The position numbers were made by a program, and so were the translations under genes. Shown here piece by piece: positions 1-64,000 of a stretch of DNA of 64,000 bases. Under the pieces are notes generated by a model. It ran no database searches. It worked only from the letters and a program-made list of their open reading frames with translations, and had not been told where the DNA came from. The stretch's first letter is position 1. Each line of letters opens with the position of its first letter. The DNA comes from an uncultured Candidatus Saccharibacteria bacterium (lineage in GTDB: Bacteria; Patescibacteriota; Saccharimonadia; Saccharimonadales; JAGQNJ01), in assembly GCA_965231045.1 (NCBI GenBank), contig OZ246406.1, forward strand, positions 322,208 to 386,207. The letters are read 5' to 3'.

Positions 1-537
1 CTCGATATTTAGGTACTTTGGAGGTGTTTTCTTTAGATAGCGGGTGTTTTGGGCAAAATCAACAGCCAGAAGCTGAGCTGGGAAGAAATTAAAAATCTTC
101 TTACCCACTGAGTAGGTACCAGCTGCCGACTTGAACACTAGCTGGCCAGTTGTAACGGCTTTTGAGGCAGCGACAGATCGGATCGTGAATGTTGCCCACT
201 CTAGGTGCTTTGAACGTTTAACACCATACTTTTCTTTAACGTCCAACAAATTTCCACCTGTTACAAAGGTCACAAACCGCTCTTTGCCAGTAGTTTTTGG
301 CGGTGTGCATTCTTCTTTTGTAACTGGCCGTAGGACAATATTTTCTAGATTATTTGACAGGACACCTAAGTCTTTATCCGAGGTGATGAAATATCGAACC
401 ACATTGTCCTCAAGTTTTATAATAATCTGGAACTTACCGATGGTACCTGAATATTGTGCGATTGCGGTGTATAGAGCAGTCCAAAGATCCGCGGACAACT
501 GGTCACTTAAGGTATAAAGCTCGAAGTAATATTGCAT
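1..537 (-). CDS. hypothetical protein, N-terminal 179 codons (gene continues past left edge)
   Basis: Absent from the ORF track because no stop lies in the window. The reverse strand is open from ATG at 537 to position 1 (MQYYFELYTLSDQLSADLWTALYTAIAQYSGTIGKFQIIIKLEDNVVRYFITSDKDLG...KYLNIE). No family recognised. Confidence 0.6.
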   Translation of the reverse strand, partial: MQYYFELYTLSDQLSADLWTALYTAIAQYSGTIGKFQIIIKLEDNVVRYFITSDKDLGVLSNNLENIVLRPVTKEECTPPKTTGKERFVTFVTGGNLLDVKEKYGVKRSKHLEWATFTIRSVAASKAVTTGQLVFKSAAGTYSVGKKIFNFFPAQLLAVDFAQNTRYLKKTPPKYLNIE

Positions 538-659
538 AATTTTTATCTACTTAACAGATATTGTACCCCTATACTTAAAGCATAACAAACAAAAGCTTTA
601 CAAATTATTCGCATAAGCGCATTATTATTTATAGAACTTCTTTACAAGAGGAAACAAAC

Positions 660-1730
660 ATGGCTATTGTACATCTCCACAGAGGAGGATTTGAACACCA
701 GGAGCCCGACATGGGCACTCCTGAAGTCGCTCCTGCTTTGCAGCCATTACACCCTCTTGAAACCCGAGAGGGTGTTTTATTACTAGAGCAAAAACCTCTC
801 CCTACTTTTTATGACATTGGTATTGATTTTGTCACGCCAGATAAGCATCGTCCTGATCTTGATACTGATTTTGGCAGATATTTTCAGCGCGACATAACGT
901 TTAGCGATGGGACTAAACGGCATCAATTAGTGGGCGTCCCCAATGAGCCTTCTTCAACGGTGCCAATAGTCAAAAAAGGTGCCTGGTTCACTCGATACGA
1001 CGGTGGCTTCAATATAAAGACCACTGATAAATATCATCGTAATGGTCGGTTTACCCTAACAGAAGGTCACTCACTTAATAGATTTCATAGTCTGTACCGA
1101 AATGGCTGGGATATGCACTTATCGGTCCAGCGTGCGGGTGAAGATTATGCTGATCTGTTACAAACCGAAGTTGTGGATGATGAAGGTGACTCTGACGGTG
1201 CCATGGAAGCCACGGCATTTGAGGCCTACGATCAGTTTTTTGGGACATATACACGTGATGGCTACAAAGTTGATCCAGCGTTAGTGCGCAAAATTGGCAG
1301 AATTGACGTTAAGAAATTCGTAAGACATCCTGAGTATGTATTAAGAGAAATGTACTGTCTTGGCCGCCAAGCTGTACGCTTGGCCCGAGATGAGGAAGAA
1401 AACATCAAAGAATATGTTGAGACTGTAGAATTTTCTAAAGAGTTTGCTCTTAGTAATATTTACCTATTCCGTGGACTATTCTGGGGTGAATTTGGCCATG
1501 TGCTCGCACATCTGCCACCAAGTCAAAGAGGACACTATAGATTATTTGAATTCAGCATTGCCAACCAAAAGCGTGAGTTTAGAAGTGTGTTGAGAGGCTC
1601 GTCTGGTATTGCACGCCAGGGAGTAAGTGAAGAGATAGTACCAGGCACACACCTATCAATTGCTAATCCTCGTACAATTCGTACTAAGGTAGCTTATATG
1701 ACCAGTATTGAAGAACGACTCGCGGCTTAA
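660..1730 (+). CDS. hypothetical protein (356 aa, soluble, His/Arg/Asp-rich)
   Basis: Long ORF with an AGAGGA Shine-Dalgarno 8-13 nt upstream. No motif I can place. Its stop overlaps the stop of the convergent gene (TTAA at 1727-1730). Confidence 0.6.
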   Translation: MAIVHLHRGGFEHQEPDMGTPEVAPALQPLHPLETREGVLLLEQKPLPTFYDIGIDFVTPDKHRPDLDTDFGRYFQRDITFSDGTKRHQLVGVPNEPSSTVPIVKKGAWFTRYDGGFNIKTTDKYHRNGRFTLTEGHSLNRFHSLYRNGWDMHLSVQRAGEDYADLLQTEVVDDEGDSDGAMEATAFEAYDQFFGTYTRDGYKVDPALVRKIGRIDVKKFVRHPEYVLREMYCLGRQAVRLARDEEENIKEYVETVEFSKEFALSNIYLFRGLFWGEFGHVLAHLPPSQRGHYRLFEFSIANQKREFRSVLRGSSGIARQGVSEEIVPGTHLSIANPRTIRTKVAYMTSIEERLAA

Positions 1731-2512
1731 GTCGCACTCACAGGTATAACTAACCCGGAACTAGTATTGTAGGTAAAGAGTGCGCCTGTTTTGTTGTATT
1801 TCACTTGAGACCCTAACCTTACTCGTCTTCCATTCGCAGTTATACGCTGTGCACTATCATCTAAGTCGACATGCCCAGTAATAACCGTTTTTTCGGTAGC
1901 CCGAAATGCATTTGGTGTACGGGCAAGTATGAACGAATAAAGCTGGCCAGGTGTATCATCAAATGAATTACCGCATATTAACCTTTGCCTATAGAGGCCC
2001 AGTTCGTTAAATTGATCAGCTAGCGGCTCCTCTGTTAAACCAGCATGTATAGATATAAAGTCATCACCTTCGTAATATGTCGGTAGGTTAAGCAAGAAGC
2101 TAACGAATCCTTTACTTTCCATTCGCTCGTACAATTCCATAACCCTATCGGTAGCACTTTTGTACTTTGACGGCTCCACATCATAAGAACGCAAAGCAAA
2201 TCCACCAAAAGACATCGCCCGCGTCCATAAGCGAACCATGTCTAGGTATTCGGGCAAAGCATTGCCGAATTTTATCTGCATTGCCGCCTGAATGACTTGT
2301 AGACGCATAGGTTCATGGTTACCAAGCAAGACATTTGGATCGTCGGGGTCATATAAATCCATAACCCGCCTAAAAGTCTCGACTTCATCTCCAGGACCAT
2401 CAATAAAATCACCGTTAATAATCGGCTTACCAGGCAATTTTAAGGCCTCATCAAGCAGGTCAACACGGGTGTGCGGATCGGTAATTACATTGTAACCAGC
2501 TACTTCACTCAT
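1727..2512 (-). CDS. calcineurin-like metallophosphoesterase (ApaH/PrpE-type phosphatase)
   Basis: Motifs INGDFIDGPG (GDxxDRG-type) and LLGNHE (GNHE) in order. 261 aa. Confidence 0.75.
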   Translation of the reverse strand: MSEVAGYNVITDPHTRVDLLDEALKLPGKPIINGDFIDGPGDEVETFRRVMDLYDPDDPNVLLGNHEPMRLQVIQAAMQIKFGNALPEYLDMVRLWTRAMSFGGFALRSYDVEPSKYKSATDRVMELYERMESKGFVSFLLNLPTYYEGDDFISIHAGLTEEPLADQFNELGLYRQRLICGNSFDDTPGQLYSFILARTPNAFRATEKTVITGHVDLDDSAQRITANGRRVRLGSQVKYNKTGALFTYNTSSGLVIPVSAT

Positions 2513-2565
2513 AGCTGAGTAATTCTAATCCTAGTAATGTGCAGTTTCAAGTGAATTTATTTTCA

Positions 2566-4530
2566 CTATTTTATCTTGTTTTTGACCTCGTCTATTAAGT
2601 CGCGTAGTTCAGCAGCTTTTTCAAACTCCAGGTTGGCTGCCGCTAGTTCCATTTGTGACGTAAGATCTCGAATAAGTGGTGCGTATTCCTCGGCCGGGAT
2701 CTTCTTAAGATCAAGCTTTGGCTTGTCTTCTTTTGGTGAGCGAGGCAAGGTATTTTCTTCAATAGCTTTGGCTATGCCTTTAGGCGTTATTCCGTGTTGT
2801 TTGTTGTAGTCCTCTTGGATTTTACGGCGTCGATTCGTTTCATCGATAGCGCGTTTCATGCTCCCCGTTATGTGATCGGCGTACATAATAACGTGTCCTT
2901 CAACGTGGCGAGCAGCACGGCCGATAGTCTGAATTAAAGCCTGCTCGGATCGAAGGAAGCCTTCTTTATCGGCATCAATTATTGCTACCAAACTTACCTC
3001 GGGCAAATCAAGACCTTCCCTAAGCAAGTTAATTCCAACCACAACGTCGTACGTACCAAGCCGTAGATCGCGCAAAATGTCCGTTCGCTCCAGAGTATCA
3101 ATATCACTATGCAGATAAGTAACCTTAATATTTATCTCTTTTAGGTACTCACTCAGATCTTCGGCCATGCGTTTTGTTAGAGTAGTAACAAGCACGCGCT
3201 GACGCTTTTCAACCGTAGCTTTAATTTCGTTCACCAGGTCATCAATCTGATTATTAACTGGCCTGATCTCAATCGGTGGGTCAATCAGCCCCGTCGGACG
3301 AATTACTTGCTCAACAGGCTTAGGGCTACGAGACAACTCATAATCGGCTGGTGTCGCCGAAACATAAACTACTTTGTTAATATGCTGTTCGAACTCGGGG
3401 AAAGTTAGTGGGCGGTTGTCCAATGCGCTCGGCAGCCTAAAACCATGCTCAACTAACACTTCCTTGCGGGCTCGATCGCCGTTATACATGCCCCGCACTT
3501 GTGGCAGTGTCATGTGCGATTCATCAATAAACATCAAGTAGTCATCTGGGAAGTAATCCAATAAGGTGGCTGGTTGTTCACCGGGTTCACGATTGGTTAG
3601 ATATCGGCTATAGTTCTCGATACCTTTTACAAAACCCGTTTCCTCAAGCATTTCCAGATCAAAATTAGTTCGTTGCTCTAGTCGCTGGGCTTCTAGTAAC
3701 TGCCCATTCTTTTTGAAGGTTCTTAGCTGCTCATCAAGTTCGTTTCTAATTTTGCCTAAAGCAAGCTTGAGTTTGTCTTGAGGCGTAACATAGTGACTTC
3801 CCGGGAATATATCAACTTCCTTTGGTGTACTTAGAATTTCGCCGGTTAGTGGATCGATTTTTACAATACGGTCAATTTCATCACCAAAAAATTCAATTCT
3901 ATAGGCCAACTCTTCCCCGGCGGGGAATACATCAACTACATCGCCACGAACTCTAAATGTCGAACGATGAAAGTCGATGTCATTACGTTGGTATTGAATA
4001 TCAGTAAGTTGGCGCAAAAACTTATCACGTACCCGTCGCTCGCCTGTTTTAAGCCGAATCGCGAGCCCATCATAATCTTCAACCGAACCTATACCATAAA
4101 TACAGCTCACGCTCGCTACAATAATCACATCGCGTCGTGACAACAATGAAGCCGTAGCTGCGTGACGCAATCGATCAATTTCTTCGTTAATCTGACTATC
4201 TTTCTCAATATATGTATCTGAGCGCGGAATGTACGCCTCTGGTTGATAGTAATCAAAGTAGCTTACAAAGTAATGCACTGCATTTTCGGGGAAGTATTGT
4301 CGAAACTCATTGTAGAGCTGCGCGGCCAGAGTTTTGTTATGGCTCAAGATCAAGGTTGGCTTTTGTTGATTGGCAATCACATTGGCCATAGTAAACGTCT
4401 TGCCTGACCCTGTTACTCCTAAGAGAGTTTGTTCTCTTGTCCCCTGCTCTAAATTCTTAACCAAAGCCACAATAGCCTTCGGCTGGTCGCCGGTTGGCTT
4501 ATATTTTGAGGATAACTTGAACGAGCTCAT
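2566..4530 (-). CDS. uvrB: excinuclease ABC subunit B
   Basis: Walker [31 protein letters not shown] box, and C-terminal UVR motif [13 protein letters not shown]. 654 aa. Confidence 0.97.
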
Positions 4531-4594
4531 GTTGTTGTCTCCGCTAGAATTTGAGAAGTAGATTTACTAGTAAGATAGCAACTTTCTTGCGCCA

Positions 4595-4610
4595 AGGCAT
4601 AGCTATGCCT
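4595..4610. repeat. 16-bp perfect palindrome AGGCATAGCTATGCCT in the 182-bp spacer upstream of uvrB
   Basis: Read directly. The sequence equals its own reverse complement. It is flanked by GTAGATTT (4558-4565) / AAATCTAC (4644-4651) and two ACTAGT copies. Confidence 0.8.
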
Positions 4611-4712
4611 ATGTTGCGAAGCAAAAAGTTGATAGATTGCAGCAAATCTACTCCGTAGACTAGTGAAGATGACAATATGAGCTCGAGTCATCCTTATATT
4701 GTATCAAGAATA

Positions 4713-5279
4713 CTAGAGTGCTTGTATAGTCTTTGCTTCGGCTTTAAAACCGTCCCAAGCAGCCTGTTGCTTAGCTTGAATGCCGGCATCCTGCGAGCAA
4801 TAAGCCTGTGAGCGGCTCATATAGTAAGCATCGTTGCCGATAACAGCACCTGAGGCAGTGGCAAGATCCCCATATGTTTTACCAGATTGTTCGTCAACAT
4901 CAGTCTTTGCGTACTTACCAATAGCCACGACACCCGTTTTGTCAGCGCCACACTCGGCATCTGCTGTCTTGAGTGATGTCGTTGATATATAGGCGTAACC
5001 ATTCTTCATTATGTAGTAGGCGTCTGTAGTACTGTCACCTAGCTCCATCTTTATGCCTAACTCTTTAATCTCCAGGTATTTTTTGGTTACTTCTTTTGGC
5101 TTCTCGGCAGCAGGTTTTTGTTCTTGCTTCGGCTGGCTCTGCTGCTGGCCAGAATCGGTAGGTTTGTTATTGCCTTTTTGCTTCCATACCCACCAACCAA
5201 GTGCAATGAGTATTAGTATTAGAAGTAGTAGGAGTAAAAGCTCCCAAAATCCAAATCCTTTTTCGTTGAGTTTTTCCAT
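4713..5279 (-). CDS. membrane-anchored protein with prepilin-like N-terminus
   Basis: N-terminus MEKLNEKG/FGFWE-LLLLLLLILILIALG has G then E at +5, like type IV prepilin signals. It is followed by a Q/K/P-rich linker and a 110-aa C-terminal domain with two Cys. Confidence 0.55.
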   Translation of the reverse strand: MEKLNEKGFGFWELLLLLLLILILIALGWWVWKQKGNNKPTDSGQQQSQPKQEQKPAAEKPKEVTKKYLEIKELGIKMELGDSTTDAYYIMKNGYAYISTTSLKTADAECGADKTGVVAIGKYAKTDVDEQSGKTYGDLATASGAVIGNDAYYMSRSQAYCSQDAGIQAKQQAAWDGFKAEAKTIQAL

Positions 5280-5281
5280 GT

Positions 5282-5938
5282 TTAATTTACCTTTATCGTC
5301 TTAATTGCTCGCTCAACTTCAATGCTTCGATCAGTTTTACCATTTGTAATAACATTTGTTATTACGTAGGTTACTTGTATATATTTTCCATCCTGCTCAA
5401 AGTAGTAGTTGTATATTTTATCTCCCACATCTAAGCCAGGACCATCGGCCTCCGTAGCAACTTTATAATACTTATGTACATTTAAACCACTGTCTGTTTT
5501 AAAGCTTGATTGTTCGGCACCTTGCTTACTAGGTGCCGAGGCAGGGACATCAAGTGCAAAGAGCATATATCCGCTAATCGGACTATTTGATTGCTCGACT
5601 TTCGCTAGCGTTCCTTTTTTATAATCAATGTTGTTTGAATGTAAGTTATCCCCAGCACTTGTTACCAACCAACCATCTGGTATTCTTATTGAATATTTTT
5701 GGCTTGGTGCCGAATAAAGAAGCCATCCATCTTCTTCCTTGGTAGCTGGCTTTTCAGCAGTCTTTTTCTTTTCGCTCTTTTGGGCATCACCAGCACCTTG
5801 GGATGTATCGTTTAGGGTTTTGTTGGTTTTGCTCTTGGCGTTCCATACATAGTAGCCTACGCCACCAATAGCTAGAACTAGTACTATTATCAGCGCCACC
5901 ATTGTGCCGGCTATACCTTGTTGATTGAGTTTTTTCAT
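5282..5938 (-). CDS. membrane-anchored protein, paralogue of 5948-6631 (degenerate prepilin-like N-terminus)
   Basis: MKKLNQQG/IAGTM... has Met at +5 instead of Glu. It shares GVGYYVWNAKSKTNKTLNDTSQGAGDAQKSEKKKT and a YSIRIPDGW beta-rich domain with the upstream gene. Confidence 0.6.
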   Translation of the reverse strand: MKKLNQQGIAGTMVALIIVLVLAIGGVGYYVWNAKSKTNKTLNDTSQGAGDAQKSEKKKTAEKPATKEEDGWLLYSAPSQKYSIRIPDGWLVTSAGDNLHSNNIDYKKGTLAKVEQSNSPISGYMLFALDVPASAPSKQGAEQSSFKTDSGLNVHKYYKVATEADGPGLDVGDKIYNYYFEQDGKYIQVTYVITNVITNGKTDRSIEVERAIKTIKVN

Positions 5939-5947
5939 GGCTTCTCC

Positions 5948-6631
5948 TTATAGAAATTCAAATGTTGCAATTGCCTTTTCGACATACTGTGTCTGGTCTG
6001 TTTCGCCTGGAGCGATATCATGCACAACGCTAACAGTATAGCTGCCCTTGGAAAATCGGTAATCGTATTCTACGGTGCCCTTTGGTGGACCAATTGCCTC
6101 TGGATCCTTGGGTACTACGTATTTATATTTATCTACGGTAAGTCCGTCTTTTGTCTTAAGTGATAAAGCTTGTTTGTCACCACTTGGGGCGCTGATTTCA
6201 CTCGTTTTCATATAGTTAACAGCAAATGGTACTGAAGAAAAATCACGACCACCCTCAACCTGGGTTACTGTTGCTAAGGTGCCTTTTGCATAAACAATGT
6301 CTTTTGCTGCATTTGCGTATATGCCAGAACTGGCCTGATATCGCTGTAATTTCCAACCATCTGGCATACGTAACTGATATTCCTTACCAGGTGTGGTATA
6401 CAAGTACCAGCTAGCGGTTTCATCAGCTGTAGTAGATTTAGTTGTGGTTTTCTTTTTTTCGCTTTTTTGGGCTTCGCCGGCGCCTTGGGCAGTATCACTT
6501 AGGGTTTTAGTAGTCTTATTCTTAGCTTGCCAGACATAATAGCCTACGCCAGCGACAGCTAAGATCACAAACACAATTAAAACAATCTCAAGCGCAGCGA
6601 CACCGGCCTGATTTAGTTTTTTCATATTCAT
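5948..6631 (-). CDS. membrane-anchored protein with prepilin-like N-terminus, paralogue of 5282-5938
   Basis: MNMKKLNQAG/VAALE-IVLIVFVILAVAG has G then E at +5. This is followed by GVGYYVWQAKNKTTKTLSDTAQGAGEAQKSEKKKT and then a YQLRMPDGW domain. Confidence 0.6.
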   Translation of the reverse strand: MNMKKLNQAGVAALEIVLIVFVILAVAGVGYYVWQAKNKTTKTLSDTAQGAGEAQKSEKKKTTTKSTTADETASWYLYTTPGKEYQLRMPDGWKLQRYQASSGIYANAAKDIVYAKGTLATVTQVEGGRDFSSVPFAVNYMKTSEISAPSGDKQALSLKTKDGLTVDKYKYVVPKDPEAIGPPKGTVEYDYRFSKGSYTVSVVHDIAPGETDQTQYVEKAIATFEFL

Positions 6632-6671
6632 GTACGAGATCCTTTTGTATTAAATTAAACTAATGATACTG

Positions 6672-7286
6672 CTAATGCTTATCTTTATCAAGAAACCAGC
6701 TAGCACGATTGTGCAGATCGATATCACCCAATTGTTGTTTCATAAGATCAATAACCTTAGTGACAAGAACTTTTGGGTCTGAATCAATAATGATCAGGTT
6801 ACGGTGAGGTGGCTCAAGAGCATCTAATAGGCCTGGTATGGCATCAGCCGTGCCTCCACTGCCCAGTAAGATACCGCAAGGCATTCCTGCCTCAACCGCC
6901 GTAGTAAACTCATGAAGGCTCCCAAAACGCCCACCAACGGTAATAATGGCATCGCTGGACTGCACTAGATGAATGTCGCGGCCAACATAATGCATACCCG
7001 TGAAATTAATAAAATCATACACCCCAACTGGTAGCCGATACTTATTTAGATGTTCTCTAAGGCTAGCGGCCGGTGAAAAACCAATACTCATACCACCAGC
7101 CTTATAAGCTGACCTTGCGGCATAATAAGGTAGCCCGATGGTTGCACCGGTCGTGATGATATTACCTGATTTGGCAATTTCTCGGCCAACTTCTTCGGCA
7201 TATTTACGGGCTGTTTCAACCGTCTTACCACCAGCCGCCCCAGAAAAACAGATAGAATACTTCACGTTAGATATCCTCTGGTGCAA
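6672..7286 (-). CDS. LOG / TIGR00725-like Rossmann-fold protein (SLOG superfamily)
   Basis: ICFSGAAGG, GNIITTGATIGLPYYAA, GGMSIGFSP and VGGRFGSLHEF resemble the LOG pattern (GGxGTxxE with one extra residue). It overlaps the upstream gene by 20 nt. Confidence 0.6.
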   Translation of the reverse strand: MHQRISNVKYSICFSGAAGGKTVETARKYAEEVGREIAKSGNIITTGATIGLPYYAARSAYKAGGMSIGFSPAASLREHLNKYRLPVGVYDFINFTGMHYVGRDIHLVQSSDAIITVGGRFGSLHEFTTAVEAGMPCGILLGSGGTADAIPGLLDALEPPHRNLIIIDSDPKVLVTKVIDLMKQQLGDIDLHNRASWFLDKDKH

Positions 7287-8511
7287 TCATATTGTTATTG
7301 AGTTGCTTTAATACCTGTTGTTCCAGCGTCTTTTGACCCATATAACGCTCGAAAATCTCAGTCCATAAACTTTCACGAAAATGATAGATTGCTCTGTCTT
7401 TATAAGGCAACTTATTAACATAGCTGGCAGCCACATCAAGCACATTAAAGGTTATTGGCCGGCCGGCGTGCATTGTTGCCACGTAATCCAGATCTTGCCA
7501 GAATGACAATTCAGGATCGAGCTCATAGAGCATAGTCTCTGCTCGACGCCAGTGTAAATCCTCAGGCTGAACATGTGGTTCGAAAATTTCTGGATGATAT
7601 TCATTATCGAGTTTGCCGAAATAACGTTGGATAACACGCCAGTGAATGTTCTGGCCAGCCATAACTGCGCCTTGTGGTGGATCGGCAATGAGAGTTGTTA
7701 CTAGGATTTCACCAAAGTTAGGCTTTACTTGCTGTAGCTTGAAAAACGCTGAGTACAGTCTAATTTCATTTAGATAATGAAACAATAACGGCAAAGCAAA
7801 AATAGTAATTCCTCTTAAGGATCCGGTGATTGGGAGCATTAAAATAACGCCTAGCTCTTTAAGGTGAGTTATATTGTGTTTTTTCTTATGAATGAACGGC
7901 GCCGCAATATCACCCCAGCGATCGGCCGGCATCATAACAATTTCAATCTGACGAGTTTCAAAATCACTAGGTTTAAGCTTCTTGTAAGTTTCGTCAAAAG
8001 CATTCAGCCACTTGGGATCTTCAGCGAACCTTAACGCACCGTATATCTCAGCTAGGTTCTCATTCTTGAGCATGGAATCGATCGATCGATAATGCAGATG
8101 CTTCATGATGTTTTTGGGCGGCATGTTCTTAAGTATCTTTTTGGCCACACTCTTTTTGAGTACCCATGCAGATTTCGGCGTCTTAAAATCATCCCAAGCC
8201 TTTTTCATGAGTGGCATCAGACTTGCAGCATCATTAGGATCAGTGCCGCCAATCTGTTTTACTAAATGCTCGTCATTTTGCTCGATCTTGTTTAGAAGAG
8301 CAAAGTAAAGCTCTTTGCCAGTTGTATCATCTGGGTCTAAGCCGAGTTCTTGGGTTTTAAGTCGTACTTTTCCGATAATTTCAGAGGTCAATCGAACGTC
8401 AACACTAGGATTGCCACTGGCCTTTTCTAGCTGTTTTAAAGCTAACGAAAACATAGGTTCAGTAGCGCCCAAAAGTTCTGAAAGCATTTTGCTCATAGTT
8501 AACATAAGCAT
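7267..8511 (-). CDS. hypothetical protein (414 aa)
   Basis: Long ORF in operon context with no recognisable motif. The start is ambiguous (Met codons at 8511, 8505, 8496, 8487; no clear SD). Confidence 0.6.
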   Translation of the reverse strand: MLMLTMSKMLSELLGATEPMFSLALKQLEKASGNPSVDVRLTSEIIGKVRLKTQELGLDPDDTTGKELYFALLNKIEQNDEHLVKQIGGTDPNDAASLMPLMKKAWDDFKTPKSAWVLKKSVAKKILKNMPPKNIMKHLHYRSIDSMLKNENLAEIYGALRFAEDPKWLNAFDETYKKLKPSDFETRQIEIVMMPADRWGDIAAPFIHKKKHNITHLKELGVILMLPITGSLRGITIFALPLLFHYLNEIRLYSAFFKLQQVKPNFGEILVTTLIADPPQGAVMAGQNIHWRVIQRYFGKLDNEYHPEIFEPHVQPEDLHWRRAETMLYELDPELSFWQDLDYVATMHAGRPITFNVLDVAASYVNKLPYKDRAIYHFRESLWTEIFERYMGQKTLEQQVLKQLNNNMIAPEDI

Positions 8512-8540
8512 AACACTTCGAGAACTGTTCAGTAAAGAAT

Positions 8541-10028
8541 CTAGGACACCATTTCGTCAATAAAAGATACTTGAGCTAAATTTCGTGCATTATGTAGCTT
8601 AAGCTCATGCTGCTCAATCCAGACAAATGGCGCATGGGCTGCTGTAGCAATCTTAAGTCCAGTCGCGACGTGACGTAAGCGGCTATTTACAACAGGGTAT
8701 CTTTCACCCAAAAACATACTAAATAGTTGTGATGCTGCCATAACATTTGTTGATATCTTGCCTGATTTAACTGATTTTGTATCAATACCACGAGCTTTAA
8801 ATGGGCCTCTAAGAAGTGTTACACCAATATCCCGGCCAATCGTGGCATAGGCATCAAGTCGGTTAATTGTACCTGAAGGCAAAAGTACCCACAGATCAGT
8901 TGCAGCCGATAACAATTTGTCATAGTTTTGGTCTTTGGCACCACCTTTTTTGGTTACACCATCTTTATGGTTTTTTGCCGCAAAGCCATCGACTGCATCG
9001 CTGGCATATCCAACGGCCACGAGCGCTTTAGCAAGTTTTTGTTTGGTTTCAGGATCTATATCCATATGGTGGATTGCAAATAAGCCTGCGGCAATTAACA
9101 CTCTACTGTTTGTTAAAGCATCGGCTGTTGTTCGACCGTGTTCATAAAGAAACTCCTTTATAGCTTGTTCTGGTGTTTCACCATACTTGGCTGCTGTTTC
9201 TTGGATTTTTTCTAACGCCACCCAAAAAGCTGGTCGCTTAATAGAATCAAGTACCTCTGGACTAAGTTCGATATCTGGCAAACCGTAACCAACAATCTTA
9301 TCTTTACCATCAGCCATATCTGGTCTTAGCTCGATTACATCTGCAAGCTTAACTGGCTCACCGCCAATCGTAATAGAATCTTGCCGAACAATTGGGTTAA
9401 GCAAAAGGTGCGCATAAATTCGTAAATTTGCTTCTAAAGGATCTCTAATAAGTTTATCGCCAATGTGGCGATTCTCACCAAACGGTCGAGTCCAAGCTCG
9501 ATGTTCTAGTCCTACGAAGTTTGCCGCCCGAATGCCTGCCGAAGCTTTATCGTCAACCATCGAAGCCTCACGTCGAATAACAGCCCTTGCTTCTTGGTTA
9601 TTCGGGTTAACGTCGTAGCCAAAATACTGAAGTCCTTTGTACAGCATAACCGGACTTGGTTTACGCTCCCTTGGATGTAATGGTGTTAGTACTATATCCG
9701 CATCTGTTTGTTCTTGCCAAGCACTCAAGAGACCACGATCCTTTTTAGTTGTAATATCAAGATTTGTGACCAATGCTAGCCGGTCAATCCCGAACTCTCG
9801 CGCCCCCTTAAGATGGTCTACATACTCCTGTACTAGTTCTTCGTTGCCGGTCTCGCCAAGACAAGCTTCGACATCGCTAAAATGCGTACGGACACCTTCT
9901 TCGGCCCATTTCTGAAAATTAATATCAGTATAGTCGTAAACGGGAGGTTCCGACGGCATAAACTCTCCGATACGATCAGTAACCCGACCCATTAATAGTG
10001 GCTTGTTCACATCGCTCATTGATAACAT
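8541..10028 (-). CDS. fusion protein: HAD-like phosphatase domain + CDP-alcohol phosphatidyltransferase-like domain
   Basis: N-terminal half has HAD motifs in order: SDVEAC, LALVTNLD, ERKPSP, MVDDKASAGIRAANFVG. C-terminal half has DAVDGFAAKNHKDGVTKKGGAKDQNYDKL (DG-x2-AK-x9-G-x3-D-x3-D) and the PgsA-like IGRDIGVTLLRG...SGKISTN. Confidence 0.55.
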   Translation of the reverse strand: MLSMSDVNKPLLMGRVTDRIGEFMPSEPPVYDYTDINFQKWAEEGVRTHFSDVEACLGETGNEELVQEYVDHLKGAREFGIDRLALVTNLDITTKKDRGLLSAWQEQTDADIVLTPLHPRERKPSPVMLYKGLQYFGYDVNPNNQEARAVIRREASMVDDKASAGIRAANFVGLEHRAWTRPFGENRHIGDKLIRDPLEANLRIYAHLLLNPIVRQDSITIGGEPVKLADVIELRPDMADGKDKIVGYGLPDIELSPEVLDSIKRPAFWVALEKIQETAAKYGETPEQAIKEFLYEHGRTTADALTNSRVLIAAGLFAIHHMDIDPETKQKLAKALVAVGYASDAVDGFAAKNHKDGVTKKGGAKDQNYDKLLSAATDLWVLLPSGTINRLDAYATIGRDIGVTLLRGPFKARGIDTKSVKSGKISTNVMAASQLFSMFLGERYPVVNSRLRHVATGLKIATAAHAPFVWIEQHELKLHNARNLAQVSFIDEMVS

Positions 10029-10057
10029 CTTACACTATGTATTGGAAGAAATGCCAA

Positions 10058-11026
10058 TTAAAGGTTTTTAGAATGGATTGTCAAAGGATGCAATCGAGCA
10101 TTTTGCTGTAGGATACCGGCTTTGGCGCCGATCTTGCCAACCACACCTGTTGAATTAGCGCTTCCAAAAGTAATAGCTTTTTCAATCGATTCACCCTTAG
10201 CGGCCATGGCTACAAAACCACTATTAAAAGCATCGCCAGCGCCCGTTCTATCAATTACTGGGACATCTTCGTACATACCAGCTTTATATAGTTTTTGATC
10301 GTAGGCGGCGATAACGCCATGTGGGCCATCGGTGCCAACAACGCAAGGTACGTGCTCGCTGGCTTTTATAACTACTTCCTCCAACGTACCATTTCCAAAG
10401 AGCATTTGAAGTTCATCTTTGTTGAGGCACAGAATATTAAAACTCGGCAGCAATTTCTTAAGCTCACTAGCCTGCTTGAGCTCACCTTTGCCAGGGTTAA
10501 TTGCCACCTCAATCTTGTGAGCTTTAGCATACTCAACAATAACTTTTAGGGCATCAAGATTTCCCCCTAAAGATGAAATATAGAACCAATCAGCTTTCAT
10601 GCCGTGAAAATCAGACTCGTGAAGTGTAAATTTTGTAGATGCGCCCCTATAGGTTAAGATTGTCCGCTCGCCACTGGGGGCTAATAGTAGGACTGAATAT
10701 CCGGTGCCGGTATCTTTCTGAGTCTTAACTAATGAAGTATCGACTCCTTCTTTGTGCAAGTCATCTAGTACGGCTTGGCCGGCAACATCGTTGCCAATAT
10801 GGCCCATGTAAAGACTATGCAAGCCTTGGCGGGCAAAAGTTACAGCGGCGTTTGTTCCACCCCCACCGGTACTAAAGACTACATTTTCAACATCGTTTTT
10901 ACTGCCCAACTCGAACTCTTCGACAAGTTCGCCGTCATCCTCTCGGTGTGGTCTGAAAATATTACTTTGCAAAAACACATCTTGCACACCAGCACCAATT
11001 GCAATTACTTTTGGGGTATTACTCAT
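10058..11026 (-). CDS. PfkB-family carbohydrate kinase
   Basis: GGGGTNAA di-Gly motif and DRTGAGDAFNSGF (DxxGAGD) ATP/anion-hole motif. 322 aa. Substrate not deducible. Confidence 0.85.
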   Translation of the reverse strand: MSNTPKVIAIGAGVQDVFLQSNIFRPHREDDGELVEEFELGSKNDVENVVFSTGGGGTNAAVTFARQGLHSLYMGHIGNDVAGQAVLDDLHKEGVDTSLVKTQKDTGTGYSVLLLAPSGERTILTYRGASTKFTLHESDFHGMKADWFYISSLGGNLDALKVIVEYAKAHKIEVAINPGKGELKQASELKKLLPSFNILCLNKDELQMLFGNGTLEEVVIKASEHVPCVVGTDGPHGVIAAYDQKLYKAGMYEDVPVIDRTGAGDAFNSGFVAMAAKGESIEKAITFGSANSTGVVGKIGAKAGILQQNARLHPLTIHSKNL

Positions 11027-11032
11027 TGACTG

Positions 11033-11944
11033 TTACGGCCTTGCTTTGCCCTCGGCATTAAACATATCAATTTTGCTTTCGACAACTTTTTGAACCTCTG
11101 TAATAACCGTGCCCATAAGTTTGACCACCGCAAATTCGGTTTTGTTCTCTGCCAATACCTTCTCAAGCGTATGCCGGTAGGCATAGCGCATGTCAGAGTT
11201 TATGTTTATCTTGCTGACACCAATTTTGACGGCTTCTTCAAAATAATGCCCGGGCGTATCCGATCCACCGTGCAGACTTATATTACAGTCAATGGCTTCT
11301 CGAATTTCTTTTAGGAGTTTTAGGTCCAGATGTTTTGGCACTGGATACTTGCCATGAAGATTGCCAATGGCCGCTGCAAAGGTATCAATTCCAGTTGCTT
11401 GTACAAAATGTCGTGCTCCTTCTGGTGTGCTGAAGGTTTTCTTAATTTCTTCGTAATCAATCTTTTTTGTGAAGACATTTGATCCACCACCAAAGTAATG
11501 TGGCTCGCTCTCAACTAAGGCACCAGTCAATTTAGCATAATCAACAACTTCGTGGGTGGCTTTTATGATCTGTTCATCTGTTGCATCATGGTTGGCCTGG
11601 CTAATATCAATATGAATAAACTCAAAACCGGCCTCAATACCATCACACGCATCTTCGACACTTGGACTGTGATCCAAATTGATATACATCTCAATGCCAT
11701 ACTGTGCTTTGTAGTTATCAACCATGTCTCGGACGTTATCAAGACCCATAGCATCAACTTCACCCTTACTGACCTCTACAAGTACAGGTGCGTTTTTGGC
11801 CTTTGCTGCCCGACAAACTGCAACTAAGGTTTCTTGGTTATCGAGATTAAAAGCACCTACTGCAAAGTGTTCAGCTCGTGATCTTGCCATGAGCTCGCGA
11901 GCTTTTTGGCAATTATCCCTCATTTGTCTAAGCGTTAGCGGCAT
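11033..11944 (-). CDS. fba: class II fructose-bisphosphate aldolase
   Basis: Zn-ligand blocks NLDHS, IHIDIS, GNLHGKY, SLHGGSD. Confidence 0.9.
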   Translation of the reverse strand: MPLTLRQMRDNCQKARELMARSRAEHFAVGAFNLDNQETLVAVCRAAKAKNAPVLVEVSKGEVDAMGLDNVRDMVDNYKAQYGIEMYINLDHSPSVEDACDGIEAGFEFIHIDISQANHDATDEQIIKATHEVVDYAKLTGALVESEPHYFGGGSNVFTKKIDYEEIKKTFSTPEGARHFVQATGIDTFAAAIGNLHGKYPVPKHLDLKLLKEIREAIDCNISLHGGSDTPGHYFEEAVKIGVSKININSDMRYAYRHTLEKVLAENKTEFAVVKLMGTVITEVQKVVESKIDMFNAEGKARP

Positions 11945-11949
11945 GAGTT

Positions 11950-12921
11950 TTATTTTACCTCAAATACATCATGAGCGGCAGCCATAATATGTTTATAGGT
12001 TAAACCAAAGTGTTCGAGTAACTGTTCCGGATCACCAGATTCACCAAAATGATCTTTAACACCAACTCGTCTCATAGGCACCGGATGATTTTCACTCAAA
12101 AGTTCAGCCACGGCGCTACCGAGCCCCCCATTTATCTGATGTTCTTCAACCGTGACTACTGCGCCAGTCTTTTTAGCACTCTGTAAAATTGTCACGCCAT
12201 CAAGCGGTTTGATTGTTGGGCAATTAATAACTTCTGCATCAATTCCAGACTTATACAAATGTTCAGCCGCCTGTAGTGCCGGATAAACCATTGTGCCTGT
12301 GGCGATTATAGTAACGTCCGTTCCCTTATCGAAAACTTGGGCTTTACCAATCTCAAAAGGCGTATCAGGAGTTGTAAAAACTGGTGTAGCTTCACGTGTT
12401 AAACGAATATAGTTTGGCCGCTTGTCTTTGGCCATGGCCAGAGTTGCCTTTTCAGCCTCAAGAGCATCACACGGAACAATGACAACCATATTTGGCAGAG
12501 CTCTCATAAGTGCTAAATCCTCTAGCATTTGATGGGTTGCACCATCTTTTCCGGTGTACAAGCCGGCGTGGGAACCAACAATTTTTACTGGTCGATCATT
12601 CAAACACACTGTTGTGCGAATCTGCTCCCAGTTTCGCCCCGGACTAAAGGCGGCATAACTACTTACAAAAGGTATTTTATCCATAGCTGCCAGACCAGCA
12701 CCCACAGTAACCAAGTTTTGTTCAGCAACGCCAATCTCAACAAATCGCTCGGGAAAAACTTTGGCAAAATCGCCCATTTTTGTAGAATCTGTTAGATCAG
12801 CACAAGCAGCTACTACACGCTCATCAATTTGACCAGCTTTAAGTAAGCCTCGACCAAACCCGGCTCTAATTGGGTCTGTAGCAATATCTTTGGCAAAGAG
12901 GTCATCAATAACTAAATTCAT
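11950..12921 (-). CDS. tkt: transketolase, C-terminal (pyrimidine-binding) subunit
   Basis: GVAEQNLV and GATHQMLEDLALMRALPN. Overlaps the N-terminal subunit gene by 4 nt. Confidence 0.92.
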   Translation of the reverse strand: MNLVIDDLFAKDIATDPIRAGFGRGLLKAGQIDERVVAACADLTDSTKMGDFAKVFPERFVEIGVAEQNLVTVGAGLAAMDKIPFVSSYAAFSPGRNWEQIRTTVCLNDRPVKIVGSHAGLYTGKDGATHQMLEDLALMRALPNMVVIVPCDALEAEKATLAMAKDKRPNYIRLTREATPVFTTPDTPFEIGKAQVFDKGTDVTIIATGTMVYPALQAAEHLYKSGIDAEVINCPTIKPLDGVTILQSAKKTGAVVTVEEHQINGGLGSAVAELLSENHPVPMRRVGVKDHFGESGDPEQLLEHFGLTYKHIMAAAHDVFEVK

Positions 12922-13778
12922 TCATGCTCTCCTTTGATTTTGCCTCTCAGGGTTCGAAGTTCGTGAAGAGCTTGTTTGGCCTGCTCCTTATTTGGGGGAG
13001 CACCGTGCCAATGAAAATCATATTCCATAAAATCAACACCCATGCCTGGTATGGTATGAGCAATAATCATGACAGGCTTCTCAACAACCGCTCTGGCCAT
13101 GGCGCAGGCGTCAATTATAGCCTCCATATTATTGCCATCAATTTCAATAACGTGCCAGCCAAAGGCCGTCCATTTATTCTTAAGGTCTTCGAGCGGCATT
13201 ACTGATTCGGTTGGGCCATCTATCTGGATGTTATTGCGGTCAATTATGCCGATAACATTGTTTAGCCTGTACTTGCTCGCCAGCATAGCAGCTTCCCATA
13301 TATTGCCTTCATCTAGCTCGCCATCACCCATAACAACGTAAACCCAACGATGCAATTCTTTATCCATACGCATAGCAAGAGCCATGCCACAAGCCTGACT
13401 AAGGCCACAGCCCAAAGGCCCACTGGTAGTTTCCAAACCAGGTAGCTTAAGGCGTTCCGGGTGTCCTTGGAGACGAGACCCAAACTCACGAAGTGTAAGT
13501 AGCTCTTTTTTATCAAAGTACCCAGCATGAGCCATAGTTGCATAGCGAACCGGGGCGCAGTGACCGTTACTAAGCAGAAGGATGTCCCTTTGGTTCCAAT
13601 CAGGCTTCATAGGATCGTGTTTCAAGATATCAAAGTATAAAGCCGTAAAGATATCTGCCAAACCAAGAGGTCCAGCACTATGGCCGCTACCAGCATGTAC
13701 CAGCATTTTTATGATGTCTTGCCGTATTTCATTGCTCTTCAGCTCGAGCTCTTCGATCGTGTATGTTTTTTTACCCAT
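12918..13778 (-). CDS. tkt: transketolase, N-terminal (TPP-binding) subunit
   Basis: GSGHSAGPLG and GDGELDEGNIWEA TPP motif. Confidence 0.92.
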   Translation of the reverse strand: MGKKTYTIEELELKSNEIRQDIIKMLVHAGSGHSAGPLGLADIFTALYFDILKHDPMKPDWNQRDILLLSNGHCAPVRYATMAHAGYFDKKELLTLREFGSRLQGHPERLKLPGLETTSGPLGCGLSQACGMALAMRMDKELHRWVYVVMGDGELDEGNIWEAAMLASKYRLNNVIGIIDRNNIQIDGPTESVMPLEDLKNKWTAFGWHVIEIDGNNMEAIIDACAMARAVVEKPVMIIAHTIPGMGVDFMEYDFHWHGAPPNKEQAKQALHELRTLRGKIKGEHE

Positions 13779-13801
13779 AAAATAAGCTTCCCGCTTTTGC
13801 T

Positions 13802-14431
13802 TTAGTTTAGCAGATTCTCGAGAATCTCGTAACGTTCCTTTGGATTTTCAGCACGTTGAATGTAGCCCCCTACATTGAGCACATCAACACCGGCATCAAT
13901 TAACTGTTTTACATTTGAGTCATTAATGCCGCCGTCCCATCCTACTTCAATACCTGGCTTAAGCTCTTTAGCCCGGCGAACTTTTTCGAGTAGAGCAACG
14001 TCTAGACTACCTCCAAAGTGCCCCAAGTCACCACTAAAAACAAGTAAGTGATCGGCGTGCTCAAGAGCTGGCTTTATTACATCAACTGGTGTTTTGGCGA
14101 GCAGTGCAACCCCAGCTTTTATTCCAGCTTCGTGAAGTTTCTGGGCAATAACCACAAAGTTTCCTTTGGCCTCGGCGTGCACAATTACCAAACTAGGTTT
14201 TATACGAATAATGGCATCCAACTCGTGTTCAGGGTTTTCGTGCATAACATGAAGGTCGGCCTGTAACTTTTCGGGCCACCATGCGTGAGCAATACTTGGT
14301 GACTTGGTTGGGGCAAATTTACCATCCATAAAATCAAGATGAACTCGTTTTATAAAAGGGGCCACCCGCTCCATTTGTTCTCTATATTGATGAGTATTCA
14401 ATGCCGTTACAGTTGGGCAAATAGTAGCCAT
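13802..14431 (-). CDS. rpe: ribulose-phosphate 3-epimerase-like barrel
   Basis: HLDFMDGKFAP, HVMHE, VHAEA and WDGGIN fit the Rpe metal/phosphate motifs. Operon context with rpiB/tkt. Confidence 0.72.
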   Translation of the reverse strand: MATICPTVTALNTHQYREQMERVAPFIKRVHLDFMDGKFAPTKSPSIAHAWWPEKLQADLHVMHENPEHELDAIIRIKPSLVIVHAEAKGNFVVIAQKLHEAGIKAGVALLAKTPVDVIKPALEHADHLLVFSGDLGHFGGSLDVALLEKVRRAKELKPGIEVGWDGGINDSNVKQLIDAGVDVLNVGGYIQRAENPKERYEILENLLN

Positions 14432-14441
14432 ATGCTTATTC

Positions 14442-14882
14442 CTAACTCAGTTCGTCGAGTTGTTTTATGCGTCTTAAGAATCTGGATGCACCAGCAAAGG
14501 GAGTTTCTAGCCAGGTGTCAACCAATTGTTTAGCTGTTTCAAAGTCTAGTTTTCGGGCTGGTAAGCAAATTATATTTGAATCGTCATCGTTACGAGACGA
14601 ATGGGCTTCATCTTGATCCCAGACCAAACTAGCGCGGACGCCTTTATATCTATTTGCCGCCATACAAACGCCTTGGCCACTTCCGCAAAGCAATATGCCC
14701 TTGCTAGTATCATCAGCTACTATTTCGCTAGCAACCTTGGCAGCATATACTGGAAAATCATCATCTGATTTAAGCTCATCATCGCCTTTATCAATAACTT
14801 CACGTCCTTTTGACTTTAAGTATTCCTCAAGCTTTTCCTTGAGTTCAAAGCCATTATGATCAGCGCCAATAAAAATTTTCAT
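14442..14882 (-). CDS. rpiB: ribose-5-phosphate isomerase B
   Basis: MKIFIGADHNGFELKEKL and LLCGSGQGVCMAANR (catalytic Cys loop). Confidence 0.92.
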   Translation of the reverse strand: MKIFIGADHNGFELKEKLEEYLKSKGREVIDKGDDELKSDDDFPVYAAKVASEIVADDTSKGILLCGSGQGVCMAANRYKGVRASLVWDQDEAHSSRNDDDSNIICLPARKLDFETAKQLVDTWLETPFAGASRFLRRIKQLDELS

Positions 14883-14885
14883 ACT

Positions 14886-15926
14886 TTATTCGTGATGACC
14901 GGTGTGGTCTTCTTTTTCGTGCAGAATTTTGCCCATGTCGGCAACCATTTCAACAAGTCGATTGCTATAGCCCCATTCATTGTCATACCATACGACAACT
15001 TTGGCCATGTTGCCTCCGACAACATTTGTTAGCAACAAATCAACAATTCCCGAGTGACTATTCCCAATGTAATCACTACTTACTAGGGGTTCGTCACTGA
15101 CATCAATAACACCTTGGAAATATGGTTCTTTGACGGCCTTTTTAAACACATCATTAATCTCATCAACTGTTACATCTTTTTTGAGCAGTAGTGTTATGTC
15201 GCTGAGTGAAACAACTGGAGTTGGTACCCGAACGCTCATGCCATCAAACTTATCTTTTAGCTGCGGCAGTGTTAATGTAACCGCAATGGCTGCGCCAGTA
15301 GTAGTCGGGACGATGTTCTCAGCCGCTGCTCGTGATTCTCGCATATCCTTAGCTGGCCCATCCTGTAACGCTTGACTAGCAGTATAGCTGTGAACAGTGG
15401 TAAGCATGGCTTTCTCCACGCCAAAGGTGCTATCCATAATGGCCATGACCGCTGATAACGAATTCGTTGTACATGAAGCATTACTAACAATATCACCGGC
15501 TCCCTCAAGCTTGTCGTCGTTCGCTCCGATTACAATAGTTTCGACACCTTCACTCTTAGTAGGAGCCGATATAACTACCTTTTTAGCACCTGCGGTAAGA
15601 TGCATACTGGCATCTTCTTTTTTCGTGAATCGTCCCGTTGACTCAATTACAACATCAACTTTGAGTTCCTTCCAAGGTAGCTGTGTAGGGTCTTTTTCGG
15701 CCGTAACTTGGATTTTTTCACCATCAACAATCAAATGCGTATCATCAAAATCAACTTTTTTGTCGTAATTACCGTAGTTGCTGTCGTGCTTCAGTAAATA
15801 TGCAAGCGTCTTAGTATCTGTTAAGTCATTAATTGCAACCACATCAATATCTTTCCGATCAATTGCAATCTTAAAGGCATTTCGGCCGATTCTACCAAAA
15901 CCGTTAATTGCCACCCGAGTTTTCAT
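14886..15926 (-). CDS. gap: type I glyceraldehyde-3-phosphate dehydrogenase
   Basis: INGFGRIGRN NAD fold and SNASCTTNS active site. Confidence 0.96.
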   Translation of the reverse strand: MKTRVAINGFGRIGRNAFKIAIDRKDIDVVAINDLTDTKTLAYLLKHDSNYGNYDKKVDFDDTHLIVDGEKIQVTAEKDPTQLPWKELKVDVVIESTGRFTKKEDASMHLTAGAKKVVISAPTKSEGVETIVIGANDDKLEGAGDIVSNASCTTNSLSAVMAIMDSTFGVEKAMLTTVHSYTASQALQDGPAKDMRESRAAAENIVPTTTGAAIAVTLTLPQLKDKFDGMSVRVPTPVVSLSDITLLLKKDVTVDEINDVFKKAVKEPYFQGVIDVSDEPLVSSDYIGNSHSGIVDLLLTNVVGGNMAKVVVWYDNEWGYSNRLVEMVADMGKILHEKEDHTGHHE

Positions 15927-15954
15927 TTTAAAAATACCCCCTTATTCAGGAGGT

Positions 15955-15963
15955 ATTGTACCA
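15955..15963 (-). promoter_or_regulatory. extended -10 element TGGTACAAT for the gap operon
   Basis: The reverse complement of attgtacca lies in the 52-bp gap. AAGGGG SD at 15937-15942, 10 nt before the ATG at 15926. Confidence 0.5.
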
Positions 15964-15978
15964 TAATCGCTTATGTTT

Positions 15979-16320
15979 TTAAGAAATATTGCCAGATTCT
16001 TCAACGACAACACGGGCAGTAGCAGCACCATCAACTTTTGAAAACAAATCGTCAAATTCTTCAGAGGTAAGTCCATATGCTGCAACTACATCGAAATTAG
16101 CTTCACTAAGCAAGCCCATTGCACCGACTAATTTATACAAATCTTCATCAGAAGTTGCCTGGATTACGTTTTCAGCAGAATCTGCGGCACGTACGTCTAA
16201 AACCAAGCCTGCAACACGAGTTGCGGCCGATAAACGAGCCCTAACCTCACGCTGATGTTCCTTAGCTTCTTCTATCGTAGGTTGCACAGGATCTAGATCA
16301 AACATACATATATTATACAA
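15979..16320 (-). CDS. hypothetical acidic protein (113 aa)
   Basis: ORF only. The alternative start MFDLD at 16305 is possible. No motif. Confidence 0.45.
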   Translation of the reverse strand: MYNICMFDLDPVQPTIEEAKEHQREVRARLSAATRVAGLVLDVRAADSAENVIQATSDEDLYKLVGAMGLLSEANFDVVAAYGLTSEEFDDLFSKVDGAATARVVVEESGNIS

Positions 16321-16332
16321 CCACTGTGGAGT

Positions 16333-16758
16333 TTACGCAAGTAGGTGATTCGCTTCTAGGTGTTCAAATAACTCTTTGTGCAAAGGATATTCAAACTCTT
16401 TTAGAGCCTCATCAAGTGTCATCCACTTGTATTCATTATGCTCGTCACTTATCTTTACATCGTTTGATTCTGTATGGCCAACAAAAAATAGCCATAAGAC
16501 ATTTAATTTTTCGTCTTTGGGCTGCTTGATTGCGTGACTAGTATATATGAGGTCAAGTTCTTTTGGATCGATAGTTACACCGGCCTCTTCTTCAGTCTCA
16601 CGTGTTGTGGCCTCAGCAAAGTTCTCGCCTTCCTCAGCCCAGCCACCGGGGATGTCCCACTGCAGCGGACGACGGTCATCTGTTTCACTACGGCGAAGAG
16701 CTAATAGCTTACCTTCTCCGTTCAAGATAACAGCTTTGCAAACAACTACAGTTCTCAT
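16333..16758 (-). CDS. NUDIX hydrolase
   Basis: Nudix box GGWAEEGENFAEATTRETEEEAGV. Confidence 0.88.
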   Translation of the reverse strand: MRTVVVCKAVILNGEGKLLALRRSETDDRRPLQWDIPGGWAEEGENFAEATTRETEEEAGVTIDPKELDLIYTSHAIKQPKDEKLNVLWLFFVGHTESNDVKISDEHNEYKWMTLDEALKEFEYPLHKELFEHLEANHLLA

Positions 16759-16761
16759 TGC

Positions 16762-17286
16762 TTACTTCTTTGCACGCGCAATTGAATCTTCAATAACCTT
16801 GTGTGCATCTTCAGCGCTTCCCCATCCCTTTAGTTTAGCGCTAACACCCTGCCAGTTTTTCTTCCAGTCTTTGTAGTGTGAATAGAAGTGCTCGATATTC
16901 TTTTTGAATGCTTCGCCTAGATCATCAAGTGACTCTATGTGATCTTTGCTAATGTCATCAGCTGGCACACAAATGAGTTTTTCATCCATTTCACCATCGT
17001 CTTCAAAGTAAAGAACACCAACGGGTCGGGCTGAGACTACAACACCATGCGGCAATGACTCGTCAATAATAACTAGTGCATCAAGTGGGTCCCCATCTTC
17101 ACAAAGCGTGTCTGGCACATAGCCATAATCTGTTGGGTAGCCAAGTAATGTACCGTTAACACGATCCAAAAATAGGCGCCCAGTGTCTTTATCCATTTCA
17201 ATTTTATTTCGAGATCCTTTTTGAATCTCAATAATAACGTTTACAACCTTTGGTGCATCATCACCATAACTCACATATTGTGCCAT
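16762..17286 (-). CDS. ppa: family I inorganic pyrophosphatase
   Basis: DYGYVPDT and DGDPLDALV motifs. 174 aa. Confidence 0.93.
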   Translation of the reverse strand: MAQYVSYGDDAPKVVNVIIEIQKGSRNKIEMDKDTGRLFLDRVNGTLLGYPTDYGYVPDTLCEDGDPLDALVIIDESLPHGVVVSARPVGVLYFEDDGEMDEKLICVPADDISKDHIESLDDLGEAFKKNIEHFYSHYKDWKKNWQGVSAKLKGWGSAEDAHKVIEDSIARAKK

Positions 17287-17316
17287 TTTTTACTCCTAGT
17301 TACTTCAATCATATTG

Positions 17317-17322
17317 TACACT
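17317..17322 (+). promoter_or_regulatory. -10-like TACACT 7 nt before the ATG (leaderless-type promoter)
   Basis: TACACT-acctctt-ATG(17330). No SD in between. Confidence 0.45.
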
Positions 17323-17329
17323 ACCTCTT

Positions 17330-17983
17330 ATGATAATAGGTCACCGCGGTGCTGGCAAATTAGCACCCGAAAATAGTTTAGAAGGTTTTAAAAAAGCTAA
17401 ACAACTTGGGCTGCTATGTGTTGAATTTGATATCCAACTTACAAAAGATAAAAAGTTTGTACTACACCATGATGGGCACTTCACTCACAATGATAAAAAG
17501 ATTGAAATAAGCCAGCATACACAAAAGGATCTCTCTAAAATGGGGTTGCCTACCCTAGAACAAGCTTTAAGGGCTAATAAAGACTGTATTTCGATGATTG
17601 ATATCAAAGTCTGGGACTCATCACAGTATTTGCTTCCTCAACTTAAGGGTAAAAACCAAGTTATTCGTTTTACAGGCTCAAACCTGCCAGATATTAAGTA
17701 TTGTAAGCAAAATGCACCTGACATTTTTGCGTATATAAGTGAAAATAAAAACCCTTTCCGGGCTGTTCGACGAGCTGATCGTATTATAGCAGACGGTATA
17801 TCCCTAAAATGGTTTTTGGTTAACCCAATAACCTACCGCCAGTGCAAACGCCGAGGCCTGGAAATAGCTCTGTACACTGTAAATATCCGTTTATTAGGCA
17901 AATACCTTAGTTGGCTCTACCCTCAGATTTCATTGTGTACTGATCGACCCGAAAGATTTATTGGCAAGCGATACAATTGGTAA
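17330..17983 (+). CDS. glycerophosphodiester phosphodiesterase family protein
   Basis: IGHRGAGKLAPENS...VEFDIQLTKDKKFVLHHD (GDPD catalytic His/Glu/Asp pattern). Confidence 0.82.
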   Translation: MIIGHRGAGKLAPENSLEGFKKAKQLGLLCVEFDIQLTKDKKFVLHHDGHFTHNDKKIEISQHTQKDLSKMGLPTLEQALRANKDCISMIDIKVWDSSQYLLPQLKGKNQVIRFTGSNLPDIKYCKQNAPDIFAYISENKNPFRAVRRADRIIADGISLKWFLVNPITYRQCKRRGLEIALYTVNIRLLGKYLSWLYPQISLCTDRPERFIGKRYNW

Positions 17984-18403
17984 CTACTCAGTAACTGTGA
18001 CTTTGCCTTTCATGCTGGGATGTACTCCGCAGATGTAATTGAACGTTCCTGCAGCATCAAATGTAAAGCTATAACTCTGGCCCTTGCTTAGCACCGAACT
18101 GTGTGGACCACCGTCATTCTCTGATATAACACTGTGTCCCATGCTATCATTATTCGTCCAAGTGACTTTTGTTCCTTTTTTGACTGATATATTCGTTGGG
18201 CTAAACGCCATGTCTTTGATTGCCACGCTGCTGGTTTGTGATGCAGTGCTACTGGCACTTTGTTCAGCGGCTGTTTGATTAGCAGTGCTGTTTTGAGTTG
18301 CCGTATCGGCTTTTTGATTTGCCTTGTTAAAGATGTAGTATGCCGCCCCTCCGCCTAGTGCGAGTACGACAACTATCAAAACCGTCATCAAACTTTTATT
18401 CAT
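17984..18403 (-). CDS. membrane-anchored cupredoxin (plastocyanin/amicyanin-like blue copper protein)
   Basis: N-terminal TM helix and S/T/A/Q linker. Type 1 Cu ligands are MGHSV ... YICGVHPSMKG (H, C, H, M). Confidence 0.8.
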   Translation of the reverse strand: MNKSLMTVLIVVVLALGGGAAYYIFNKANQKADTATQNSTANQTAAEQSASSTASQTSSVAIKDMAFSPTNISVKKGTKVTWTNNDSMGHSVISENDGGPHSSVLSKGQSYSFTFDAAGTFNYICGVHPSMKGKVTVTE

Positions 18404-18455
18404 TTTACCCTCCTTGATAATACTAATGATATTCTAGCACTCCGATAGAATATTA

Positions 18456-19382
18456 CTAACGTTCGAGGTACTCGCGGATTCTTAGGGCTGCTGTGGCACC
18501 TTCACCAACCGCACTAGCTATCTGCATAGTTGCGCCAGATCGTACATCTCCAGCTGCAAACACACCTTTCATAGAAGTCTGAAGGCCTTCTTCGGCTATC
18601 ACAAAACCTATTTCGTCTAGTTTGATAGGCGTTTTTTCAAGGAATTGAGTGTTTGGTTGCAGCCCAACGAATACAAAAACTCCATCTGTCTTAAACTCGA
18701 CCTTCTTGCCATCTTGTGTACCAATGACCTTGGAGACTTTATTGTCTTTGCCAACAATTTCATCTGTTGTAGTTCCAAGATGAACGGTAATTTTATCATT
18801 TTTTTCTAGTTCATGTATAAGAACGTCCGACGCCTTGACCGTACTTCTTACCAAAAGATCTATATGGCTTGCAAATCTGGTTAAGAAAAGTGCTTCTTGA
18901 ACAGCAGAATTACCGCCCCCGACGACAACCAACTTTTTATCACGATAAAAAGCTCCGTCACAAGTTGCGCAGTAATGTACCCCGCGCGCGTAGAACTCCT
19001 TCTCTCCAGGTACACCAATCTTTTTATAGTCGCTTCCTGTAGCTATCAGTACAGCACGAGCCAATACATCTCCATCGGTCGTAGTTAACTTCTTGTGATC
19101 ACCCATGTCATCAATGTCTGTTACTTCACCAAGTTCAATTTTGGCACCAAAGCGTTCGGCTTGTTGTCTGAGATTATCAGCAAGATCCAGGCCAGAGATA
19201 CCTTTTGGAAAGCCAGGATAATTATCAACCCAGTCGGTTACAGCGGCTAAGCCCCCTGGAACACCTTTTTCATATAAAGTAGTATCGATATCTTCTCGCG
19301 TCGTATAAATAGCAGCAGATAGTGCAGCCGGGCCAGCACCGATAATGACTAATGGATGTATCTTGTTTTTCTCTTCACTCAT
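18456..19382 (-). CDS. trxB: thioredoxin-disulfide reductase
   Basis: IIGAGPAALSAAIY, redox CATCDG, GGGNSAVQEA. I start at MSEEKNK (19382), not the track's 19508. The 42 extra codons cover a hairpin-rich spacer and a TATAAT box. Confidence 0.93.
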   Translation of the reverse strand: MSEEKNKIHPLVIIGAGPAALSAAIYTTREDIDTTLYEKGVPGGLAAVTDWVDNYPGFPKGISGLDLADNLRQQAERFGAKIELGEVTDIDDMGDHKKLTTTDGDVLARAVLIATGSDYKKIGVPGEKEFYARGVHYCATCDGAFYRDKKLVVVGGGNSAVQEALFLTRFASHIDLLVRSTVKASDVLIHELEKNDKITVHLGTTTDEIVGKDNKVSKVIGTQDGKKVEFKTDGVFVFVGLQPNTQFLEKTPIKLDEIGFVIAEEGLQTSMKGVFAAGDVRSGATMQIASAVGEGATAALRIREYLER

Positions 19383-19391
19383 ATTTCTATA

Positions 19392-19397
19392 ATTATA
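19392..19397 (-). promoter_or_regulatory. TATAAT -10 box 9 nt upstream of the trxB ATG
   Basis: Minus strand reads aggTATAATtatagaaatATG. No SD. Confidence 0.5.
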
Positions 19398-19461
19398 CCT
19401 CACGTTACTAGATTTATTTTGACGAATACTGTGCCAGGAGAAGCAGAGTAATGGAGTGAGT

Positions 19462-19515
19462 CGTACAAAAAGTACGGTGAACGAAGCACGGAAGCTTCGA
19501 CACCGCACTGTGTCG
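19462..19515 (-). terminator. three consecutive short hairpins downstream of the NrdH-like gene
   Basis: CGACAC-n6-GTGTCG (19498-19515), CGAAGC-n6-GCTTCG (19482-19499) and CGTAC-n5-GTACG (19462-19476). The first two share 2 nt. Confidence 0.4.
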
Positions 19516-19527
19516 TCTAAAATAGAT

Positions 19528-19776
19528 CTAGCTTACGGCTGGTGCAAGTTGTGCCAAATTATAGCCAATAACAACTTCGCGACTGTCGTCGTGCTTTGTA
19601 ACAACCGTTACTGGCACTGATAATGCCCCGCTTAGTTCAAGCGCTTCAGATTGTTTGTCTGGGTTTTCGTCTAAGTTAATTTCGTTATACGACATACCTT
19701 TTGCCTGTAACCACCTTTTGACCATAACGCAGTAAGCGCAGGTGTTAGTAGTATAGATAGTAATGTCTTTTGCCAT
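19528..19776 (-). CDS. glutaredoxin-like protein (NrdH/GrxC-like)
   Basis: 82 aa. CAYC redox motif at the N-terminus of helix 1 and a VPV cis-Pro region. Confidence 0.8.
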   Translation of the reverse strand: MAKDITIYTTNTCAYCVMVKRWLQAKGMSYNEINLDENPDKQSEALELSGALSVPVTVVTKHDDSREVVIGYNLAQLAPAVS

Positions 19777-19912
19777 TGTTTTACCCTCTTATGTTGTCTT
19801 TACTTTGTTTATTAATTTTTACGTTTAGCGGTTTTTAGGCCGTAATTTCGTGTTGTATAAGTAGTATACCTAGTGTTTATGTTTATTTCAATACCCCCAC
19901 ATGTTGTGTTTT

Positions 19913-20455
19913 TTATTGTTGCGCTGGCCCTGTATTAACCAGTTCGATATCAAAAACTAAGTCAGCATTAGCAGGAATTCCGCCTTGTGGAGCCCCCTGC
20001 TCACCATAGGCTAATTTTGATGGGATAAGCAGTCGTCTGGAGCCTCCAACTTTCATACCGGGTACGCCTTGTACCCAACCCTCAATAACCGATCCAGAAG
20101 CCAGTGTCAGTGGTATTGGCTGTCCGCTATCTTTAGAGGTCTCAAGTATAATGCCATCTTTTGCAAGAGCAAGCGTATAGTGAACAGTCACTTGATCGCC
20201 AACTTTGGCTTCGGCTCCATTGCCTTCTTTTGTATCAATTTTTTGTAGTTCAGGTACGCTTGCGACTGGTGTATAGTTATCCAATTTCTTCCCCTTTGAT
20301 GAATTTGCTGGTGCTTGCTGTTGGTTAGTTGGTGTGTCAGTTTTTTTGCTCTGAGTAATCATCTGGTAAATTACTACACCACTGAATGCAAGTGAGCTTA
20401 CCAAAAATATTACTGCAGCGGTGAGCGCAAAAACACGCTGGCGCTTTTTAGCCAT
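19913..20455 (-). CDS. membrane-anchored FKBP-type peptidyl-prolyl isomerase
   Basis: N-terminal TM helix, then VTVHYTLALAKDG...IEGWVQGVPGMKVGGSRRLLIPSKLAYG...LVFDIELV. Confidence 0.88.
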   Translation of the reverse strand: MAKKRQRVFALTAAVIFLVSSLAFSGVVIYQMITQSKKTDTPTNQQQAPANSSKGKKLDNYTPVASVPELQKIDTKEGNGAEAKVGDQVTVHYTLALAKDGIILETSKDSGQPIPLTLASGSVIEGWVQGVPGMKVGGSRRLLIPSKLAYGEQGAPQGGIPANADLVFDIELVNTGPAQQ

Positions 20456-20541
20456 ATATACCTTCCCTTAAGTCAGATTCTATTATAGCCTGCACAACCC
20501 ACGTGGTGTAAAGACCTATCGTTATAAATACAATGTTTTAA

Positions 20542-21108
20542 CTATTTTTTAGCGCGGATGAGTATCTGTAAGAGTGCCGCGACAATAAAGAAAGCTGCTC
20601 CGTAAAAGAACAATTCACCGTATAGCTCAATCTTATAACCCTCTGATGGGTGAAGATACTGATAACGCATTATTGCAACTGTGTAAGCGCTCACACATAA
20701 AGCTGCCGTAGCATATATAGCGCTCCTAGTTAGTAGCACCGCCGAACCAATTAGCGGCAAGGCATAAAGCATAACGGCACGACTAGCGATACCACGTTGG
20801 GAAAAGATCAATAGCGAAATAACCAAGATATCCAGTAACACCTGTAGATATATAAGAGTTTTGTAAAACATTTCACTCTTAACATTATTTCTTGAAGCGT
20901 ACCACAGGATTGTATTAACAAATCCAACGGCCCCAATAGCAACCCAACGATCCATGGCCGACATGCTAGGTATAAGATGCCATGCGTCGTCTACTATGGT
21001 GTTAACGACGAAGATCGCCAGAAGCACAAATCGAACACGCGTTAAACGCAAGCTGCTTATTTGAAGCCAGTTCGTAAGAGTTTGTTTTTGAGCCATATCT
21101 ATGGCCAT
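20542..21108 (-). CDS. integral membrane protein (about 5 TM), unknown function
   Basis: Hydrophobicity pattern only. Confidence 0.55.
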   Translation of the reverse strand: MAIDMAQKQTLTNWLQISSLRLTRVRFVLLAIFVVNTIVDDAWHLIPSMSAMDRWVAIGAVGFVNTILWYASRNNVKSEMFYKTLIYLQVLLDILVISLLIFSQRGIASRAVMLYALPLIGSAVLLTRSAIYATAALCVSAYTVAIMRYQYLHPSEGYKIELYGELFFYGAAFFIVAALLQILIRAKK

Positions 21109-21144
21109 TCAACCATAAGCACAATACAGGTGTCAAATTATGAA

Positions 21145-21909
21145 CTAGCCGATCGCTCTAGCTTTTGGTTCCTTGTCCTTTATCTCATCAAATAAGTCGT
21201 GCGCGACCTCTAGTCCGTGTATTTTGTCTTCTAATGATAGATACGTACCGAATGGTATGACTTCCCTTACCACACCTTTTGAATCATATTCAGCTACAGA
21301 GTATGCTGGAGTCATTTGTGCAATATTTACCATACTTACATGCATATCTGGAGAAATCCAAAATAACGGAGCAAGGCACTTGCCACCTGATATATGCCCG
21401 TCCATTACGTCTCTTTCAGCGACTCTTTCTTCGATTTCACCTTCTCTAGCTTCAATCATATCAACAAAATATTGGATGTCTCCTTCGTGATCAATCGTGA
21501 CATCTTGCGCCAATATCATACTTACATCACCATTATTAAAGGTTTCGTTTGTAACAATTCTAATTGACGGTGGATCGGTTTGTCTGTTAGTCACACGCTT
21601 TAAAACTATCATTAGGTCCTTCGGGTGTTCGTCAACTAATATACTGCCCTCAGAAGGTTTGACTATATCAAACATGGCAAAGCCAAAGCCTTTATGCAGT
21701 GCACCAATATTAAGTAATTTCTGAATAAATTTTGCTCGGGTGTCGGCCACATCTCCGTGAAATTTGGCCTGTAAAAATGCATCCGTTTCACCACTAATCT
21801 TGGCAATTTCAGCAGTTTCAATATTATCGTGACCGCCTTGAGGATCAAAGTTGCCTATCATAGTACTATTATCCAATCCTTTTTTGTTATTGCAAGCACA
21901 ACTTGTCAA
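21145..21909 (-). CDS. hypothetical protein (254 aa)
   Basis: ORF only. Possible later start MIGNFDPQ at 21861. Confidence 0.5.
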   Translation of the reverse strand: MTSCACNNKKGLDNSTMIGNFDPQGGHDNIETAEIAKISGETDAFLQAKFHGDVADTRAKFIQKLLNIGALHKGFGFAMFDIVKPSEGSILVDEHPKDLMIVLKRVTNRQTDPPSIRIVTNETFNNGDVSMILAQDVTIDHEGDIQYFVDMIEAREGEIEERVAERDVMDGHISGGKCLAPLFWISPDMHVSMVNIAQMTPAYSVAEYDSKGVVREVIPFGTYLSLEDKIHGLEVAHDLFDEIKDKEPKARAIG

Positions 21910-21954
21910 TATTCGTTTTTGTAGTCATAATGATAACCATAAAGGGAATAAAAA

Positions 21955-22752
21955 ATGGTTGAAGACGATTCAGCATTGAAAGAACCGTTAGATCTGCCCG
22001 AAGATACGACTTCGCACCAACACGTCCCACTGCCGCCTCCAGTAGAAAAGAAAAATCGAAGCAAAAAAGTACTTGTTATGTTTATTGTATTGATAATAAT
22101 CATCTGTTTAGTTATTGGAGCGTGGTTTATTCTTAAAAAACCTAAGTCAAACAATGATACTACTGCAAGCACTGGAACTGCTTCTGAAGCTTCTAAAACT
22201 AATGAAATTCCGACTTCAAATGGTACAAAGTCATACACCAACGACGTCATGAGACTCACATTGACCTATCCAAATAAGTGGACTGTAACGGAAAAGGAAC
22301 GCTCAGTTTGGGTTGAATCACCTGATTTTAGTTACGAGACAACCGACAAAGGTGTCGTGAAAGGCAACTTTAAAATATACATACGCCAAGGTGCTCAGAC
22401 AAATGACAGTAAATACATCGCCAAAGGCGTAGCTATAGCTCCAAGCGAGAAGCTAGTTTATGCCAATCCAGCGCCAAGCCAGCGTAAAGATACATTCCTC
22501 AGCTCATTTGGCATTGATACGACTGATAACTTCGCTTACTTTTTAATAGCTGGTAATTTTGATCTCAAAAAAGGCGACACGCTAGGTCCTAACTACGGTA
22601 AAGAAACTGATACCTTCATAATTGCCGGGGGTTATGCGACCAAAGATCTACAAGATGGACTTGCAACCAACAAAGTAAAGCCCGATACATATCAAAATAC
22701 AACCGCCTACAAGGAGGCGGTTGATATTCTTAAATCGATTCAAATACAGTAA
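21955..22752 (+). CDS. membrane-anchored extracytoplasmic protein
   Basis: AAGGGA SD, cytoplasmic tail, TM helix VLVMFIVLIIIICLVIGAWFIL and an S/T linker. The beta-rich domain starts LTLTYPNKWTV, the same architecture as 5282-6631. Confidence 0.65.
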   Translation: MVEDDSALKEPLDLPEDTTSHQHVPLPPPVEKKNRSKKVLVMFIVLIIIICLVIGAWFILKKPKSNNDTTASTGTASEASKTNEIPTSNGTKSYTNDVMRLTLTYPNKWTVTEKERSVWVESPDFSYETTDKGVVKGNFKIYIRQGAQTNDSKYIAKGVAIAPSEKLVYANPAPSQRKDTFLSSFGIDTTDNFAYFLIAGNFDLKKGDTLGPNYGKETDTFIIAGGYATKDLQDGLATNKVKPDTYQNTTAYKEAVDILKSIQIQ

Positions 22753-23019
22753 TTACTGCATTGGTGCTGGATCAGCTGGGGCAGCAGGATCTGCTGGAGC
22801 CTCAGGTGATGCAGGTGGATTTTCTGGCGCTGGGGCTGCTGGCTCTTCTGTTGGAGAATCAGCCGGTGCATCTGTTGCAGGTGGGAATGCTGGTGCATCC
22901 GTGTCACTTGCTGGGGCTGCTGGCTCACTAGGTGTAACTACTGCGCCTTGGTCTGCTCCAGTATCAGCTGGTGTGTTATCTACTGGTTGATCAGTTGGTT
23001 GATTTGCTTGTGGATCCAT
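22753..23019 (-). CDS. Pro/Ala/Asp-rich low-complexity protein (88 aa)
   Basis: AAGGA SD 9 nt upstream of the ATG. The product is entirely low-complexity (PAPASDTDAPAFPPATDAPADSPTEEPAAPAP...). The mirror ORF on + is equally open, so coding status is uncertain. Confidence 0.45.
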   Translation of the reverse strand: MDPQANQPTDQPVDNTPADTGADQGAVVTPSEPAAPASDTDAPAFPPATDAPADSPTEEPAAPAPENPPASPEAPADPAAPADPAPMQ

Positions 23020-23102
23020 AAATGTATTTCCTTTTTATTTTGATAACAATGTACTTAAACTATAACTTTTTTTAAGCATAAACGCAAATTATGGTGTAGA
23101 TT

Positions 23103-25604
23103 TTACAGTCTTTCAGCTTTCAGAGATTTTTTGGTGCTGGTTGCAATCGATTCAAGTAGTTCGTTTACTTCTTTAGTGGTAAGAGTTCTCTCAAAGTGTG
23201 TCAGCGTTATCCTGTAGGTTATATGCTTAGATTTAGCATCCTTTGCCTGATATATATCGATTGGGATAGCTTGTGGTTGGTAGCCATGGTTCTTCTCAGC
23301 AGCCAACAAAACTTCCCAAACTTCATCTGTTAATTGCTTATAGCTAACATCATCTGAAACCTTAAGGCTAATATCTTGTTCAGTTTTTGGGAATCTCGAT
23401 AGCTTAGTATATTGATTAGCTTTTTGGTACTCCTGAAGCATTAAAATATCTAGTTCAAAACCAGCCGAATATGGTGGCAACTTAAGGTTCTTTCGTACAG
23501 TACTTTTGAATTCACCAACAATGCCCAGCAATTTTTCACCGGTTTTCACATAAGCACTTCGTGATTTTTCAAAAGGAGCAAGCGCCTGTTTGCCTGTATC
23601 AGTTTTGGGTTCATGTGTAATTGGCACGAATTCTGCAGCAATCCCAACTCTTGCTAGTGTCTGCTGAGCATAAAGTCGAGCCATATAGAATGGTGCGCCT
23701 GAGTAGTTTTGTGCCACCTTAGGGCTAGCGGCAAAAACAAAGGCTAATCTTTCTTCTTCTATTGGCAGGCCATCCTCATGAACATTGCTCTTATCATGTG
23801 TCTTGTTGATCTCAAAAAGACCAAATGAATCATACCCACTCTTGATATTTGGGTGGACCTTCTCAAGTAAGCTCGGTATTAAGCTCAAACGATAGAACTG
23901 TAAGTCAGGGCTCAACGCATTGTTTAGCTGGTAAGCAAGAGCAGGTTGTTGGCCAACTTTCTCAAATAAATTACCGTGTACAAAACTATACGTTAAGACT
24001 TCATTAGCCCCTGCATCAGCCAGTACATCACGCAGTGTAGATTTAAACTCCAGTAGACGGTTTTTCTCAGTCGGTGTAAGATCGCGCTTTGGCAAAACAA
24101 GAGGCAAATGGTCATATCCGTAAAGTCGACCTACTTCTTCAACCACATCTTCTTTAATCTCAATATCGGTTCGCCAAAAAGGCGACGCAACAGAAATTTT
24201 CTTTGTTGCCACGTCATAATCAGTCGCAATTTCAACGTTTTCAAGTAGTGTGACGATTTCACTTTCATTAAGTTCCAGTCCTAACCTTTGATTAATAAAG
24301 TCTACTGTGAGACTAACAGGCTTATAGTGGTCTAATTCTTGGTGCAAATCAAAGACTTTGCTTGCAAACTTGCCATCACCTAGCTCATGGATTAAATGGG
24401 CTGCATAAGCAAAGACTTTATCGTTCTGAAGATTGCTCTGACCTTTGTTAAACCGAGTTACAGCATCCGTAAACAGACCGTATTTCATAGCTGTCCGACG
24501 TATAGAATACATATCAAAATTAGCACATTCCAAAATAATATTCTTGGTACTTTCGTCAACTTCAGTGTCAGCCCCGCCCATAATGCCACCAACACCAATT
24601 GGCTCTAAATCCGTCGCAATCAGAATAGCCGGATCATCAAAAGTCGATCGCTTACCATTTAGCAAGTTAATAGCTTCCTGCTTATCAGCTTTTCGCACAA
24701 CGATTGTAGGCACCTTGCCGCTTCTATCAGCAACCTTATCATAGTCATAAGCATGTAGCGGTTGACCAGTCAGCATCATTACAAAGTTCGTTATATCAAC
24801 GACGTTATTTATTGGTTTCAAGCCCACACGGCTCAAAAAACTTTGCATCAAAATTGGTGATGGCTCGACATGCACATTGCTAATAGCGGCCGCCATAAAC
24901 CGCGATACTTCACTAGAGTAATTCTTCACGTCTAGTGGTAAATCATCCCCTTTTGATGCAAGCTTAAATTCTTTCAGGTACCACTCTGGTGATTTAAAAG
25001 CGAGATGTTGAATACCAGCAATTTCACGAGCAACGCCCAACTGGCCAAAGAGATCTGGTCGATGAGTAAACATTTTGTTTTCTATATCGATAATGTAGTC
25101 GTCGAGCTGGTAAACCTTGGTTAGAGGTGTGCCAGGCTTAACATCTTTGTCAATTTCCAGAATTCCAGAGTGATCTTCATTAATTGCCAGTTCCTTACCA
25201 CTACCGAGCATGCCATTACTGATTTCACCGCGAATTTCACGACTGTTGAGCTTAAACTGCTCTTTATCAAATGTGCTTGGAACAATTACACCCGGCGGTA
25301 GCCAAGCAACCAACAAACCCTCTCGGACATTTGGGGCGCCACATACTACCCGTACAAGCCCTTCGCCATCCCGTGCTACACCCGGAACTTTACCGCCATC
25401 ATCGACTTTGCATAAGCTAAGTTTGTCGGCATTGGGATGCTTATGACAACTAACCACCTTGGCAACGACAATGCCTTCATATCGCTCACCAAGGTTAATA
25501 ACTTCTTCAACAGCCCCAAGTTGAGCACCAATTTTTGTCACAAGCTCATCAACTGTCAGTTTGACGTCTGTAAATTCTTTAATCCAATTTAACGAAACTT
25601 TCAT
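23103..25604 (-). CDS. pheT: phenylalanine--tRNA ligase beta subunit
   Basis: N-terminal tRNA-binding domain (VVAKVVSCHKHPNADKLSLCKVDDG), B3/4 and B5 regions. 833 aa. Confidence 0.96.
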   Translation of the reverse strand: MKVSLNWIKEFTDVKLTVDELVTKIGAQLGAVEEVINLGERYEGIVVAKVVSCHKHPNADKLSLCKVDDGGKVPGVARDGEGLVRVVCGAPNVREGLLVAWLPPGVIVPSTFDKEQFKLNSREIRGEISNGMLGSGKELAINEDHSGILEIDKDVKPGTPLTKVYQLDDYIIDIENKMFTHRPDLFGQLGVAREIAGIQHLAFKSPEWYLKEFKLASKGDDLPLDVKNYSSEVSRFMAAAISNVHVEPSPILMQSFLSRVGLKPINNVVDITNFVMMLTGQPLHAYDYDKVADRSGKVPTIVVRKADKQEAINLLNGKRSTFDDPAILIATDLEPIGVGGIMGGADTEVDESTKNIILECANFDMYSIRRTAMKYGLFTDAVTRFNKGQSNLQNDKVFAYAAHLIHELGDGKFASKVFDLHQELDHYKPVSLTVDFINQRLGLELNESEIVTLLENVEIATDYDVATKKISVASPFWRTDIEIKEDVVEEVGRLYGYDHLPLVLPKRDLTPTEKNRLLEFKSTLRDVLADAGANEVLTYSFVHGNLFEKVGQQPALAYQLNNALSPDLQFYRLSLIPSLLEKVHPNIKSGYDSFGLFEINKTHDKSNVHEDGLPIEEERLAFVFAASPKVAQNYSGAPFYMARLYAQQTLARVGIAAEFVPITHEPKTDTGKQALAPFEKSRSAYVKTGEKLLGIVGEFKSTVRKNLKLPPYSAGFELDILMLQEYQKANQYTKLSRFPKTEQDISLKVSDDVSYKQLTDEVWEVLLAAEKNHGYQPQAIPIDIYQAKDAKSKHITYRITLTHFERTLTTKEVNELLESIATSTKKSLKAERL

Positions 25605-25972
25605 TAGTATGGGCTCTCACTTTCGTCGACAAGGCGTATGTGCTCTTCGTTTTCTTCCTTCCAGGCCGGAGAAACAGTTAATATCATTTCCATCGTTCCG
25701 AAATAATGAATACGCGTATTCGGAGGAACAACAACTAGGTCAGTGGCTTTAACCTCAACAATTTCATCATTTAACACAAAAGTTCCTTTACCTTTCTCAA
25801 TGTAATAGGTAAATGCACTTTTTTTGTCCAAAAACTCCTGAAAGTGGCCTTTCTTTACTGAAACATGACAGACATTTGCCGACGGCTCGTCTTGACCATA
25901 GATAATCAAATCAATTCCATGTTTGCTAATTTTGTCTGCTTCTTTAACTGTATATTTGTACTGGACACTCAT
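25604..25972 (-). CDS. cupin-fold protein embedded between pheS and pheT
   Basis: 122 aa, beta-rich with a cupin-like pattern (VKKGHFQEF...GKGTFVLNDEIVEVKATDLVVVPPNTRIHY). Both ends share one nucleotide with neighbours (TAATG at 25972 and 25604). Confidence 0.6.
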   Translation of the reverse strand: MSVQYKYTVKEADKISKHGIDLIIYGQDEPSANVCHVSVKKGHFQEFLDKKSAFTYYIEKGKGTFVLNDEIVEVKATDLVVVPPNTRIHYFGTMEMILTVSPAWKEENEEHIRLVDESESPY

Positions 25973-27003
25973 TAAAACTGCTCCAAAAATTCTAGCTTGC
26001 CTGACTCAAAGTAGCGTACGTCATCTATGTCGTACTTCATCATCACAAGTCGATCGATACCGCCGCCCCAAGCAAAACCAGTGTAAACTTCTGGGTCAAT
26101 CCCAGCCATTTTAAGGACATTTGGGTGAATCATGCCGCAACCAAGTAACTCAATCCAGCCCTCTCCGCAGACTTTACAACCTGCTTTGTCGCAGAAGGGG
26201 CAACTCAGTGCAAATTCAAAACTTGGCTCGGTGAATGGGAAATAAAAAGGCTGGGTCTTGATCTCAATCTCTTTTTGATAATACTCACTTAAAAAAGTCT
26301 TAAGTGTAGCCATTAATTGACCGGCATGTACGTCTTTGCCAACATAAATACCTTCGTGCTGATAAAAAGTATGTTCGTGACGCGCATCCAAGTCTTCATT
26401 GCGATAAACGCGATCTGGAATAATCACGGCAATTGGCTGGCCCTTTTCAAGATTTGCTTTATAGGTGCTGAGTACGCGATTTTGCATTGTACTAGTGTGC
26501 GCAGGAGCAATAAGACCCTCAGTTGTTACGAACGTATCGTAATCATCTCTGGCTGGATGATCCTTTGGGAAGTTCAGAGTATCAAACATATGGTATTCAT
26601 CATCAATTTGCCTTGATGAGGCCACCGTGAACCCCATGCGATAAAAAATATCAGAAATAGTTTCAATTTCTTTCATTAACGGATGTTTGCTGCCATGATC
26701 GCTGGTCAAAAGCTTCGGCGCTTTATCCGCGAGAGTATTAACATCAAACGGTGCAGTAACATCAATTGGGGCAAGATTCTCTGTCGTATCACCTGCCTCA
26801 TCAACAGCTTTTTGTAGTTCATTCTTGAGTTGATTCAGCTCTTTTCCAAAAGCAGCTTTTTCATCTGGCCTCATTGTTGGCAACTGGTCATAAAGCGCTT
26901 TAAGCTCTGGCGCACGTAGAATACTTGCTTTGTTATCAAGCCCCTCAACACGCTTTAGTAGTTTAGCCGCAACTTCTGCTACTTTCTTATTTTGATACGT
27001 CAT
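25972..27003 (-). CDS. pheS: phenylalanine--tRNA ligase alpha subunit
   Basis: Class II motifs: HPARDDYDTF, GWIELLGCGMIHPNVL, FAWGGGIDRLVMM. Confidence 0.96.
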   Translation of the reverse strand: MTYQNKKVAEVAAKLLKRVEGLDNKASILRAPELKALYDQLPTMRPDEKAAFGKELNQLKNELQKAVDEAGDTTENLAPIDVTAPFDVNTLADKAPKLLTSDHGSKHPLMKEIETISDIFYRMGFTVASSRQIDDEYHMFDTLNFPKDHPARDDYDTFVTTEGLIAPAHTSTMQNRVLSTYKANLEKGQPIAVIIPDRVYRNEDLDARHEHTFYQHEGIYVGKDVHAGQLMATLKTFLSEYYQKEIEIKTQPFYFPFTEPSFEFALSCPFCDKAGCKVCGEGWIELLGCGMIHPNVLKMAGIDPEVYTGFAWGGGIDRLVMMKYDIDDVRYFESGKLEFLEQF

Positions 27004-27041
27004 AGTTATAAGCAGTATACCATCTGTGTTAACCTGTTGGT

Positions 27042-27539
27042 ATGGCTCAATTTAGTTTTGATATTGTATCCGAATATGACAAGGCGGAGATGAACAATGT
27101 TTTCGACCAAGTACAACGAGAAATCACCGCTCGTTATGACTTTAAGGGCACTCCCGCAAGTATTGAATGGTTAAATGCCGAAAAAACTGGTCTTAAGATT
27201 ACTGGCAATAGCGATTATCAGATTGATGCAATCCTTGATATTGTGCGCAAAAAACTCGCAGCCAGAAATCAAAGCCAAAAAGTTTTGGACGTGACAAAAG
27301 AAGCTAGTACAAATAATGTGCAAACCACTAAGGAAGTGCCGTTCCTGCGGGGTCTTGATCAAGAAAAGACCAAACAAATTACTAGGCTAATCAGGGACAA
27401 AACGCCAAAGGTTAAAACTCAAATTCAGGGCGAGGAAGTGCGCATTACTAGTGGTAGCAAAGATGACCTCCAGGCTGTTATGCAACTAATAAAATCACAA
27501 GATTTCGACTTTCCAATCAACTTCACTAACTTCCGCTAA
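27042..27539 (+). CDS. yajQ: YajQ-family nucleotide-binding protein (UPF0234)
   Basis: SFDIVSEYDKAEMNNVFDQVQREITARYDFKGT is the family signature N-terminus. 165 aa. Confidence 0.88.
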   Translation: MAQFSFDIVSEYDKAEMNNVFDQVQREITARYDFKGTPASIEWLNAEKTGLKITGNSDYQIDAILDIVRKKLAARNQSQKVLDVTKEASTNNVQTTKEVPFLRGLDQEKTKQITRLIRDKTPKVKTQIQGEEVRITSGSKDDLQAVMQLIKSQDFDFPINFTNFR

Positions 27540-28033
27540 GAAATATGCCACGTTTTAGATAGCAAATATTCCAAACCAAGGCTCATAAGTCCAATGCTAA
27601 TAACAATCAATTCGCTCAGTAAAAAACCGGGCCTTATATTATCAAACACAACCTGAGCAATAACAATAACCGCCAGCCAACCCCCAACCAAGGCAGTAAT
27701 TTTTGTAACTTGCCAGGTTTTCTCACTCTCCCCAAACAACCGTGAGATGTGCAATAGCAGTCTTTTCACAAACCAGGCGATAAAAATCCATAGTCCTGAT
27801 GATAGTAGAAGCCAAAATACAATCTGGATAAAACCAATATCGAGCTGCTCGAACTGGACGTTACCAGACGGCAAGCTGAAGGTGCCGTCGTTGCTGTAAC
27901 TAATGCTTAGCTCAAAAATAATTGTGATTACAAATACCCATGGTACAAAAGTCAACAAGTAACCAGGTAACCCGGCTATAAAAATAATCAAACGTTTATA
28001 TAATGCCATGTTTGTGTTCGCATTCTTTGACAT
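27536..28033 (-). CDS. integral membrane protein, unknown function
   Basis: About 4 TM helices. I prefer the start MSKNANT (28033) or MALYKRL (28009). The track start 28075 would overlap the divergent gene. Confidence 0.5.
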   Translation of the reverse strand: MSKNANTNMALYKRLIIFIAGLPGYLLTFVPWVFVITIIFELSISYSNDGTFSLPSGNVQFEQLDIGFIQIVFWLLLSSGLWIFIAWFVKRLLLHISRLFGESEKTWQVTKITALVGGWLAVIVIAQVVFDNIRPGFLLSELIVISIGLMSLGLEYLLSKTWHIS

Positions 28034-28068
28034 GGTTGCAGTATAATGTAACCATAAGCAAAAAACCA

Positions 28069-29406
28069 ATGTCAAACACAGATAAACCCACGAATGAAAA
28101 TGACCTCGTAGATCAATCTATTGCTATTTTAGCCGAAAATGACAGAGGTGACTATACCGTCCCAGCCCACGGGCTCTATCCGCACCAATGGCTTTGGGAT
28201 AGCTGTTTTATTGCTGTTGGTATGCGCCATTATGATGTTGAGCGGGCTCAAACTGAAGTCGTAAGTTTACTCCGCGGACAGTGGAGCAACGGGATGCTGC
28301 CAAACATGATTCTAAGTAAAGGTCGCTCTAGTAAGCACACCACCGAAATGTGGCGCAGCCAAGTATCGCCGCTAGCACCAGACAATGTTGATACAAGTGG
28401 CATTACCCAGCCACCTATGTTGGCAGAGGCAATTGTACGTATTGGTGAAAAATTGCCAGCCACCGAACGTAGAAGTTGGTATCAAAAGGTTTACCCTGCC
28501 CTACTTGCATATCATCAATGGCTCTATGATGAGCGTGACCCACATGGCGAAGGATTAGTACTACAAATTCATCCTTGGGAGACCGGGCTCGACAACACTC
28601 CACCTTGGATGTACGAACTTCACGAGCACTTACTGCCTTTTTGGATACGGGCCGTTCATAAGCTGCGTGTTGATAGTCTAATTACACTATTTCGTAAAGA
28701 TCGGCGTTATGCCTTACCAGGTGAACGTCTAAGCACGGTGGATGGTTTAGCCCTATACAGCATTCAAAGACGCCTAAGACGTAAGTCTTATGACATACAC
28801 CGAATACTCACTCATTCTATGCTAAGTATTGAGGATCTAAGTTTTAATTGCATTCTTATAAGGGCTAATAATCATTTGTCTAAGATAGCCAAAACTATTG
28901 ATAAAGACCTTCCCGAGCCCTTGGTTTTGTCGATGAAAAAAACTAAGAATGCCCTGGAACAACTTTGGGATGCCTATACTGGGCAGTATTATTCGCGTAA
29001 CTTTGCAACACATAAGCTTATAAAAGTACCGAGTATTGCTACGCTTTTGCCGTTATATGCAGGCAGCGTAACAGACGAGCGAGCTGAACATTTGGTAAAG
29101 TTGTTTCGCAATCAACACATGTTTGCAACAAAGTTCCCAGTGCCAACCGTCCCTGTTAACTCCGAATGGTTTAAGCCAACCGTTTACTGGCAAGGGCCGA
29201 CCTGGGTCAATATGAATTGGCTAATTATTGATGGTCTAAATCGCTATGGTTTTGAAAAAGATGCTGAAAAATTACGCGATCAAACAATTAAGATGATCCA
29301 AGAGCATGGTTTTAGTGAATATTTTTCTCCGCTGGATGGCAAGCCAGCTGGCGTCATGAATTTCTCCTGGACGGCAGCGCTTACCATAGACTTATTAAAT
29401 CAATAA
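28069..29406 (+). CDS. GH63-like glycoside hydrolase (mannosyl-/glucosylglycerate hydrolase or amylo-alpha-1,6-glucosidase-like)
   Basis: HGLYPHQWLWDSCFIAVG, GITQPPML, IHPWETGLDNTP and WQGPTWVNMNW are (alpha/alpha)6-barrel GH63/GH15-clan motifs. Start taken at MSNTDK. Confidence 0.72.
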   Translation: MSNTDKPTNENDLVDQSIAILAENDRGDYTVPAHGLYPHQWLWDSCFIAVGMRHYDVERAQTEVVSLLRGQWSNGMLPNMILSKGRSSKHTTEMWRSQVSPLAPDNVDTSGITQPPMLAEAIVRIGEKLPATERRSWYQKVYPALLAYHQWLYDERDPHGEGLVLQIHPWETGLDNTPPWMYELHEHLLPFWIRAVHKLRVDSLITLFRKDRRYALPGERLSTVDGLALYSIQRRLRRKSYDIHRILTHSMLSIEDLSFNCILIRANNHLSKIAKTIDKDLPEPLVLSMKKTKNALEQLWDAYTGQYYSRNFATHKLIKVPSIATLLPLYAGSVTDERAEHLVKLFRNQHMFATKFPVPTVPVNSEWFKPTVYWQGPTWVNMNWLIIDGLNRYGFEKDAEKLRDQTIKMIQEHGFSEYFSPLDGKPAGVMNFSWTAALTIDLLNQ

Positions 29407-30582
29407 CTAGAAATCAGCCAGGCGATTGCCTTTTCGCCAGGTTTTAACAGCCCATTTATAGGGTTCAAAATTTTCAAAAATTTCAAGATCGGCCCGTCGC
29501 CTAAAGATCCAGGCTCTTGTACCGCTCCATTTGTGCTTTTGGCTTTGCATAACAGCCCACTTACCACCAACTGGGACTACATATGTTGGGTGTAAAACTC
29601 GATAATCAATCGGGTCTTTGCCATTGGATACTTTTATAAGATTGCGCGTTACAAATTTTGCATCATGTAGCGCAGTTTGTGCCATGCCACTAAATGGCGT
29701 TGAGGCATTGTCGCCGATAACAAATATATCCTTATGTCCTTCGGCACGTAAAAACTCATCCACTTTTACACGCCCATGTTCCATATTGAAAATCTTTGGT
29801 TGATTGCCATAAAAATCAATTACTCTATTACCGGCCGTCCAAACGATAAGATCGGCATCAACATCGCCGCCTGCTAGACAGACCTTGCCTTCTTCACATG
29901 AATTTACCCTGGTGTTAAGCCTAAGCTCAACACCCAGATCATGGAGACGCTTGTATGCACGTGCCGACAGCACTGGGTCAAACATCGGTAGAACCCTATC
30001 TGTACCTTCGATTAGCACAACTTTAGGATGGACAACATGAGTACCGTACTTTCGAGCCACACGCCGAGCATAGTTTTGTATCTCTCCAGCCAGCTCAACT
30101 CCAGACGGGCCCGCTCCAACAATTGCGATTGTCGTATCATCTTCTTTTTTAAAAATTTCTGTCATACGGTTACGAAGCATAATCGTTTGAGAGATAGTGC
30201 ACATACAGAATGAGTTTTCTTCCATGCCTTCTATGCCAAAGTAATTAATTGTATTACCCATGGATAATATGGCCACGTCATAACGATAAGTGTTGCCTAC
30301 TTCACTTCTAATAAAATGCCCTTTGGGGTCAATCGATGCCGCACTATCAAGTACAAACGTAACGTTTTTGGCTCGATGCAGAATATCTTTAATAGGTATA
30401 ACCACCTCCATTGGTGAATGCCCAGTTGCCGATCGATATAACGCCCCATGATATTCAAAGTTTGGTGACTGACTAATAAGTATTACCTCGAAATGTGGCT
30501 TATTAGCTAACTCTAGTGCAGCTTTCACGCCACCAAAGCCGCCACCAACAATAACCACGCGAGTTTTTTCACTCTTTTTCAT
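29407..30582 (-). CDS. ndh: type II NADH dehydrogenase / FAD-dependent pyridine nucleotide-disulfide oxidoreductase
   Basis: Two dinucleotide folds: VVIVGGGFGGVKAA and IAIVGAGPSGVELAGE. Also VIGDNA. Confidence 0.82.
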   Translation of the reverse strand: MKKSEKTRVVIVGGGFGGVKAALELANKPHFEVILISQSPNFEYHGALYRSATGHSPMEVVIPIKDILHRAKNVTFVLDSAASIDPKGHFIRSEVGNTYRYDVAILSMGNTINYFGIEGMEENSFCMCTISQTIMLRNRMTEIFKKEDDTTIAIVGAGPSGVELAGEIQNYARRVARKYGTHVVHPKVVLIEGTDRVLPMFDPVLSARAYKRLHDLGVELRLNTRVNSCEEGKVCLAGGDVDADLIVWTAGNRVIDFYGNQPKIFNMEHGRVKVDEFLRAEGHKDIFVIGDNASTPFSGMAQTALHDAKFVTRNLIKVSNGKDPIDYRVLHPTYVVPVGGKWAVMQSQKHKWSGTRAWIFRRRADLEIFENFEPYKWAVKTWRKGNRLADF

Positions 30583-30603
30583 GCTTAAGCTTAGTATAGC
30601 AAA

Positions 30604-31671
30604 TTATTCTTCTTGAGCCGGCTTGTCTATCAGCAAAGTGTCGATTTTAGTTTCTCCACCACCAATTTTGACTATGTCTTTATCGATCTTACCTAATTCT
30701 TTACTGGCATTATTGTAATGACCAACCGTTGCACTTAGTGAATTGCCGATTTTCTTGTAATAAGCATCGTATGCCAGTAGATGCTTTTGTAATTGTTCGA
30801 TGTTCTTCCGTATAACTTCAGTATCCTTTTGGATTTCAAAGCTCTTAAGCCCCTGGCCAATTACCTGAAGCATTGCTGCCAAAGTACTAGGACCAACTAT
30901 TGAGACATGTTTATCTACGGCAGCGTATTGCATTAGATCACGCCCTGATACACCAGACTCACCAACTTTATTGGCCAACAAGTCATAATAAATTGCTTCA
31001 CTCGGTATAAACATCAAGGCCTGATCTAGCGTGCCCTTTTTGGTCTGAATATACTTACTAGTTTCATCAATTCGACGCTTTAAGTCTTCTTTGAAGGCTT
31101 TTTCAAGACTTTTGCGCTGATCGCCCTTTGCTTCTACCAGGCGATTGTAGTTTTCTAGGCTAAACTTGCTATCAATCGGTAGGATTTTATCACCCATAAT
31201 AATTGCCGCATCAACGATCAACCCATCGCCAATTTTGTATTGAAGTTTATATGAGCCGGGTGGCAGCATATTCTCAAGTATTTGGGTTAAATAAAACTCG
31301 CCGAGAACACCGCGTTGCTTGGGGTTTTGCAGAACATTTTGTAGTGACTTTAACTCAGTCGCTATATCGCCAACCTGACGGTTGGTTTTATCAAGTTCAG
31401 TAAGCTTTTGTGTAACATCACGAATTATCTTAGCGCTGGCCTGGTATTGACGAGCCATTTGTTCGTTACTCTTGTCTAGTCGTTGTGTAAGGTGATCTTT
31501 TAGCCCATCATTCAGCTTTTGCAAGCCTTCATTGAGCATATTCATGTCTTGTTTTAATAAACTCGTAGCCGAGCTGTCTTTTAGCTCCTTAATTTTTTGG
31601 GTTAACACAATAACAACAGCAATGAAGCCTAAAATAACTGCCGCTAAAATTATAATCCCCGTCTTATCCAT
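30604..31671 (-). CDS. rmuC: DNA recombination protein RmuC
   Basis: N-terminal TM helix, long coiled coil, then an RmuC nuclease-like domain (QRGVLGEFYLTQILENMLP...VDAAI...IDSKF). Confidence 0.85.
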   Translation of the reverse strand: MDKTGIIILAAVILGFIAVVIVLTQKIKELKDSSATSLLKQDMNMLNEGLQKLNDGLKDHLTQRLDKSNEQMARQYQASAKIIRDVTQKLTELDKTNRQVGDIATELKSLQNVLQNPKQRGVLGEFYLTQILENMLPPGSYKLQYKIGDGLIVDAAIIMGDKILPIDSKFSLENYNRLVEAKGDQRKSLEKAFKEDLKRRIDETSKYIQTKKGTLDQALMFIPSEAIYYDLLANKVGESGVSGRDLMQYAAVDKHVSIVGPSTLAAMLQVIGQGLKSFEIQKDTEVIRKNIEQLQKHLLAYDAYYKKIGNSLSATVGHYNNASKELGKIDKDIVKIGGGETKIDTLLIDKPAQEE

Positions 31672-31714
31672 AGCTATAATAATATTGTAACTGTTTAAAC
31701 TTGCTTATGCCAGG

Positions 31715-32497
31715 TTAGCCAATATACCGATGGGCTATAGCAATAACTGCGCCGACTGACAATGCGCCCAAAATCACCATAAGAATCTGCTCATCAAACA
31801 AATTTTGATCTTTACGTGATAATTTTATGCTCGGCATGATGTCACTGGCCCCAATGTAAATAAAGAATCCGGCCGTGGACCCCAGCAACCATGCTAAAAC
31901 AGTGCCGTTATTACTACCGGTGAAGAAGAATAATGCCGTCCCTACAATCGTGAAAATTATCGCTACGCCGTGGACTACTATAACGCCGCGGCGTTTCATG
32001 CCACGCGATAAAAAATATCCCGAGTCAGCAATTTCTCTTGGTATTTCATGTAGCGCAACGGCAATTGTCGTAATAATTCCGGCACTCGAACTTACCAAAA
32101 AAGCCGCAGCGATTGCCGCTCCATCAATAAAATTATGTAACCAGTTACCAGCAGCTGCCAGAGCAACAACAGGCTCCGCTTTATCATGATCGTGCTTGTC
32201 GTCAAAGGCCTCTTTACTGTGATGGTGAAACCAGTGTAAAACCCCATCTAATACAAAGAAAAATATTAACCCAATCAGTGCCGCCAGCAAAACTATAAAT
32301 GCTTGGTGATTTTGGACACCATCGTACAAAAAGTCCAAAAAAGCTGCTGAGAGCAAGGCCCCGGCTGCAAAAGGAGTGGCATAACGAACAAGTCCTTTTA
32401 TTAATCCCTTATGCGTTAAGAACACCGCAGCAGATAAAAAGACCAGTATGTCACCAATCAACGAGACCATAAGCACTACTGGGAGAGTTGCTTTCAT
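31715..32497 (-). CDS. zupT: ZIP-family divalent metal (zinc) transporter
   Basis: WLHNFIDGAAIAAAF and ALHEIPREIADS ZIP signature helices. His-rich loop WFHHHSKEAFDDKHDHDK. Confidence 0.85.
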   Translation of the reverse strand: MKATLPVVLMVSLIGDILVFLSAAVFLTHKGLIKGLVRYATPFAAGALLSAAFLDFLYDGVQNHQAFIVLLAALIGLIFFFVLDGVLHWFHHHSKEAFDDKHDHDKAEPVVALAAAGNWLHNFIDGAAIAAAFLVSSSAGIITTIAVALHEIPREIADSGYFLSRGMKRRGVIVVHGVAIIFTIVGTALFFFTGSNNGTVLAWLLGSTAGFFIYIGASDIMPSIKLSRKDQNLFDEQILMVILGALSVGAVIAIAHRYIG

Positions 32498-32510
32498 AGC
32501 AATAGAATAC

Positions 32511-32562
32511 GCTTAAGCAAACTATATTTGCAAATTTGTCGCAATTTATGTTATGTTTGCAA
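32511..32562. promoter_or_regulatory. palindrome-dense divergent control region (candidate Fur/Zur operator)
   Basis: GCTTAAGC (32511-18), ATTTGCAAAT (32526-35), CAAATTTG (32531-38) and a further TTTGCAA (32556-62) abutting the regulator ATG. Confidence 0.4.
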
Positions 32563-32563
32563 C

Positions 32564-32989
32564 ATGAGTAGCACTTCTGATGCATTCGAGAAACACCTCA
32601 AAAACGCTGGTTATAGCTTAACTTCAGCGCGAAAAAAAGTATTTGGTGGACTTGAGTCACATGAGCCACAAACTGTGAACGAACTGGTTAAAAGATTAGC
32701 AGGCCAAGTTGATCGTGCCAGTGTCTATCGAACAATAGCCCTATTTGAAAAATTAGGTGTAGTCCAGAGACTGCAGATGGGTTGGAAGTATAAACTTGAA
32801 CTTTCGGATTTGTTTAATTATCACCATCATCATATTACTTGTAGCAATTGTGGTAAGATCGTACCGCTACGCGAAGACGTTTTACTTGAGTCAGCCATTG
32901 ATTCTGTGGCTCAGGAATATGGATTTTCAACCGTTCGTCATCAGCTAGAAATCCAAGGTATATGCAAAGACTGTAAAAAAACCGCTTAA
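32564..32989 (+). CDS. Fur-family transcriptional regulator (Zur-like by context)
   Basis: Winged-helix SVYRTIALFEKLGVV, HHHHITCSNCGK and CKDC metal sites. Divergent from the ZIP transporter. Start taken at MSSTSD. Confidence 0.85.
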   Translation: MSSTSDAFEKHLKNAGYSLTSARKKVFGGLESHEPQTVNELVKRLAGQVDRASVYRTIALFEKLGVVQRLQMGWKYKLELSDLFNYHHHHITCSNCGKIVPLREDVLLESAIDSVAQEYGFSTVRHQLEIQGICKDCKKTA

Positions 32990-32997
32990 AAAACATG

Positions 32998-33023
32998 AGA
33001 CCCTGATGGTGATACCAGGGTCT
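32998..33023. terminator. bidirectional intrinsic terminator hairpin
   Basis: AGACCCTG-n10-CAGGGTCT. A-run before it and (on the minus strand) a TTTTTT run after it. Lies between convergent genes. Confidence 0.7.
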
Positions 33024-33081
33024 ATTGGAAGCCTCACACTTCCACTATTTAGCATAAGCCAGATAGTGGGACGTGACAAGT

Positions 33082-33864
33082 CTAGACATTTTGGTCTTTA
33101 AATGCGCTCTTAAGTGTTTCGCGTGCTTGTTTCATAGTTGTTTCAAATGCTTTGTCTGCTGCCTTGAAAGCGTCGTTACGAGTTTTTATGAACTGCTTAA
33201 TATTGTCAGACACCTTGGCGTCACTCTTACGCTCATTCTTATAGTTTTCCCGAGCTTTTTCTAGATCAGTTTTTAGCTGTTCCCGAATTTTCTCTCCATT
33301 TGTTGGATTTGAATTACATGAGGCTTGTGCCGTTGCTATTGCCTGATTTACCGCTGCCTTAAAAGCAGCTGTTTGGCTATCAATAGTTGACTGCTTGTTG
33401 CTAATTGACGCCTTGATGCTAGCCCTATAGGTTACTCGAGCAGCATCATACGCAGCACGCCGGGTTTTTACGGCTGCCAATACAGTTGTCTCATAAGTTT
33501 TAACGGCAGTCTTCTGTTGATCGGTGGTTGCTTTGCTTTCGAGTTTAGAAAAGTTATCTTGTCTTTGTTTATCCCATTTTTCACGACTCTGAGAAATTTC
33601 TTGATCCCACTTAGAAACATCCGTAGAAATTTTACTCTTCTCATCACTCTCTTTTTCTTTATATTTAGAATCTAGTTTAGTAATTTCAGTGGTAAATTTT
33701 GAGGTATTTGACTGAAGCTTTGTACAAAATGATGATAGTTCGGCTGATTTATCCTTAACCACTGTTGTATCGGTAGCTCCCACGGGAGCGGCAAACGCTA
33801 GAATGCCTCCAACCATTACGCTTAAGAGGCTAAACACATAAAGTCTATTAAAGGTTCGTTTCAT
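33082..33864 (-). CDS. secreted alpha-helical/coiled-coil protein (K/S/T/A-rich)
   Basis: Signal peptide MKRTFNRLYVFSLLSVMVGGILAFAAPVGA then about 230 aa of helical low-complexity sequence with two Cys. Overlaps the upstream pilin-like gene by 17 nt. Confidence 0.65.
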   Translation of the reverse strand: MKRTFNRLYVFSLLSVMVGGILAFAAPVGATDTTVVKDKSAELSSFCTKLQSNTSKFTTEITKLDSKYKEKESDEKSKISTDVSKWDQEISQSREKWDKQRQDNFSKLESKATTDQQKTAVKTYETTVLAAVKTRRAAYDAARVTYRASIKASISNKQSTIDSQTAAFKAAVNQAIATAQASCNSNPTNGEKIREQLKTDLEKARENYKNERKSDAKVSDNIKQFIKTRNDAFKAADKAFETTMKQARETLKSAFKDQNV

Positions 33865-34180
33865 TGTATGCCCCTCCTATATTGCTAGCTGCACTATTAG
33901 TATTGGCGGTACTAGAAGTTGTCGATGAATCATATTTATCGTTTATACTTTGCTCGTCTTTTGCATCACTTTGAGTTAGCTGATCAATGCTCTCAGTTGT
34001 GCCAGTTTTAGCAGTTTGAGTTTGTGTGGTTGCCTGAGTTGTTGTAGCTGAATTATTAGTGGTCGTTGTTTTGCGTTGTGTCATAACCCAGTAACCGACG
34101 CCTATAATAAGCCCGACTATAACTACGACAAGAAGTGCTTCAACGACGGTAAAGCCTTTGCTTGTTTTCATAAATTTCAT
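33848..34180 (-). CDS. prepilin-type N-terminal cleavage/methylation domain protein with S/T/N-rich tail
   Basis: Canonical class III signal KG/FTVVEALLVVVIVGLIIGVGYWV. The remaining about 70 aa are low-complexity (TTTTNNSATTTQATTQTQT...). Confidence 0.75.
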   Translation of the reverse strand: MKFMKTSKGFTVVEALLVVVIVGLIIGVGYWVMTQRKTTTTNNSATTTQATTQTQTAKTGTTESIDQLTQSDAKDEQSINDKYDSSTTSSTANTNSAASNIGGAYNETNL

Positions 34181-34223
34181 CTAGTTCCTTTCAAGTTTTT
34201 GTGTTTACTGTTACCACTTAAGC

Positions 34224-34856
34224 TTATATCTTCTTTTTTTCTCTGTAAAGATACCTGTTCATAAGTTGTTGATAAGTTACACCCACAAAAAGTCCGATTG
34301 CGAAACCACCAACTATATCGAGTGGGGCATGTAAACCTAAGTACATTCTAGAAAATGCCACCAGAAAAACCCATAAGATTAGTAACGGTCGGTACTTTTT
34401 CGGGACAATGAACCACAGAGTTGTTGCTAATGCTGTTGCCACAGCTGTATGCCCAGATGGAAATCCAGAGCCTGCCGCTACTTCATAACGCTGCGATATC
34501 CCTGGGACTATTCCACTGGGCCTAGTGCGAATGATTATTCCTTTGGCAAATATTGCAAGAATATATGCGCTTAATCCACTGGCCATTATCTCAAGTGCAA
34601 CTTTTTTGGTACTTTTGAGCAAAGCAACCAGACCAACAACACCCGCCGCCGCAATACTACCAGCCTGAGTTATGAAGTAAACCAACGGGCCGATTATTGT
34701 AGGTAGACCGTAGATATTAATGAGTATTTTTTGTTCCCAGCCAGGGAATGTCAAATTATGAGCTAACCAAAGAGTCACGTAGAACAAAGTCACACTAAAG
34801 CAGATTAATATAAGGGCGTTTTTGTCAGTTATCTTTCTGCGAGTCATTACCGTCAA
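34224..34856 (-). CDS. PAP2-family phosphatase (lipid phosphate / undecaprenyl-diphosphate phosphatase-like)
   Basis: KGIIIRTRPS (KxxxxxxRP), FPSGHT (PSGH) and SRMYLGLHAPLD (SRxxxxxHxxxD). Six TM helices. Confidence 0.85.
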   Translation of the reverse strand: MTVMTRRKITDKNALILICFSVTLFYVTLWLAHNLTFPGWEQKILINIYGLPTIIGPLVYFITQAGSIAAAGVVGLVALLKSTKKVALEIMASGLSAYILAIFAKGIIIRTRPSGIVPGISQRYEVAAGSGFPSGHTAVATALATTLWFIVPKKYRPLLILWVFLVAFSRMYLGLHAPLDIVGGFAIGLFVGVTYQQLMNRYLYREKKKI

Positions 34857-34866
34857 TCATACCTGC

Positions 34867-35430
34867 TTATGGCTTTGAAACAAAGTTGTTCCCCTTGATG
34901 TAAAATCGCCATGGCCGATCTGTATTCTGACTTATTCCAATGCGTGTAGTGGTGACAATGTCTTCAGCACTTACTGTTTCTCCGACTACCAATTGAAGTG
35001 GTGGTTTTGATAAATCATGCCCATTAAGATCTCGAGTAATCTTAAGTGCTTGGCACAGCTTTGCTGGGCCATTTGCAAGATGAACAATATTAGCCTGCTT
35101 TCGAAGAATCCGCATGTATTCAATGCCCTCAATAGGCTCCAATGCTCTTACTAAGACAGCGCTTCCTTCTCCAACTTTTCCAGTTACGATATTCATGCAA
35201 TAGTGCATGCCATAGGTAAAGTAGATGTATGCAAATCCACTCGGTCCAAACATGACTTTTGTTCTAGGTGTCACACCGCGGTAGCTATGGCTAGCCGCAT
35301 CCGTTTGGTCATAACATTCGGTCTCAACAATTCGTCCGATTAGTTGCTTGTCACCTATTTGTCTTATTAGCTTCCAGCCTAAAATTCTCTTAGCTACTAA
35401 CTCTGCTGATTGCCCTAAAACTTGGTCCAT
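34867..35430 (-). CDS. mpg: DNA-3-methyladenine glycosylase (MPG/AAG family)
   Basis: IVETECYDQTDAASHSYRG, MFGPSGFAYIYFTYGMHYCMNIV. Start taken at MDQVLGQ (35430). Confidence 0.88.
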   Translation of the reverse strand: MDQVLGQSAELVAKRILGWKLIRQIGDKQLIGRIVETECYDQTDAASHSYRGVTPRTKVMFGPSGFAYIYFTYGMHYCMNIVTGKVGEGSAVLVRALEPIEGIEYMRILRKQANIVHLANGPAKLCQALKITRDLNGHDLSKPPLQLVVGETVSAEDIVTTTRIGISQNTDRPWRFYIKGNNFVSKP

Positions 35431-35456
35431 TAATTGAATAGTAGCATATGTGCAGT

Positions 35457-35462
35457 TACACT
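35457..35462 (+). promoter_or_regulatory. -10-like TACACT 6 nt before the ATG (leaderless-type promoter)
   Basis: TACACT-taatgt-ATG(35469). No SD. Confidence 0.45.
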
Positions 35463-35468
35463 TAATGT

Positions 35469-36377
35469 ATGGCTCCGAACACTCCGGCAATACTAATCAA
35501 AGATCTTAGCAAGCAGTATGCTGCTAATGAACCATTTGCACTTAAGAAGTTAAATTTACAAGTTAAACAAGGCGAGGTATATGGTTTTCTGGGGCCGAAT
35601 GGCGCTGGTAAATCAACTACAATCCGGCTACTACTTAACTTTATACAACCGACCAGCGGTACGGCCACAATCGAGGGAAATGATATCGTAAAGGACACCG
35701 TTAAAGTCAGGGGGCGCATTGGATATCTATCAGGCGACTTCGCCGCATACCCTAAAATGACCGGAGAACAATTCTTGAAGTACATGGGTGAATTACAACC
35801 CTTGAAGCGCCCGTCATACAAACAAGAACTTGCGAAACTATTTAGAATTGACCTGTCAAAAAGTATTGGGTCGCTCTCAAAGGGGAATCGACAAAAACTG
35901 GGGATTATCCAAGCTCTCATGCATGAGCCAGACATTCTTATACTTGACGAACCAACAGACGGAATTGACCCACTAATGCAAGAAGAGTTTTATAAACTTA
36001 TACGAGAGTATAAGAATCGTGGCGTAACAGTATTTGTTAGTAGTCATAATCTACCTGAGGTGCGCAAAATGTGTGACCGAGTAGGCATCATTAAGAATGG
36101 TGTTTTAGTTAGCGAAAGTACGATTGCAGAGCTCGAAGAAGAAGCTGCCCAGACTTTTTATGTTACCTTTAAACAACGCCCTCCTCTCTCCGAACTAAAA
36201 AAGCTTAAAAAATTGAAGATTACTTCTGCAGAAGACAATAAAGTAAGTCTACACGTCCACGGCGAACTTAAGCCTCTGCTTGCTGTTTTGGCAAAAGCTG
36301 ATGTAACCTCACTTTCTACACGCGAACTTGATCTTGAGGAAGAATTTATGCGTTACTATGAGGCGGTCAACAAATGA
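35469..36377 (+). CDS. ABC transporter ATP-binding protein (ABC-2 type)
   Basis: Walker A GPNGAGKST, signature LSKGNRQKL, Walker B ILILDEPTDG. Confidence 0.93.
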   Translation: MAPNTPAILIKDLSKQYAANEPFALKKLNLQVKQGEVYGFLGPNGAGKSTTIRLLLNFIQPTSGTATIEGNDIVKDTVKVRGRIGYLSGDFAAYPKMTGEQFLKYMGELQPLKRPSYKQELAKLFRIDLSKSIGSLSKGNRQKLGIIQALMHEPDILILDEPTDGIDPLMQEEFYKLIREYKNRGVTVFVSSHNLPEVRKMCDRVGIIKNGVLVSESTIAELEEEAAQTFYVTFKQRPPLSELKKLKKLKITSAEDNKVSLHVHGELKPLLAVLAKADVTSLSTRELDLEEEFMRYYEAVNK

Positions 36378-37168
36378 TATCAATTATAAAATGGACTATT
36401 TGGCAAAGGCGTTGGTTCATCCTATGGTGGTGTTTGGGTATCGCTGCTTTTATCTTTGTAAACTTGATATTTTATCCATCGTTTAAAGATCAGGCAGCAG
36501 AACTTGAAAAATCGCTGGCATCTATACCAGATTCAGCTCGAGCCTTATTCTCTGATACAGGCGACTTCTTTTCCCCTGAAGGCTATCTAAGTAGCCAAGT
36601 ATTCTACCTAATGATGCCTCTACTTTTAGGAATTCTATCTATAACACTCGGAAGTTCACTCATCGCACGTGAGGAAAAAGAAGGTACAATCGAGTTATTA
36701 TTAAGTCGGCCGATTTCACGTAGTCGGCTTTTGCTTGGTAAAGCTATCGGCGGGCTTATTGTGGTTGGGGTAGTAAGCACTGTTGGACTAGCAACCGTGC
36801 TGATTATGTCCAAGCTCGTCGGTATTCCGATTGCTACTATTCATATTGGTCTGACAATGCTGGCAAGTATTTTAGTCGCGTTGTCATTTGGAACAATTGC
36901 CTTCACCATTACTATGCTCGGTAAGGCGAGGGTAGCAAGTGTAGGGCTCAGCACGTTAATCGCACTTGGGGGTTATATTATCGTTTCATTATCAGGTGCA
37001 GCAACTTGGCTCAAATGGCCAAGTAAGATTTTCCCATTTTACTACTATCATCCTGCAGAAATTCTTAAAAGCACCTACAATTGGCAAAATATGCTTTATG
37101 TCATAGGTGTTATGGTCGCTTGTATTTTTATATCGTGGTTCGCGTTTCGTGGCCGTGATATTGGATAA
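36374..37168 (+). CDS. ABC-2 family transporter permease
   Basis: ATGA overlap with the ATPase gene. Six TM helices. Confidence 0.8.
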   Translation: MISIIKWTIWQRRWFILWWCLGIAAFIFVNLIFYPSFKDQAAELEKSLASIPDSARALFSDTGDFFSPEGYLSSQVFYLMMPLLLGILSITLGSSLIAREEKEGTIELLLSRPISRSRLLLGKAIGGLIVVGVVSTVGLATVLIMSKLVGIPIATIHIGLTMLASILVALSFGTIAFTITMLGKARVASVGLSTLIALGGYIIVSLSGAATWLKWPSKIFPFYYYHPAEILKSTYNWQNMLYVIGVMVACIFISWFAFRGRDIG

Positions 37169-37173
37169 TACTC

Positions 37174-37755
37174 TTAAAGTAGTACTGCTGCCAAAATCAT
37201 AATAAAAGCCATTGCCGCCATTACTAAGTCCTCGACTAAGCTAACCGTAGTTAAGGGCAAGCGAATAATATTGCCAAGGCATGCACACTGGATATGACTT
37301 CGATGCATAATTGCCTTAGCAATGCCAATAGCTCCTACACTCATAATAATTACTGTGAAGACGTCCCTTGCCGGTGAAAATAGATTGAGAACGTAAATAA
37401 CCCCAAGGAACAACTCAATGAACGGATATATATAGGCATATATTTTGTGTCGCTTAGCCAAAATATCATAATCTCTAAAGGCAATAACGAAGTTTTCATA
37501 ACCGATTAGCTTGAAACCACCAAATACTATAAAAAAGCCGCCCATAAACCAGCGCATCCATTCTTCCCAGTTAAGTCCCGTAAGAGAACTTGTTAATGTG
37601 GCAGCAAGAAACAAGCCAAAAATTATTGCAAAAAATTTCATGTACTCTTTTTTGCTCGACTCAACTACACCATATAATTCATGGTTGACCAGCTGTGGTG
37701 CGGGTTTTTGATCATCGTTGTTTATGTTTATGTAGAATTCTGGATCGTTATTCAT
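37174..37755 (-). CDS. MauE/DoxX-like membrane protein
   Basis: Four TM helices and the CACLGN motif typical of MauE-type proteins. Assignment from memory of the family pattern. Confidence 0.5.
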   Translation of the reverse strand: MNNDPEFYININNDDQKPAPQLVNHELYGVVESSKKEYMKFFAIIFGLFLAATLTSSLTGLNWEEWMRWFMGGFFIVFGGFKLIGYENFVIAFRDYDILAKRHKIYAYIYPFIELFLGVIYVLNLFSPARDVFTVIIMSVGAIGIAKAIMHRSHIQCACLGNIIRLPLTTVSLVEDLVMAAMAFIMILAAVLL

Positions 37756-37813
37756 GTTTCATGAATATTGTACTGTCATAAACCCTAAATAACCATAGAC
37801 ATTTTACTGAGAA

Positions 37814-39595
37814 CTACCAGCCGCCGCCACCTCCGCCGCCGCCACCTCCGCCGGAGAAGCCGCCACCACCTGAAAAGCCGCTCGATCCAGAGCTACTTGG
37901 CGCGGTAAAGCTAACAGCACTTGAACTTGCGAAACTTCCTAAAGAATCAGCAAGATATATCGTATTAAAGGCTGCCCAATTGCCGTGGTACCACTCAGGC
38001 GGTTCAGTATATAAATCTTGAAATTGCTTCGCCCAATCTTTTTCTATTCCAAACAGCATGGCGTAGGGCAAAAGTTTTTCGAATAGTTTTAGCTTGTTTT
38101 CTTTCTTTGTAGGATCACCAAACTGCTTTACGCCTTCGGGACTTTGGAGATACTTAATTCTATCAGCCTCGGCAAGTTGCATATATTCCTTCAACCCTAA
38201 CAAGTAATCACGGGTATCAACCCCCTTTTGAGTTCGTGCTGGCATGACTGCTCCACTAATAAACAGAATTACTCCTGAAATAATCAGCCCGATACCTACG
38301 AATACCCCAATGCCAGTGAAACAAAAAATAAAACCAAGTATAAATGCCAAGGTTGCTTTACCCACAGCAAAGGTCTTTGCCTTGTCGGGATTACTCGCAA
38401 AATAACCTTCTTCAAAGAGTTTTTGGCTTAGGTAAGTATTAATACTGCTGAACTTGGAATACAATTTATTCTTTAGCGAAGATAGCTTAACAACATTACC
38501 TTGCCATGAAGTAAGCCCAAAGAACATTACTACCACCCGCTTTTCTTCCTCAGACAAACTTTCAGGATCTTTAATAAGTTCCAACTCGTAGTCCTTCTTG
38601 TTCCCTAAGCCCTTTTTATCAATTTCGGTAATAGTTAGCCAACCGTTTGTGGCCAGACCGATAATGGCCGCCGACATGACTTTTGTTTCGAGGCGCTCAG
38701 AAAGTATGACACCGCTTTTAAGGACGTTAAATCCTTCGGGTGGTACATATTGAGGAATTATTACACCTTTGCCTTTGGGGTCACGGCCAATTTTGCGCCA
38801 TTTTATATAAACATAAATCATTGTTAACAAAGGGATAAATATTATGGGTGAAATCCAGGCATAAGGTCTAATCCTCTCCCATATTGTTGGTACATAAGGT
38901 TTAAATGTCCCCTTGTTGAAAGCTAATACAAAAGTCAATGTTTCGTATGGCGAAAGTTGTGAAGCTTGTGATGTGACTAAAGTACCGCCTTGTGGGTCAG
39001 AGCCACGAGTTATAGTGCAGTTGGCATTATTTTGCTGAAAACTACCTGCAAAGCAAAGTTGCCGATCCTGAAGACTTTTACTTAACTCAGGTGCAACATG
39101 TACCCTGGCCGTTACTTCACCAAATGGTTGCGGCCATTGATCGCCATTGACATCCCAATAAAGTTCATCGTGATCGTTTTCGAACGAGATTACGTTGTGC
39201 ATGGTGTAAGTAATAATGTAGGTCGTTACTCCATGGACATACACATCAGCATTGCCAATCTTTAAAACTGTGTTGTGACTACTGGTGCTCGTAGAATACT
39301 TAATGTCATGGCCGTATTTATCCTGCACACTTTCTATTTGCAGCCCAAGCGATTTATTCTTATATTCATTAGGAATAGCCCTGAGAATGCCGTGATTTTG
39401 GTCAAAATTAGGAAATACGGCAGTTATGGTTTCGGCCACTTTCATAGTGGCAGCATCTTGTTGGTTTTTACTTACGTAGTAATCAGCATCAAAACTTTGG
39501 ATAGTGAAATCTTGGGTACTAGCATGCGCAGGCTTTGGAATCAGAAAAAAAATAAACGTACTTACAAGTATTAATAGCGCGCCAAGCCTTTTCAC
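37814..39595 (-). CDS. DUF2207-type membrane protein with poly-Gly C-terminus
   Basis: Signal peptide, large extracytoplasmic domain, TM helices, C-terminal SSGSSGFSGGGGFSGGGGGGGGGGGW. Start moved to the GTG at 39595 (MKRLGALLIL), 5 nt after GGAGG. Confidence 0.65.
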   Translation of the reverse strand: MKRLGALLILVSTFIFFLIPKPAHASTQDFTIQSFDADYYVSKNQQDAATMKVAETITAVFPNFDQNHGILRAIPNEYKNKSLGLQIESVQDKYGHDIKYSTSTSSHNTVLKIGNADVYVHGVTTYIITYTMHNVISFENDHDELYWDVNGDQWPQPFGEVTARVHVAPELSKSLQDRQLCFAGSFQQNNANCTITRGSDPQGGTLVTSQASQLSPYETLTFVLAFNKGTFKPYVPTIWERIRPYAWISPIIFIPLLTMIYVYIKWRKIGRDPKGKGVIIPQYVPPEGFNVLKSGVILSERLETKVMSAAIIGLATNGWLTITEIDKKGLGNKKDYELELIKDPESLSEEEKRVVVMFFGLTSWQGNVVKLSSLKNKLYSKFSSINTYLSQKLFEEGYFASNPDKAKTFAVGKATLAFILGFIFCFTGIGVFVGIGLIISGVILFISGAVMPARTQKGVDTRDYLLGLKEYMQLAEADRIKYLQSPEGVKQFGDPTKKENKLKLFEKLLPYAMLFGIEKDWAKQFQDLYTEPPEWYHGNWAAFNTIYLADSLGSFASSSAVSFTAPSSSGSSGFSGGGGFSGGGGGGGGGGGW

Positions 39596-39622
39596 ATACA
39601 CCTCCACTTTGTCTTATTTCTA

Positions 39623-39638
39623 AGTATACAGATATACT
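39623..39638. promoter_or_regulatory. inverted pair of TATACT -10 boxes serving divergent genes
   Basis: AGTATA-caga-TATACT. The plus copy sits 7 nt before the second ATG of rarA (39646). The minus copy gives a 5' UTR of roughly 20 nt with GGAGG for the DUF2207 gene. Confidence 0.5.
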
Positions 39639-39639
39639 A

Positions 39640-40818
39640 ATGGATATGGAACCGTTAGCTGAGAGACTACGACCCAAAACGCTTGAGGATGTTATTGGGC
39701 AGACCCATTTGCTTAGTAAGGGCGCTATTTTGCGTGAAATTGTGAAAACCAAGAAACCTGTGAGTTTAATCTTGTGGGGGCCACCTGGCAGTGGTAAGAC
39801 AACCCTGGCTAGGATTATTGCCCAACAAACGAGTGCTGACTTTATTGAACTTAGCGCTGTAACCGCTGGCCTCGCCGATGTGCGAGCAGTTGTAAAACGA
39901 GCCGAAGAAAATCAACGACTCAAAATGCAAACAATATTATTTGTTGACGAGATCCATAGATTTAATAAAGCTCAGCAAGATGCCTTTTTGCCGCATCTCG
40001 AGCGGGGCACAATCACACTGATTGGGGCAACCACCGAGAACCCAAGTTTTGAAGTAATCACTCCGCTTTTATCACGTAGTCGCGTCTTGGTACTGGAACC
40101 TCACAGCAAGGATGATACCCTAAAGATTCTTAAAAATGCTGTCGAAGAACTTAACGCCAGCAAAAAGGTTGAGTCAAAGGCACTTGATTATATTGCCGAA
40201 TTATCTGGCGGCGATGCCCGAGTAGCGCTTAGCAACCTAGAACTGGCGCTACAGCTTAACCCACGTAAAGTTACCATCGAAACAGTCAAAACTGCCGCTC
40301 AGCGCAAGCTTCCAGGTTATGACAAACAAGGTGAGTATCACTACAACCTAGTCAGCGCTTTTATAAAAAGTATGCGCGGCTCAGATGCTAACGCCACCTT
40401 GTACTACTTGGCACGGATGCTTGATGCTGGAGAAGACCCAAAATTCATAGCACGGCGAATGGTGATATTTGCGAGCGAGGATGTCGGCCTGGCGGCCAGT
40501 GCCGCGCTTACTCTGGCAGTTAGTACCTTCCAGGCTATTGAGCGAATTGGCATGCCTGAGGGATCCTACAATTTGTTTCACTGTGCCACAGTATTAGCTA
40601 AAACCAAAAAATCTCGTGAAGTTACTGACGCCATGAACAGAGCTAAGGCTGCCGCTCGTGATTTCCCAAATGCAACCGTACCACTGCATCTTCGTAATGC
40701 GCCAACCAAACTGATGAAAGATCTTGGTTACTCAAAAGGTACCAAATGGGAGCCAGGCTTCAAACACCCTAAAGGTTTCATGCCCGACGAGATTAAAAAT
40801 CTCGACTTCTTTAGCTAG
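39640..40818 (+). CDS. rarA: replication-associated recombination protein A (AAA+ ATPase)
   Basis: [17 protein letters not shown], Walker [10 protein letters not shown], Walker [11 protein letters not shown] and the MgsA C-terminal domain. The true start may be 39646. Confidence 0.93.
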
Positions 40819-40837
40819 CTAATTAACAGATTATTTG

Positions 40838-40861
40838 CTACAATTTCCACCTGAATTGTAG
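40838..40861 (+). terminator. hairpin after rarA
   Basis: CTACAATT-n8-AATTGTAG, followed by gatttcccaagtttt (a weak U tract). Confidence 0.45.
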
Positions 40862-41000
40862 GATTTCCCAAGTTTTCCAAACCAAGGAGCTTTAGTGACT
40901 GTTTGGAGAACTTACAAGAGGCGATGAAGCAACAATGGTTGCCATTTAATCGAAAAAAGTCTTATGATTGGATGGCAAGCCAAGATGCTTACATCGCCGA

Positions 41001-41075
41001 TGGGGAGTGGCCAAGTGGTAAGGCACCGGGTTCTGGTCCCGGCATTCGGGGGTTCGAATCCCTCCTCCCCAGCCA
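41001..41075 (+). tRNA. tRNA-Gln (anticodon CUG), CCA encoded
   Basis: Folded by hand. Acceptor TGGGGAG/CTCCCCA (U1:A72), 3-bp D stem, anticodon stem CCGGG/CCCGG with loop TTCTGGT, T arm GGGGG-TTCGAAT-CCCTC, discriminator G, CCA. Confidence 0.93.
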
Positions 41076-41111
41076 TGCAAAGAGTCAGGTCATTTGGCCT
41101 GGCTTTTTGCA
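41076..41111 (+). terminator. long hairpin immediately after tRNA-Gln
   Basis: TGCAAAGAG-t-CAGGTC-attt-GGCCTG-g-CTTTTTGCA (15 bp incl. 2 G:U) followed by TTTCT. Confidence 0.65.
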
Positions 41112-41134
41112 TTTCTCGTGATTCGGATTCGAAC

Positions 41135-41156
41135 GGGAGCAAACGATTTTGCTCCC
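41135..41156. other. 9-bp perfect hairpin GGGAGCAAA-cgat-TTTGCTCCC
   Basis: Read directly. Preceded by ggattcgaac, which resembles a tRNA T-arm fragment. Confidence 0.7.
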
Positions 41157-41185
41157 CGGCACTTTTGGAGATTGATCAACAAAAG

Positions 41186-41205
41186 CGAATCCCTCCTCAC
41201 CAGCC
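41186..41205 (+). repeat. direct repeat of the tRNA-Gln 3' end (19/20 identical)
   Basis: CGAATCCCTCCTCACCAGCC versus CGAATCCCTCCTCCCCAGCC at 41055-41074. No matching 5' tRNA half upstream of it. Confidence 0.8.
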
Positions 41206-41261
41206 GATTATTGCTATAGGGCGTATAATATAAGTAGAAACTAATGCAAGGGGGGACGCTT

Positions 41262-41666
41262 ATGCGAGGACCAATAGACTACATCGTTGTTGGATTTGAA
41301 GGCAACAAATTTGATGGCAGTATATTAAAAGCACTATCTGATGCACTCGACAAAGGCGTGATTAGCCTTGTTGCATTAAGTATCGTCAGTCGAGATAAAG
41401 ATGACAACGTCAGTGTCATCAATATTGCTGAATCTAACGATAATGAGCTGATTGAGTTTACCGAGCAGTACAAAGTTACCGATTCAGTAGATCAAGATGA
41501 TGTCGATGAAGTTGCCGACCTAATAGAAAAGAACTCTACCGCCGGGTTACTCGTTATCGAGCACTTATGGGCAAAACCACTTAAAAAAGCCCTGCTGGAC
41601 GCAAACGGCGTTTTGCTTGCAGAAGGTCGCATACATCCAGAAGCAGCTAACGAATTAGATAAATAG
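41262..41666 (+). CDS. DUF6325-like protein
   Basis: MRGPIDYIVVGFEGNKF...ISLVALSIVSRDKDDNVSV...AGLLVIEHLWAKPLKKALLDANGVLLAEGRI matches my memory of the DUF6325 pattern that precedes SHOCT genes. AAGGGGGG SD. Start at 41262 rather than 41244. Confidence 0.55.
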   Translation: MRGPIDYIVVGFEGNKFDGSILKALSDALDKGVISLVALSIVSRDKDDNVSVINIAESNDNELIEFTEQYKVTDSVDQDDVDEVADLIEKNSTAGLLVIEHLWAKPLKKALLDANGVLLAEGRIHPEAANELDK

Positions 41667-41678
41667 GAGGATATAATC

Positions 41679-41939
41679 ATGCCAGGATTACTAAGAGGGA
41701 TGGCACGAACAGCCGTTATTGCTGGTACAGCAACCGCTGTTTCTAATAACGTAAGCCGGCGGCAAGCACGACGTTGGCAAGCCGAAGAGCAACCAAATCA
41801 AGAAGCCACACCACAAGCTACAGCCACAGATACAAATGACGAAATGGCTCAGTTACAACAATTAGCACAACTTAAAGAACAAGGGATTTTGACCCAAGAA
41901 GAATTTGATGCAAAAAAGAAGCAAATTCTAGGCTTATAA
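41679..41939 (+). CDS. SHOCT-domain protein
   Basis: AGGAGG SD. C-terminal LAQLKEQGILTQEEFDAKKKQILG is the SHOCT motif. One N-terminal hydrophobic segment. Confidence 0.75.
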   Translation: MPGLLRGMARTAVIAGTATAVSNNVSRRQARRWQAEEQPNQEATPQATATDTNDEMAQLQQLAQLKEQGILTQEEFDAKKKQILGL

Positions 41940-41940
41940 G

Positions 41941-43755
41941 TTACTGCCACTGGCATTGCAGGGTGTCACTATTATCACGGATGTTTACACAGTCTTCGCG
42001 GTGAAGTTTAAATATGCCTTCGAGCTTTGAAGGCCGAACAAGTATTGGGTCGCCTGATCGAATACGTTCCGTGCAACAACCTGCAACCCTGCACTCCGGC
42101 TGCTCCCCAACTGTCGGTATGAGGATGGAACCAAGTATCTCTTCGTCACTCATAGTGAGAGTACTCTCACGTACCAACTTAATTTCGGCCAATTCACCAA
42201 TGCCTAAGCGATTTTTGATAAGCTGAGCCACTCGACTTGGTTTACCGCTACGATTACCTGCACCAACAATTTCCAGTAGCGTATCAAAGTTCGGCACACC
42301 TATGCGGTCAGCCAGCATACGCCTATCGGCCTCATCCAGAACATCAAGAGGATCGGGCAAGCCTAAATCACCGACCAACGATGATATAATCAGCCGCCCC
42401 TTTTGCCGTAAATCATCCTGAGCGGCTTTACGCCAACCTTTTTCGATCGCTTTTCTGGCTGATTTTGTATTAACAATTAGGCCCATTCGATCAAAATGGC
42501 TGCGATTAGTAGGATAGGCATCTCTATATTCAATATCCAGTAGTGCGCCATGTTGAATGGCTGAAGAAAACCCGATTGGCTTACCACGCTCCATAATATG
42601 TTTTGTACGTAGTGCTCGACGGCTATGAACCCTAAAACTAGCGTCAAGCGCAGTTGCTCCACGCGCAATTTGATACATATTACCGTCCCCCCTAAAGAAT
42701 AGTATGTCTTCACCTAGGATGCCTTCAGTACTACCACCATTCTGTTGAATATGTTGAGTAGCATGGTCTCGCCATCGGTATAACTTTGGTACCGTGCGAA
42801 ACTCTCGTTTAATTTTACCTGGGACTTCTTTAAATGTTGCGTCGTATGTTTGATGCGATAGCTCTGAATCAGTCTCCGCACGGTGATGCATACCACTAGT
42901 TCGAACCTGTAGCTCAAATGGAAAGCCGAATGGTGTATAGAGCGTTAAATGTAAGCTCTGATAACCGGTTGGTTTGGGGTCTGCAATGTAGTCTTTAAGC
43001 CGCGTGTGTTCCGACTCAAAGCCACTAGCTACAGCCGCCATTGCAACATAGCACTGCTGGATGGCCTGCTCATCCTCGCCATCAATGATGATTCTAAATC
43101 CTAAAAGATCAAAGAGTTCGGCACTGCTTTTATTTTTATCTCGCAATTTTCGCCAAACACTATAGACACTTTTTGCTCTAGTCTGCAGTGAAAATCCTTC
43201 GTTGCTTTCGAGTGTCAACTCAAGTAGTTCTTGAATCTGCTGCCCTACATAGCTCAACATACCACCTTCGGCTTCCAGGCTATCTTTAGCATAGCTCTGG
43301 CTAATATGATCGTATTCCTCAGGTAAAAGTACCTTAAAAGCCTGATCCTCAAGAGCTATTTTATGATGATACTGGCCAGCAATCTCCGCTGCTGGAGCCC
43401 AAATCCAAAAGACTTGCTGCGCCAGAAGTTGCGCCTCATCTGGATTATTTTCCATCGCCTGCCAAACAAAACCAAAGAACCTATCAAGTGTTTTAACGTT
43501 TCCAGCAGCGTCCAATGATAAACGTATGTAGTTTTCTAGAGTTGCATCATGGCTAGTTTTTTCATGTATTGCATTATCTGGTGGCAATATTGCTTTTAGA
43601 CCAGCTAGTCGCAAGAGTCGCTCTGATTCACTTAGCGAAGAGGCTGGCACGGACCAGTCAATATCAAAGGGCGGGACTTCATCAAGAAGTCTTGCACTAA
43701 TTTGATCAGATATCGGCTGGAATTCTTGTGCTTCGACAAGGTCTTCTTTAGACAT
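41941..43755 (-). CDS. RelA/SpoT homologue, (p)ppGpp synthetase with degenerate hydrolase region
   Basis: Synthetase motifs YSVWRKL, LLGFRIII, KDYIADPKPTGYQSLH, ELQVRTSGMHHRAE. TGS-like ILFFRGDGNMYQIARGATALDASFRVH. No HD dipeptide motif in the first about 150 aa. Confidence 0.85.
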   Translation of the reverse strand: MSKEDLVEAQEFQPISDQISARLLDEVPPFDIDWSVPASSLSESERLLRLAGLKAILPPDNAIHEKTSHDATLENYIRLSLDAAGNVKTLDRFFGFVWQAMENNPDEAQLLAQQVFWIWAPAAEIAGQYHHKIALEDQAFKVLLPEEYDHISQSYAKDSLEAEGGMLSYVGQQIQELLELTLESNEGFSLQTRAKSVYSVWRKLRDKNKSSAELFDLLGFRIIIDGEDEQAIQQCYVAMAAVASGFESEHTRLKDYIADPKPTGYQSLHLTLYTPFGFPFELQVRTSGMHHRAETDSELSHQTYDATFKEVPGKIKREFRTVPKLYRWRDHATQHIQQNGGSTEGILGEDILFFRGDGNMYQIARGATALDASFRVHSRRALRTKHIMERGKPIGFSSAIQHGALLDIEYRDAYPTNRSHFDRMGLIVNTKSARKAIEKGWRKAAQDDLRQKGRLIISSLVGDLGLPDPLDVLDEADRRMLADRIGVPNFDTLLEIVGAGNRSGKPSRVAQLIKNRLGIGELAEIKLVRESTLTMSDEEILGSILIPTVGEQPECRVAGCCTERIRSGDPILVRPSKLEGIFKLHREDCVNIRDNSDTLQCQWQ

Positions 43756-43850
43756 AAATATACTCTTGTATAAACTATAAAAGCTAGTGTACTATATGTC
43801 AATTTCCTAGCATTCTAAATTAGAAGTTCTCCTAGGCTAAATGTTTCTGT

Positions 43851-43856
43851 TAGAGT
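43851..43856 (+). promoter_or_regulatory. -10-like TAGAGT 6 nt before the ATG (leaderless-type promoter)
   Basis: TAGAGT-gtattt-ATG(43863). No SD. Confidence 0.35.
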
Positions 43857-43862
43857 GTATTT

Positions 43863-44843
43863 ATGACTAGTAATCCGCGAAGCGATCGGCAGAGAGCCCA
43901 AATGCTACTTGAAATTCACCGTGGTGATGTTGATGACTTTTTTAAACTTTGGCCAGAAGATAAAACGTATTTCTTTTCTAAGGATAATAAAAGTTTCGTT
44001 GCTTACGCCATAAGCAACAAAGTTGCCGTGTGCCTTGGTGATCCGGTAGGACCGACTAACTCAATTAAAAATCTCTTGGATGAGTTCAAAGTATTTTGTC
44101 ACAACAAGAACTTAGGAATTGCTTTTATTCAAACGTCTTCAAAATATAAGGATCAATATAAAGCAGCTTCGCTTAAGCCGGTTCTAATTGGAGCTGACGC
44201 AATTATTGATCTTGATGAATTCACAACTCAAACAGTGCATAACAAGTACTTCCGCAATATCGTAAATCGCTTCAGTAAACAAGACTTTTCAGTGAAGCGC
44301 TATACGCCGCCGCACAACAAAGCATTATTAAAAGATTTACGTCAAATATCTGATAGTTGGCTAAAGCTTCCTCGCAGAAAAGAATGGAAATTTTTAACTG
44401 GGCGTTTTTCACACGAGTACCTGCAACAGCTTACTATACATGTGCTGTATGACTCCTCTGGACACGCGAAAGCTTTTGCTAGCGAACTACCTTCTTACGA
44501 ACCTGGCGTGGCTACGATTGATCTTATGCGCCATCGAGTTGATGCCCCGCCAAACAGTATTGATTATTTGTTCATAAAATTACTAGAAGATTTATGCCAG
44601 AGTGGCTATTTATCATTTAGCCTTGGGTTGTCACCGCTTGACGGACGCCCAGCAAAAACTAATTTGCCATCGAGATTTGCCATCAAGCTATTTAGAGCCG
44701 GCAATCATTACATGGGTTTCAAAGGGCTTCATCAATTCAAGTCAAAATTCAAGCCTTCGTGGCAGCAGCGATTTGTTTGGTATGAAGGCTCACCCCTAAG
44801 ATTAGTCCGTATTGGCATAGCAGTCACACACTTACTAAAGTAG
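43863..44843 (+). CDS. standalone aminoacyl-phosphatidylglycerol synthase domain (MprF C-terminal / DUF2156)
   Basis: FFKLWPEDKTYFFSKDNKSFVAYAISNKVAVCLGDPVGP, ISDSWLKLPRRKEWKFLTGRF, IDLMRHRVDAPPNSIDYLF, FSLGLSPLDG. No TM/flippase region. Confidence 0.75.
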   Translation: MTSNPRSDRQRAQMLLEIHRGDVDDFFKLWPEDKTYFFSKDNKSFVAYAISNKVAVCLGDPVGPTNSIKNLLDEFKVFCHNKNLGIAFIQTSSKYKDQYKAASLKPVLIGADAIIDLDEFTTQTVHNKYFRNIVNRFSKQDFSVKRYTPPHNKALLKDLRQISDSWLKLPRRKEWKFLTGRFSHEYLQQLTIHVLYDSSGHAKAFASELPSYEPGVATIDLMRHRVDAPPNSIDYLFIKLLEDLCQSGYLSFSLGLSPLDGRPAKTNLPSRFAIKLFRAGNHYMGFKGLHQFKSKFKPSWQQRFVWYEGSPLRLVRIGIAVTHLLK

Positions 44844-44873
44844 TGTTCTGTTACACTAATCAATGGAATAATT

Positions 44874-45779
44874 ATGTCTCAGCAAACAACATTCAATATT
44901 CAACCAAAGGGAGAATTTGATCTTTTGTATCAAAACCAGTTCTTTAATGGCTGGCCACTACTTAGCGACCAAAACACAATTGTTATGGCCTTCCCGGTTG
45001 AAGGCTGGCAAGAATCGGCGGCCGTCACATTAAAACAAAATGATGATAAATCTGTCACCTTTACAGTTTATGGGCCGAAAAATATTGCCGAAAAAGCACG
45101 TGATCAGGCCCTAGCCGCACTTTCGCTTGATGAAGACGGATCCGGGTGGCACCAAGTCGGCAATCGGGATACAACCCTTAAACAGCTACAGGAAAAGTAC
45201 CATTACATACGTCCAAGTATGTTTCACTCCCCTTATGAAGCAACTGCCCATTTTATGATTGGTCACCGAATTTCAATGGTTCAAGGTCGCAAGATCCGTG
45301 AGCGTATATCACAAGAGTTTGGTGAAAAGTTCATGATTGATGGGCAGACTTTTTATGCCTTCCCCGCTCCGCAAGTATTACTTACAGTAAATGAATTTGC
45401 CGGCCTAAATCAAACCAAAATCGATCGTTTGCACGCTTTGGCACAAGCCGCTCTAGATGGTTGGCTTGATCGTAAAACATTACGTCAAATGGATGAAGAA
45501 GCGGCATTGGCTAAACTAGAAACGCTACCGGGAGTTGGGAGCTTTTTCTCACAGGGGATTCTTGATCGTGGTGCCGGGCGCGCGGATGGCATGACACATG
45601 ATGACCTTACTTATCATGCCATTGGCTTGCGCTATAACCTGGGCGATAAACCAACCAAAGATCAGGTATTAAAAATTGCTGAAAGTTGGCACCCTTATCG
45701 AATGTGGGCAGTTGTTCTACACCATATCTGGTTAAGAGAATCTGGCAATATGCCAAAACGTACGTTTAGTAAGCGTTAG
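44874..45779 (+). CDS. DNA-3-methyladenine glycosylase II family (AlkA-like HhH-GPD)
   Basis: HhH hairpin LETLPGVGSFFSQGIL followed by the Asp-containing loop GRADGMTHDD. AlkA-like N-terminal domain. Confidence 0.7.
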   Translation: MSQQTTFNIQPKGEFDLLYQNQFFNGWPLLSDQNTIVMAFPVEGWQESAAVTLKQNDDKSVTFTVYGPKNIAEKARDQALAALSLDEDGSGWHQVGNRDTTLKQLQEKYHYIRPSMFHSPYEATAHFMIGHRISMVQGRKIRERISQEFGEKFMIDGQTFYAFPAPQVLLTVNEFAGLNQTKIDRLHALAQAALDGWLDRKTLRQMDEEAALAKLETLPGVGSFFSQGILDRGAGRADGMTHDDLTYHAIGLRYNLGDKPTKDQVLKIAESWHPYRMWAVVLHHIWLRESGNMPKRTFSKR

Positions 45780-45813
45780 TACTATAATGGTTAGAGAATA
45801 ACTAGGAGGAACT

Positions 45814-46014
45814 ATGACAAAAGCAACTAAAACAGTAAAAGTTATTGATAAAAGTGGGCCGACTGGTTTTGTATTTTTTGTAGCCTGGTTTGGGGCTGCG
45901 ATTTATTTCGTCCAACACTCCGTTGGATTTTGGGGGTTTATACTCGCCCTGCTAAAAGCCTGCGTCTGGCCAGCTTACGTTCTGTACTACGTTCTAAAGT
46001 TATTCCACGCCTAA
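45814..46014 (+). CDS. small two-TM membrane protein (66 aa)
   Basis: AGGAGG SD 5 nt upstream. Two hydrophobic helices. Confidence 0.6.
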   Translation: MTKATKTVKVIDKSGPTGFVFFVAWFGAAIYFVQHSVGFWGFILALLKACVWPAYVLYYVLKLFHA

Positions 46015-46881
46015 ACTACTAGGATAAACAATTTCACCAATCGTGAATGCTTCGGCGCCAATCCTCGGGTTAGGGTCGGGAAATATAATCACATCCTCTG
46101 GCTCGGCATATACAGTCGTTCTACCATCGAATGCCACAAAAAGGTTCCCGTGCAAATTTTCAAAATTTTTAAAATTTTTGGCTAACTTATAGGCTGTGTC
46201 TTTACGTATATACGCTTGTTTGGCTCGAACATAAGTTGGATTGCCAAACAACGGCGCAAATTGTTCATCGATTAAGCCTTGTGCAGCTAAGAATCTTGGT
46301 ACAATCTCCGCGCCCAAGCGCTGACTAGGAGTTGGCTGCTGCATGGCCCCAAGCTCATAACATATACCCACCTTGCCCTGTTCATACATATAGCCATCTG
46401 TACCACCTGGCTCAGTCTTGCTCCAACCAAAAGAAATAATCGGTGCGCCTATCGCTCTGGCAGTTTCAAAGGCATTTGGCTCACAGATAATAAAAGGTCC
46501 TGATCCCATATATTGGTGTTGATGCATATCCATGGCTGCTTGGCTCTCATCCATGTATGGCATTAGCTCCTGGGCGCGCCGTAGCTCGTAAGGCCAATCT
46601 GAAGGATCTTGATCTTGCTCTTCTTCAGCTAGAGGTCTAAAACATCGATTTAGATTGGTATCTGTGAAACGTATCCTTTGCTTGACAGCTTCGGGATTGC
46701 CAATGGCCATGATAAGTTTGCCACAGTCTATACCCACGTTGTAACGAGCTTGATCAATGACCATTGAACCAGCTAATTCATCACCGTGAACACTACCCAA
46801 GACCATAACAGTTGGTCCGGGCTCGTTGCTTTCGTTTATCCAGACGCTTTCAGTGTCTGCAGCTTCCCAATTTGTCGCCAT
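46000..46881 (-). CDS. succinylglutamate desuccinylase/aspartoacylase (AstE-AspA, M14-like) family protein
   Basis: VMVLGSVHGDELAG (HxxE Zn site), IGNPEAVKQRIRFTDTNLNRCF, and a C-terminal beta domain. AGAGG SD. Confidence 0.65.
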   Translation of the reverse strand: MATNWEAADTESVWINESNEPGPTVMVLGSVHGDELAGSMVIDQARYNVGIDCGKLIMAIGNPEAVKQRIRFTDTNLNRCFRPLAEEEQDQDPSDWPYELRRAQELMPYMDESQAAMDMHQHQYMGSGPFIICEPNAFETARAIGAPIISFGWSKTEPGGTDGYMYEQGKVGICYELGAMQQPTPSQRLGAEIVPRFLAAQGLIDEQFAPLFGNPTYVRAKQAYIRKDTAYKLAKNFKNFENLHGNLFVAFDGRTTVYAEPEDVIIFPDPNPRIGAEAFTIGEIVYPSSLGVE

Positions 46882-47011
46882 AAATACCTCTTGTAATAGC
46901 TATACTTTATACTTTTTATCACTTCTGTCAAATACCCTTTGTTCTCGTGCACAAAAAAAGTACTAGCATTATCACAAATAATGAGTTAAAATCTTCTAGT
47001 TACCTCTGTTT

Positions 47012-48340
47012 GTGAGCGAAATTCTTTCGAAACAATATATGTTAATAACCGATACAAAAGCCCCTGAGCTGCCTTATGATTTTGTCACGAAAAAACGTGT
47101 CTCTCTTTCGACGTATTTTCCAAACGGTACGAAATATTTTTATGGTTACCCTGCTGGTCAAGCCTCGGGATTCTTAAATAAAGTTGGACCAATTGTAGAA
47201 GAACTGGTCGCCGCTAGGTCAGTAAGTTGTGCTGGTCATGCAGTATCTGTTATTAAGTTTGCTGCTACTAGTGGAGAATTAGTCGGACAAGATTTGCTTG
47301 ATAAGCTTGGGGTCCCTCAGTTACCGAATCACCAAGTAACTTTATTGCCAAGGGAAATCGATGCTAATTTGAAGGGTGATGAACGTAATGAAGCTATCAA
47401 AAAAGCCCTACTAGAATCTGTTGCACCAGGATCGCTCGTTATGGCTCAACCATACACTGATGAAAAAATGAAAAGTTTATACAAGATATCCCCTGAGCTG
47501 TGTACATGGGTTAATGACAAAAATAATATGGAGAAGTACATCTCGGATTACTTACTCCCAAAGCGTTTCGGGTTGTTTAGTAGTGGTGATGAGTTCATCG
47601 CCAATTATCATAAAATGCCCCTGCCTTGCGTTGTAAAAGTTTCTTCTTCAAGCGCAGGTGATGGTGTTCATATTTGTCAAACAAAACAAGACATGCAGAA
47701 GGCCGTCAAAGAGCTAAAACATATTACCGGGACTATTCTCGTAGAACAGTTTATTAAAGCCAAAAAGAACTTTGGATTACATTTTGGGATACCTTTTGAT
47801 AAACGTAAACCTATCGATCTTATTGGTGTTAACGAACAGCTAACGACTAGTGAGGGCGAATTTATCGGTGGTATTATCAAAGAATCTGGCCTGCCGCCAG
47901 AGCTTTTGCCGATTGAGCAATATCTTTTAACCGAAATTTTGCCAGCAGTTCGCGAAAAAGGTTGGTACGGTATAGGTTGTTTTGATGTGCTCTGTGACGA
48001 ACGCAACCGCCTGTATATCATTGACAGTAATTTCCGAATAACAGGTATGTCAGCTTATCACTTGTTGATTTCAAATGGCACTATTAAGTCACCGCTTATG
48101 AGTTTTAGCGCTGAATTTACAGGTAGCCGCGAGGAATTTGAGCAGTCACTAATACCATATGCCGGCGTTGGTGAGCCACTTAAAATGGTGCAACTAATTG
48201 CAATAACTAACTATGGAAAACATTGGAATTTCAATGGTTCCCTCTTTTTCAGCAGCGAAGAAGAGCTCAAGCAACGCGCTCGAACACTCATTGATCTTGG
48301 CGTTAAATCTCAAGCACTAAGTCAGCTTGTAAACTCATAG
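47012..48340 (+). CDS. ATP-grasp domain protein with an uncharacterised about 190-aa N-terminal region
   Basis: PCVVKVSSSSAGDGVHIC, ILVEQFI, WYGIGCFDVLCDERNRLYIIDSNFRITG (ATP-grasp B/C-domain pattern). GTG start at 47012 or ATG at 47039. Confidence 0.62.
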   Translation: MSEILSKQYMLITDTKAPELPYDFVTKKRVSLSTYFPNGTKYFYGYPAGQASGFLNKVGPIVEELVAARSVSCAGHAVSVIKFAATSGELVGQDLLDKLGVPQLPNHQVTLLPREIDANLKGDERNEAIKKALLESVAPGSLVMAQPYTDEKMKSLYKISPELCTWVNDKNNMEKYISDYLLPKRFGLFSSGDEFIANYHKMPLPCVVKVSSSSAGDGVHICQTKQDMQKAVKELKHITGTILVEQFIKAKKNFGLHFGIPFDKRKPIDLIGVNEQLTTSEGEFIGGIIKESGLPPELLPIEQYLLTEILPAVREKGWYGIGCFDVLCDERNRLYIIDSNFRITGMSAYHLLISNGTIKSPLMSFSAEFTGSREEFEQSLIPYAGVGEPLKMVQLIAITNYGKHWNFNGSLFFSSEEELKQRARTLIDLGVKSQALSQLVNS

Positions 48341-48362
48341 ACTCTGTTCTCTAATCCTAAGA

Positions 48363-48371
48363 TGCTACAAT
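48363..48371 (+). promoter_or_regulatory. extended -10 TGCTACAAT 6 nt before the ATG (leaderless-type promoter)
   Basis: TGcTACAAT-ggcatc-ATG(48378). No SD. Confidence 0.5.
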
Positions 48372-48377
48372 GGCATC

Positions 48378-48677
48378 ATGGATCACAAACTTACACATGA
48401 GGAAATTCAGTCAATTAAAGATGGGCGAGCTATACTACTGGATGTTCGAAGCGAAGCCGAGCTAGCAGAAAGAAGCTGTAGTTATGCAAAACACTGGGAT
48501 TTTGACGAAATGACACGTGGAATTTTTCCAAACTACTCAAAAGATTTGCCAATATTCGTCTTTTGCCGCTCTGGAAATAGATCTGCCGTTGCGCAGTCAA
48601 TGCTTAATAAGCAAGGCTATGATGATGTCCACAACTTAGGAGGCATCAATAGCATCCCTGACGAACTGTGTAAATAA
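48378..48677 (+). CDS. single-domain rhodanese (sulfurtransferase)
   Basis: Active-site loop FCRSGNRS (CxxxxR). 99 aa. Confidence 0.85.
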   Translation: MDHKLTHEEIQSIKDGRAILLDVRSEAELAERSCSYAKHWDFDEMTRGIFPNYSKDLPIFVFCRSGNRSAVAQSMLNKQGYDDVHNLGGINSIPDELCK

Positions 48678-48693
48678 TTATAGGAGGCAAATT

Positions 48694-48715
48694 GGGGAGG
48701 CCTGCCTACCTCCCC
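48694..48715. terminator. GC-rich hairpin between convergent genes
   Basis: GGGGAGG-n8-CCTCCCC. No strong U tract on either side, so terminator function is tentative. Confidence 0.4.
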
Positions 48716-48805
48716 GTGACCTGCGCAGTATGTCCCGAATTTTATGAATTCAGAACATTACCAGCATAACAATTTGGCAATATCTTTCCATAAGAAATCT
48801 TACAG

Positions 48806-49525
48806 TTAATCAAATACCAGAGCCTTGAAATGATCGTCGCCAATAATTTCGAAAAGTTTAGATTCATCAACAACATATTTCTGTCGAACGTAACTAATAA
48901 CCCCTAATTTTTTGAGCTTACTCATTTCTACAGCTGTAGTTTCTCTAGTTAGACCAACTAAATTAGCTATATCTTGATGGGTAAGTTTAATCCTGATTTG
49001 GATTTGGTTTTTGCGAAGTCGTTTTCCATAACGCTGAATAAGATAATAAATTGTATACATTATCTTCTCTTTCGCCCTTGGTTGCTCAAGTGCAGTAATG
49101 CGCATAACCGAAGCGATGTAGTTGTTCACATAGTAGTCTAAAAATACTCGTAGTATAAGATTATTTGCATAGATGAAGTTTAAGAATTCTTCTCTATCAA
49201 ACATATATATTTCACAGTCGGTCAGTGCTTGATAAAAGTATAAAACAACAGGTGTTTTACCAAATACCCATGGTGTTGGGAAAACCTCACTAGGAAGTTG
49301 AAAGTTAATGAGCTGCTCCTCACCAGATGAGGTAAGGTTATAGACTTTTACTATGCCACTTTTTAGAATTGCAGCTGATTCAGGTGATTCCCCCTGGTGG
49401 AAAATCAACGTACCTGCTTTGATGCGACGCTTGACAGTGTTATTTAGAATTGGAGAAAGTAGCTTGACTGGGTCAATCGATGTACCATTTGCTAACGCAA
49501 ACTTGTCCTGCTCTCTAAACTTCAT
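48806..49525 (-). CDS. Crp/Fnr-family transcriptional regulator
   Basis: N-terminal cNMP-binding beta-roll and C-terminal HTH (THQDIANLVGLTRETTAVEMSKLKKLGVI). No FNR-type Cys cluster. Confidence 0.82.
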   Translation of the reverse strand: MKFREQDKFALANGTSIDPVKLLSPILNNTVKRRIKAGTLIFHQGESPESAAILKSGIVKVYNLTSSGEEQLINFQLPSEVFPTPWVFGKTPVVLYFYQALTDCEIYMFDREEFLNFIYANNLILRVFLDYYVNNYIASVMRITALEQPRAKEKIMYTIYYLIQRYGKRLRKNQIQIRIKLTHQDIANLVGLTRETTAVEMSKLKKLGVISYVRQKYVVDESKLFEIIGDDHFKALVFD

Positions 49526-49533
49526 GTAGGCCT

Positions 49534-49539
49534 ATTATA
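49534..49539 (-). promoter_or_regulatory. TATAAT 8 nt upstream of the crp-like ATG (leaderless-type promoter)
   Basis: Minus strand reads ttaTATAATaggcctacATG. No SD. Confidence 0.5.
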
Positions 49540-49570
49540 TAACTATTTTTATACATTACGAGTTGTCAGC

Positions 49571-49576
49571 TATACT
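49571..49576 (+). promoter_or_regulatory. TATACT 7 nt before the ATG at 49584 (leaderless-type promoter)
   Basis: TATACT-aaaagtt-ATG. Argues for 49584 rather than the TTG at 49563 as the start. Confidence 0.5.
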
Positions 49577-49583
49577 AAAAGTT

Positions 49584-50243
49584 ATGAAAACAAAATATCG
49601 AGTGGAACCAACCTGGCATGTAGCCTTGGCCGTACTGGCTGCTATTTTCCTACAGTTAGTACTTAAGAGTGACCTGACAGTTACGCCAAAATTCATTATG
49701 GCCGCGCTTGAGGTATTATTACTGATTGGATTATTCTCAACTAGACCAAGTGACGAAACAAAGCAAGATCATAAGCAAGCTATCCGACGATTATTTTCGA
49801 TTGGTCTTATTGCACTAATTTCTGTTACTAATATTGTTTCACTGGTATTAGTAACCCATGCGCTACTTATTACTCATAGCGCTACTATTGGACGTGAACT
49901 AATCATTTCGGCCATTGCGATATATGCGACCAACATCATCATCTTCGGTTTGTGGTATTGGGAGTTAGACGGCGGCGGTCCTGGCGGTAGGGGCAGCCAC
50001 TTGCCACCAATCGACTTTCTGTTTCCGCAGCTAAGCACGCCCGAAAGCGTTACCAAAGAACCGAATTGGAGCCCGACTTTCCTAGATTATCTATTTGTAT
50101 CAATTACTAATGCAACCGCTTTTAGCCCGACTGACGCACTTCCACTAACTCATCGTGCCAAAGCACTCATGAGCGTACAAGCCATCGTTTCACTTACAAC
50201 CATTGCCGTTGTTGCCGCTCGTGCAATCAATATACTAGTCTAA
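49584..50243 (+). CDS. DUF1345-like integral membrane protein
   Basis: Four or five TM helices plus LWYWELDGGGPGG...IDFLFPQ...FLDYLFVSITNATAFSPTD, which fits my memory of DUF1345. Confidence 0.5.
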   Translation: MKTKYRVEPTWHVALAVLAAIFLQLVLKSDLTVTPKFIMAALEVLLLIGLFSTRPSDETKQDHKQAIRRLFSIGLIALISVTNIVSLVLVTHALLITHSATIGRELIISAIAIYATNIIIFGLWYWELDGGGPGGRGSHLPPIDFLFPQLSTPESVTKEPNWSPTFLDYLFVSITNATAFSPTDALPLTHRAKALMSVQAIVSLTTIAVVAARAINILV

Positions 50244-50755
50244 GACTTTTCTATTCCACCACAGAGTAGGCGTGGTCCACCGCTTATGCCGGAGCCAGAT
50301 TCGCCCGGAGCATAAGGATCTGGGTTGGCATGAACCATAATTGAAGTTCCCTCTTCTGGTTGCAAAATTGAAACTGGGCCATCACTGAGAGTAACCCTAG
50401 TTGTGAGACACTCTAGGTGACCTTTGCCGTTTTCATCAACAGTAATGCTCGGCAAATCCCCCGCGTGAAAACCATGATTAGTATCTGGGTCAGTATTCCC
50501 ACTTGGGCCTGGATCAAAATGCCCGCCTGCACATTTGAAGTCTTCACAATCACAGTCTGACTTCTCATGAATGTGTACAGCATGCTTGCCAGCCTTAAGT
50601 TCACTCGGGTCACCAGAAATATCAAGAACAATGCGCACGTACTTAGCTCCATCAACATCATATTCAGTAAATTCAGCAGTTCCGCTACCCTTTCCATGAA
50701 GTTTGGCAACAGCTTTGGCAGCTATTTTTTTGTCATCTGATTGTAAATCAAGCAT
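50240..50755 (-). CDS. sodC: Cu/Zn superoxide dismutase-like protein without signal peptide
   Basis: Metal ligands HAVHIHE, AGGHFDP, HGFHAGDLP, IMVHANPD. Disulfide Cys in KCAGG and LLCGG. TATAAT plus AGAGGG upstream. Confidence 0.8.
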   Translation of the reverse strand: MLDLQSDDKKIAAKAVAKLHGKGSGTAEFTEYDVDGAKYVRIVLDISGDPSELKAGKHAVHIHEKSDCDCEDFKCAGGHFDPGPSGNTDPDTNHGFHAGDLPSITVDENGKGHLECLTTRVTLSDGPVSILQPEEGTSIMVHANPDPYAPGESGSGISGGPRLLCGGIEKS

Positions 50756-50793
50756 ATAAAACCCTCTTTCTGCTAATAATTATAGCAAAGCCC

Positions 50794-51621
50794 TTAACTA
50801 TCTGGGCCTGGATCGTCTATATATCGATTAAAAAACTCTTCCATGCTAACTGGATGTTCTTTGGGGCTCATTAGTGCAAGACGAGCCATAAGTTGATGCT
50901 TTGAAAGAGGGTATATATTTTGAGGTTTATAATATAGCTCTTTAATACCCTGAATAATCCAGTTTGTTTGTGTCACATTGTCTGTAACATCTCTTAATAA
51001 ACTATCTCGAACCAAACCTAAGGCAACCCCACTCCTTAACCCTGCATGATCTCTCCGAATTGCCAGTTGAAGTTCTGCGTATTCCTTATCGTTCAGTTCT
51101 CCGTGATTTTGAGCATATTCGCCAAAAAGCCATTCGCTTATTGCATATTGGCCCAAATAGCAATATGCTTGTCCATTCCAATCAGGAATATATTTGTTAT
51201 ATCGATCCTGCATAGACACAGAATTACCAAGCGCATCACCAACAAGTTCATAGAACCCCCAACCAAGAACTGCACTATTTACAGAAGTTTCTGGTTTAAT
51301 GCCCATCGATTCCATTAAACTCTCTAGAAATCTTTTTTTGTCAGATAAATCAAATCTACTTAGAACCGCGTTGCGGTGCCATGTTCTTCCCCCATCTTCT
51401 CGACGAGATACTACAGATAAAGTCGATCCGTGTTTTCCTGGGTCTTCAATAACTAACTCAAGATCAGCTACGTGACGCGATAAAACTGCAAGATACTCAG
51501 GCGCAAGACCAACACTATCAAAGTAATCGACTATTGTACCGACCTGAGACTCTGCGTATTCAGTACCAAAACGCCTGTAGGAAGCTGGCGTATCACCAGA
51601 AAAAGTTATACTTTCTACCAT
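50794..51621 (-). CDS. hypothetical protein (275 aa)
   Basis: ORF only. No motif recognised. Confidence 0.5.
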   Translation of the reverse strand: MVESITFSGDTPASYRRFGTEYAESQVGTIVDYFDSVGLAPEYLAVLSRHVADLELVIEDPGKHGSTLSVVSRREDGGRTWHRNAVLSRFDLSDKKRFLESLMESMGIKPETSVNSAVLGWGFYELVGDALGNSVSMQDRYNKYIPDWNGQAYCYLGQYAISEWLFGEYAQNHGELNDKEYAELQLAIRRDHAGLRSGVALGLVRDSLLRDVTDNVTQTNWIIQGIKELYYKPQNIYPLSKHQLMARLALMSPKEHPVSMEEFFNRYIDDPGPDS

Positions 51622-51647
51622 AAAGCATACTATACAATAATACTGTA

Positions 51648-52292
51648 CTATTTACTAGACTTTTGTCGCCAGTCGTCGATGTTTTTGTGGTGGCCACTTA
51701 ATAGAACGTCCGGTACGCTCATACCTTCAAATTCCTCAGGACGAGTGTAATGTGGATGCTCTATCATTTCATCATCATCTTGGAAGGATTCTTTTTCGGC
51801 ACTAGTTTCCCCACCAAGAACACCTGGCAATAAGCGTACGACTGAATCAATAATTGTCATGGTGGGCAGTTCTCCGCCAGTAAGTACATAGTTCCCAATA
51901 CAAAACTGATCATCTACCCATCTTGTGATTCGTTCGTCATAACCTTCATAGCGAGCGCAAACGAAAATTAAATCCTGATTTTCTGCTGCGAGTTTTTTAG
52001 CTATAGATTGTTTGTAAATTTTCCCTCTAGGTGTTGGTAAAATTACTTTGGCATCTGGTGAGATTGTCCTGGCATGTTCGATAGCAGCCACAACAGGTTC
52101 TGGCCTAAGCACCATACCATCACCCCCGCCATAAGGCACATCATCAACTTGCTTGCGTGGGCCAATACCAAAATCACGTAGATTTATGTATTCAAACTCT
52201 ACAGCACCAATTTCCTGAGCTTTATGGAGCATACTAGCATTTAGTACACCCTGAAACATTTCAGGAAACAGTGCAATAATAATAACTTTCAT
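51648..52292 (-). CDS. trmD: tRNA (guanine37-N1)-methyltransferase
   Basis: DDVPYGGGDGMVL, ARYEGYDERI, IGNYVLTGGELP. Confidence 0.95.
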   Translation of the reverse strand: MKVIIIALFPEMFQGVLNASMLHKAQEIGAVEFEYINLRDFGIGPRKQVDDVPYGGGDGMVLRPEPVVAAIEHARTISPDAKVILPTPRGKIYKQSIAKKLAAENQDLIFVCARYEGYDERITRWVDDQFCIGNYVLTGGELPTMTIIDSVVRLLPGVLGGETSAEKESFQDDDEMIEHPHYTRPEEFEGMSVPDVLLSGHHKNIDDWRQKSSK

Positions 52293-52301
52293 GTCTAAAT
52301 C

Positions 52302-52754
52302 TTAGATATCAAGATCGTCTAGATCAGCTAACTCTTGGCGAGTTCGATCGGCAACACTACTAGTTTCGGTAGCTTCTTCTGGTTCAGATGTATCGTTATC
52401 TTTGCTTTCTTCTACAGGTGACTCTTCTGGCGCTTCAGCCTCGGCTTCATCATGGTTTTGTGGTTGTTCTTGTCGTTCAGGTCGCTCACGTCGTTCGTGT
52501 GGCTCACCGTTATCAACAATCTTTAGGTTGTAACGAGCGTCATTCTTGGTACCAAGTGCTCGTAACAAAGTTCGAAGCGCTTGAGCACCGGCACCCCGCT
52601 TACCAATAACACGCCCTAGATCCTGAGGATCTACGGTAAGTTCAAGCAAAACACCCTTCTCATCAATGGTCCGCTTTACTTCAACAGCATCGGGATTTCC
52701 CACTAGGGATTTAACGATATATTCAATAAATTGTTGGTCGATGGTATTACTCAT
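52302..52754 (-). CDS. KH-domain RNA-binding protein (YlqC-like) with a long acidic tail
   Basis: LGRVIGKRGAGAQALRTLL (GxxG KH loop). The last about 70 aa are E/D/P-rich. Confidence 0.85.
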   Translation of the reverse strand: MSNTIDQQFIEYIVKSLVGNPDAVEVKRTIDEKGVLLELTVDPQDLGRVIGKRGAGAQALRTLLRALGTKNDARYNLKIVDNGEPHERRERPERQEQPQNHDEAEAEAPEESPVEESKDNDTSEPEEATETSSVADRTRQELADLDDLDI

Positions 52755-52809
52755 AGTAGGGTCTCCTCTTTAAACTCTAGTCGTAGTTATATTATAGCAA
52801 AGAAAAATG

Positions 52810-53289
52810 CTATTTGGTTTCTTCTGTAGTTTCAGCTTCTGGGGCTTTTTCTTCAGGAGCAGTTTCTTCAGATGGCTCCTCTTTTTGTCCCTCAGCTGCT
52901 GTTTCAGCAGGAGTTTCTTCAGTTACCTCTGCCTCAGCTTCGGCTGGCGTTTCAGCTTCTGGGGCTTTTTCTTCGGCTGGTTGATTCTTGCGTAGTTTTT
53001 CTGGATTACGAGTTTTTCGTTCTTTAGGTTCGCTTAATTCAACCCACTTTGGAAGTTTAATACCTTCACTCTTAAGTAGTCGAGCAACGCGCTCAGATGG
53101 TTGCGCACCGTGATCAAGGTAAAATTGAGCTTTTTCTTTCTTGAGAGAAACAGTTTTGGCATGTGGGTCATAGCTACCAATATAGGCAACAACTCGGCCG
53201 CTAGTTGGTGATTTGTGGGCATCCTGAACAATTACGCGGTATTGGGCGTAACCTGATCGTCCCGTTCGTTGCAAACGAATAGCTAACAT
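52810..53289 (-). CDS. rpsP: 30S ribosomal protein S16 with an about 80-aa E/A/P-rich C-terminal extension
   Basis: MLAIRLQRTGRSGYAQYRVIVQDA...GSYDPH core, then EEKAPEAET repeats. Confidence 0.93.
   Translation of the reverse strand: MLAIRLQRTGRSGYAQYRVIVQDAHKSPTSGRVVAYIGSYDPHAKTVSLKKEKAQFYLDHGAQPSERVARLLKSEGIKLPKWVELSEPKERKTRNPEKLRKNQPAEEKAPEAETPAEAEAEVTEETPAETAAEGQKEEPSEETAPEEKAPEAETTEETK
52829..52974 (-). repeat. 26-bp perfect direct repeat (two copies 120 bp apart) inside the rpsP tail
   Basis: gtttcagcttctggggctttttcttc at 52829-52854 and 52949-52974. Encodes EEKAPEAET twice. Confidence 0.9.
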
Positions 53290-53327
53290 AAAACTTTACT
53301 CAAACTCTCTTTCTTACCTTCATTTAG

Positions 53328-53377
53328 ATTATAAAGCTAGTCCACGTTATTTTACAGATTACCGCCCCTGTTGTCAA
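53328..53377 (-). promoter_or_regulatory. rpsP operon promoter region (two candidate sigma70-type promoters)
   Basis: TTGACA (53372-77, overlapping the rnc stop) -17 nt- TAAAAT (53349-54), and TGTAAA -17 nt- TATAAT (53328-33). Confidence 0.55.
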
Positions 53378-54069
53378 ACTTTATATTTCTTAAGGGCTTT
53401 TTCGGCCGCTTTCTGTTGGCCAATCTGTTTGCTTGGGCCAGTGCCTTTACCGCGCAATTCTGAGCCAATGAATACGCCAATGGTGAAGGTTTTATCGTGG
53501 TCTGGGCCTTCTTCATTAAGAACTTTATAAACCGGCGTTGTGCCTTCTTTATTCTGAGCTACTTCTTGTAAACGTGACTTTGCATCCATCCATGAGCCGG
53601 TAGCCAATATCTCATCAAATGTAACTAATATTGTTTGGGCGATGAATTTCTTGGCTACTTCATAGCCCTGGTCAAGATAAATTGCCCCCACAACTGCCTC
53701 GTAACTATTAGCCAATATCTGTGCCCTAGCCCGCTCCGTGCCTTTTCGTTCACCGCGACTAAGTCGTAATAGATCCTCAAAGCCTAGTTTATGGGCTGCA
53801 GCGCCGATACTTTCGGTGCGTACCAGTGCGCTACGCCAGTTAGTCAAAATACCTTCCGGCTCTTCATAATTACTGTACAAAAACTCAGTCACTACCAACT
53901 CAAGCACAGCATCGCCTAAAAATTCTAGACGCTCATTATGATCCTTAGCTGTTTTACGATGTTCGTTAACATAGGATCTGTGAGTAAAGGCTAGTACAAG
54001 CAAGTTAATGTCATTGAACTTGATCCCCAGAACTGTGTCGGCAAATTGTTGATACTTTGAGATGTCCAT
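53374..54069 (-). CDS. rnc: ribonuclease III
   Basis: NERLEFLGDAVLE signature and a C-terminal dsRBD. Confidence 0.96.
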   Translation of the reverse strand: MDISKYQQFADTVLGIKFNDINLLVLAFTHRSYVNEHRKTAKDHNERLEFLGDAVLELVVTEFLYSNYEEPEGILTNWRSALVRTESIGAAAHKLGFEDLLRLSRGERKGTERARAQILANSYEAVVGAIYLDQGYEVAKKFIAQTILVTFDEILATGSWMDAKSRLQEVAQNKEGTTPVYKVLNEEGPDHDKTFTIGVFIGSELRGKGTGPSKQIGQQKAAEKALKKYKV

Positions 54070-54075
54070 CTTATC

Positions 54076-54576
54076 TTACGCAAAATTTCCTTGTCGTATT
54101 TTTTTCAGCGCCAGTAAAATAATCTTGCCGATATCATCATACTCAATTTTATCCAGTGCTTCGTTGGCAGAAAACCATTTGATACCGTTCATCCAGTCTT
54201 CAGGGTTGATGTTGTCAGTATTGCCTCGTGCTTGAATAAGGAAAATTTCAGTGGTCATCAGTACCAGACTTTGTTGACGTCTATATCGGAAGTTAATTTT
54301 ACCAAGCCAATTCAGTACACGTACTTCTTTAAGCCCAGTTTCTTCTTTTACTTCTCGTTCGGCGGTTTCTTTTGGTTGCTCACCTTCTTCGATGTGACCC
54401 TTCGGAATTGTCCAACGATTTTTAGCATCTTGAATAAGCAAAATCTCGACTTGTTTTTTATCATTCATCCTAAAAACTATGCCACCGGCAGTTGGCTCAC
54501 GTAGAACTTCGCGAATAATTGGGCGTCGGTTTGAAACAAATTTCTTAACACCTTGAATTGGTTTTGGTCGCTTCAT
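54076..54576 (-). CDS. NUDIX hydrolase
   Basis: Nudix box PKGHIEEGEQPKETAEREVKEETGL. Confidence 0.88.
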   Translation of the reverse strand: MKRPKPIQGVKKFVSNRRPIIREVLREPTAGGIVFRMNDKKQVEILLIQDAKNRWTIPKGHIEEGEQPKETAEREVKEETGLKEVRVLNWLGKINFRYRRQQSLVLMTTEIFLIQARGNTDNINPEDWMNGIKWFSANEALDKIEYDDIGKIILLALKKIRQGNFA

Positions 54577-54578
54577 AG

Positions 54579-55049
54579 TTATTTCTTATCTTTCTTCTTG
54601 GGCTCATCAGGTTTTTCTTCGCCATCGCTCTGCCTAAGCAAACTACCTAGTACACCATTCACGAATTTTGAAGAATTATCACCACCAAAGGCTTTTGCGA
54701 GCTCAACTGCTTCATTGATTGCTACTTTGGACGGGATATTGTCTTTACCAAACATAAGTTCATAGGCACCGATCCTCAGCACAATACGATCCATTCTGGC
54801 AATTTGATTAATTGGCCACTCTGGGGCTAGAGGTTGCAATGTATCATCAATAATCTGATGATTTTTATCGATCCCCATTACCAGCTCTTCAATGAACTTC
54901 TTGTCTTCAACAGTTTCGCTGTAACGCTTAATGTTGCGCTCTAAGACATCTTTTAACCGAAATGACTTATCATCACAATCCTGTCGAAAATCTTGTTCGT
55001 ACAGGGTTTGTAGTGCAACGATTCGTCCTAAGTGCCGGTTTGAGGCCAT
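54579..55049 (-). CDS. nusB: transcription antitermination factor NusB
   Basis: [33 protein letters not shown]. Short basic C-terminal tail. Confidence 0.92.
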
Positions 55050-55095
55050 ATTGTTAAGCTTATCCTTATATCCTTAGTATAACCTGAGTTATACC

Positions 55096-55248
55096 TTACT
55101 TTGCAGTAACTTTTTTGCCAGTTTCCTTATTGGTGGTGTGAACCTTAACTGGAGATTTAGCATTAACTGCACGGGCGAGTTTTAGAACAAGGTGACTTCG
55201 GCGTGCACCAGTTCGGCGAGCAGTTGTTCGTTTCTTGGGTTTACCCAT
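55096..55248 (-). CDS. rpmF: 50S ribosomal protein L32
   Basis: Not in the ORF track (50 aa). Hand translation gives MGKPKKRTTARRTGARRSHLVLKLARAVNAKSPVKVHTTNKETGKKVTAK. AAGGAG SD 11 nt upstream. Confidence 0.85.
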   Translation of the reverse strand: MGKPKKRTTARRTGARRSHLVLKLARAVNAKSPVKVHTTNKETGKKVTAK

Positions 55249-55294
55249 GAAAAAGAAAGCTCCTTACTTAATGTTAAATAATATCTTAGATAAT

Positions 55295-55323
55295 AGTATA
55301 GCTTAATCGCCTCTTGAACTCAA
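55295..55323 (-). promoter_or_regulatory. rpmF promoter
   Basis: TTGAGT -17 nt- TATACT on the minus strand. The -35 lies in the inverted repeat CTCTTGA-ac-TCAAGAG (55311-55326). Confidence 0.55.
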
Positions 55324-55334
55324 GAGTGCAAATA

Positions 55335-55363
55335 TTGACATTTGTAGCTATTGTTATCATAAT
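55335..55363 (+). promoter_or_regulatory. promoter with leaderless geometry for 55372
   Basis: TTGACA -17 nt- CATAAT, then 8 nt to the ATG. No SD. Confidence 0.6.
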
Positions 55364-55371
55364 TTTGTTCT

Positions 55372-55869
55372 ATGCCCAGAGATATGGTTAATCCAGAAAA
55401 ACTCAGTGAACTTCACGGTAAACGTCCTGTGAATAGAGGAATTTCTCAGCGCTTCTTTTACGGCGTCGGGAGTTTTATTGAACACACACTTGGCAAACCA
55501 CCAAAATCTGATGATGAAATCGCGGCTATGGAGCCTGAGGCAGTACGCCATACGGGTCGAGTTACTACTGCAATTGCGGCATTGTCTTTGGCGGCCGCAG
55601 CAGTAATAGTGCCTCGATTAATCCCAGATGAAGAACTACCTTTTGTCCCAAAACCAGAAAAAGTGTGTGAATTTTCAGGCACAACTGTCGTAACCAGAAA
55701 GCCCGGACAAAGCGACCCTCAGCTTGGAATTATATACGTAAAGGGCGTTAACTACAGCCACGGCACGGATGAGATGAGTCAGTGGGTGCCAGCACACAAC
55801 CAAGGACTGCAAGGTTGGCCTGGCGAGCAGGTAACAATCCCCATGGCCTACGATTGCCATACAAAGTAG
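55372..55869 (+). CDS. membrane-anchored hypothetical protein (165 aa)
   Basis: Good promoter. One TM helix (VTTAIAALSLAAAAVIV) and a C-terminal domain with two Cys. Confidence 0.6.
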   Translation: MPRDMVNPEKLSELHGKRPVNRGISQRFFYGVGSFIEHTLGKPPKSDDEIAAMEPEAVRHTGRVTTAIAALSLAAAAVIVPRLIPDEELPFVPKPEKVCEFSGTTVVTRKPGQSDPQLGIIYVKGVNYSHGTDEMSQWVPAHNQGLQGWPGEQVTIPMAYDCHTK

Positions 55870-58326
55870 TTAGACTACAAAGTTTATAAGTTTATCCTGG
55901 ACGAAAATTGTCTTCTTAACTCCGTTGGCCGTATGTTTTTTGACATTTTCATCAGCCATTGCTGCTGTTTCAACTTTTGATTGATCGCTATCTGGCTCAA
56001 CATCTAACTGGGCACGTAATTTTCCGTTTACTTGGACTACAACAGTAATTTTGTTGCTGACTAGATATTTCTCATCATGAGTAGGCCACTGTGAAGTGTG
56101 TATAGATTGCTTGTTACCAAGTTCATGCCAAAGTTCTTCGCTAATATGTGGTGCAAACGGCGCAAGTAACTTCAGTAGTGAGCTAATGGCAAACTCCCAT
56201 GATTTACTCGCTACAAATCCATCCTTAGCTTTGATCTTATAAAGTTCATTAGTCAGCTCCATAAGAGCCGCAATAGCAGTGTTAAATCCTAGCTCATGCA
56301 AATCGTGGCTGACTTTTTTGATCGCTTGATGAGTTGCAACTAAAATTTCTTTATCTTCACTGTCTTTTTTGTCCTTCGCGTCAATATATTCATGAGTTAG
56401 AGTCCAAACTCGCTGTAAGAATCGGAATGAGCCACCCATACCCTCAACACTCCAGGCTGCCATTTGATTATATGGTCCGATAAACAATTCCATTATTCGT
56501 GTCGCATCAGCTCCATATCCTTGGTCAATCAAACCACCTGGCTCAATAGTATTGCCTTTGCTTTTACTCATTTTTAGACCATCTGGAGCCAAGATCATAC
56601 CCTGGTTACGAAGCGTCGTAAACGGCTCGTTGAAGTTGATTAGACCTTCGTCGTACATCACTTTTGTCCAGAAACGTGCGTATAGCAAGTGCATAACAGC
56701 ATGCTCGGCACCGCCAATGTAATCATCAACCGGCAACCAGAAGTCAGCTTGCTTCTTGCTAAACGCCTCTTGCTTGTTGTTCGGATCAGCAAAGCGCAGG
56801 AAATACCAACTACTACATGCAAAACCATCCATCGTATCAGTTTCACGTTCGGCCTTACCGCCACACTTAGGGCAAGTCGTGTTTACAAATTCTGGAACAT
56901 TAGCCAGCGGCGAACGACCATCATCGGTTGGTTCAAATTTCTTTAATTCTGGTAACTTCACAGGCAACTGGTCATCTGGAACGGGCACTACGCCACATTC
57001 AGGACAGTGAATCATTGGGATTGGCGCACCCCAATATCGTTGGCGACTAATTAACCAATCTCGGATTTTATAGTTAACCTTTTCTTCGGCCTGACCTTTG
57101 GTTGACAGCCAAGCCGTAATTTTCTCACGAGCTTCAGCAGATTTTAGTCCATTAAACTGATCAGAGTTAATCAATACCCCTTCACCTGTATAGCAATATT
57201 CTTTGTCTAGAACCTTCTTGGCTTCAGCCTTATTTTCCGGGACAACTGAAACTTTTGCTGGTATATCAAACTTCTTAATAAACTCGAAATCACGCTCATC
57301 ATGAATATCACCAAAAATCGCACCAGTTCCATATCCCGCAAGTACAAAATCACCAATCCAAATTGGTAGTTTTTCATTATTGGCCGGGTTTATGGCGTAA
57401 GCACCGGTAAATACGCCGGTTTTTTCACGATCTGTTTCCTGGCGCTCAATATCACTCTTGGATTGAACGGCTTTTACGTAGGTGTTAACCTTTTGCTTTT
57501 GTTCATCAGTAGTAATTTTCTGAACTAATTCGTGTTCGGGGGCAAGAACTAAAAATGCACCACTAAACAACGTGTCGATACGTGTAGTGAAAATTTTTAT
57601 TGTTTCATCTGAGTCGACGACCTGGAAATCGACTTCTGCACCGACACTGCGACCGATCCAATTGCGCTGCATTGATTTTATGGCGTCTGTCCAGTTAAGA
57701 TCATCTAGATCATTTACAAGTCGATCGGCATATTCAGTAATTTTAAAGAACCATTGTTTGAGTGGTTTTTTCTCAACCAAACTATCACAACGCCAACAAC
57801 GTCCATTCTCAACTTGTTCGTTGGCCAGTACGGTTTTATCAACTGGGCACCACCACTGCAAACTATCCTTTTGGTATGCTAACCCACGCTTAAAGAGCAA
57901 TAGGAAGAACCATTGAGTCCACTTATAGTAATTTGGGTCAGTGCTATCGATTTCACGCGTCCAATCGTAACTAAATCCCATTTGCAAAAGCTGTTTTTTG
58001 AATTTTTTTGTATTTTCATCGACAGCTTTACGAGGGCTTGTACCGGTTTTAATAGCATAGTTCTCGGCAGGCAAACCAAAAGCATCCCAGCCCATTGGAT
58101 GCAGAACGTTATAACCCTGCATTCTATTAAACCTGGCAATCGCGTCACCAATTGTGTAGTTTCGGACATGGCCAACATGCATCGCAGCGCCACTCGGATA
58201 AGGGAAATATTCCAAAACGTAGCGTTTTGGCTTTTTCGTGTCTTCGGTAGCATGGTAAATGCCGCTGTCTTCCCACTGCTTTTGCCAACGTGGCTCTAAC
58301 TCTTTTGGATTGTATCGTTTCATCAA
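55870..58326 (-). CDS. leuS: leucine--tRNA ligase
   Basis: HVGHVRNY (HIGH), KMSKSKGN (KMSKS) and the CP1 editing domain. 818 aa. Confidence 0.97.
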   Translation of the reverse strand: MMKRYNPKELEPRWQKQWEDSGIYHATEDTKKPKRYVLEYFPYPSGAAMHVGHVRNYTIGDAIARFNRMQGYNVLHPMGWDAFGLPAENYAIKTGTSPRKAVDENTKKFKKQLLQMGFSYDWTREIDSTDPNYYKWTQWFFLLLFKRGLAYQKDSLQWWCPVDKTVLANEQVENGRCWRCDSLVEKKPLKQWFFKITEYADRLVNDLDDLNWTDAIKSMQRNWIGRSVGAEVDFQVVDSDETIKIFTTRIDTLFSGAFLVLAPEHELVQKITTDEQKQKVNTYVKAVQSKSDIERQETDREKTGVFTGAYAINPANNEKLPIWIGDFVLAGYGTGAIFGDIHDERDFEFIKKFDIPAKVSVVPENKAEAKKVLDKEYCYTGEGVLINSDQFNGLKSAEAREKITAWLSTKGQAEEKVNYKIRDWLISRQRYWGAPIPMIHCPECGVVPVPDDQLPVKLPELKKFEPTDDGRSPLANVPEFVNTTCPKCGGKAERETDTMDGFACSSWYFLRFADPNNKQEAFSKKQADFWLPVDDYIGGAEHAVMHLLYARFWTKVMYDEGLINFNEPFTTLRNQGMILAPDGLKMSKSKGNTIEPGGLIDQGYGADATRIMELFIGPYNQMAAWSVEGMGGSFRFLQRVWTLTHEYIDAKDKKDSEDKEILVATHQAIKKVSHDLHELGFNTAIAALMELTNELYKIKAKDGFVASKSWEFAISSLLKLLAPFAPHISEELWHELGNKQSIHTSQWPTHDEKYLVSNKITVVVQVNGKLRAQLDVEPDSDQSKVETAAMADENVKKHTANGVKKTIFVQDKLINFVV

Positions 58327-58357
58327 CGGTGATTATAGCGTACTTCGATGATTTTTT

Positions 58358-59290
58358 TTAGACAACAGAGATCCAATCTTTATAATTTGGCTCTTCGCCT
58401 TGACGTAGTTTCGAGTAAAATTCTTCCATTATTTGGGTAATACGCCCCTTTTTGCCATTACCAACAACACGTTTATCAATAGAAGTAACAGGTGTAACAT
58501 TAGCTGAACTACCGCATAAAAATGCCTCTTCGGCTTTGTAAAGTTCACTTCGGTCGATAGAGCGTACTTCCAAGGGAATATTCTGGTCTTTAGCAAAAGT
58601 GATAATACTGTCTCTAGTTATGCCTTCCAAAATATCGGTTGAAGCATCAGGCGTAATCAAAACCCCGCCCTTAACCATGAAAAAGTTTGCTACCGTACCT
58701 TCAGCAACATGCCCATGTCGGTCGAGAGATATGGCATCATCATAGCCGTTTAATAGCGCCTCGTTTTTCATCAAACTAGCGTTAGCATAGCTTCCGTTAA
58801 CTTTAGCTCTTGAGGGTATAGCGTTATCTGAAGTCCTCTGCCAGCTCGAAACACAGACACTTGCCCCTTCTTTCGGCAAAATTTGTCCAAATGGATAGAT
58901 GTAAGCACTCAAGGAGTGTTTTAAGCCATGCATTTTTGTGCCAGCAATAAGCTCATCAACAAATATCGTCACCCTGACGAGGACACTTTCATGAACATTA
59001 TTCTTCTTGAGTAAATCATGCATGGTTTCTTCGAATTTGCTATATGTCCATTCAGACGGGAAACCATGAAAATCCATTATTTTTGACGAGTTAACCAAAC
59101 GATTATAGTGATCTTTAAGCCTAAAGATTACTAGTTCTTGTTTGGCATCGTTCCAGGTAGCAGTAAAAACCGTATAAACGGACAGCCCGTAAAGTACTGG
59201 CGAGCTCGCAATGCTTAAATTAGCGTCTTCAAAAGGTACAAAGCGATCACGAAAGTAAACTAGTGTTTTGTTGTAATCAAGTTCGGCCAC
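58358..59290 (-). CDS. class IV aminotransferase (branched-chain or D-amino-acid aminotransferase)
   Basis: Fold-type IV pattern (KVNGSYANASL with the catalytic Lys, EGTVANFF, GITRDS). Sits directly upstream of ddl. Confidence 0.8.
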   Translation of the reverse strand: MAELDYNKTLVYFRDRFVPFEDANLSIASSPVLYGLSVYTVFTATWNDAKQELVIFRLKDHYNRLVNSSKIMDFHGFPSEWTYSKFEETMHDLLKKNNVHESVLVRVTIFVDELIAGTKMHGLKHSLSAYIYPFGQILPKEGASVCVSSWQRTSDNAIPSRAKVNGSYANASLMKNEALLNGYDDAISLDRHGHVAEGTVANFFMVKGGVLITPDASTDILEGITRDSIITFAKDQNIPLEVRSIDRSELYKAEEAFLCGSSANVTPVTSIDKRVVGNGKKGRITQIMEEFYSKLRQGEEPNYKDWISVV

Positions 59291-59299
59291 AGTTATCCT

Positions 59300-60466
59300 T
59301 TAAAATTGTTTAAGATAGCTGGTGGCAAAGGCTGTTGCTATCTGTTGTTTTTTATCCCACCGCGCCTGCGCGTAGCCAATAAGTTTTTGGACTAATTCAA
59401 CGTTTGACACGCCTGCTTTGTTCCAGTTGTGAGCATACAACCCACCAGGCAATGGGTTGATTTCGTTGAAAAATACTTCGTTAGCTTTACTATCAATAAG
59501 CATATCGACTCTTGATATACCTTCACAGCCGACAGTTTTATATACTTTTAGACCGAGTTTTTCGGCCTTGTCGTACAGGTCTTTTGGTAACTCCGCAGGA
59601 ATGATGCTATAGCCTTGGGAGCCCTTTTGCCCACCGCCCTTTTTGCCACCTTTTTTACCGCCCTGCATATATTTAGTCTCAAAATCAAAGAAATCTTCAG
59701 CTTTGAGTTGAGGCTGTTCGAGTAAGGCTGGCACAGGGTTATCATTACCCATAATCGGTAGAGTTACTTCTATTAGGTTATTAACGGCTTGTTCAACAAT
59801 AACTTTGTCATCATAATGCCCCGCTACTTCCAAAGCGTTCATGAGTTGCGCCTTATCCGTAACACGTGTAATACCGATGCTTGATCCAAGGTGGGCCGGC
59901 TTAACGAATAGAGGATATTTAAGTTTATCGATCTGTTTTAAAATCTCCGTGTGATTTCGGGCCAAATCTTCAGTATAAAACCAGATCCATGGAGTACTTG
60001 GAATGCCGGCACTATCTGTAACTTGTTTGGCTAGAACTTTATCCATAGATACAGCACTAGCAGCCACACCACAGCCCACATATGGCACGTTAGCCATCTC
60101 TAAAATACCCATTAATTCACCATCTTCACCATGAGTTCCATGCATTGCTGGGAATACAATATCGATTTTTTTATACATCTTGCGCCCAGCAAAATTACTT
60201 GATTTTACTAGAGTTAGTCCATTATCAAGCGATAATTGAACTTTTGATGCTTTGCGCATAAAGTCTTCGATGTCACCAGATTGAAATATAGAAATATCTT
60301 TTAGTTTTTCATCCCAGAACCAGGATCCATCTTTGGCTATATAGATTGGTTCCACTTGATATTGGCCAGTAAGCTCTAAGGGCTTAATAATGCTGGCGAT
60401 AGCCGTAATTATTGATACATCATGCTCTGTTGAGCGACCCCCAAAAATTACAGCTACGGTTTTCAT
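59300..60466 (-). CDS. ddl: D-alanine--D-alanine ligase with a Gly/Lys-rich insertion
   Basis: VAVIFGGRSTEHDVS, FPAMHGTHGEDG, FVKPAHLGSSIG, NEINPLPG. Start at MKTVAV (60466). Confidence 0.93.
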   Translation of the reverse strand: MKTVAVIFGGRSTEHDVSIITAIASIIKPLELTGQYQVEPIYIAKDGSWFWDEKLKDISIFQSGDIEDFMRKASKVQLSLDNGLTLVKSSNFAGRKMYKKIDIVFPAMHGTHGEDGELMGILEMANVPYVGCGVAASAVSMDKVLAKQVTDSAGIPSTPWIWFYTEDLARNHTEILKQIDKLKYPLFVKPAHLGSSIGITRVTDKAQLMNALEVAGHYDDKVIVEQAVNNLIEVTLPIMGNDNPVPALLEQPQLKAEDFFDFETKYMQGGKKGGKKGGGQKGSQGYSIIPAELPKDLYDKAEKLGLKVYKTVGCEGISRVDMLIDSKANEVFFNEINPLPGGLYAHNWNKAGVSNVELVQKLIGYAQARWDKKQQIATAFATSYLKQF

Positions 60467-60473
60467 AAGCACT

Positions 60474-60479
60474 AGTATA
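60474..60479 (-). promoter_or_regulatory. TATACT 7 nt upstream of the ddl ATG (leaderless-type promoter)
   Basis: Minus strand reads gttTATACTagtgcttATG. Lies inside the longer GTG-initiated ORF of the track. Confidence 0.5.
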
Positions 60480-60519
60480 AACACTCATAATTACAATTAC
60501 AAGCTACAATTGTTTTAAT

Positions 60520-61959
60520 TTAATTGTAATTATCGGTCCAATCATTTTGCATCATGACAATATCACCGGCTGCTACAAACTGGTCAATATTTGTGTAAAA
60601 GTTGAGTGGGTCATCCTCAATTACAAGTCCACCCTTAAAACCAGCCTTTTCTAGACCCTCCTTAATAAAAGGAGCGGCTGAATTGTTCATAAGTACAACG
60701 CTATCCGGCTTTGCACCAGCGATCAACTCTCCCATTTTGACATGAACGTTTCTGGTCTCGATACCTTGATCAACAAGGCCTGGGCTCACATATATTTTGC
60801 GGCGAGCTGGCAGTTGCTTTAACAAAGCAAGGCCAGCACTGATGCCATCGATATTGCCGTTGTAGGTATCGTCAATAATCCATGCTGCACCAACGGGACG
60901 TGGTTGCATTCGGTGTTCAAAGGCCTGGGTTTTACTAACTCCGGCTTCAATTTGTGCCTTGCTTAAGCCAAGTTTATCGCCAAGCGCGGCTGCCAATGCC
61001 AACGGTCCAATATTATGTTGGCCCAGAAGCCCACTATGCAACTTCAGGGTTGTTTTACCCTTTTTCATCTCAAAACTCGTACCTTCGATCGTTTTTTTGA
61101 TCTTACTAACTTTCCACCCGAGCACACCTGCTGATGTATAAACCTCATGCGTCTTTTGTATATAATCCTTTGCTGCCGGCGACTCGCCATTTACGTAGAC
61201 GTTCTTGTTGTCTAGGTAGTCGGCTAGGCTAAAGATATCTTTCGCAGCCGCTTCAAGTGTTGGGTAGTGATCCAAATGGGCCGGAGCAATACCGGTTATA
61301 ACCCCGATGTTTGGAGCAGTTGTTTTAGCAAACTTAGTAACGTCGCCTGGTTTACCCTCACCATATTCAATAATGATTACTTCCTCTTCGCCGGTGAGTT
61401 TGCGGGCAAATTTTGCATGTGAACTAGCCACATTCTTATTTGCAGGTGTAGCAACTGTCTTTTTACCCTCACTAAGGACGGTCAAGAGAAGCTCCTTCAT
61501 GCTGGTTTTGCCATAGCTACCAGCCACGGCAATCTTGGTCGCCTTATGATTATTAAAAATTGCTTTGGATTGGCGAATATATTTTAGGTCTCTAGGCCAT
61601 ACAATAAATAACTTTCCGAGCAAGATTGGCAGAACTATTAGGTAGGCCCAGACTACTGGGTAGCTTACTAATAAGGCAAGACCGAACTGCCAACCACCTT
61701 GCAGCCCATCTCTTTTCCAGAGAACTATTAGACTAATACCAGCCACGATTTGCATAATCATGCCTAGCGAAATTGCCGTTAGTAACATCATGGCAGCTTT
61801 AGTTCGATGCAGAGTACGTCTATACATAACTTTGCCGAAATCAGATGTTCGCCAGTACCACTTTAGGTATGGTTTTATCTGATATTCAGTACTCTGGAGC
61901 ATATAGATCAAACTAACCGCATACTTAGGTGAATAAAACCGGAGCAGCTTCTTAATCAT
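60520..61959 (-). CDS. murF: MurF-like Mur ligase with a membrane-spanning N-terminal region
   Basis: P-loop AGSYGKTSMKE, IIDDTYNGN, YVSPGLVDQGIETRNVHVKMG. The first about 130 aa contain 2-3 TM helices instead of a soluble domain 1. Confidence 0.75.
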   Translation of the reverse strand: MIKKLLRFYSPKYAVSLIYMLQSTEYQIKPYLKWYWRTSDFGKVMYRRTLHRTKAAMMLLTAISLGMIMQIVAGISLIVLWKRDGLQGGWQFGLALLVSYPVVWAYLIVLPILLGKLFIVWPRDLKYIRQSKAIFNNHKATKIAVAGSYGKTSMKELLLTVLSEGKKTVATPANKNVASSHAKFARKLTGEEEVIIIEYGEGKPGDVTKFAKTTAPNIGVITGIAPAHLDHYPTLEAAAKDIFSLADYLDNKNVYVNGESPAAKDYIQKTHEVYTSAGVLGWKVSKIKKTIEGTSFEMKKGKTTLKLHSGLLGQHNIGPLALAAALGDKLGLSKAQIEAGVSKTQAFEHRMQPRPVGAAWIIDDTYNGNIDGISAGLALLKQLPARRKIYVSPGLVDQGIETRNVHVKMGELIAGAKPDSVVLMNNSAAPFIKEGLEKAGFKGGLVIEDDPLNFYTNIDQFVAAGDIVMMQNDWTDNYN

Positions 61960-62708
61960 GCTAGAAAGTCTCCGATCATATCATGTACTAATTGTGGTTT
62001 ATCTTGATGTACAAAATGACTTGCCCTGCTAATTATTTCAAGAGTCGAATTGCTAATTAGCTCATGGTATATCTGACCATAAAGAGGTGGCGTAGCCTTG
62101 TCATCTTCACCATATATTAACAGGACTGGTAGCTGGAGCTTGGCGGCATCTTGTTGGACATCTTGCCTAACGGTCTTTTTAAACGTCTCTTGCAAATGCG
62201 GGGCAACCAACATATCTGATCCTGCCGCACCATACAAGAATTTTCGAAGTTTCTGTTTTTGCGTCTTTGGCAACCAAAATGTTGCGACTTTACCGCTTTT
62301 AGCTATAACTTTTATTACAAAGCGTCGTCCTTTTTGACGATTACGAATTCCCGAAGCACCTAAAACTACCAGTTTTTGTGAACTAATTTTCTTAGTTGCG
62401 AGAGCTCTTATGGCCAAGGCTGCACCATTAGAGTGAGCTATAACGGCATATGGCGTTCTATCAATTTTATGCAAGAAACTCGAGACAAAGTCAGCATACA
62501 TGTCTAAATCCCATACTTCTTGAGGGGCTTGAGATGAACCAAAGCCAGGTAAATCCAGTGAAACTACGTTATATCCAGACGATAGAAACTTTTGTAACTC
62601 TTTAAAAGTATGTAGATTATCACCCCAACCATGCAGTAACAGAACAGTGCGTTTACCATGCCCTGCTTGTTCGTAGTGTGTGAGAAGTGAATTTACAACA
62701 ACTTGCAT
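61956..62708 (-). CDS. alpha/beta-fold hydrolase
   Basis: HGWGD oxyanion region, nucleophile elbow AHSNGA, and C-terminal His (SHFVHQD). ATGA overlap with murF. Confidence 0.8.
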   Translation of the reverse strand: MQVVVNSLLTHYEQAGHGKRTVLLLHGWGDNLHTFKELQKFLSSGYNVVSLDLPGFGSSQAPQEVWDLDMYADFVSSFLHKIDRTPYAVIAHSNGAALAIRALATKKISSQKLVVLGASGIRNRQKGRRFVIKVIAKSGKVATFWLPKTQKQKLRKFLYGAAGSDMLVAPHLQETFKKTVRQDVQQDAAKLQLPVLLIYGEDDKATPPLYGQIYHELISNSTLEIISRASHFVHQDKPQLVHDMIGDFLA

Positions 62709-62749
62709 AGTAAAAGTATAGCTTAGTCTGGCGACTGGTGCATTAAAAC

Positions 62750-63697
62750 TTACTGACTAAGTGTGCCAGAGATTATTGCCTGAAATTCTTGCTGAAGGTT
62801 CTGTAAGTCAATTGTTTTTGATGGTATCTGTACTGGCAAAAAAGCCCCGCTGGCACTGTAGTTGTCTTTTTGCTGTTGCACACCAATATAGTCAATGGAT
62901 TTTAAGTCTCTCGTCATTACATCAACACCGATAGTAAGCTGAACTGCTTGATTTGGGTCGAATCGCTCAGGATCTATCTGTTGCAGCTGATTCAAGTTAG
63001 TCATCTTATCAAACTTTTTTAGCATCAAGACGTAGTCTTTTATTTTTACTCTGGCATCATATGTGAATACCCACCGTCCGTTCTTAAACTCTTTATGAAC
63101 TGAGTTAAAGTCAATCTGATAGACGTTATTTTTTTGCATGTACTCAACAAGTTGCCGCCTATCGTCTGGCTGCAAATAGCCGGTTGGAACGCCACCTAGT
63201 GATCCAAAAAGTATCTCAATGAAAGTCGACTGTCCTAGCGGAGGATTATCTTGTTTTGCCCATTTGTTTTGCAGTTTTGAAAAATCTGGCTTGTTGCCTT
63301 TTAAAGTCTCAGGACCAACTTCAATATTGGAGTATCGCACATAGTTTGTTGTTGGGGTTGTCAACGTTTGGGTAGTTACTGATAAACTCTGTGGTTTGTT
63401 AGCATTCTGTGTTAGTACAGTTTTTGTGCGAGCAAAATTATGCGCGCCAAGTTGAATTTGTACATCTTGAGTTTGGCTCAGGTTACGGCTAGCATCATCT
63501 TGAGCTATAGATCTTGTCTGACCGTAGCTCTTTAGATTATTGTCCATCATTCCCCAAAATACTTGAGTTGGATTGGCGAAAATTTTGGTAAACGCTAGGT
63601 AGCCAAAAATAATAAAAATCAGCACCCCAGCTGTAAACATCATTTTTGCAAGGCGAATCTGTTCACTTCGTATTATTTGTCCACTATTCTGAGCCAT
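62750..63697 (-). CDS. membrane-anchored hypothetical protein (315 aa)
   Basis: One N-terminal TM helix (MMFTAGVLIFIIFGYLAF). The rest is soluble and Q/N/T-rich. Confidence 0.55.
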   Translation of the reverse strand: MAQNSGQIIRSEQIRLAKMMFTAGVLIFIIFGYLAFTKIFANPTQVFWGMMDNNLKSYGQTRSIAQDDASRNLSQTQDVQIQLGAHNFARTKTVLTQNANKPQSLSVTTQTLTTPTTNYVRYSNIEVGPETLKGNKPDFSKLQNKWAKQDNPPLGQSTFIEILFGSLGGVPTGYLQPDDRRQLVEYMQKNNVYQIDFNSVHKEFKNGRWVFTYDARVKIKDYVLMLKKFDKMTNLNQLQQIDPERFDPNQAVQLTIGVDVMTRDLKSIDYIGVQQQKDNYSASGAFLPVQIPSKTIDLQNLQQEFQAIISGTLSQ

Positions 63698-63776
63698 GAT
63701 AGCCAGTATTGTACCAGCTTGGCGAGATATGCCCTATGCTTTAAGGGGTAAATGTTGTACAATTTATTCCTGTTTT

Positions 63777-63853
63777 GGGGATGTAGCTCAGCTGATTAGA
63801 GCGCTTCGCTGGCAGCGAAGAGGTCCGGGGTTTGAATCCCCGCATCTCCACCA
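63777..63853 (+). tRNA. tRNA-Ala (anticodon GGC), CCA encoded
   Basis: Folded by hand. Acceptor GGGGATG/CATCTCC with G3:U70, D stem GCTC/GAGC, anticodon loop CTGGCAG, T arm CGGGG-TTTGAAT-CCCCG. Confidence 0.93.
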
Positions 63854-63930
63854 ATTTTTTGATTAAGTATATTCTCAGCTTTCTATACGACAATTAGCAA
63901 TTAAACAATTATGGCTATATTATTGATGTT

Positions 63931-64000
63931 ATGGGGATGAAAAACTTAAAAGCCTGGTTAATTATTGTCTTATTTACGCTAATTCCTGTGGCTTTATGGC
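63931..64000 (+). CDS. start of a membrane protein gene (runs off right edge)
   Basis: ATG at 63931 (or 63937) opens MGMKNLKAWLIIVLFTLIPVALW, a signal/TM-like segment. Only 23 codons are visible. Confidence 0.3.
   Translation, partial: MGMKNLKAWLIIVLFTLIPVALW

Follow-up and report, generated by a model that had tools for sequence, protein, structure and literature searches.

Saccharibacteria are tiny parasitic bacteria. In an uncultured Candidatus Saccharibacteria bacterium, a stretch of 64,000 nucleotides of contig OZ246406.1 (assembly GCA_965231045.1), referred to here as the window, carries three co-directional minus-strand open reading frames downstream of a pfkB kinase gene, and an earlier note on this DNA had described them as the three-gene tail of a sugar-phosphate operon. 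Do these three genes form one unit, and what would such a unit contribute to the operon? Here, we describe the gene organisation, conservation, fusions and fold assignments observed at this locus. The region comprises two different things: a conserved pair, consisting of the gene for a 414-residue protein (orf414) and a gene for a SLOG/LOG-family protein, and an accessory gene encoding a HAD::PgsA-like fusion.

Table 1. Features of the locus, with positions counted from the first letter of the window.
Feature	Position	Strand	Basis
Class II fructose-bisphosphate aldolase (fba), context	11033..11944	-	ORF, operon order
pfkB-family sugar kinase, context	10058..11026	-	PF00294 E 9e-45; best PDB sequence match E. 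coli YdjH
495-aa HAD::PgsA-like fusion gene, accessory, variable slot	8541..10028	-	PF01066; fold match
HAD-fold domain, about aa 30-185	9474..9941	-	Alignment of 13 homologues; Foldseek
PgsA-like six-helix CDP-alcohol phosphotransferase domain, aa 286-494	8547..9173	-	Foldseek 7DRK/7DRJ
Catalytic signature D344xxD347G348xxA-K352-x9-G362xxxD366xxxD370	8919..8999	-	Regex match
orf414, 414 aa	7267..8511	-	ORF; large uncharacterised Saccharibacteria family
orf414/SLOG junction	7263..7282	-	GAGGA 7278-7274, TAA 7269-7267, GTG 7265-7263
SLOG cluster-4 protein (TIGR00725-like, LOG-superfamily), 197 aa from GTG	6672..7265	-	PF18306 E 2.7e-26
SLOG gene in longer form, 204 aa from first TTG	6672..7286	-	ORF

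The three reading frames lie where the earlier note had placed them (Table 1), and the two gaps of 29 nt that it reported, between pfkB and the fusion gene (10029-10057) and between the fusion gene and orf414 (8512-8540), are real. Neither gap contains a promoter-like or terminator-like site, in agreement with its claim that no promoter or hairpin separates the genes, and across positions 4400-17400 such sites occur at chance frequency (promoter-like, 31 vs 27.2+/-5.1 expected; terminator-like, 12 vs 13.0+/-3.9 expected). The proposed 20-nt overlap of orf414 and the SLOG gene, on the other hand, is rejected as a product of starting the SLOG frame at its first TTG. A GTG lies 1 nt after the orf414 stop (TAA-C-GTG), with GAGGA positioned 8 nt upstream as a Shine-Dalgarno sequence, and gene callers begin the SLOG protein at this GTG, both of which favour the 197-residue form. 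In most related loci that have both genes, the SLOG match begins between -22 and +56 nt from the orf414 stop, and the layout of the junction suggests that the two genes may be translationally coupled.

The order gap-rpiB-rpe-tktN-tktC-fba-pfkB-orf414-SLOG-uvrB is kept in 28 of 29 related genome loci, and the operon with orf414-SLOG is still present in a locus (L034) where orf414 identity is 31%. In a census of 121 related Saccharibacteria loci (about 110 informative for the upstream gene and about 109 for flanking genes), the upstream neighbour that accompanies orf414 most constantly is pfkB (98/~110), and a SLOG-cluster-4 or true LOG gene flanks orf414 in ~100 of ~109. Downstream of orf414, the census holds a SLOG cluster 4 gene in 91 loci and a LOG-type gene in 9; in two further loci a LOG gene lies upstream on the opposite strand. 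The linkage of a LOG-type protein to the gap-rpiB-rpe-tkt-fba-pfkB operon is genuine and extends far beyond the window. The trio that the earlier note proposed as a unit does not hold: its synteny and adjacency extend to the orf414-SLOG pair but not to the fusion gene, which does not occupy the slot between pfkB and orf414 in any of the 29 genome loci and is present in only 3/121 census loci, two of which duplicate the window.

The nature of the SLOG partner varies among relatives. At the same site, the SLOG gene can be replaced by TIGR00730 LOG proteins that score 123-138 bits against a cut-off of 96.35 and ~100 bits with PF03641, and that keep an intact PGGFGTLDE motif. Additionally, three divergent genomes (L033, L104, L110) encode orf414 and a TIGR00730 LOG domain as one in-frame fusion; because these fusions are 64-74% identical to each other, the arrangement is inherited rather than an assembly error. 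The conserved unit is the pair of orf414 and a SLOG/LOG-family protein, and the fusion gene is an optional add-on. The two genes are not strictly obligate neighbours, however, because in one branch of the orf414 family (subfamily 3; L035, L036, L038) the order is pfkB-orf414-fba, with fba directly after orf414 and no SLOG/LOG gene nearby in the sequence available, and because in Southlakia epibionticum fba-kinase-SLOG is present and orf414 is absent from the site. In L035, orf414 overlaps the start of fba by 16 nt. A mirror-tree test did not single out the orf414-SLOG pair.

This pattern of inheritance bears on whether the pair could serve in SLOG-based conflict or defence and adjoin the operon by chance. 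Defence systems centred on nucleotides often contain SLOG domains, and the SLOG protein has one weak PADLOC match, to PsyrA (E 0.003, 14.8 bits). In more than 100 loci, nevertheless, the pair keeps one fixed place in the chromosome, is transmitted vertically and changes at the rate of core enzymes; neither orf414 nor the fusion matches a PADLOC model, and the region lacks mobile-element features and has normal GC content. We therefore consider a defence role very improbable.

The SLOG protein of the window was compared with family profiles and solved structures. It passes PF18306 (SLOG cluster 4) at 92.4 bits (cut-off 26.3) but falls below the cut-offs of PF03641 (LOG; 21.3 vs 27 bits), TIGR00730 (37.7 vs 96.35), TIGR00725 (59.6 vs 106.9) and CtkRMPhLog (19.9 vs 300), and the NF038390 profile of PpnN-type nucleosidases gives no match to it. 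The LOG/TIGR00725 pattern seen in the earlier note is thus right as to the superfamily, through SLOG cluster 4, and wrong as to LOG, TIGR00730 or TIGR00725 membership. The nearest solved structures are TM1055 (1RCU, E 8.8e-11) and the Moco carrier proteins 2IZ5 and 6Y01 (E 9e-11 to 7e-6 overall), and the S. epibionticum orthologue has a MCP/YpsA-related ECOD assignment. By profile and sequence match, the protein belongs to the TM1055/Moco-carrier branch of SLOG cluster 4 and is closer to it than to LOG enzymes. R103 and E126 (204-residue numbering) align with the GRK Arg and the PGGFGTLDE Glu of the TIGR00730 partners, and this Arg and Glu are invariant across SLOG orthologues and LOG partners (GRD vs GRK; GGRFGSLHE vs PGGFGTLDE); following established LOG enzymology, we take them to be catalytic. 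The LOG loop GGGxxGxMG reads TGATIGLP, and PGGxGTxxE reads GGRFGSLHE.

These features admit a reading in which the pair is a small-molecule sensing or regulatory unit, with the SLOG protein binding, but not cleaving, a nucleotide or phosphosugar and orf414 relaying the signal to the kinase, the aldolase or flux through the operon. SLOG domains have been proposed as nucleotide sensors, and among LOG-type enzymes E. coli PpnN is under allosteric control. The failure to reach LOG cut-offs and the nearest solved relatives, which either carry ligands or have unknown functions, fit such a role, as does transposon sequencing in S. epibionticum, where the SLOG orthologue is non-essential while rpe, rpiB and fba show growth defects (PMC10633639 Table S1). 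On the other side, threshold-passing TIGR00730 LOG proteins with PGGFGTLDE take the place of the SLOG protein or are fused to orf414, which argues for catalysis; the SLOG orthologues keep the LOG Arg and Glu without exception, and no DNA-binding or signalling domain can be recognised in orf414. A sensing unit is, on balance, unlikely.

What, then, is orf414? The earlier note had called it an orphan, and it is far from that: the family counts 3,162 homologues, which fall into 807 clusters at 50% identity. No Pfam domain was found among these homologues, and orf414 itself has no match in the Pfam, NCBIfam or PADLOC profiles. Alignments of most homologues begin at query residue 6, and the start is therefore probably M6 (ATG 8496). 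A very confident AlphaFold (AF2) model has a pLDDT of 95.9 and a pTM of 0.93, and Foldseek searches of this model against PDB and BFVD gave no match at E<=1e-3. The model predicts a new fold, unlike any solved structure. The hydrophobic stretch that had been noticed, GVILMLPITGSLRGITIFALPLLFHYL, is indeed present (residues 221-247); a membrane span was rejected for it, given that the model, with its pLDDT of 96, places it in a buried strand plus helix. Of the supposed His/Trp-rich C-terminal half only the His part stands, with 10 of 13 His in that half and Trp split 4/4. W291, D359 and Y390 are invariant in the homologue alignment, and the near-invariant residues (E29, D38, D59, D62, E67, K119, E151, E164, D183, E185, R187, D359, Y390) are mostly Asp, Glu, Lys, Arg, Tyr and Trp. 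With a median identity of 66.7% (pfkB, 57.5; SLOG, 62.4; gap, 67.3), orf414 is conserved at the level of the operon's enzymes. No catalytic motif was recognised in it, and nothing indicates any particular reaction.

A serious rival explanation, possible if doubtful, places orf414 in central carbon metabolism, as an enzyme of new fold that acts with the pfkB kinase and the aldolase and fills an unannotated step, such as a sedoheptulose-1,7- or fructose-1,6-bisphosphatase, a phosphofructokinase (PFK) or an activity that bypasses transaldolase. On this view the SLOG/LOG protein would be an adjoining gene product whose role is separate or regulatory. The constancy of pfkB as its neighbour, its place between pfkB and fba without a nearby SLOG gene in subfamily 3, its core-enzyme conservation and a near-invariant residue mix typical of metal- and phosphate- or sugar-binding sites all point this way. 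Saccharibacteria are reported to lack PFK and transaldolase, with fructose-1,6-bisphosphatase (FBPase) patchy or missing (PMC6031116; PMC9166423), and these enzymes are unannotated in S. epibionticum even with structure-based annotation. S. epibionticum, however, shares the operon and the gaps yet has no orf414 at the site, and orf414 therefore cannot be a universal solution. Moreover, pfkB and Fba alone could in principle bypass PFK and transaldolase, like the sedoheptulose-bisphosphate route of cellulolytic clostridia (PMC7029132), no catalytic motif was recognised in orf414, and the three inherited orf414::LOG fusions are left unexplained.

It is from the replacement by TIGR00730 LOG proteins at the site and from the orf414::LOG fusions that delivery of ribose-5-phosphate remains our leading hypothesis. 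We infer, tentatively, that the SLOG/LOG protein supplies nucleotide-derived ribose-5-phosphate to the operon and that the new-fold orf414 is its partner; every biochemical activity named here, and contact between the two proteins, is conjectural. The SLOG/LOG protein would bind nucleoside 5'-monophosphates (NMPs) and cleave the N-glycosidic bond to yield ribose-5-phosphate, which RpiB, Rpe and transketolase, encoded just upstream, would pass into glycolysis. orf414 would be made together with the SLOG protein through the coupled stop and start, and may act as a physical partner that either gates NMP cleavage or performs a linked step. Saccharibacteria have no synthesis of PRPP or nucleotides and depend on imported nucleotides (PMC6031116); gating would matter because NMP cleavage is potentially dangerous to an organism that cannot make nucleotides.

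Several observations run against ribose-5-phosphate delivery. The SLOG protein lies below the LOG cut-offs and carries the TGATIGLP loop, and its nearest solved relatives (TM1055, Moco carrier) bind ligands or have unknown functions. Subfamily 3 shows no SLOG/LOG gene in the sequence available, S. epibionticum lacks orf414 at the site and can dispense with its SLOG orthologue, and the mirror-tree result belongs on the same side.

The remaining gene encodes a real HAD::PgsA-like fusion of 495 residues without membrane-like hydrophobicity. The HAD/CDP-alcohol-transferase assignment of the earlier note is confirmed by PF01066 (34.6 bits vs a cut-off of 22) and by fold. In the N-terminal domain, an alignment of 13 homologues defines HAD motifs I (D52-V-E54), II (T88-N89), III (K123-P124) and IV (D160-K161), of which T88/N89, K123-P124 and D160 are conserved and the Glu54 of the DxE motif I is invariant; Foldseek matches this domain to HDHD4/NANP, GmhB and the phosphatase domain of T4 PNKP, and the YqeG family TIGR01668 matches it weakly (E 0.078, 12.5 bits vs a cut-off of 89.1). 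The C-terminal domain matches S. aureus PgsA (7DRK/7DRJ; Foldseek E 5e-5, TM(target) 0.76-0.79, rmsd 2.4-2.7 over 182-184 columns). The four signature Asp and the two Gly do not vary among the 13 homologues, the spacer is x9 where D(x)2DG(x)2AR(x)8G(x)3D(x)3D has x8, and K352 is Arg in most other homologues. No membrane span is predicted in this domain (KD19 maximum 1.17, family 1.17-1.82; GRAVY -0.10), and its helices are polar, with 2-9 charged residues per predicted helix. Only 14 fusion homologues were found among 5.8 billion proteins, and a literature search found no report of a HAD phosphatase fused to a PgsA-like transferase. Most likely the fusion would make and then dephosphorylate a phosphodiester product, the same chemistry as PgsA followed by PgpP.

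CDP-alcohol phosphotransferases release CMP, and from this established enzymology a single pathway can be drawn for all three genes in the lineage of the window: the transferase builds a phosphodiester and frees CMP, the HAD domain removes the terminal phosphate, and SLOG with orf414 hydrolyses CMP to cytosine and ribose-5-phosphate. The fusion gene occupies the same slot in L030 and in the distant L032, where it shares 47% identity with that of the window and orf414 shares 42%; contigs of 35931, 15260, 50179 and 22618 bp common to the match lists suggest at least four more assemblies with all three genes; and divergent CDP-OH-like ORFs sit in the slot in L028, L097, L002 and L027. These occupants are, however, heterogeneous, stand alone on either strand, often the opposite one, and several have a degenerate catalytic motif, and the fusion is missing from the great majority of loci in which orf414-SLOG persists. 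We judge a common pathway improbable. The best explanation is that the fusion, whose GC and GC3 are not anomalous, is an accessory, lineage-restricted gene in a variable slot, outside the sugar-phosphate pathway.

Known systems resemble parts of this locus. In cellulolytic clostridia, a route of PFK and aldolase via sedoheptulose-1,7-bisphosphate bypasses transaldolase (PMC7029132); there as here a kinase adjoins a class II aldolase in an organism without transaldolase, and by analogy such a bypass is a plausible role for the pfkB-fba pair beside orf414. The clostridial route needs no third protein, however, and gene adjacency is all that ties orf414 to it. The fusion domains would perform two consecutive steps, as do PgsA and then PgpP/YqeG (PMC11804483), and its C-terminal domain superposes on S. 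aureus PgsA with all four signature Asp kept, while its N-terminal domain has the HAD fold and a weak YqeG-family signal. It differs in being a single chain, in its polar transferase helices, in the x9 spacer and in its DxE motif I: PgpP needs DxD, since its D34N and D36N variants are inactive (PMC11804483). TM1055 and the Moco carriers provide the best sequence matches among solved structures, and PF18306 is passed, but these proteins have no known sugar-phosphate role and no orf414-like partner, and the TIGR00725 cut-off is missed. The type-II LOG/TIGR00730 family of cytokinin riboside 5'-monophosphate phosphoribohydrolases shares the Rossmann-like fold, the Arg and the PGGxGTxxE-type Glu, and true members occupy the same genomic position in some relatives, whereas the SLOG protein of the window falls short of its profiles and has TGATIGLP and GGRFGSLHE in place of its motifs. 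Unlike the case of E. coli PpnN (YgdH), a nucleotide 5'-monophosphate nucleosidase, the partner here is usually separate and larger (414 residues), the genes lie inside a pentose-phosphate operon, and NF038390 covers only the LOG part of the LOG-type partners (23-30 bits vs 450). orf414 also lacks sequence or fold similarity to any PDB entry, although any flanking domain of such a type with a solved structure should have come up in a fold search of all PDB chains. What the two systems have in common is a LOG-fold core joined to extra non-LOG mass, and in PpnN this architecture converts NMPs to base and ribose-5-phosphate under metabolic control.

The object of genuine interest at the end of this operon is a pair of genes, orf414 (encoding a 414-aa protein) and a partner of the SLOG/LOG type, and not the trio that the earlier note had proposed by including the preceding gene, which encodes a 495-aa HAD::PgsA-like CDP-alcohol phosphotransferase (the fusion gene). 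The order gap-rpiB-rpe-tkt-fba-pfkB-orf414-SLOG-uvrB is kept in 28 of 29 related genomes, and the fusion gene is missing from the site in all 29. Synteny thus bears out the placing of the pair in a pentose operon but not the three genes as a module, and a true three-gene pathway with CMP recycling is very unlikely. Metagenome contigs and assembly look-ups widened the set to 121 loci, the profile scan of the contigs using a narrower alignment because the wide one held no sufficiently conserved stretch. In this census pfkB adjoins orf414 on the upstream side in 79 loci and lies at least 250 nt away in 19; the downstream gene is of SLOG cluster 4 in 91 loci and of LOG type in 9, and in two other loci a gene of LOG type lies on the upstream side of orf414, on the opposite strand. 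The LOG-type neighbours exceed the TIGR00730 cut-off and take the place of the SLOG gene at the site rather than being added to it. A LOG domain is joined in frame to orf414 in three loci (L033, L104 at positions 5001-6983, and L110); the mutual identity of these fusions is only 64-74%, and the fusion is therefore inherited. There are two important exceptions: in one subfamily the gene order is pfkB-orf414-fba, and the available sequence contains no SLOG gene; in the cultured Southlakia epibionticum the run fba-kinase-SLOG is not accompanied by orf414. In mirror-tree comparisons an apparent orf414-pfkB signal (r 0.53 versus 0.15) vanished on removal of divergent pfkB paralogues, after which all pairs gave Pearson values of 0.44-0.61 and Spearman values of 0.34-0.46.

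In the window, where GC is about 42-44% and the named relatives of the proteins are Saccharibacteria, the minus-strand ORFs run ppa, Nudix, a 113-aa ORF, gap, rpiB, rpe, split tkt, fba, pfkB, fusion gene, orf414 and SLOG. An ORF listing returned the last three exactly where the earlier note had placed them, and the 29-nt gaps it described between pfkB and the fusion gene and between the fusion gene and orf414 are real and free of promoter-like or terminator-like sites, which occur at chance frequency in the region. The 20-nt overlap of orf414 with the SLOG gene disappears if the latter starts at the GTG at 7265, which lies 1 nt past the orf414 TAA and 8 nt past a GAGGA and is chosen by gene callers, giving a 197-aa protein. 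The true start of orf414 is probably M6, since the majority of homologues align from query residue 6. Rfam found only two tRNAs in the window and no RNA element near the locus.

Several neighbouring genes have features of their own. Transketolase is encoded as separate N- and C-terminal genes with a 4-nt overlap, a split kept in all relatives examined. Inorganic pyrophosphatase and a Nudix hydrolase lie a short way upstream of gap; a Nudix enzyme with ADP-ribose or NDP-X as its substrate would give NMP, and from ADP-ribose it would give ribose-5-P as well, a reaction that would suit a route from nucleotides to pentoses in which the SLOG/LOG protein also takes part. The thioredoxin-reductase-like ORF, as called, starts at a GTG and has a leader of 40 residues rich in Cys, Arg and Phe; this leader is likely an ORF-calling artefact, the real start probably being the internal MSEEKNK. 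Three tandem genes (188, 218 and 227 aa) between the SLOG gene and uvrB each encode a hydrophobic anchor at the N-terminus and, after it, a linker rich in Lys, Glu and Thr; two of them, with 38-42% identity, are clearly paralogous, the N-termini are loosely pilin-like (in two genes, G with E at +5), none reaches a Pfam threshold, and presence and copy number differ among relatives (L027, L028).

Features of the window and CDP-OH-like ORFs found between pfkB and orf414 in related Saccharibacteria loci (L numbers)
Feature	Sequence	Positions	Strand
Three tandem genes	window	4713-6631	
SLOG gene (GTG start)	window	6672-7265	-
orf414	window	7267-8511	-
Fusion gene	window	8541-10028	-
pfkB and fba	window	10058-11944	-
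Transketolase, C-terminal gene	window	11950-12921	-
Transketolase, N-terminal gene	window	12918-13778	-
Pyrophosphatase and Nudix hydrolase	window	16333-17286	-
Thioredoxin-reductase-like ORF	window	18456-19508	
CDP-OH-like slot ORF	L028	5068-5958	-
CDP-OH-like slot ORF	L097	404-1030	-
CDP-OH-like slot ORF	L002	5135-5953	+
CDP-OH-like slot ORF	L027	5310-5927	-
CDP-OH-like slot ORF	L010	4054-4863	-

The protein encoded by orf414, previously called an orphan, has 3,162 homologues in 807 clusters at 50% identity. It matches no Pfam, NCBIfam or PADLOC family, a scan of all 111 aligned members yielded no consistent weak family, and a profile search of PDB sequences returned chance matches only. An AlphaFold model built from the alignment of 111 sequences is very confident (pLDDT 95.9, pTM 0.93), and Foldseek found nothing for it at E<=1e-3 in PDB or BFVD (TM about 0.1). 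The hydrophobic stretch is predicted in this model to form a buried strand and helix, and a membrane-protein reading was rejected. The C-terminal half, described before as rich in His and Trp, is enriched in His but not in Trp. A 582-aa relative, P0122, carries an extra copy of the N-terminal helical region of about 165 aa (motif LGLDPxDTTxxELYxAL) ahead of a complete orf414, which suggests that this region is an independent module. We found no paper describing the family, nor one tying Saccharibacteria to LOG, PpnN or SLOG. A role in defence is extremely improbable, and was rejected on the PADLOC search and the 121-locus census.

The partner in the window, earlier read as LOG/TIGR00725-like, falls under the LOG, TIGR00730 and TIGR00725 cut-offs and is assigned to SLOG cluster 4 (PF18306). 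An Arg and a Glu that are catalytic in LOG enzymes are common to the SLOG4 and LOG partners in alignment. We tentatively propose that the SLOG/LOG protein would free ribose-5-P from nucleoside monophosphates, with orf414 as a partner that gates or extends the reaction. This proposal is made because orf414 stays with a LOG-superfamily protein, SLOG4 and LOG versions being interchangeable at the site and gene fusion having taken place; because both sit in an operon whose first chemical steps use ribose-5-P; because the partners share these two residues; because orf414, by identity comparison, evolves as slowly as the operon's enzymes; and because PRPP and nucleotide synthesis are absent in these bacteria.

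It is unlikely that the pair is instead a non-catalytic sensor, a reading consistent with the nearest solved relatives of the SLOG protein, TM1055 and Moco carrier proteins, and with published Tn-seq of S. epibionticum, in which the SLOG gene is non-essential while growth is impaired for rpe, rpiB and fba (PMC10633639 Tables S1/S2). The main rival, itself rather improbable, holds that orf414 is a missing central-carbon enzyme working with pfkB and Fba; the pfkB-orf414-fba arrangement, the acid-rich conserved residues of orf414 and the documented absence of phosphofructokinase, transaldolase and often fructose-bisphosphatase argue for it.

The kinase deserves separate mention, as a pfkB-family gene adjoining fba in a phylum reported to be without phosphofructokinase and transaldolase. 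This enzyme, for which E. coli YdjH is the best relative with a solved structure, is without the ribokinase Lys of the GGKG motif, and together with fba it could constitute a sedoheptulose- or fructose-bisphosphate bypass; in the S. epibionticum Tn-seq both genes show growth defects.

The fusion gene encodes a genuine two-domain protein by Pfam and by fold, as the earlier note had it. Residues 300-439 match CDP-OH_P_transf above the Pfam threshold, and the model has a pLDDT of 74.5 overall and of 75-93 inside the two domains. Superposition of the C-terminal bundle of six helices on S. aureus PgsA gives E 5e-5 and TM(target) 0.76-0.79, and the N-terminal domain matches HAD phosphatases. In 13 homologues the four signature Asp are all invariant, with a spacer of x9, not x8, and HAD motif I is an invariant D-V-E instead of DxD; the PGP phosphatase PgpP/YqeG requires both motif I Asp (PMC11804483). 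The transferase helices are polar (domain GRAVY -0.10, KD19 maximum 1.17, 2-9 charged residues per helix).

The slot that this gene occupies between pfkB and orf414 is variable, being elsewhere empty or filled by heterogeneous ORFs. Only 14 homologues of the fusion gene were found among 5.8 billion proteins; it stands in the same slot in the distant relative L032, and contigs of matching length in the separate lists of homologues suggest the same for a few other assemblies. The ORFs that recur most encode CDP-OH-like proteins, stand-alone and divergent, on one strand or the other, and some have degenerate motifs; those tabulated are short (205-296 aa), polar and highly divergent, in some the G(x)3D(x)3D part of the motif has been lost, and they may be a soluble branch of the CDP-alcohol-transferase family that is decaying or evolving fast. 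S. epibionticum has a non-essential 195-aa member of that family at another place in the genome (SEML1_0297). A recent horizontal origin of the fusion gene at this site is unsupported, GC and GC3 being ordinary and the slot being shared with L032; we read it as an old, dispensable accessory gene outside any three-gene module.

In repeated reports Saccharibacteria and other CPR bacteria have neither phosphofructokinase nor transaldolase, often no fructose-bisphosphatase, and no nucleotide synthesis at all. The locus offers a testable handle on how they run central carbon metabolism and divide the nucleotides they scavenge between growth and energy: a family of thousands whose confident predicted structure is unrelated to any solved one, a place that stays fixed, with the operon's kinase or aldolase on one side and a LOG-type protein on the other, and an inherited orf414::LOG fusion in one lineage. 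The function of the pair, once shown, would either disclose where nucleotide ribose enters fermentation or account for an enzyme step that is missing. For the enzymology of lipids and head groups, the polar PgsA-like fusion is a further curiosity of lesser weight. It is doubtful, as a joint claim, that orf414 founds an undescribed Saccharibacteria-specific fold and enzyme family, doing or gating a 'missing' nucleotide-ribose or sugar-bisphosphate step as a subunit of a LOG/SLOG complex, and that the 495-aa protein is the first soluble CDP-alcohol phosphotransferase fused to its own phosphatase. The fusion protein resembles the successive steps of PgsA and PgpP but differs in being a single polar chain with DxE. 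The orf414-SLOG/LOG pair belongs to neither PpnN nor the type-II LOG enzymes, since it fails on cut-offs and on motifs and nothing known is related to orf414, but it is these that it would work most like, as a LOG core with an extra protein.
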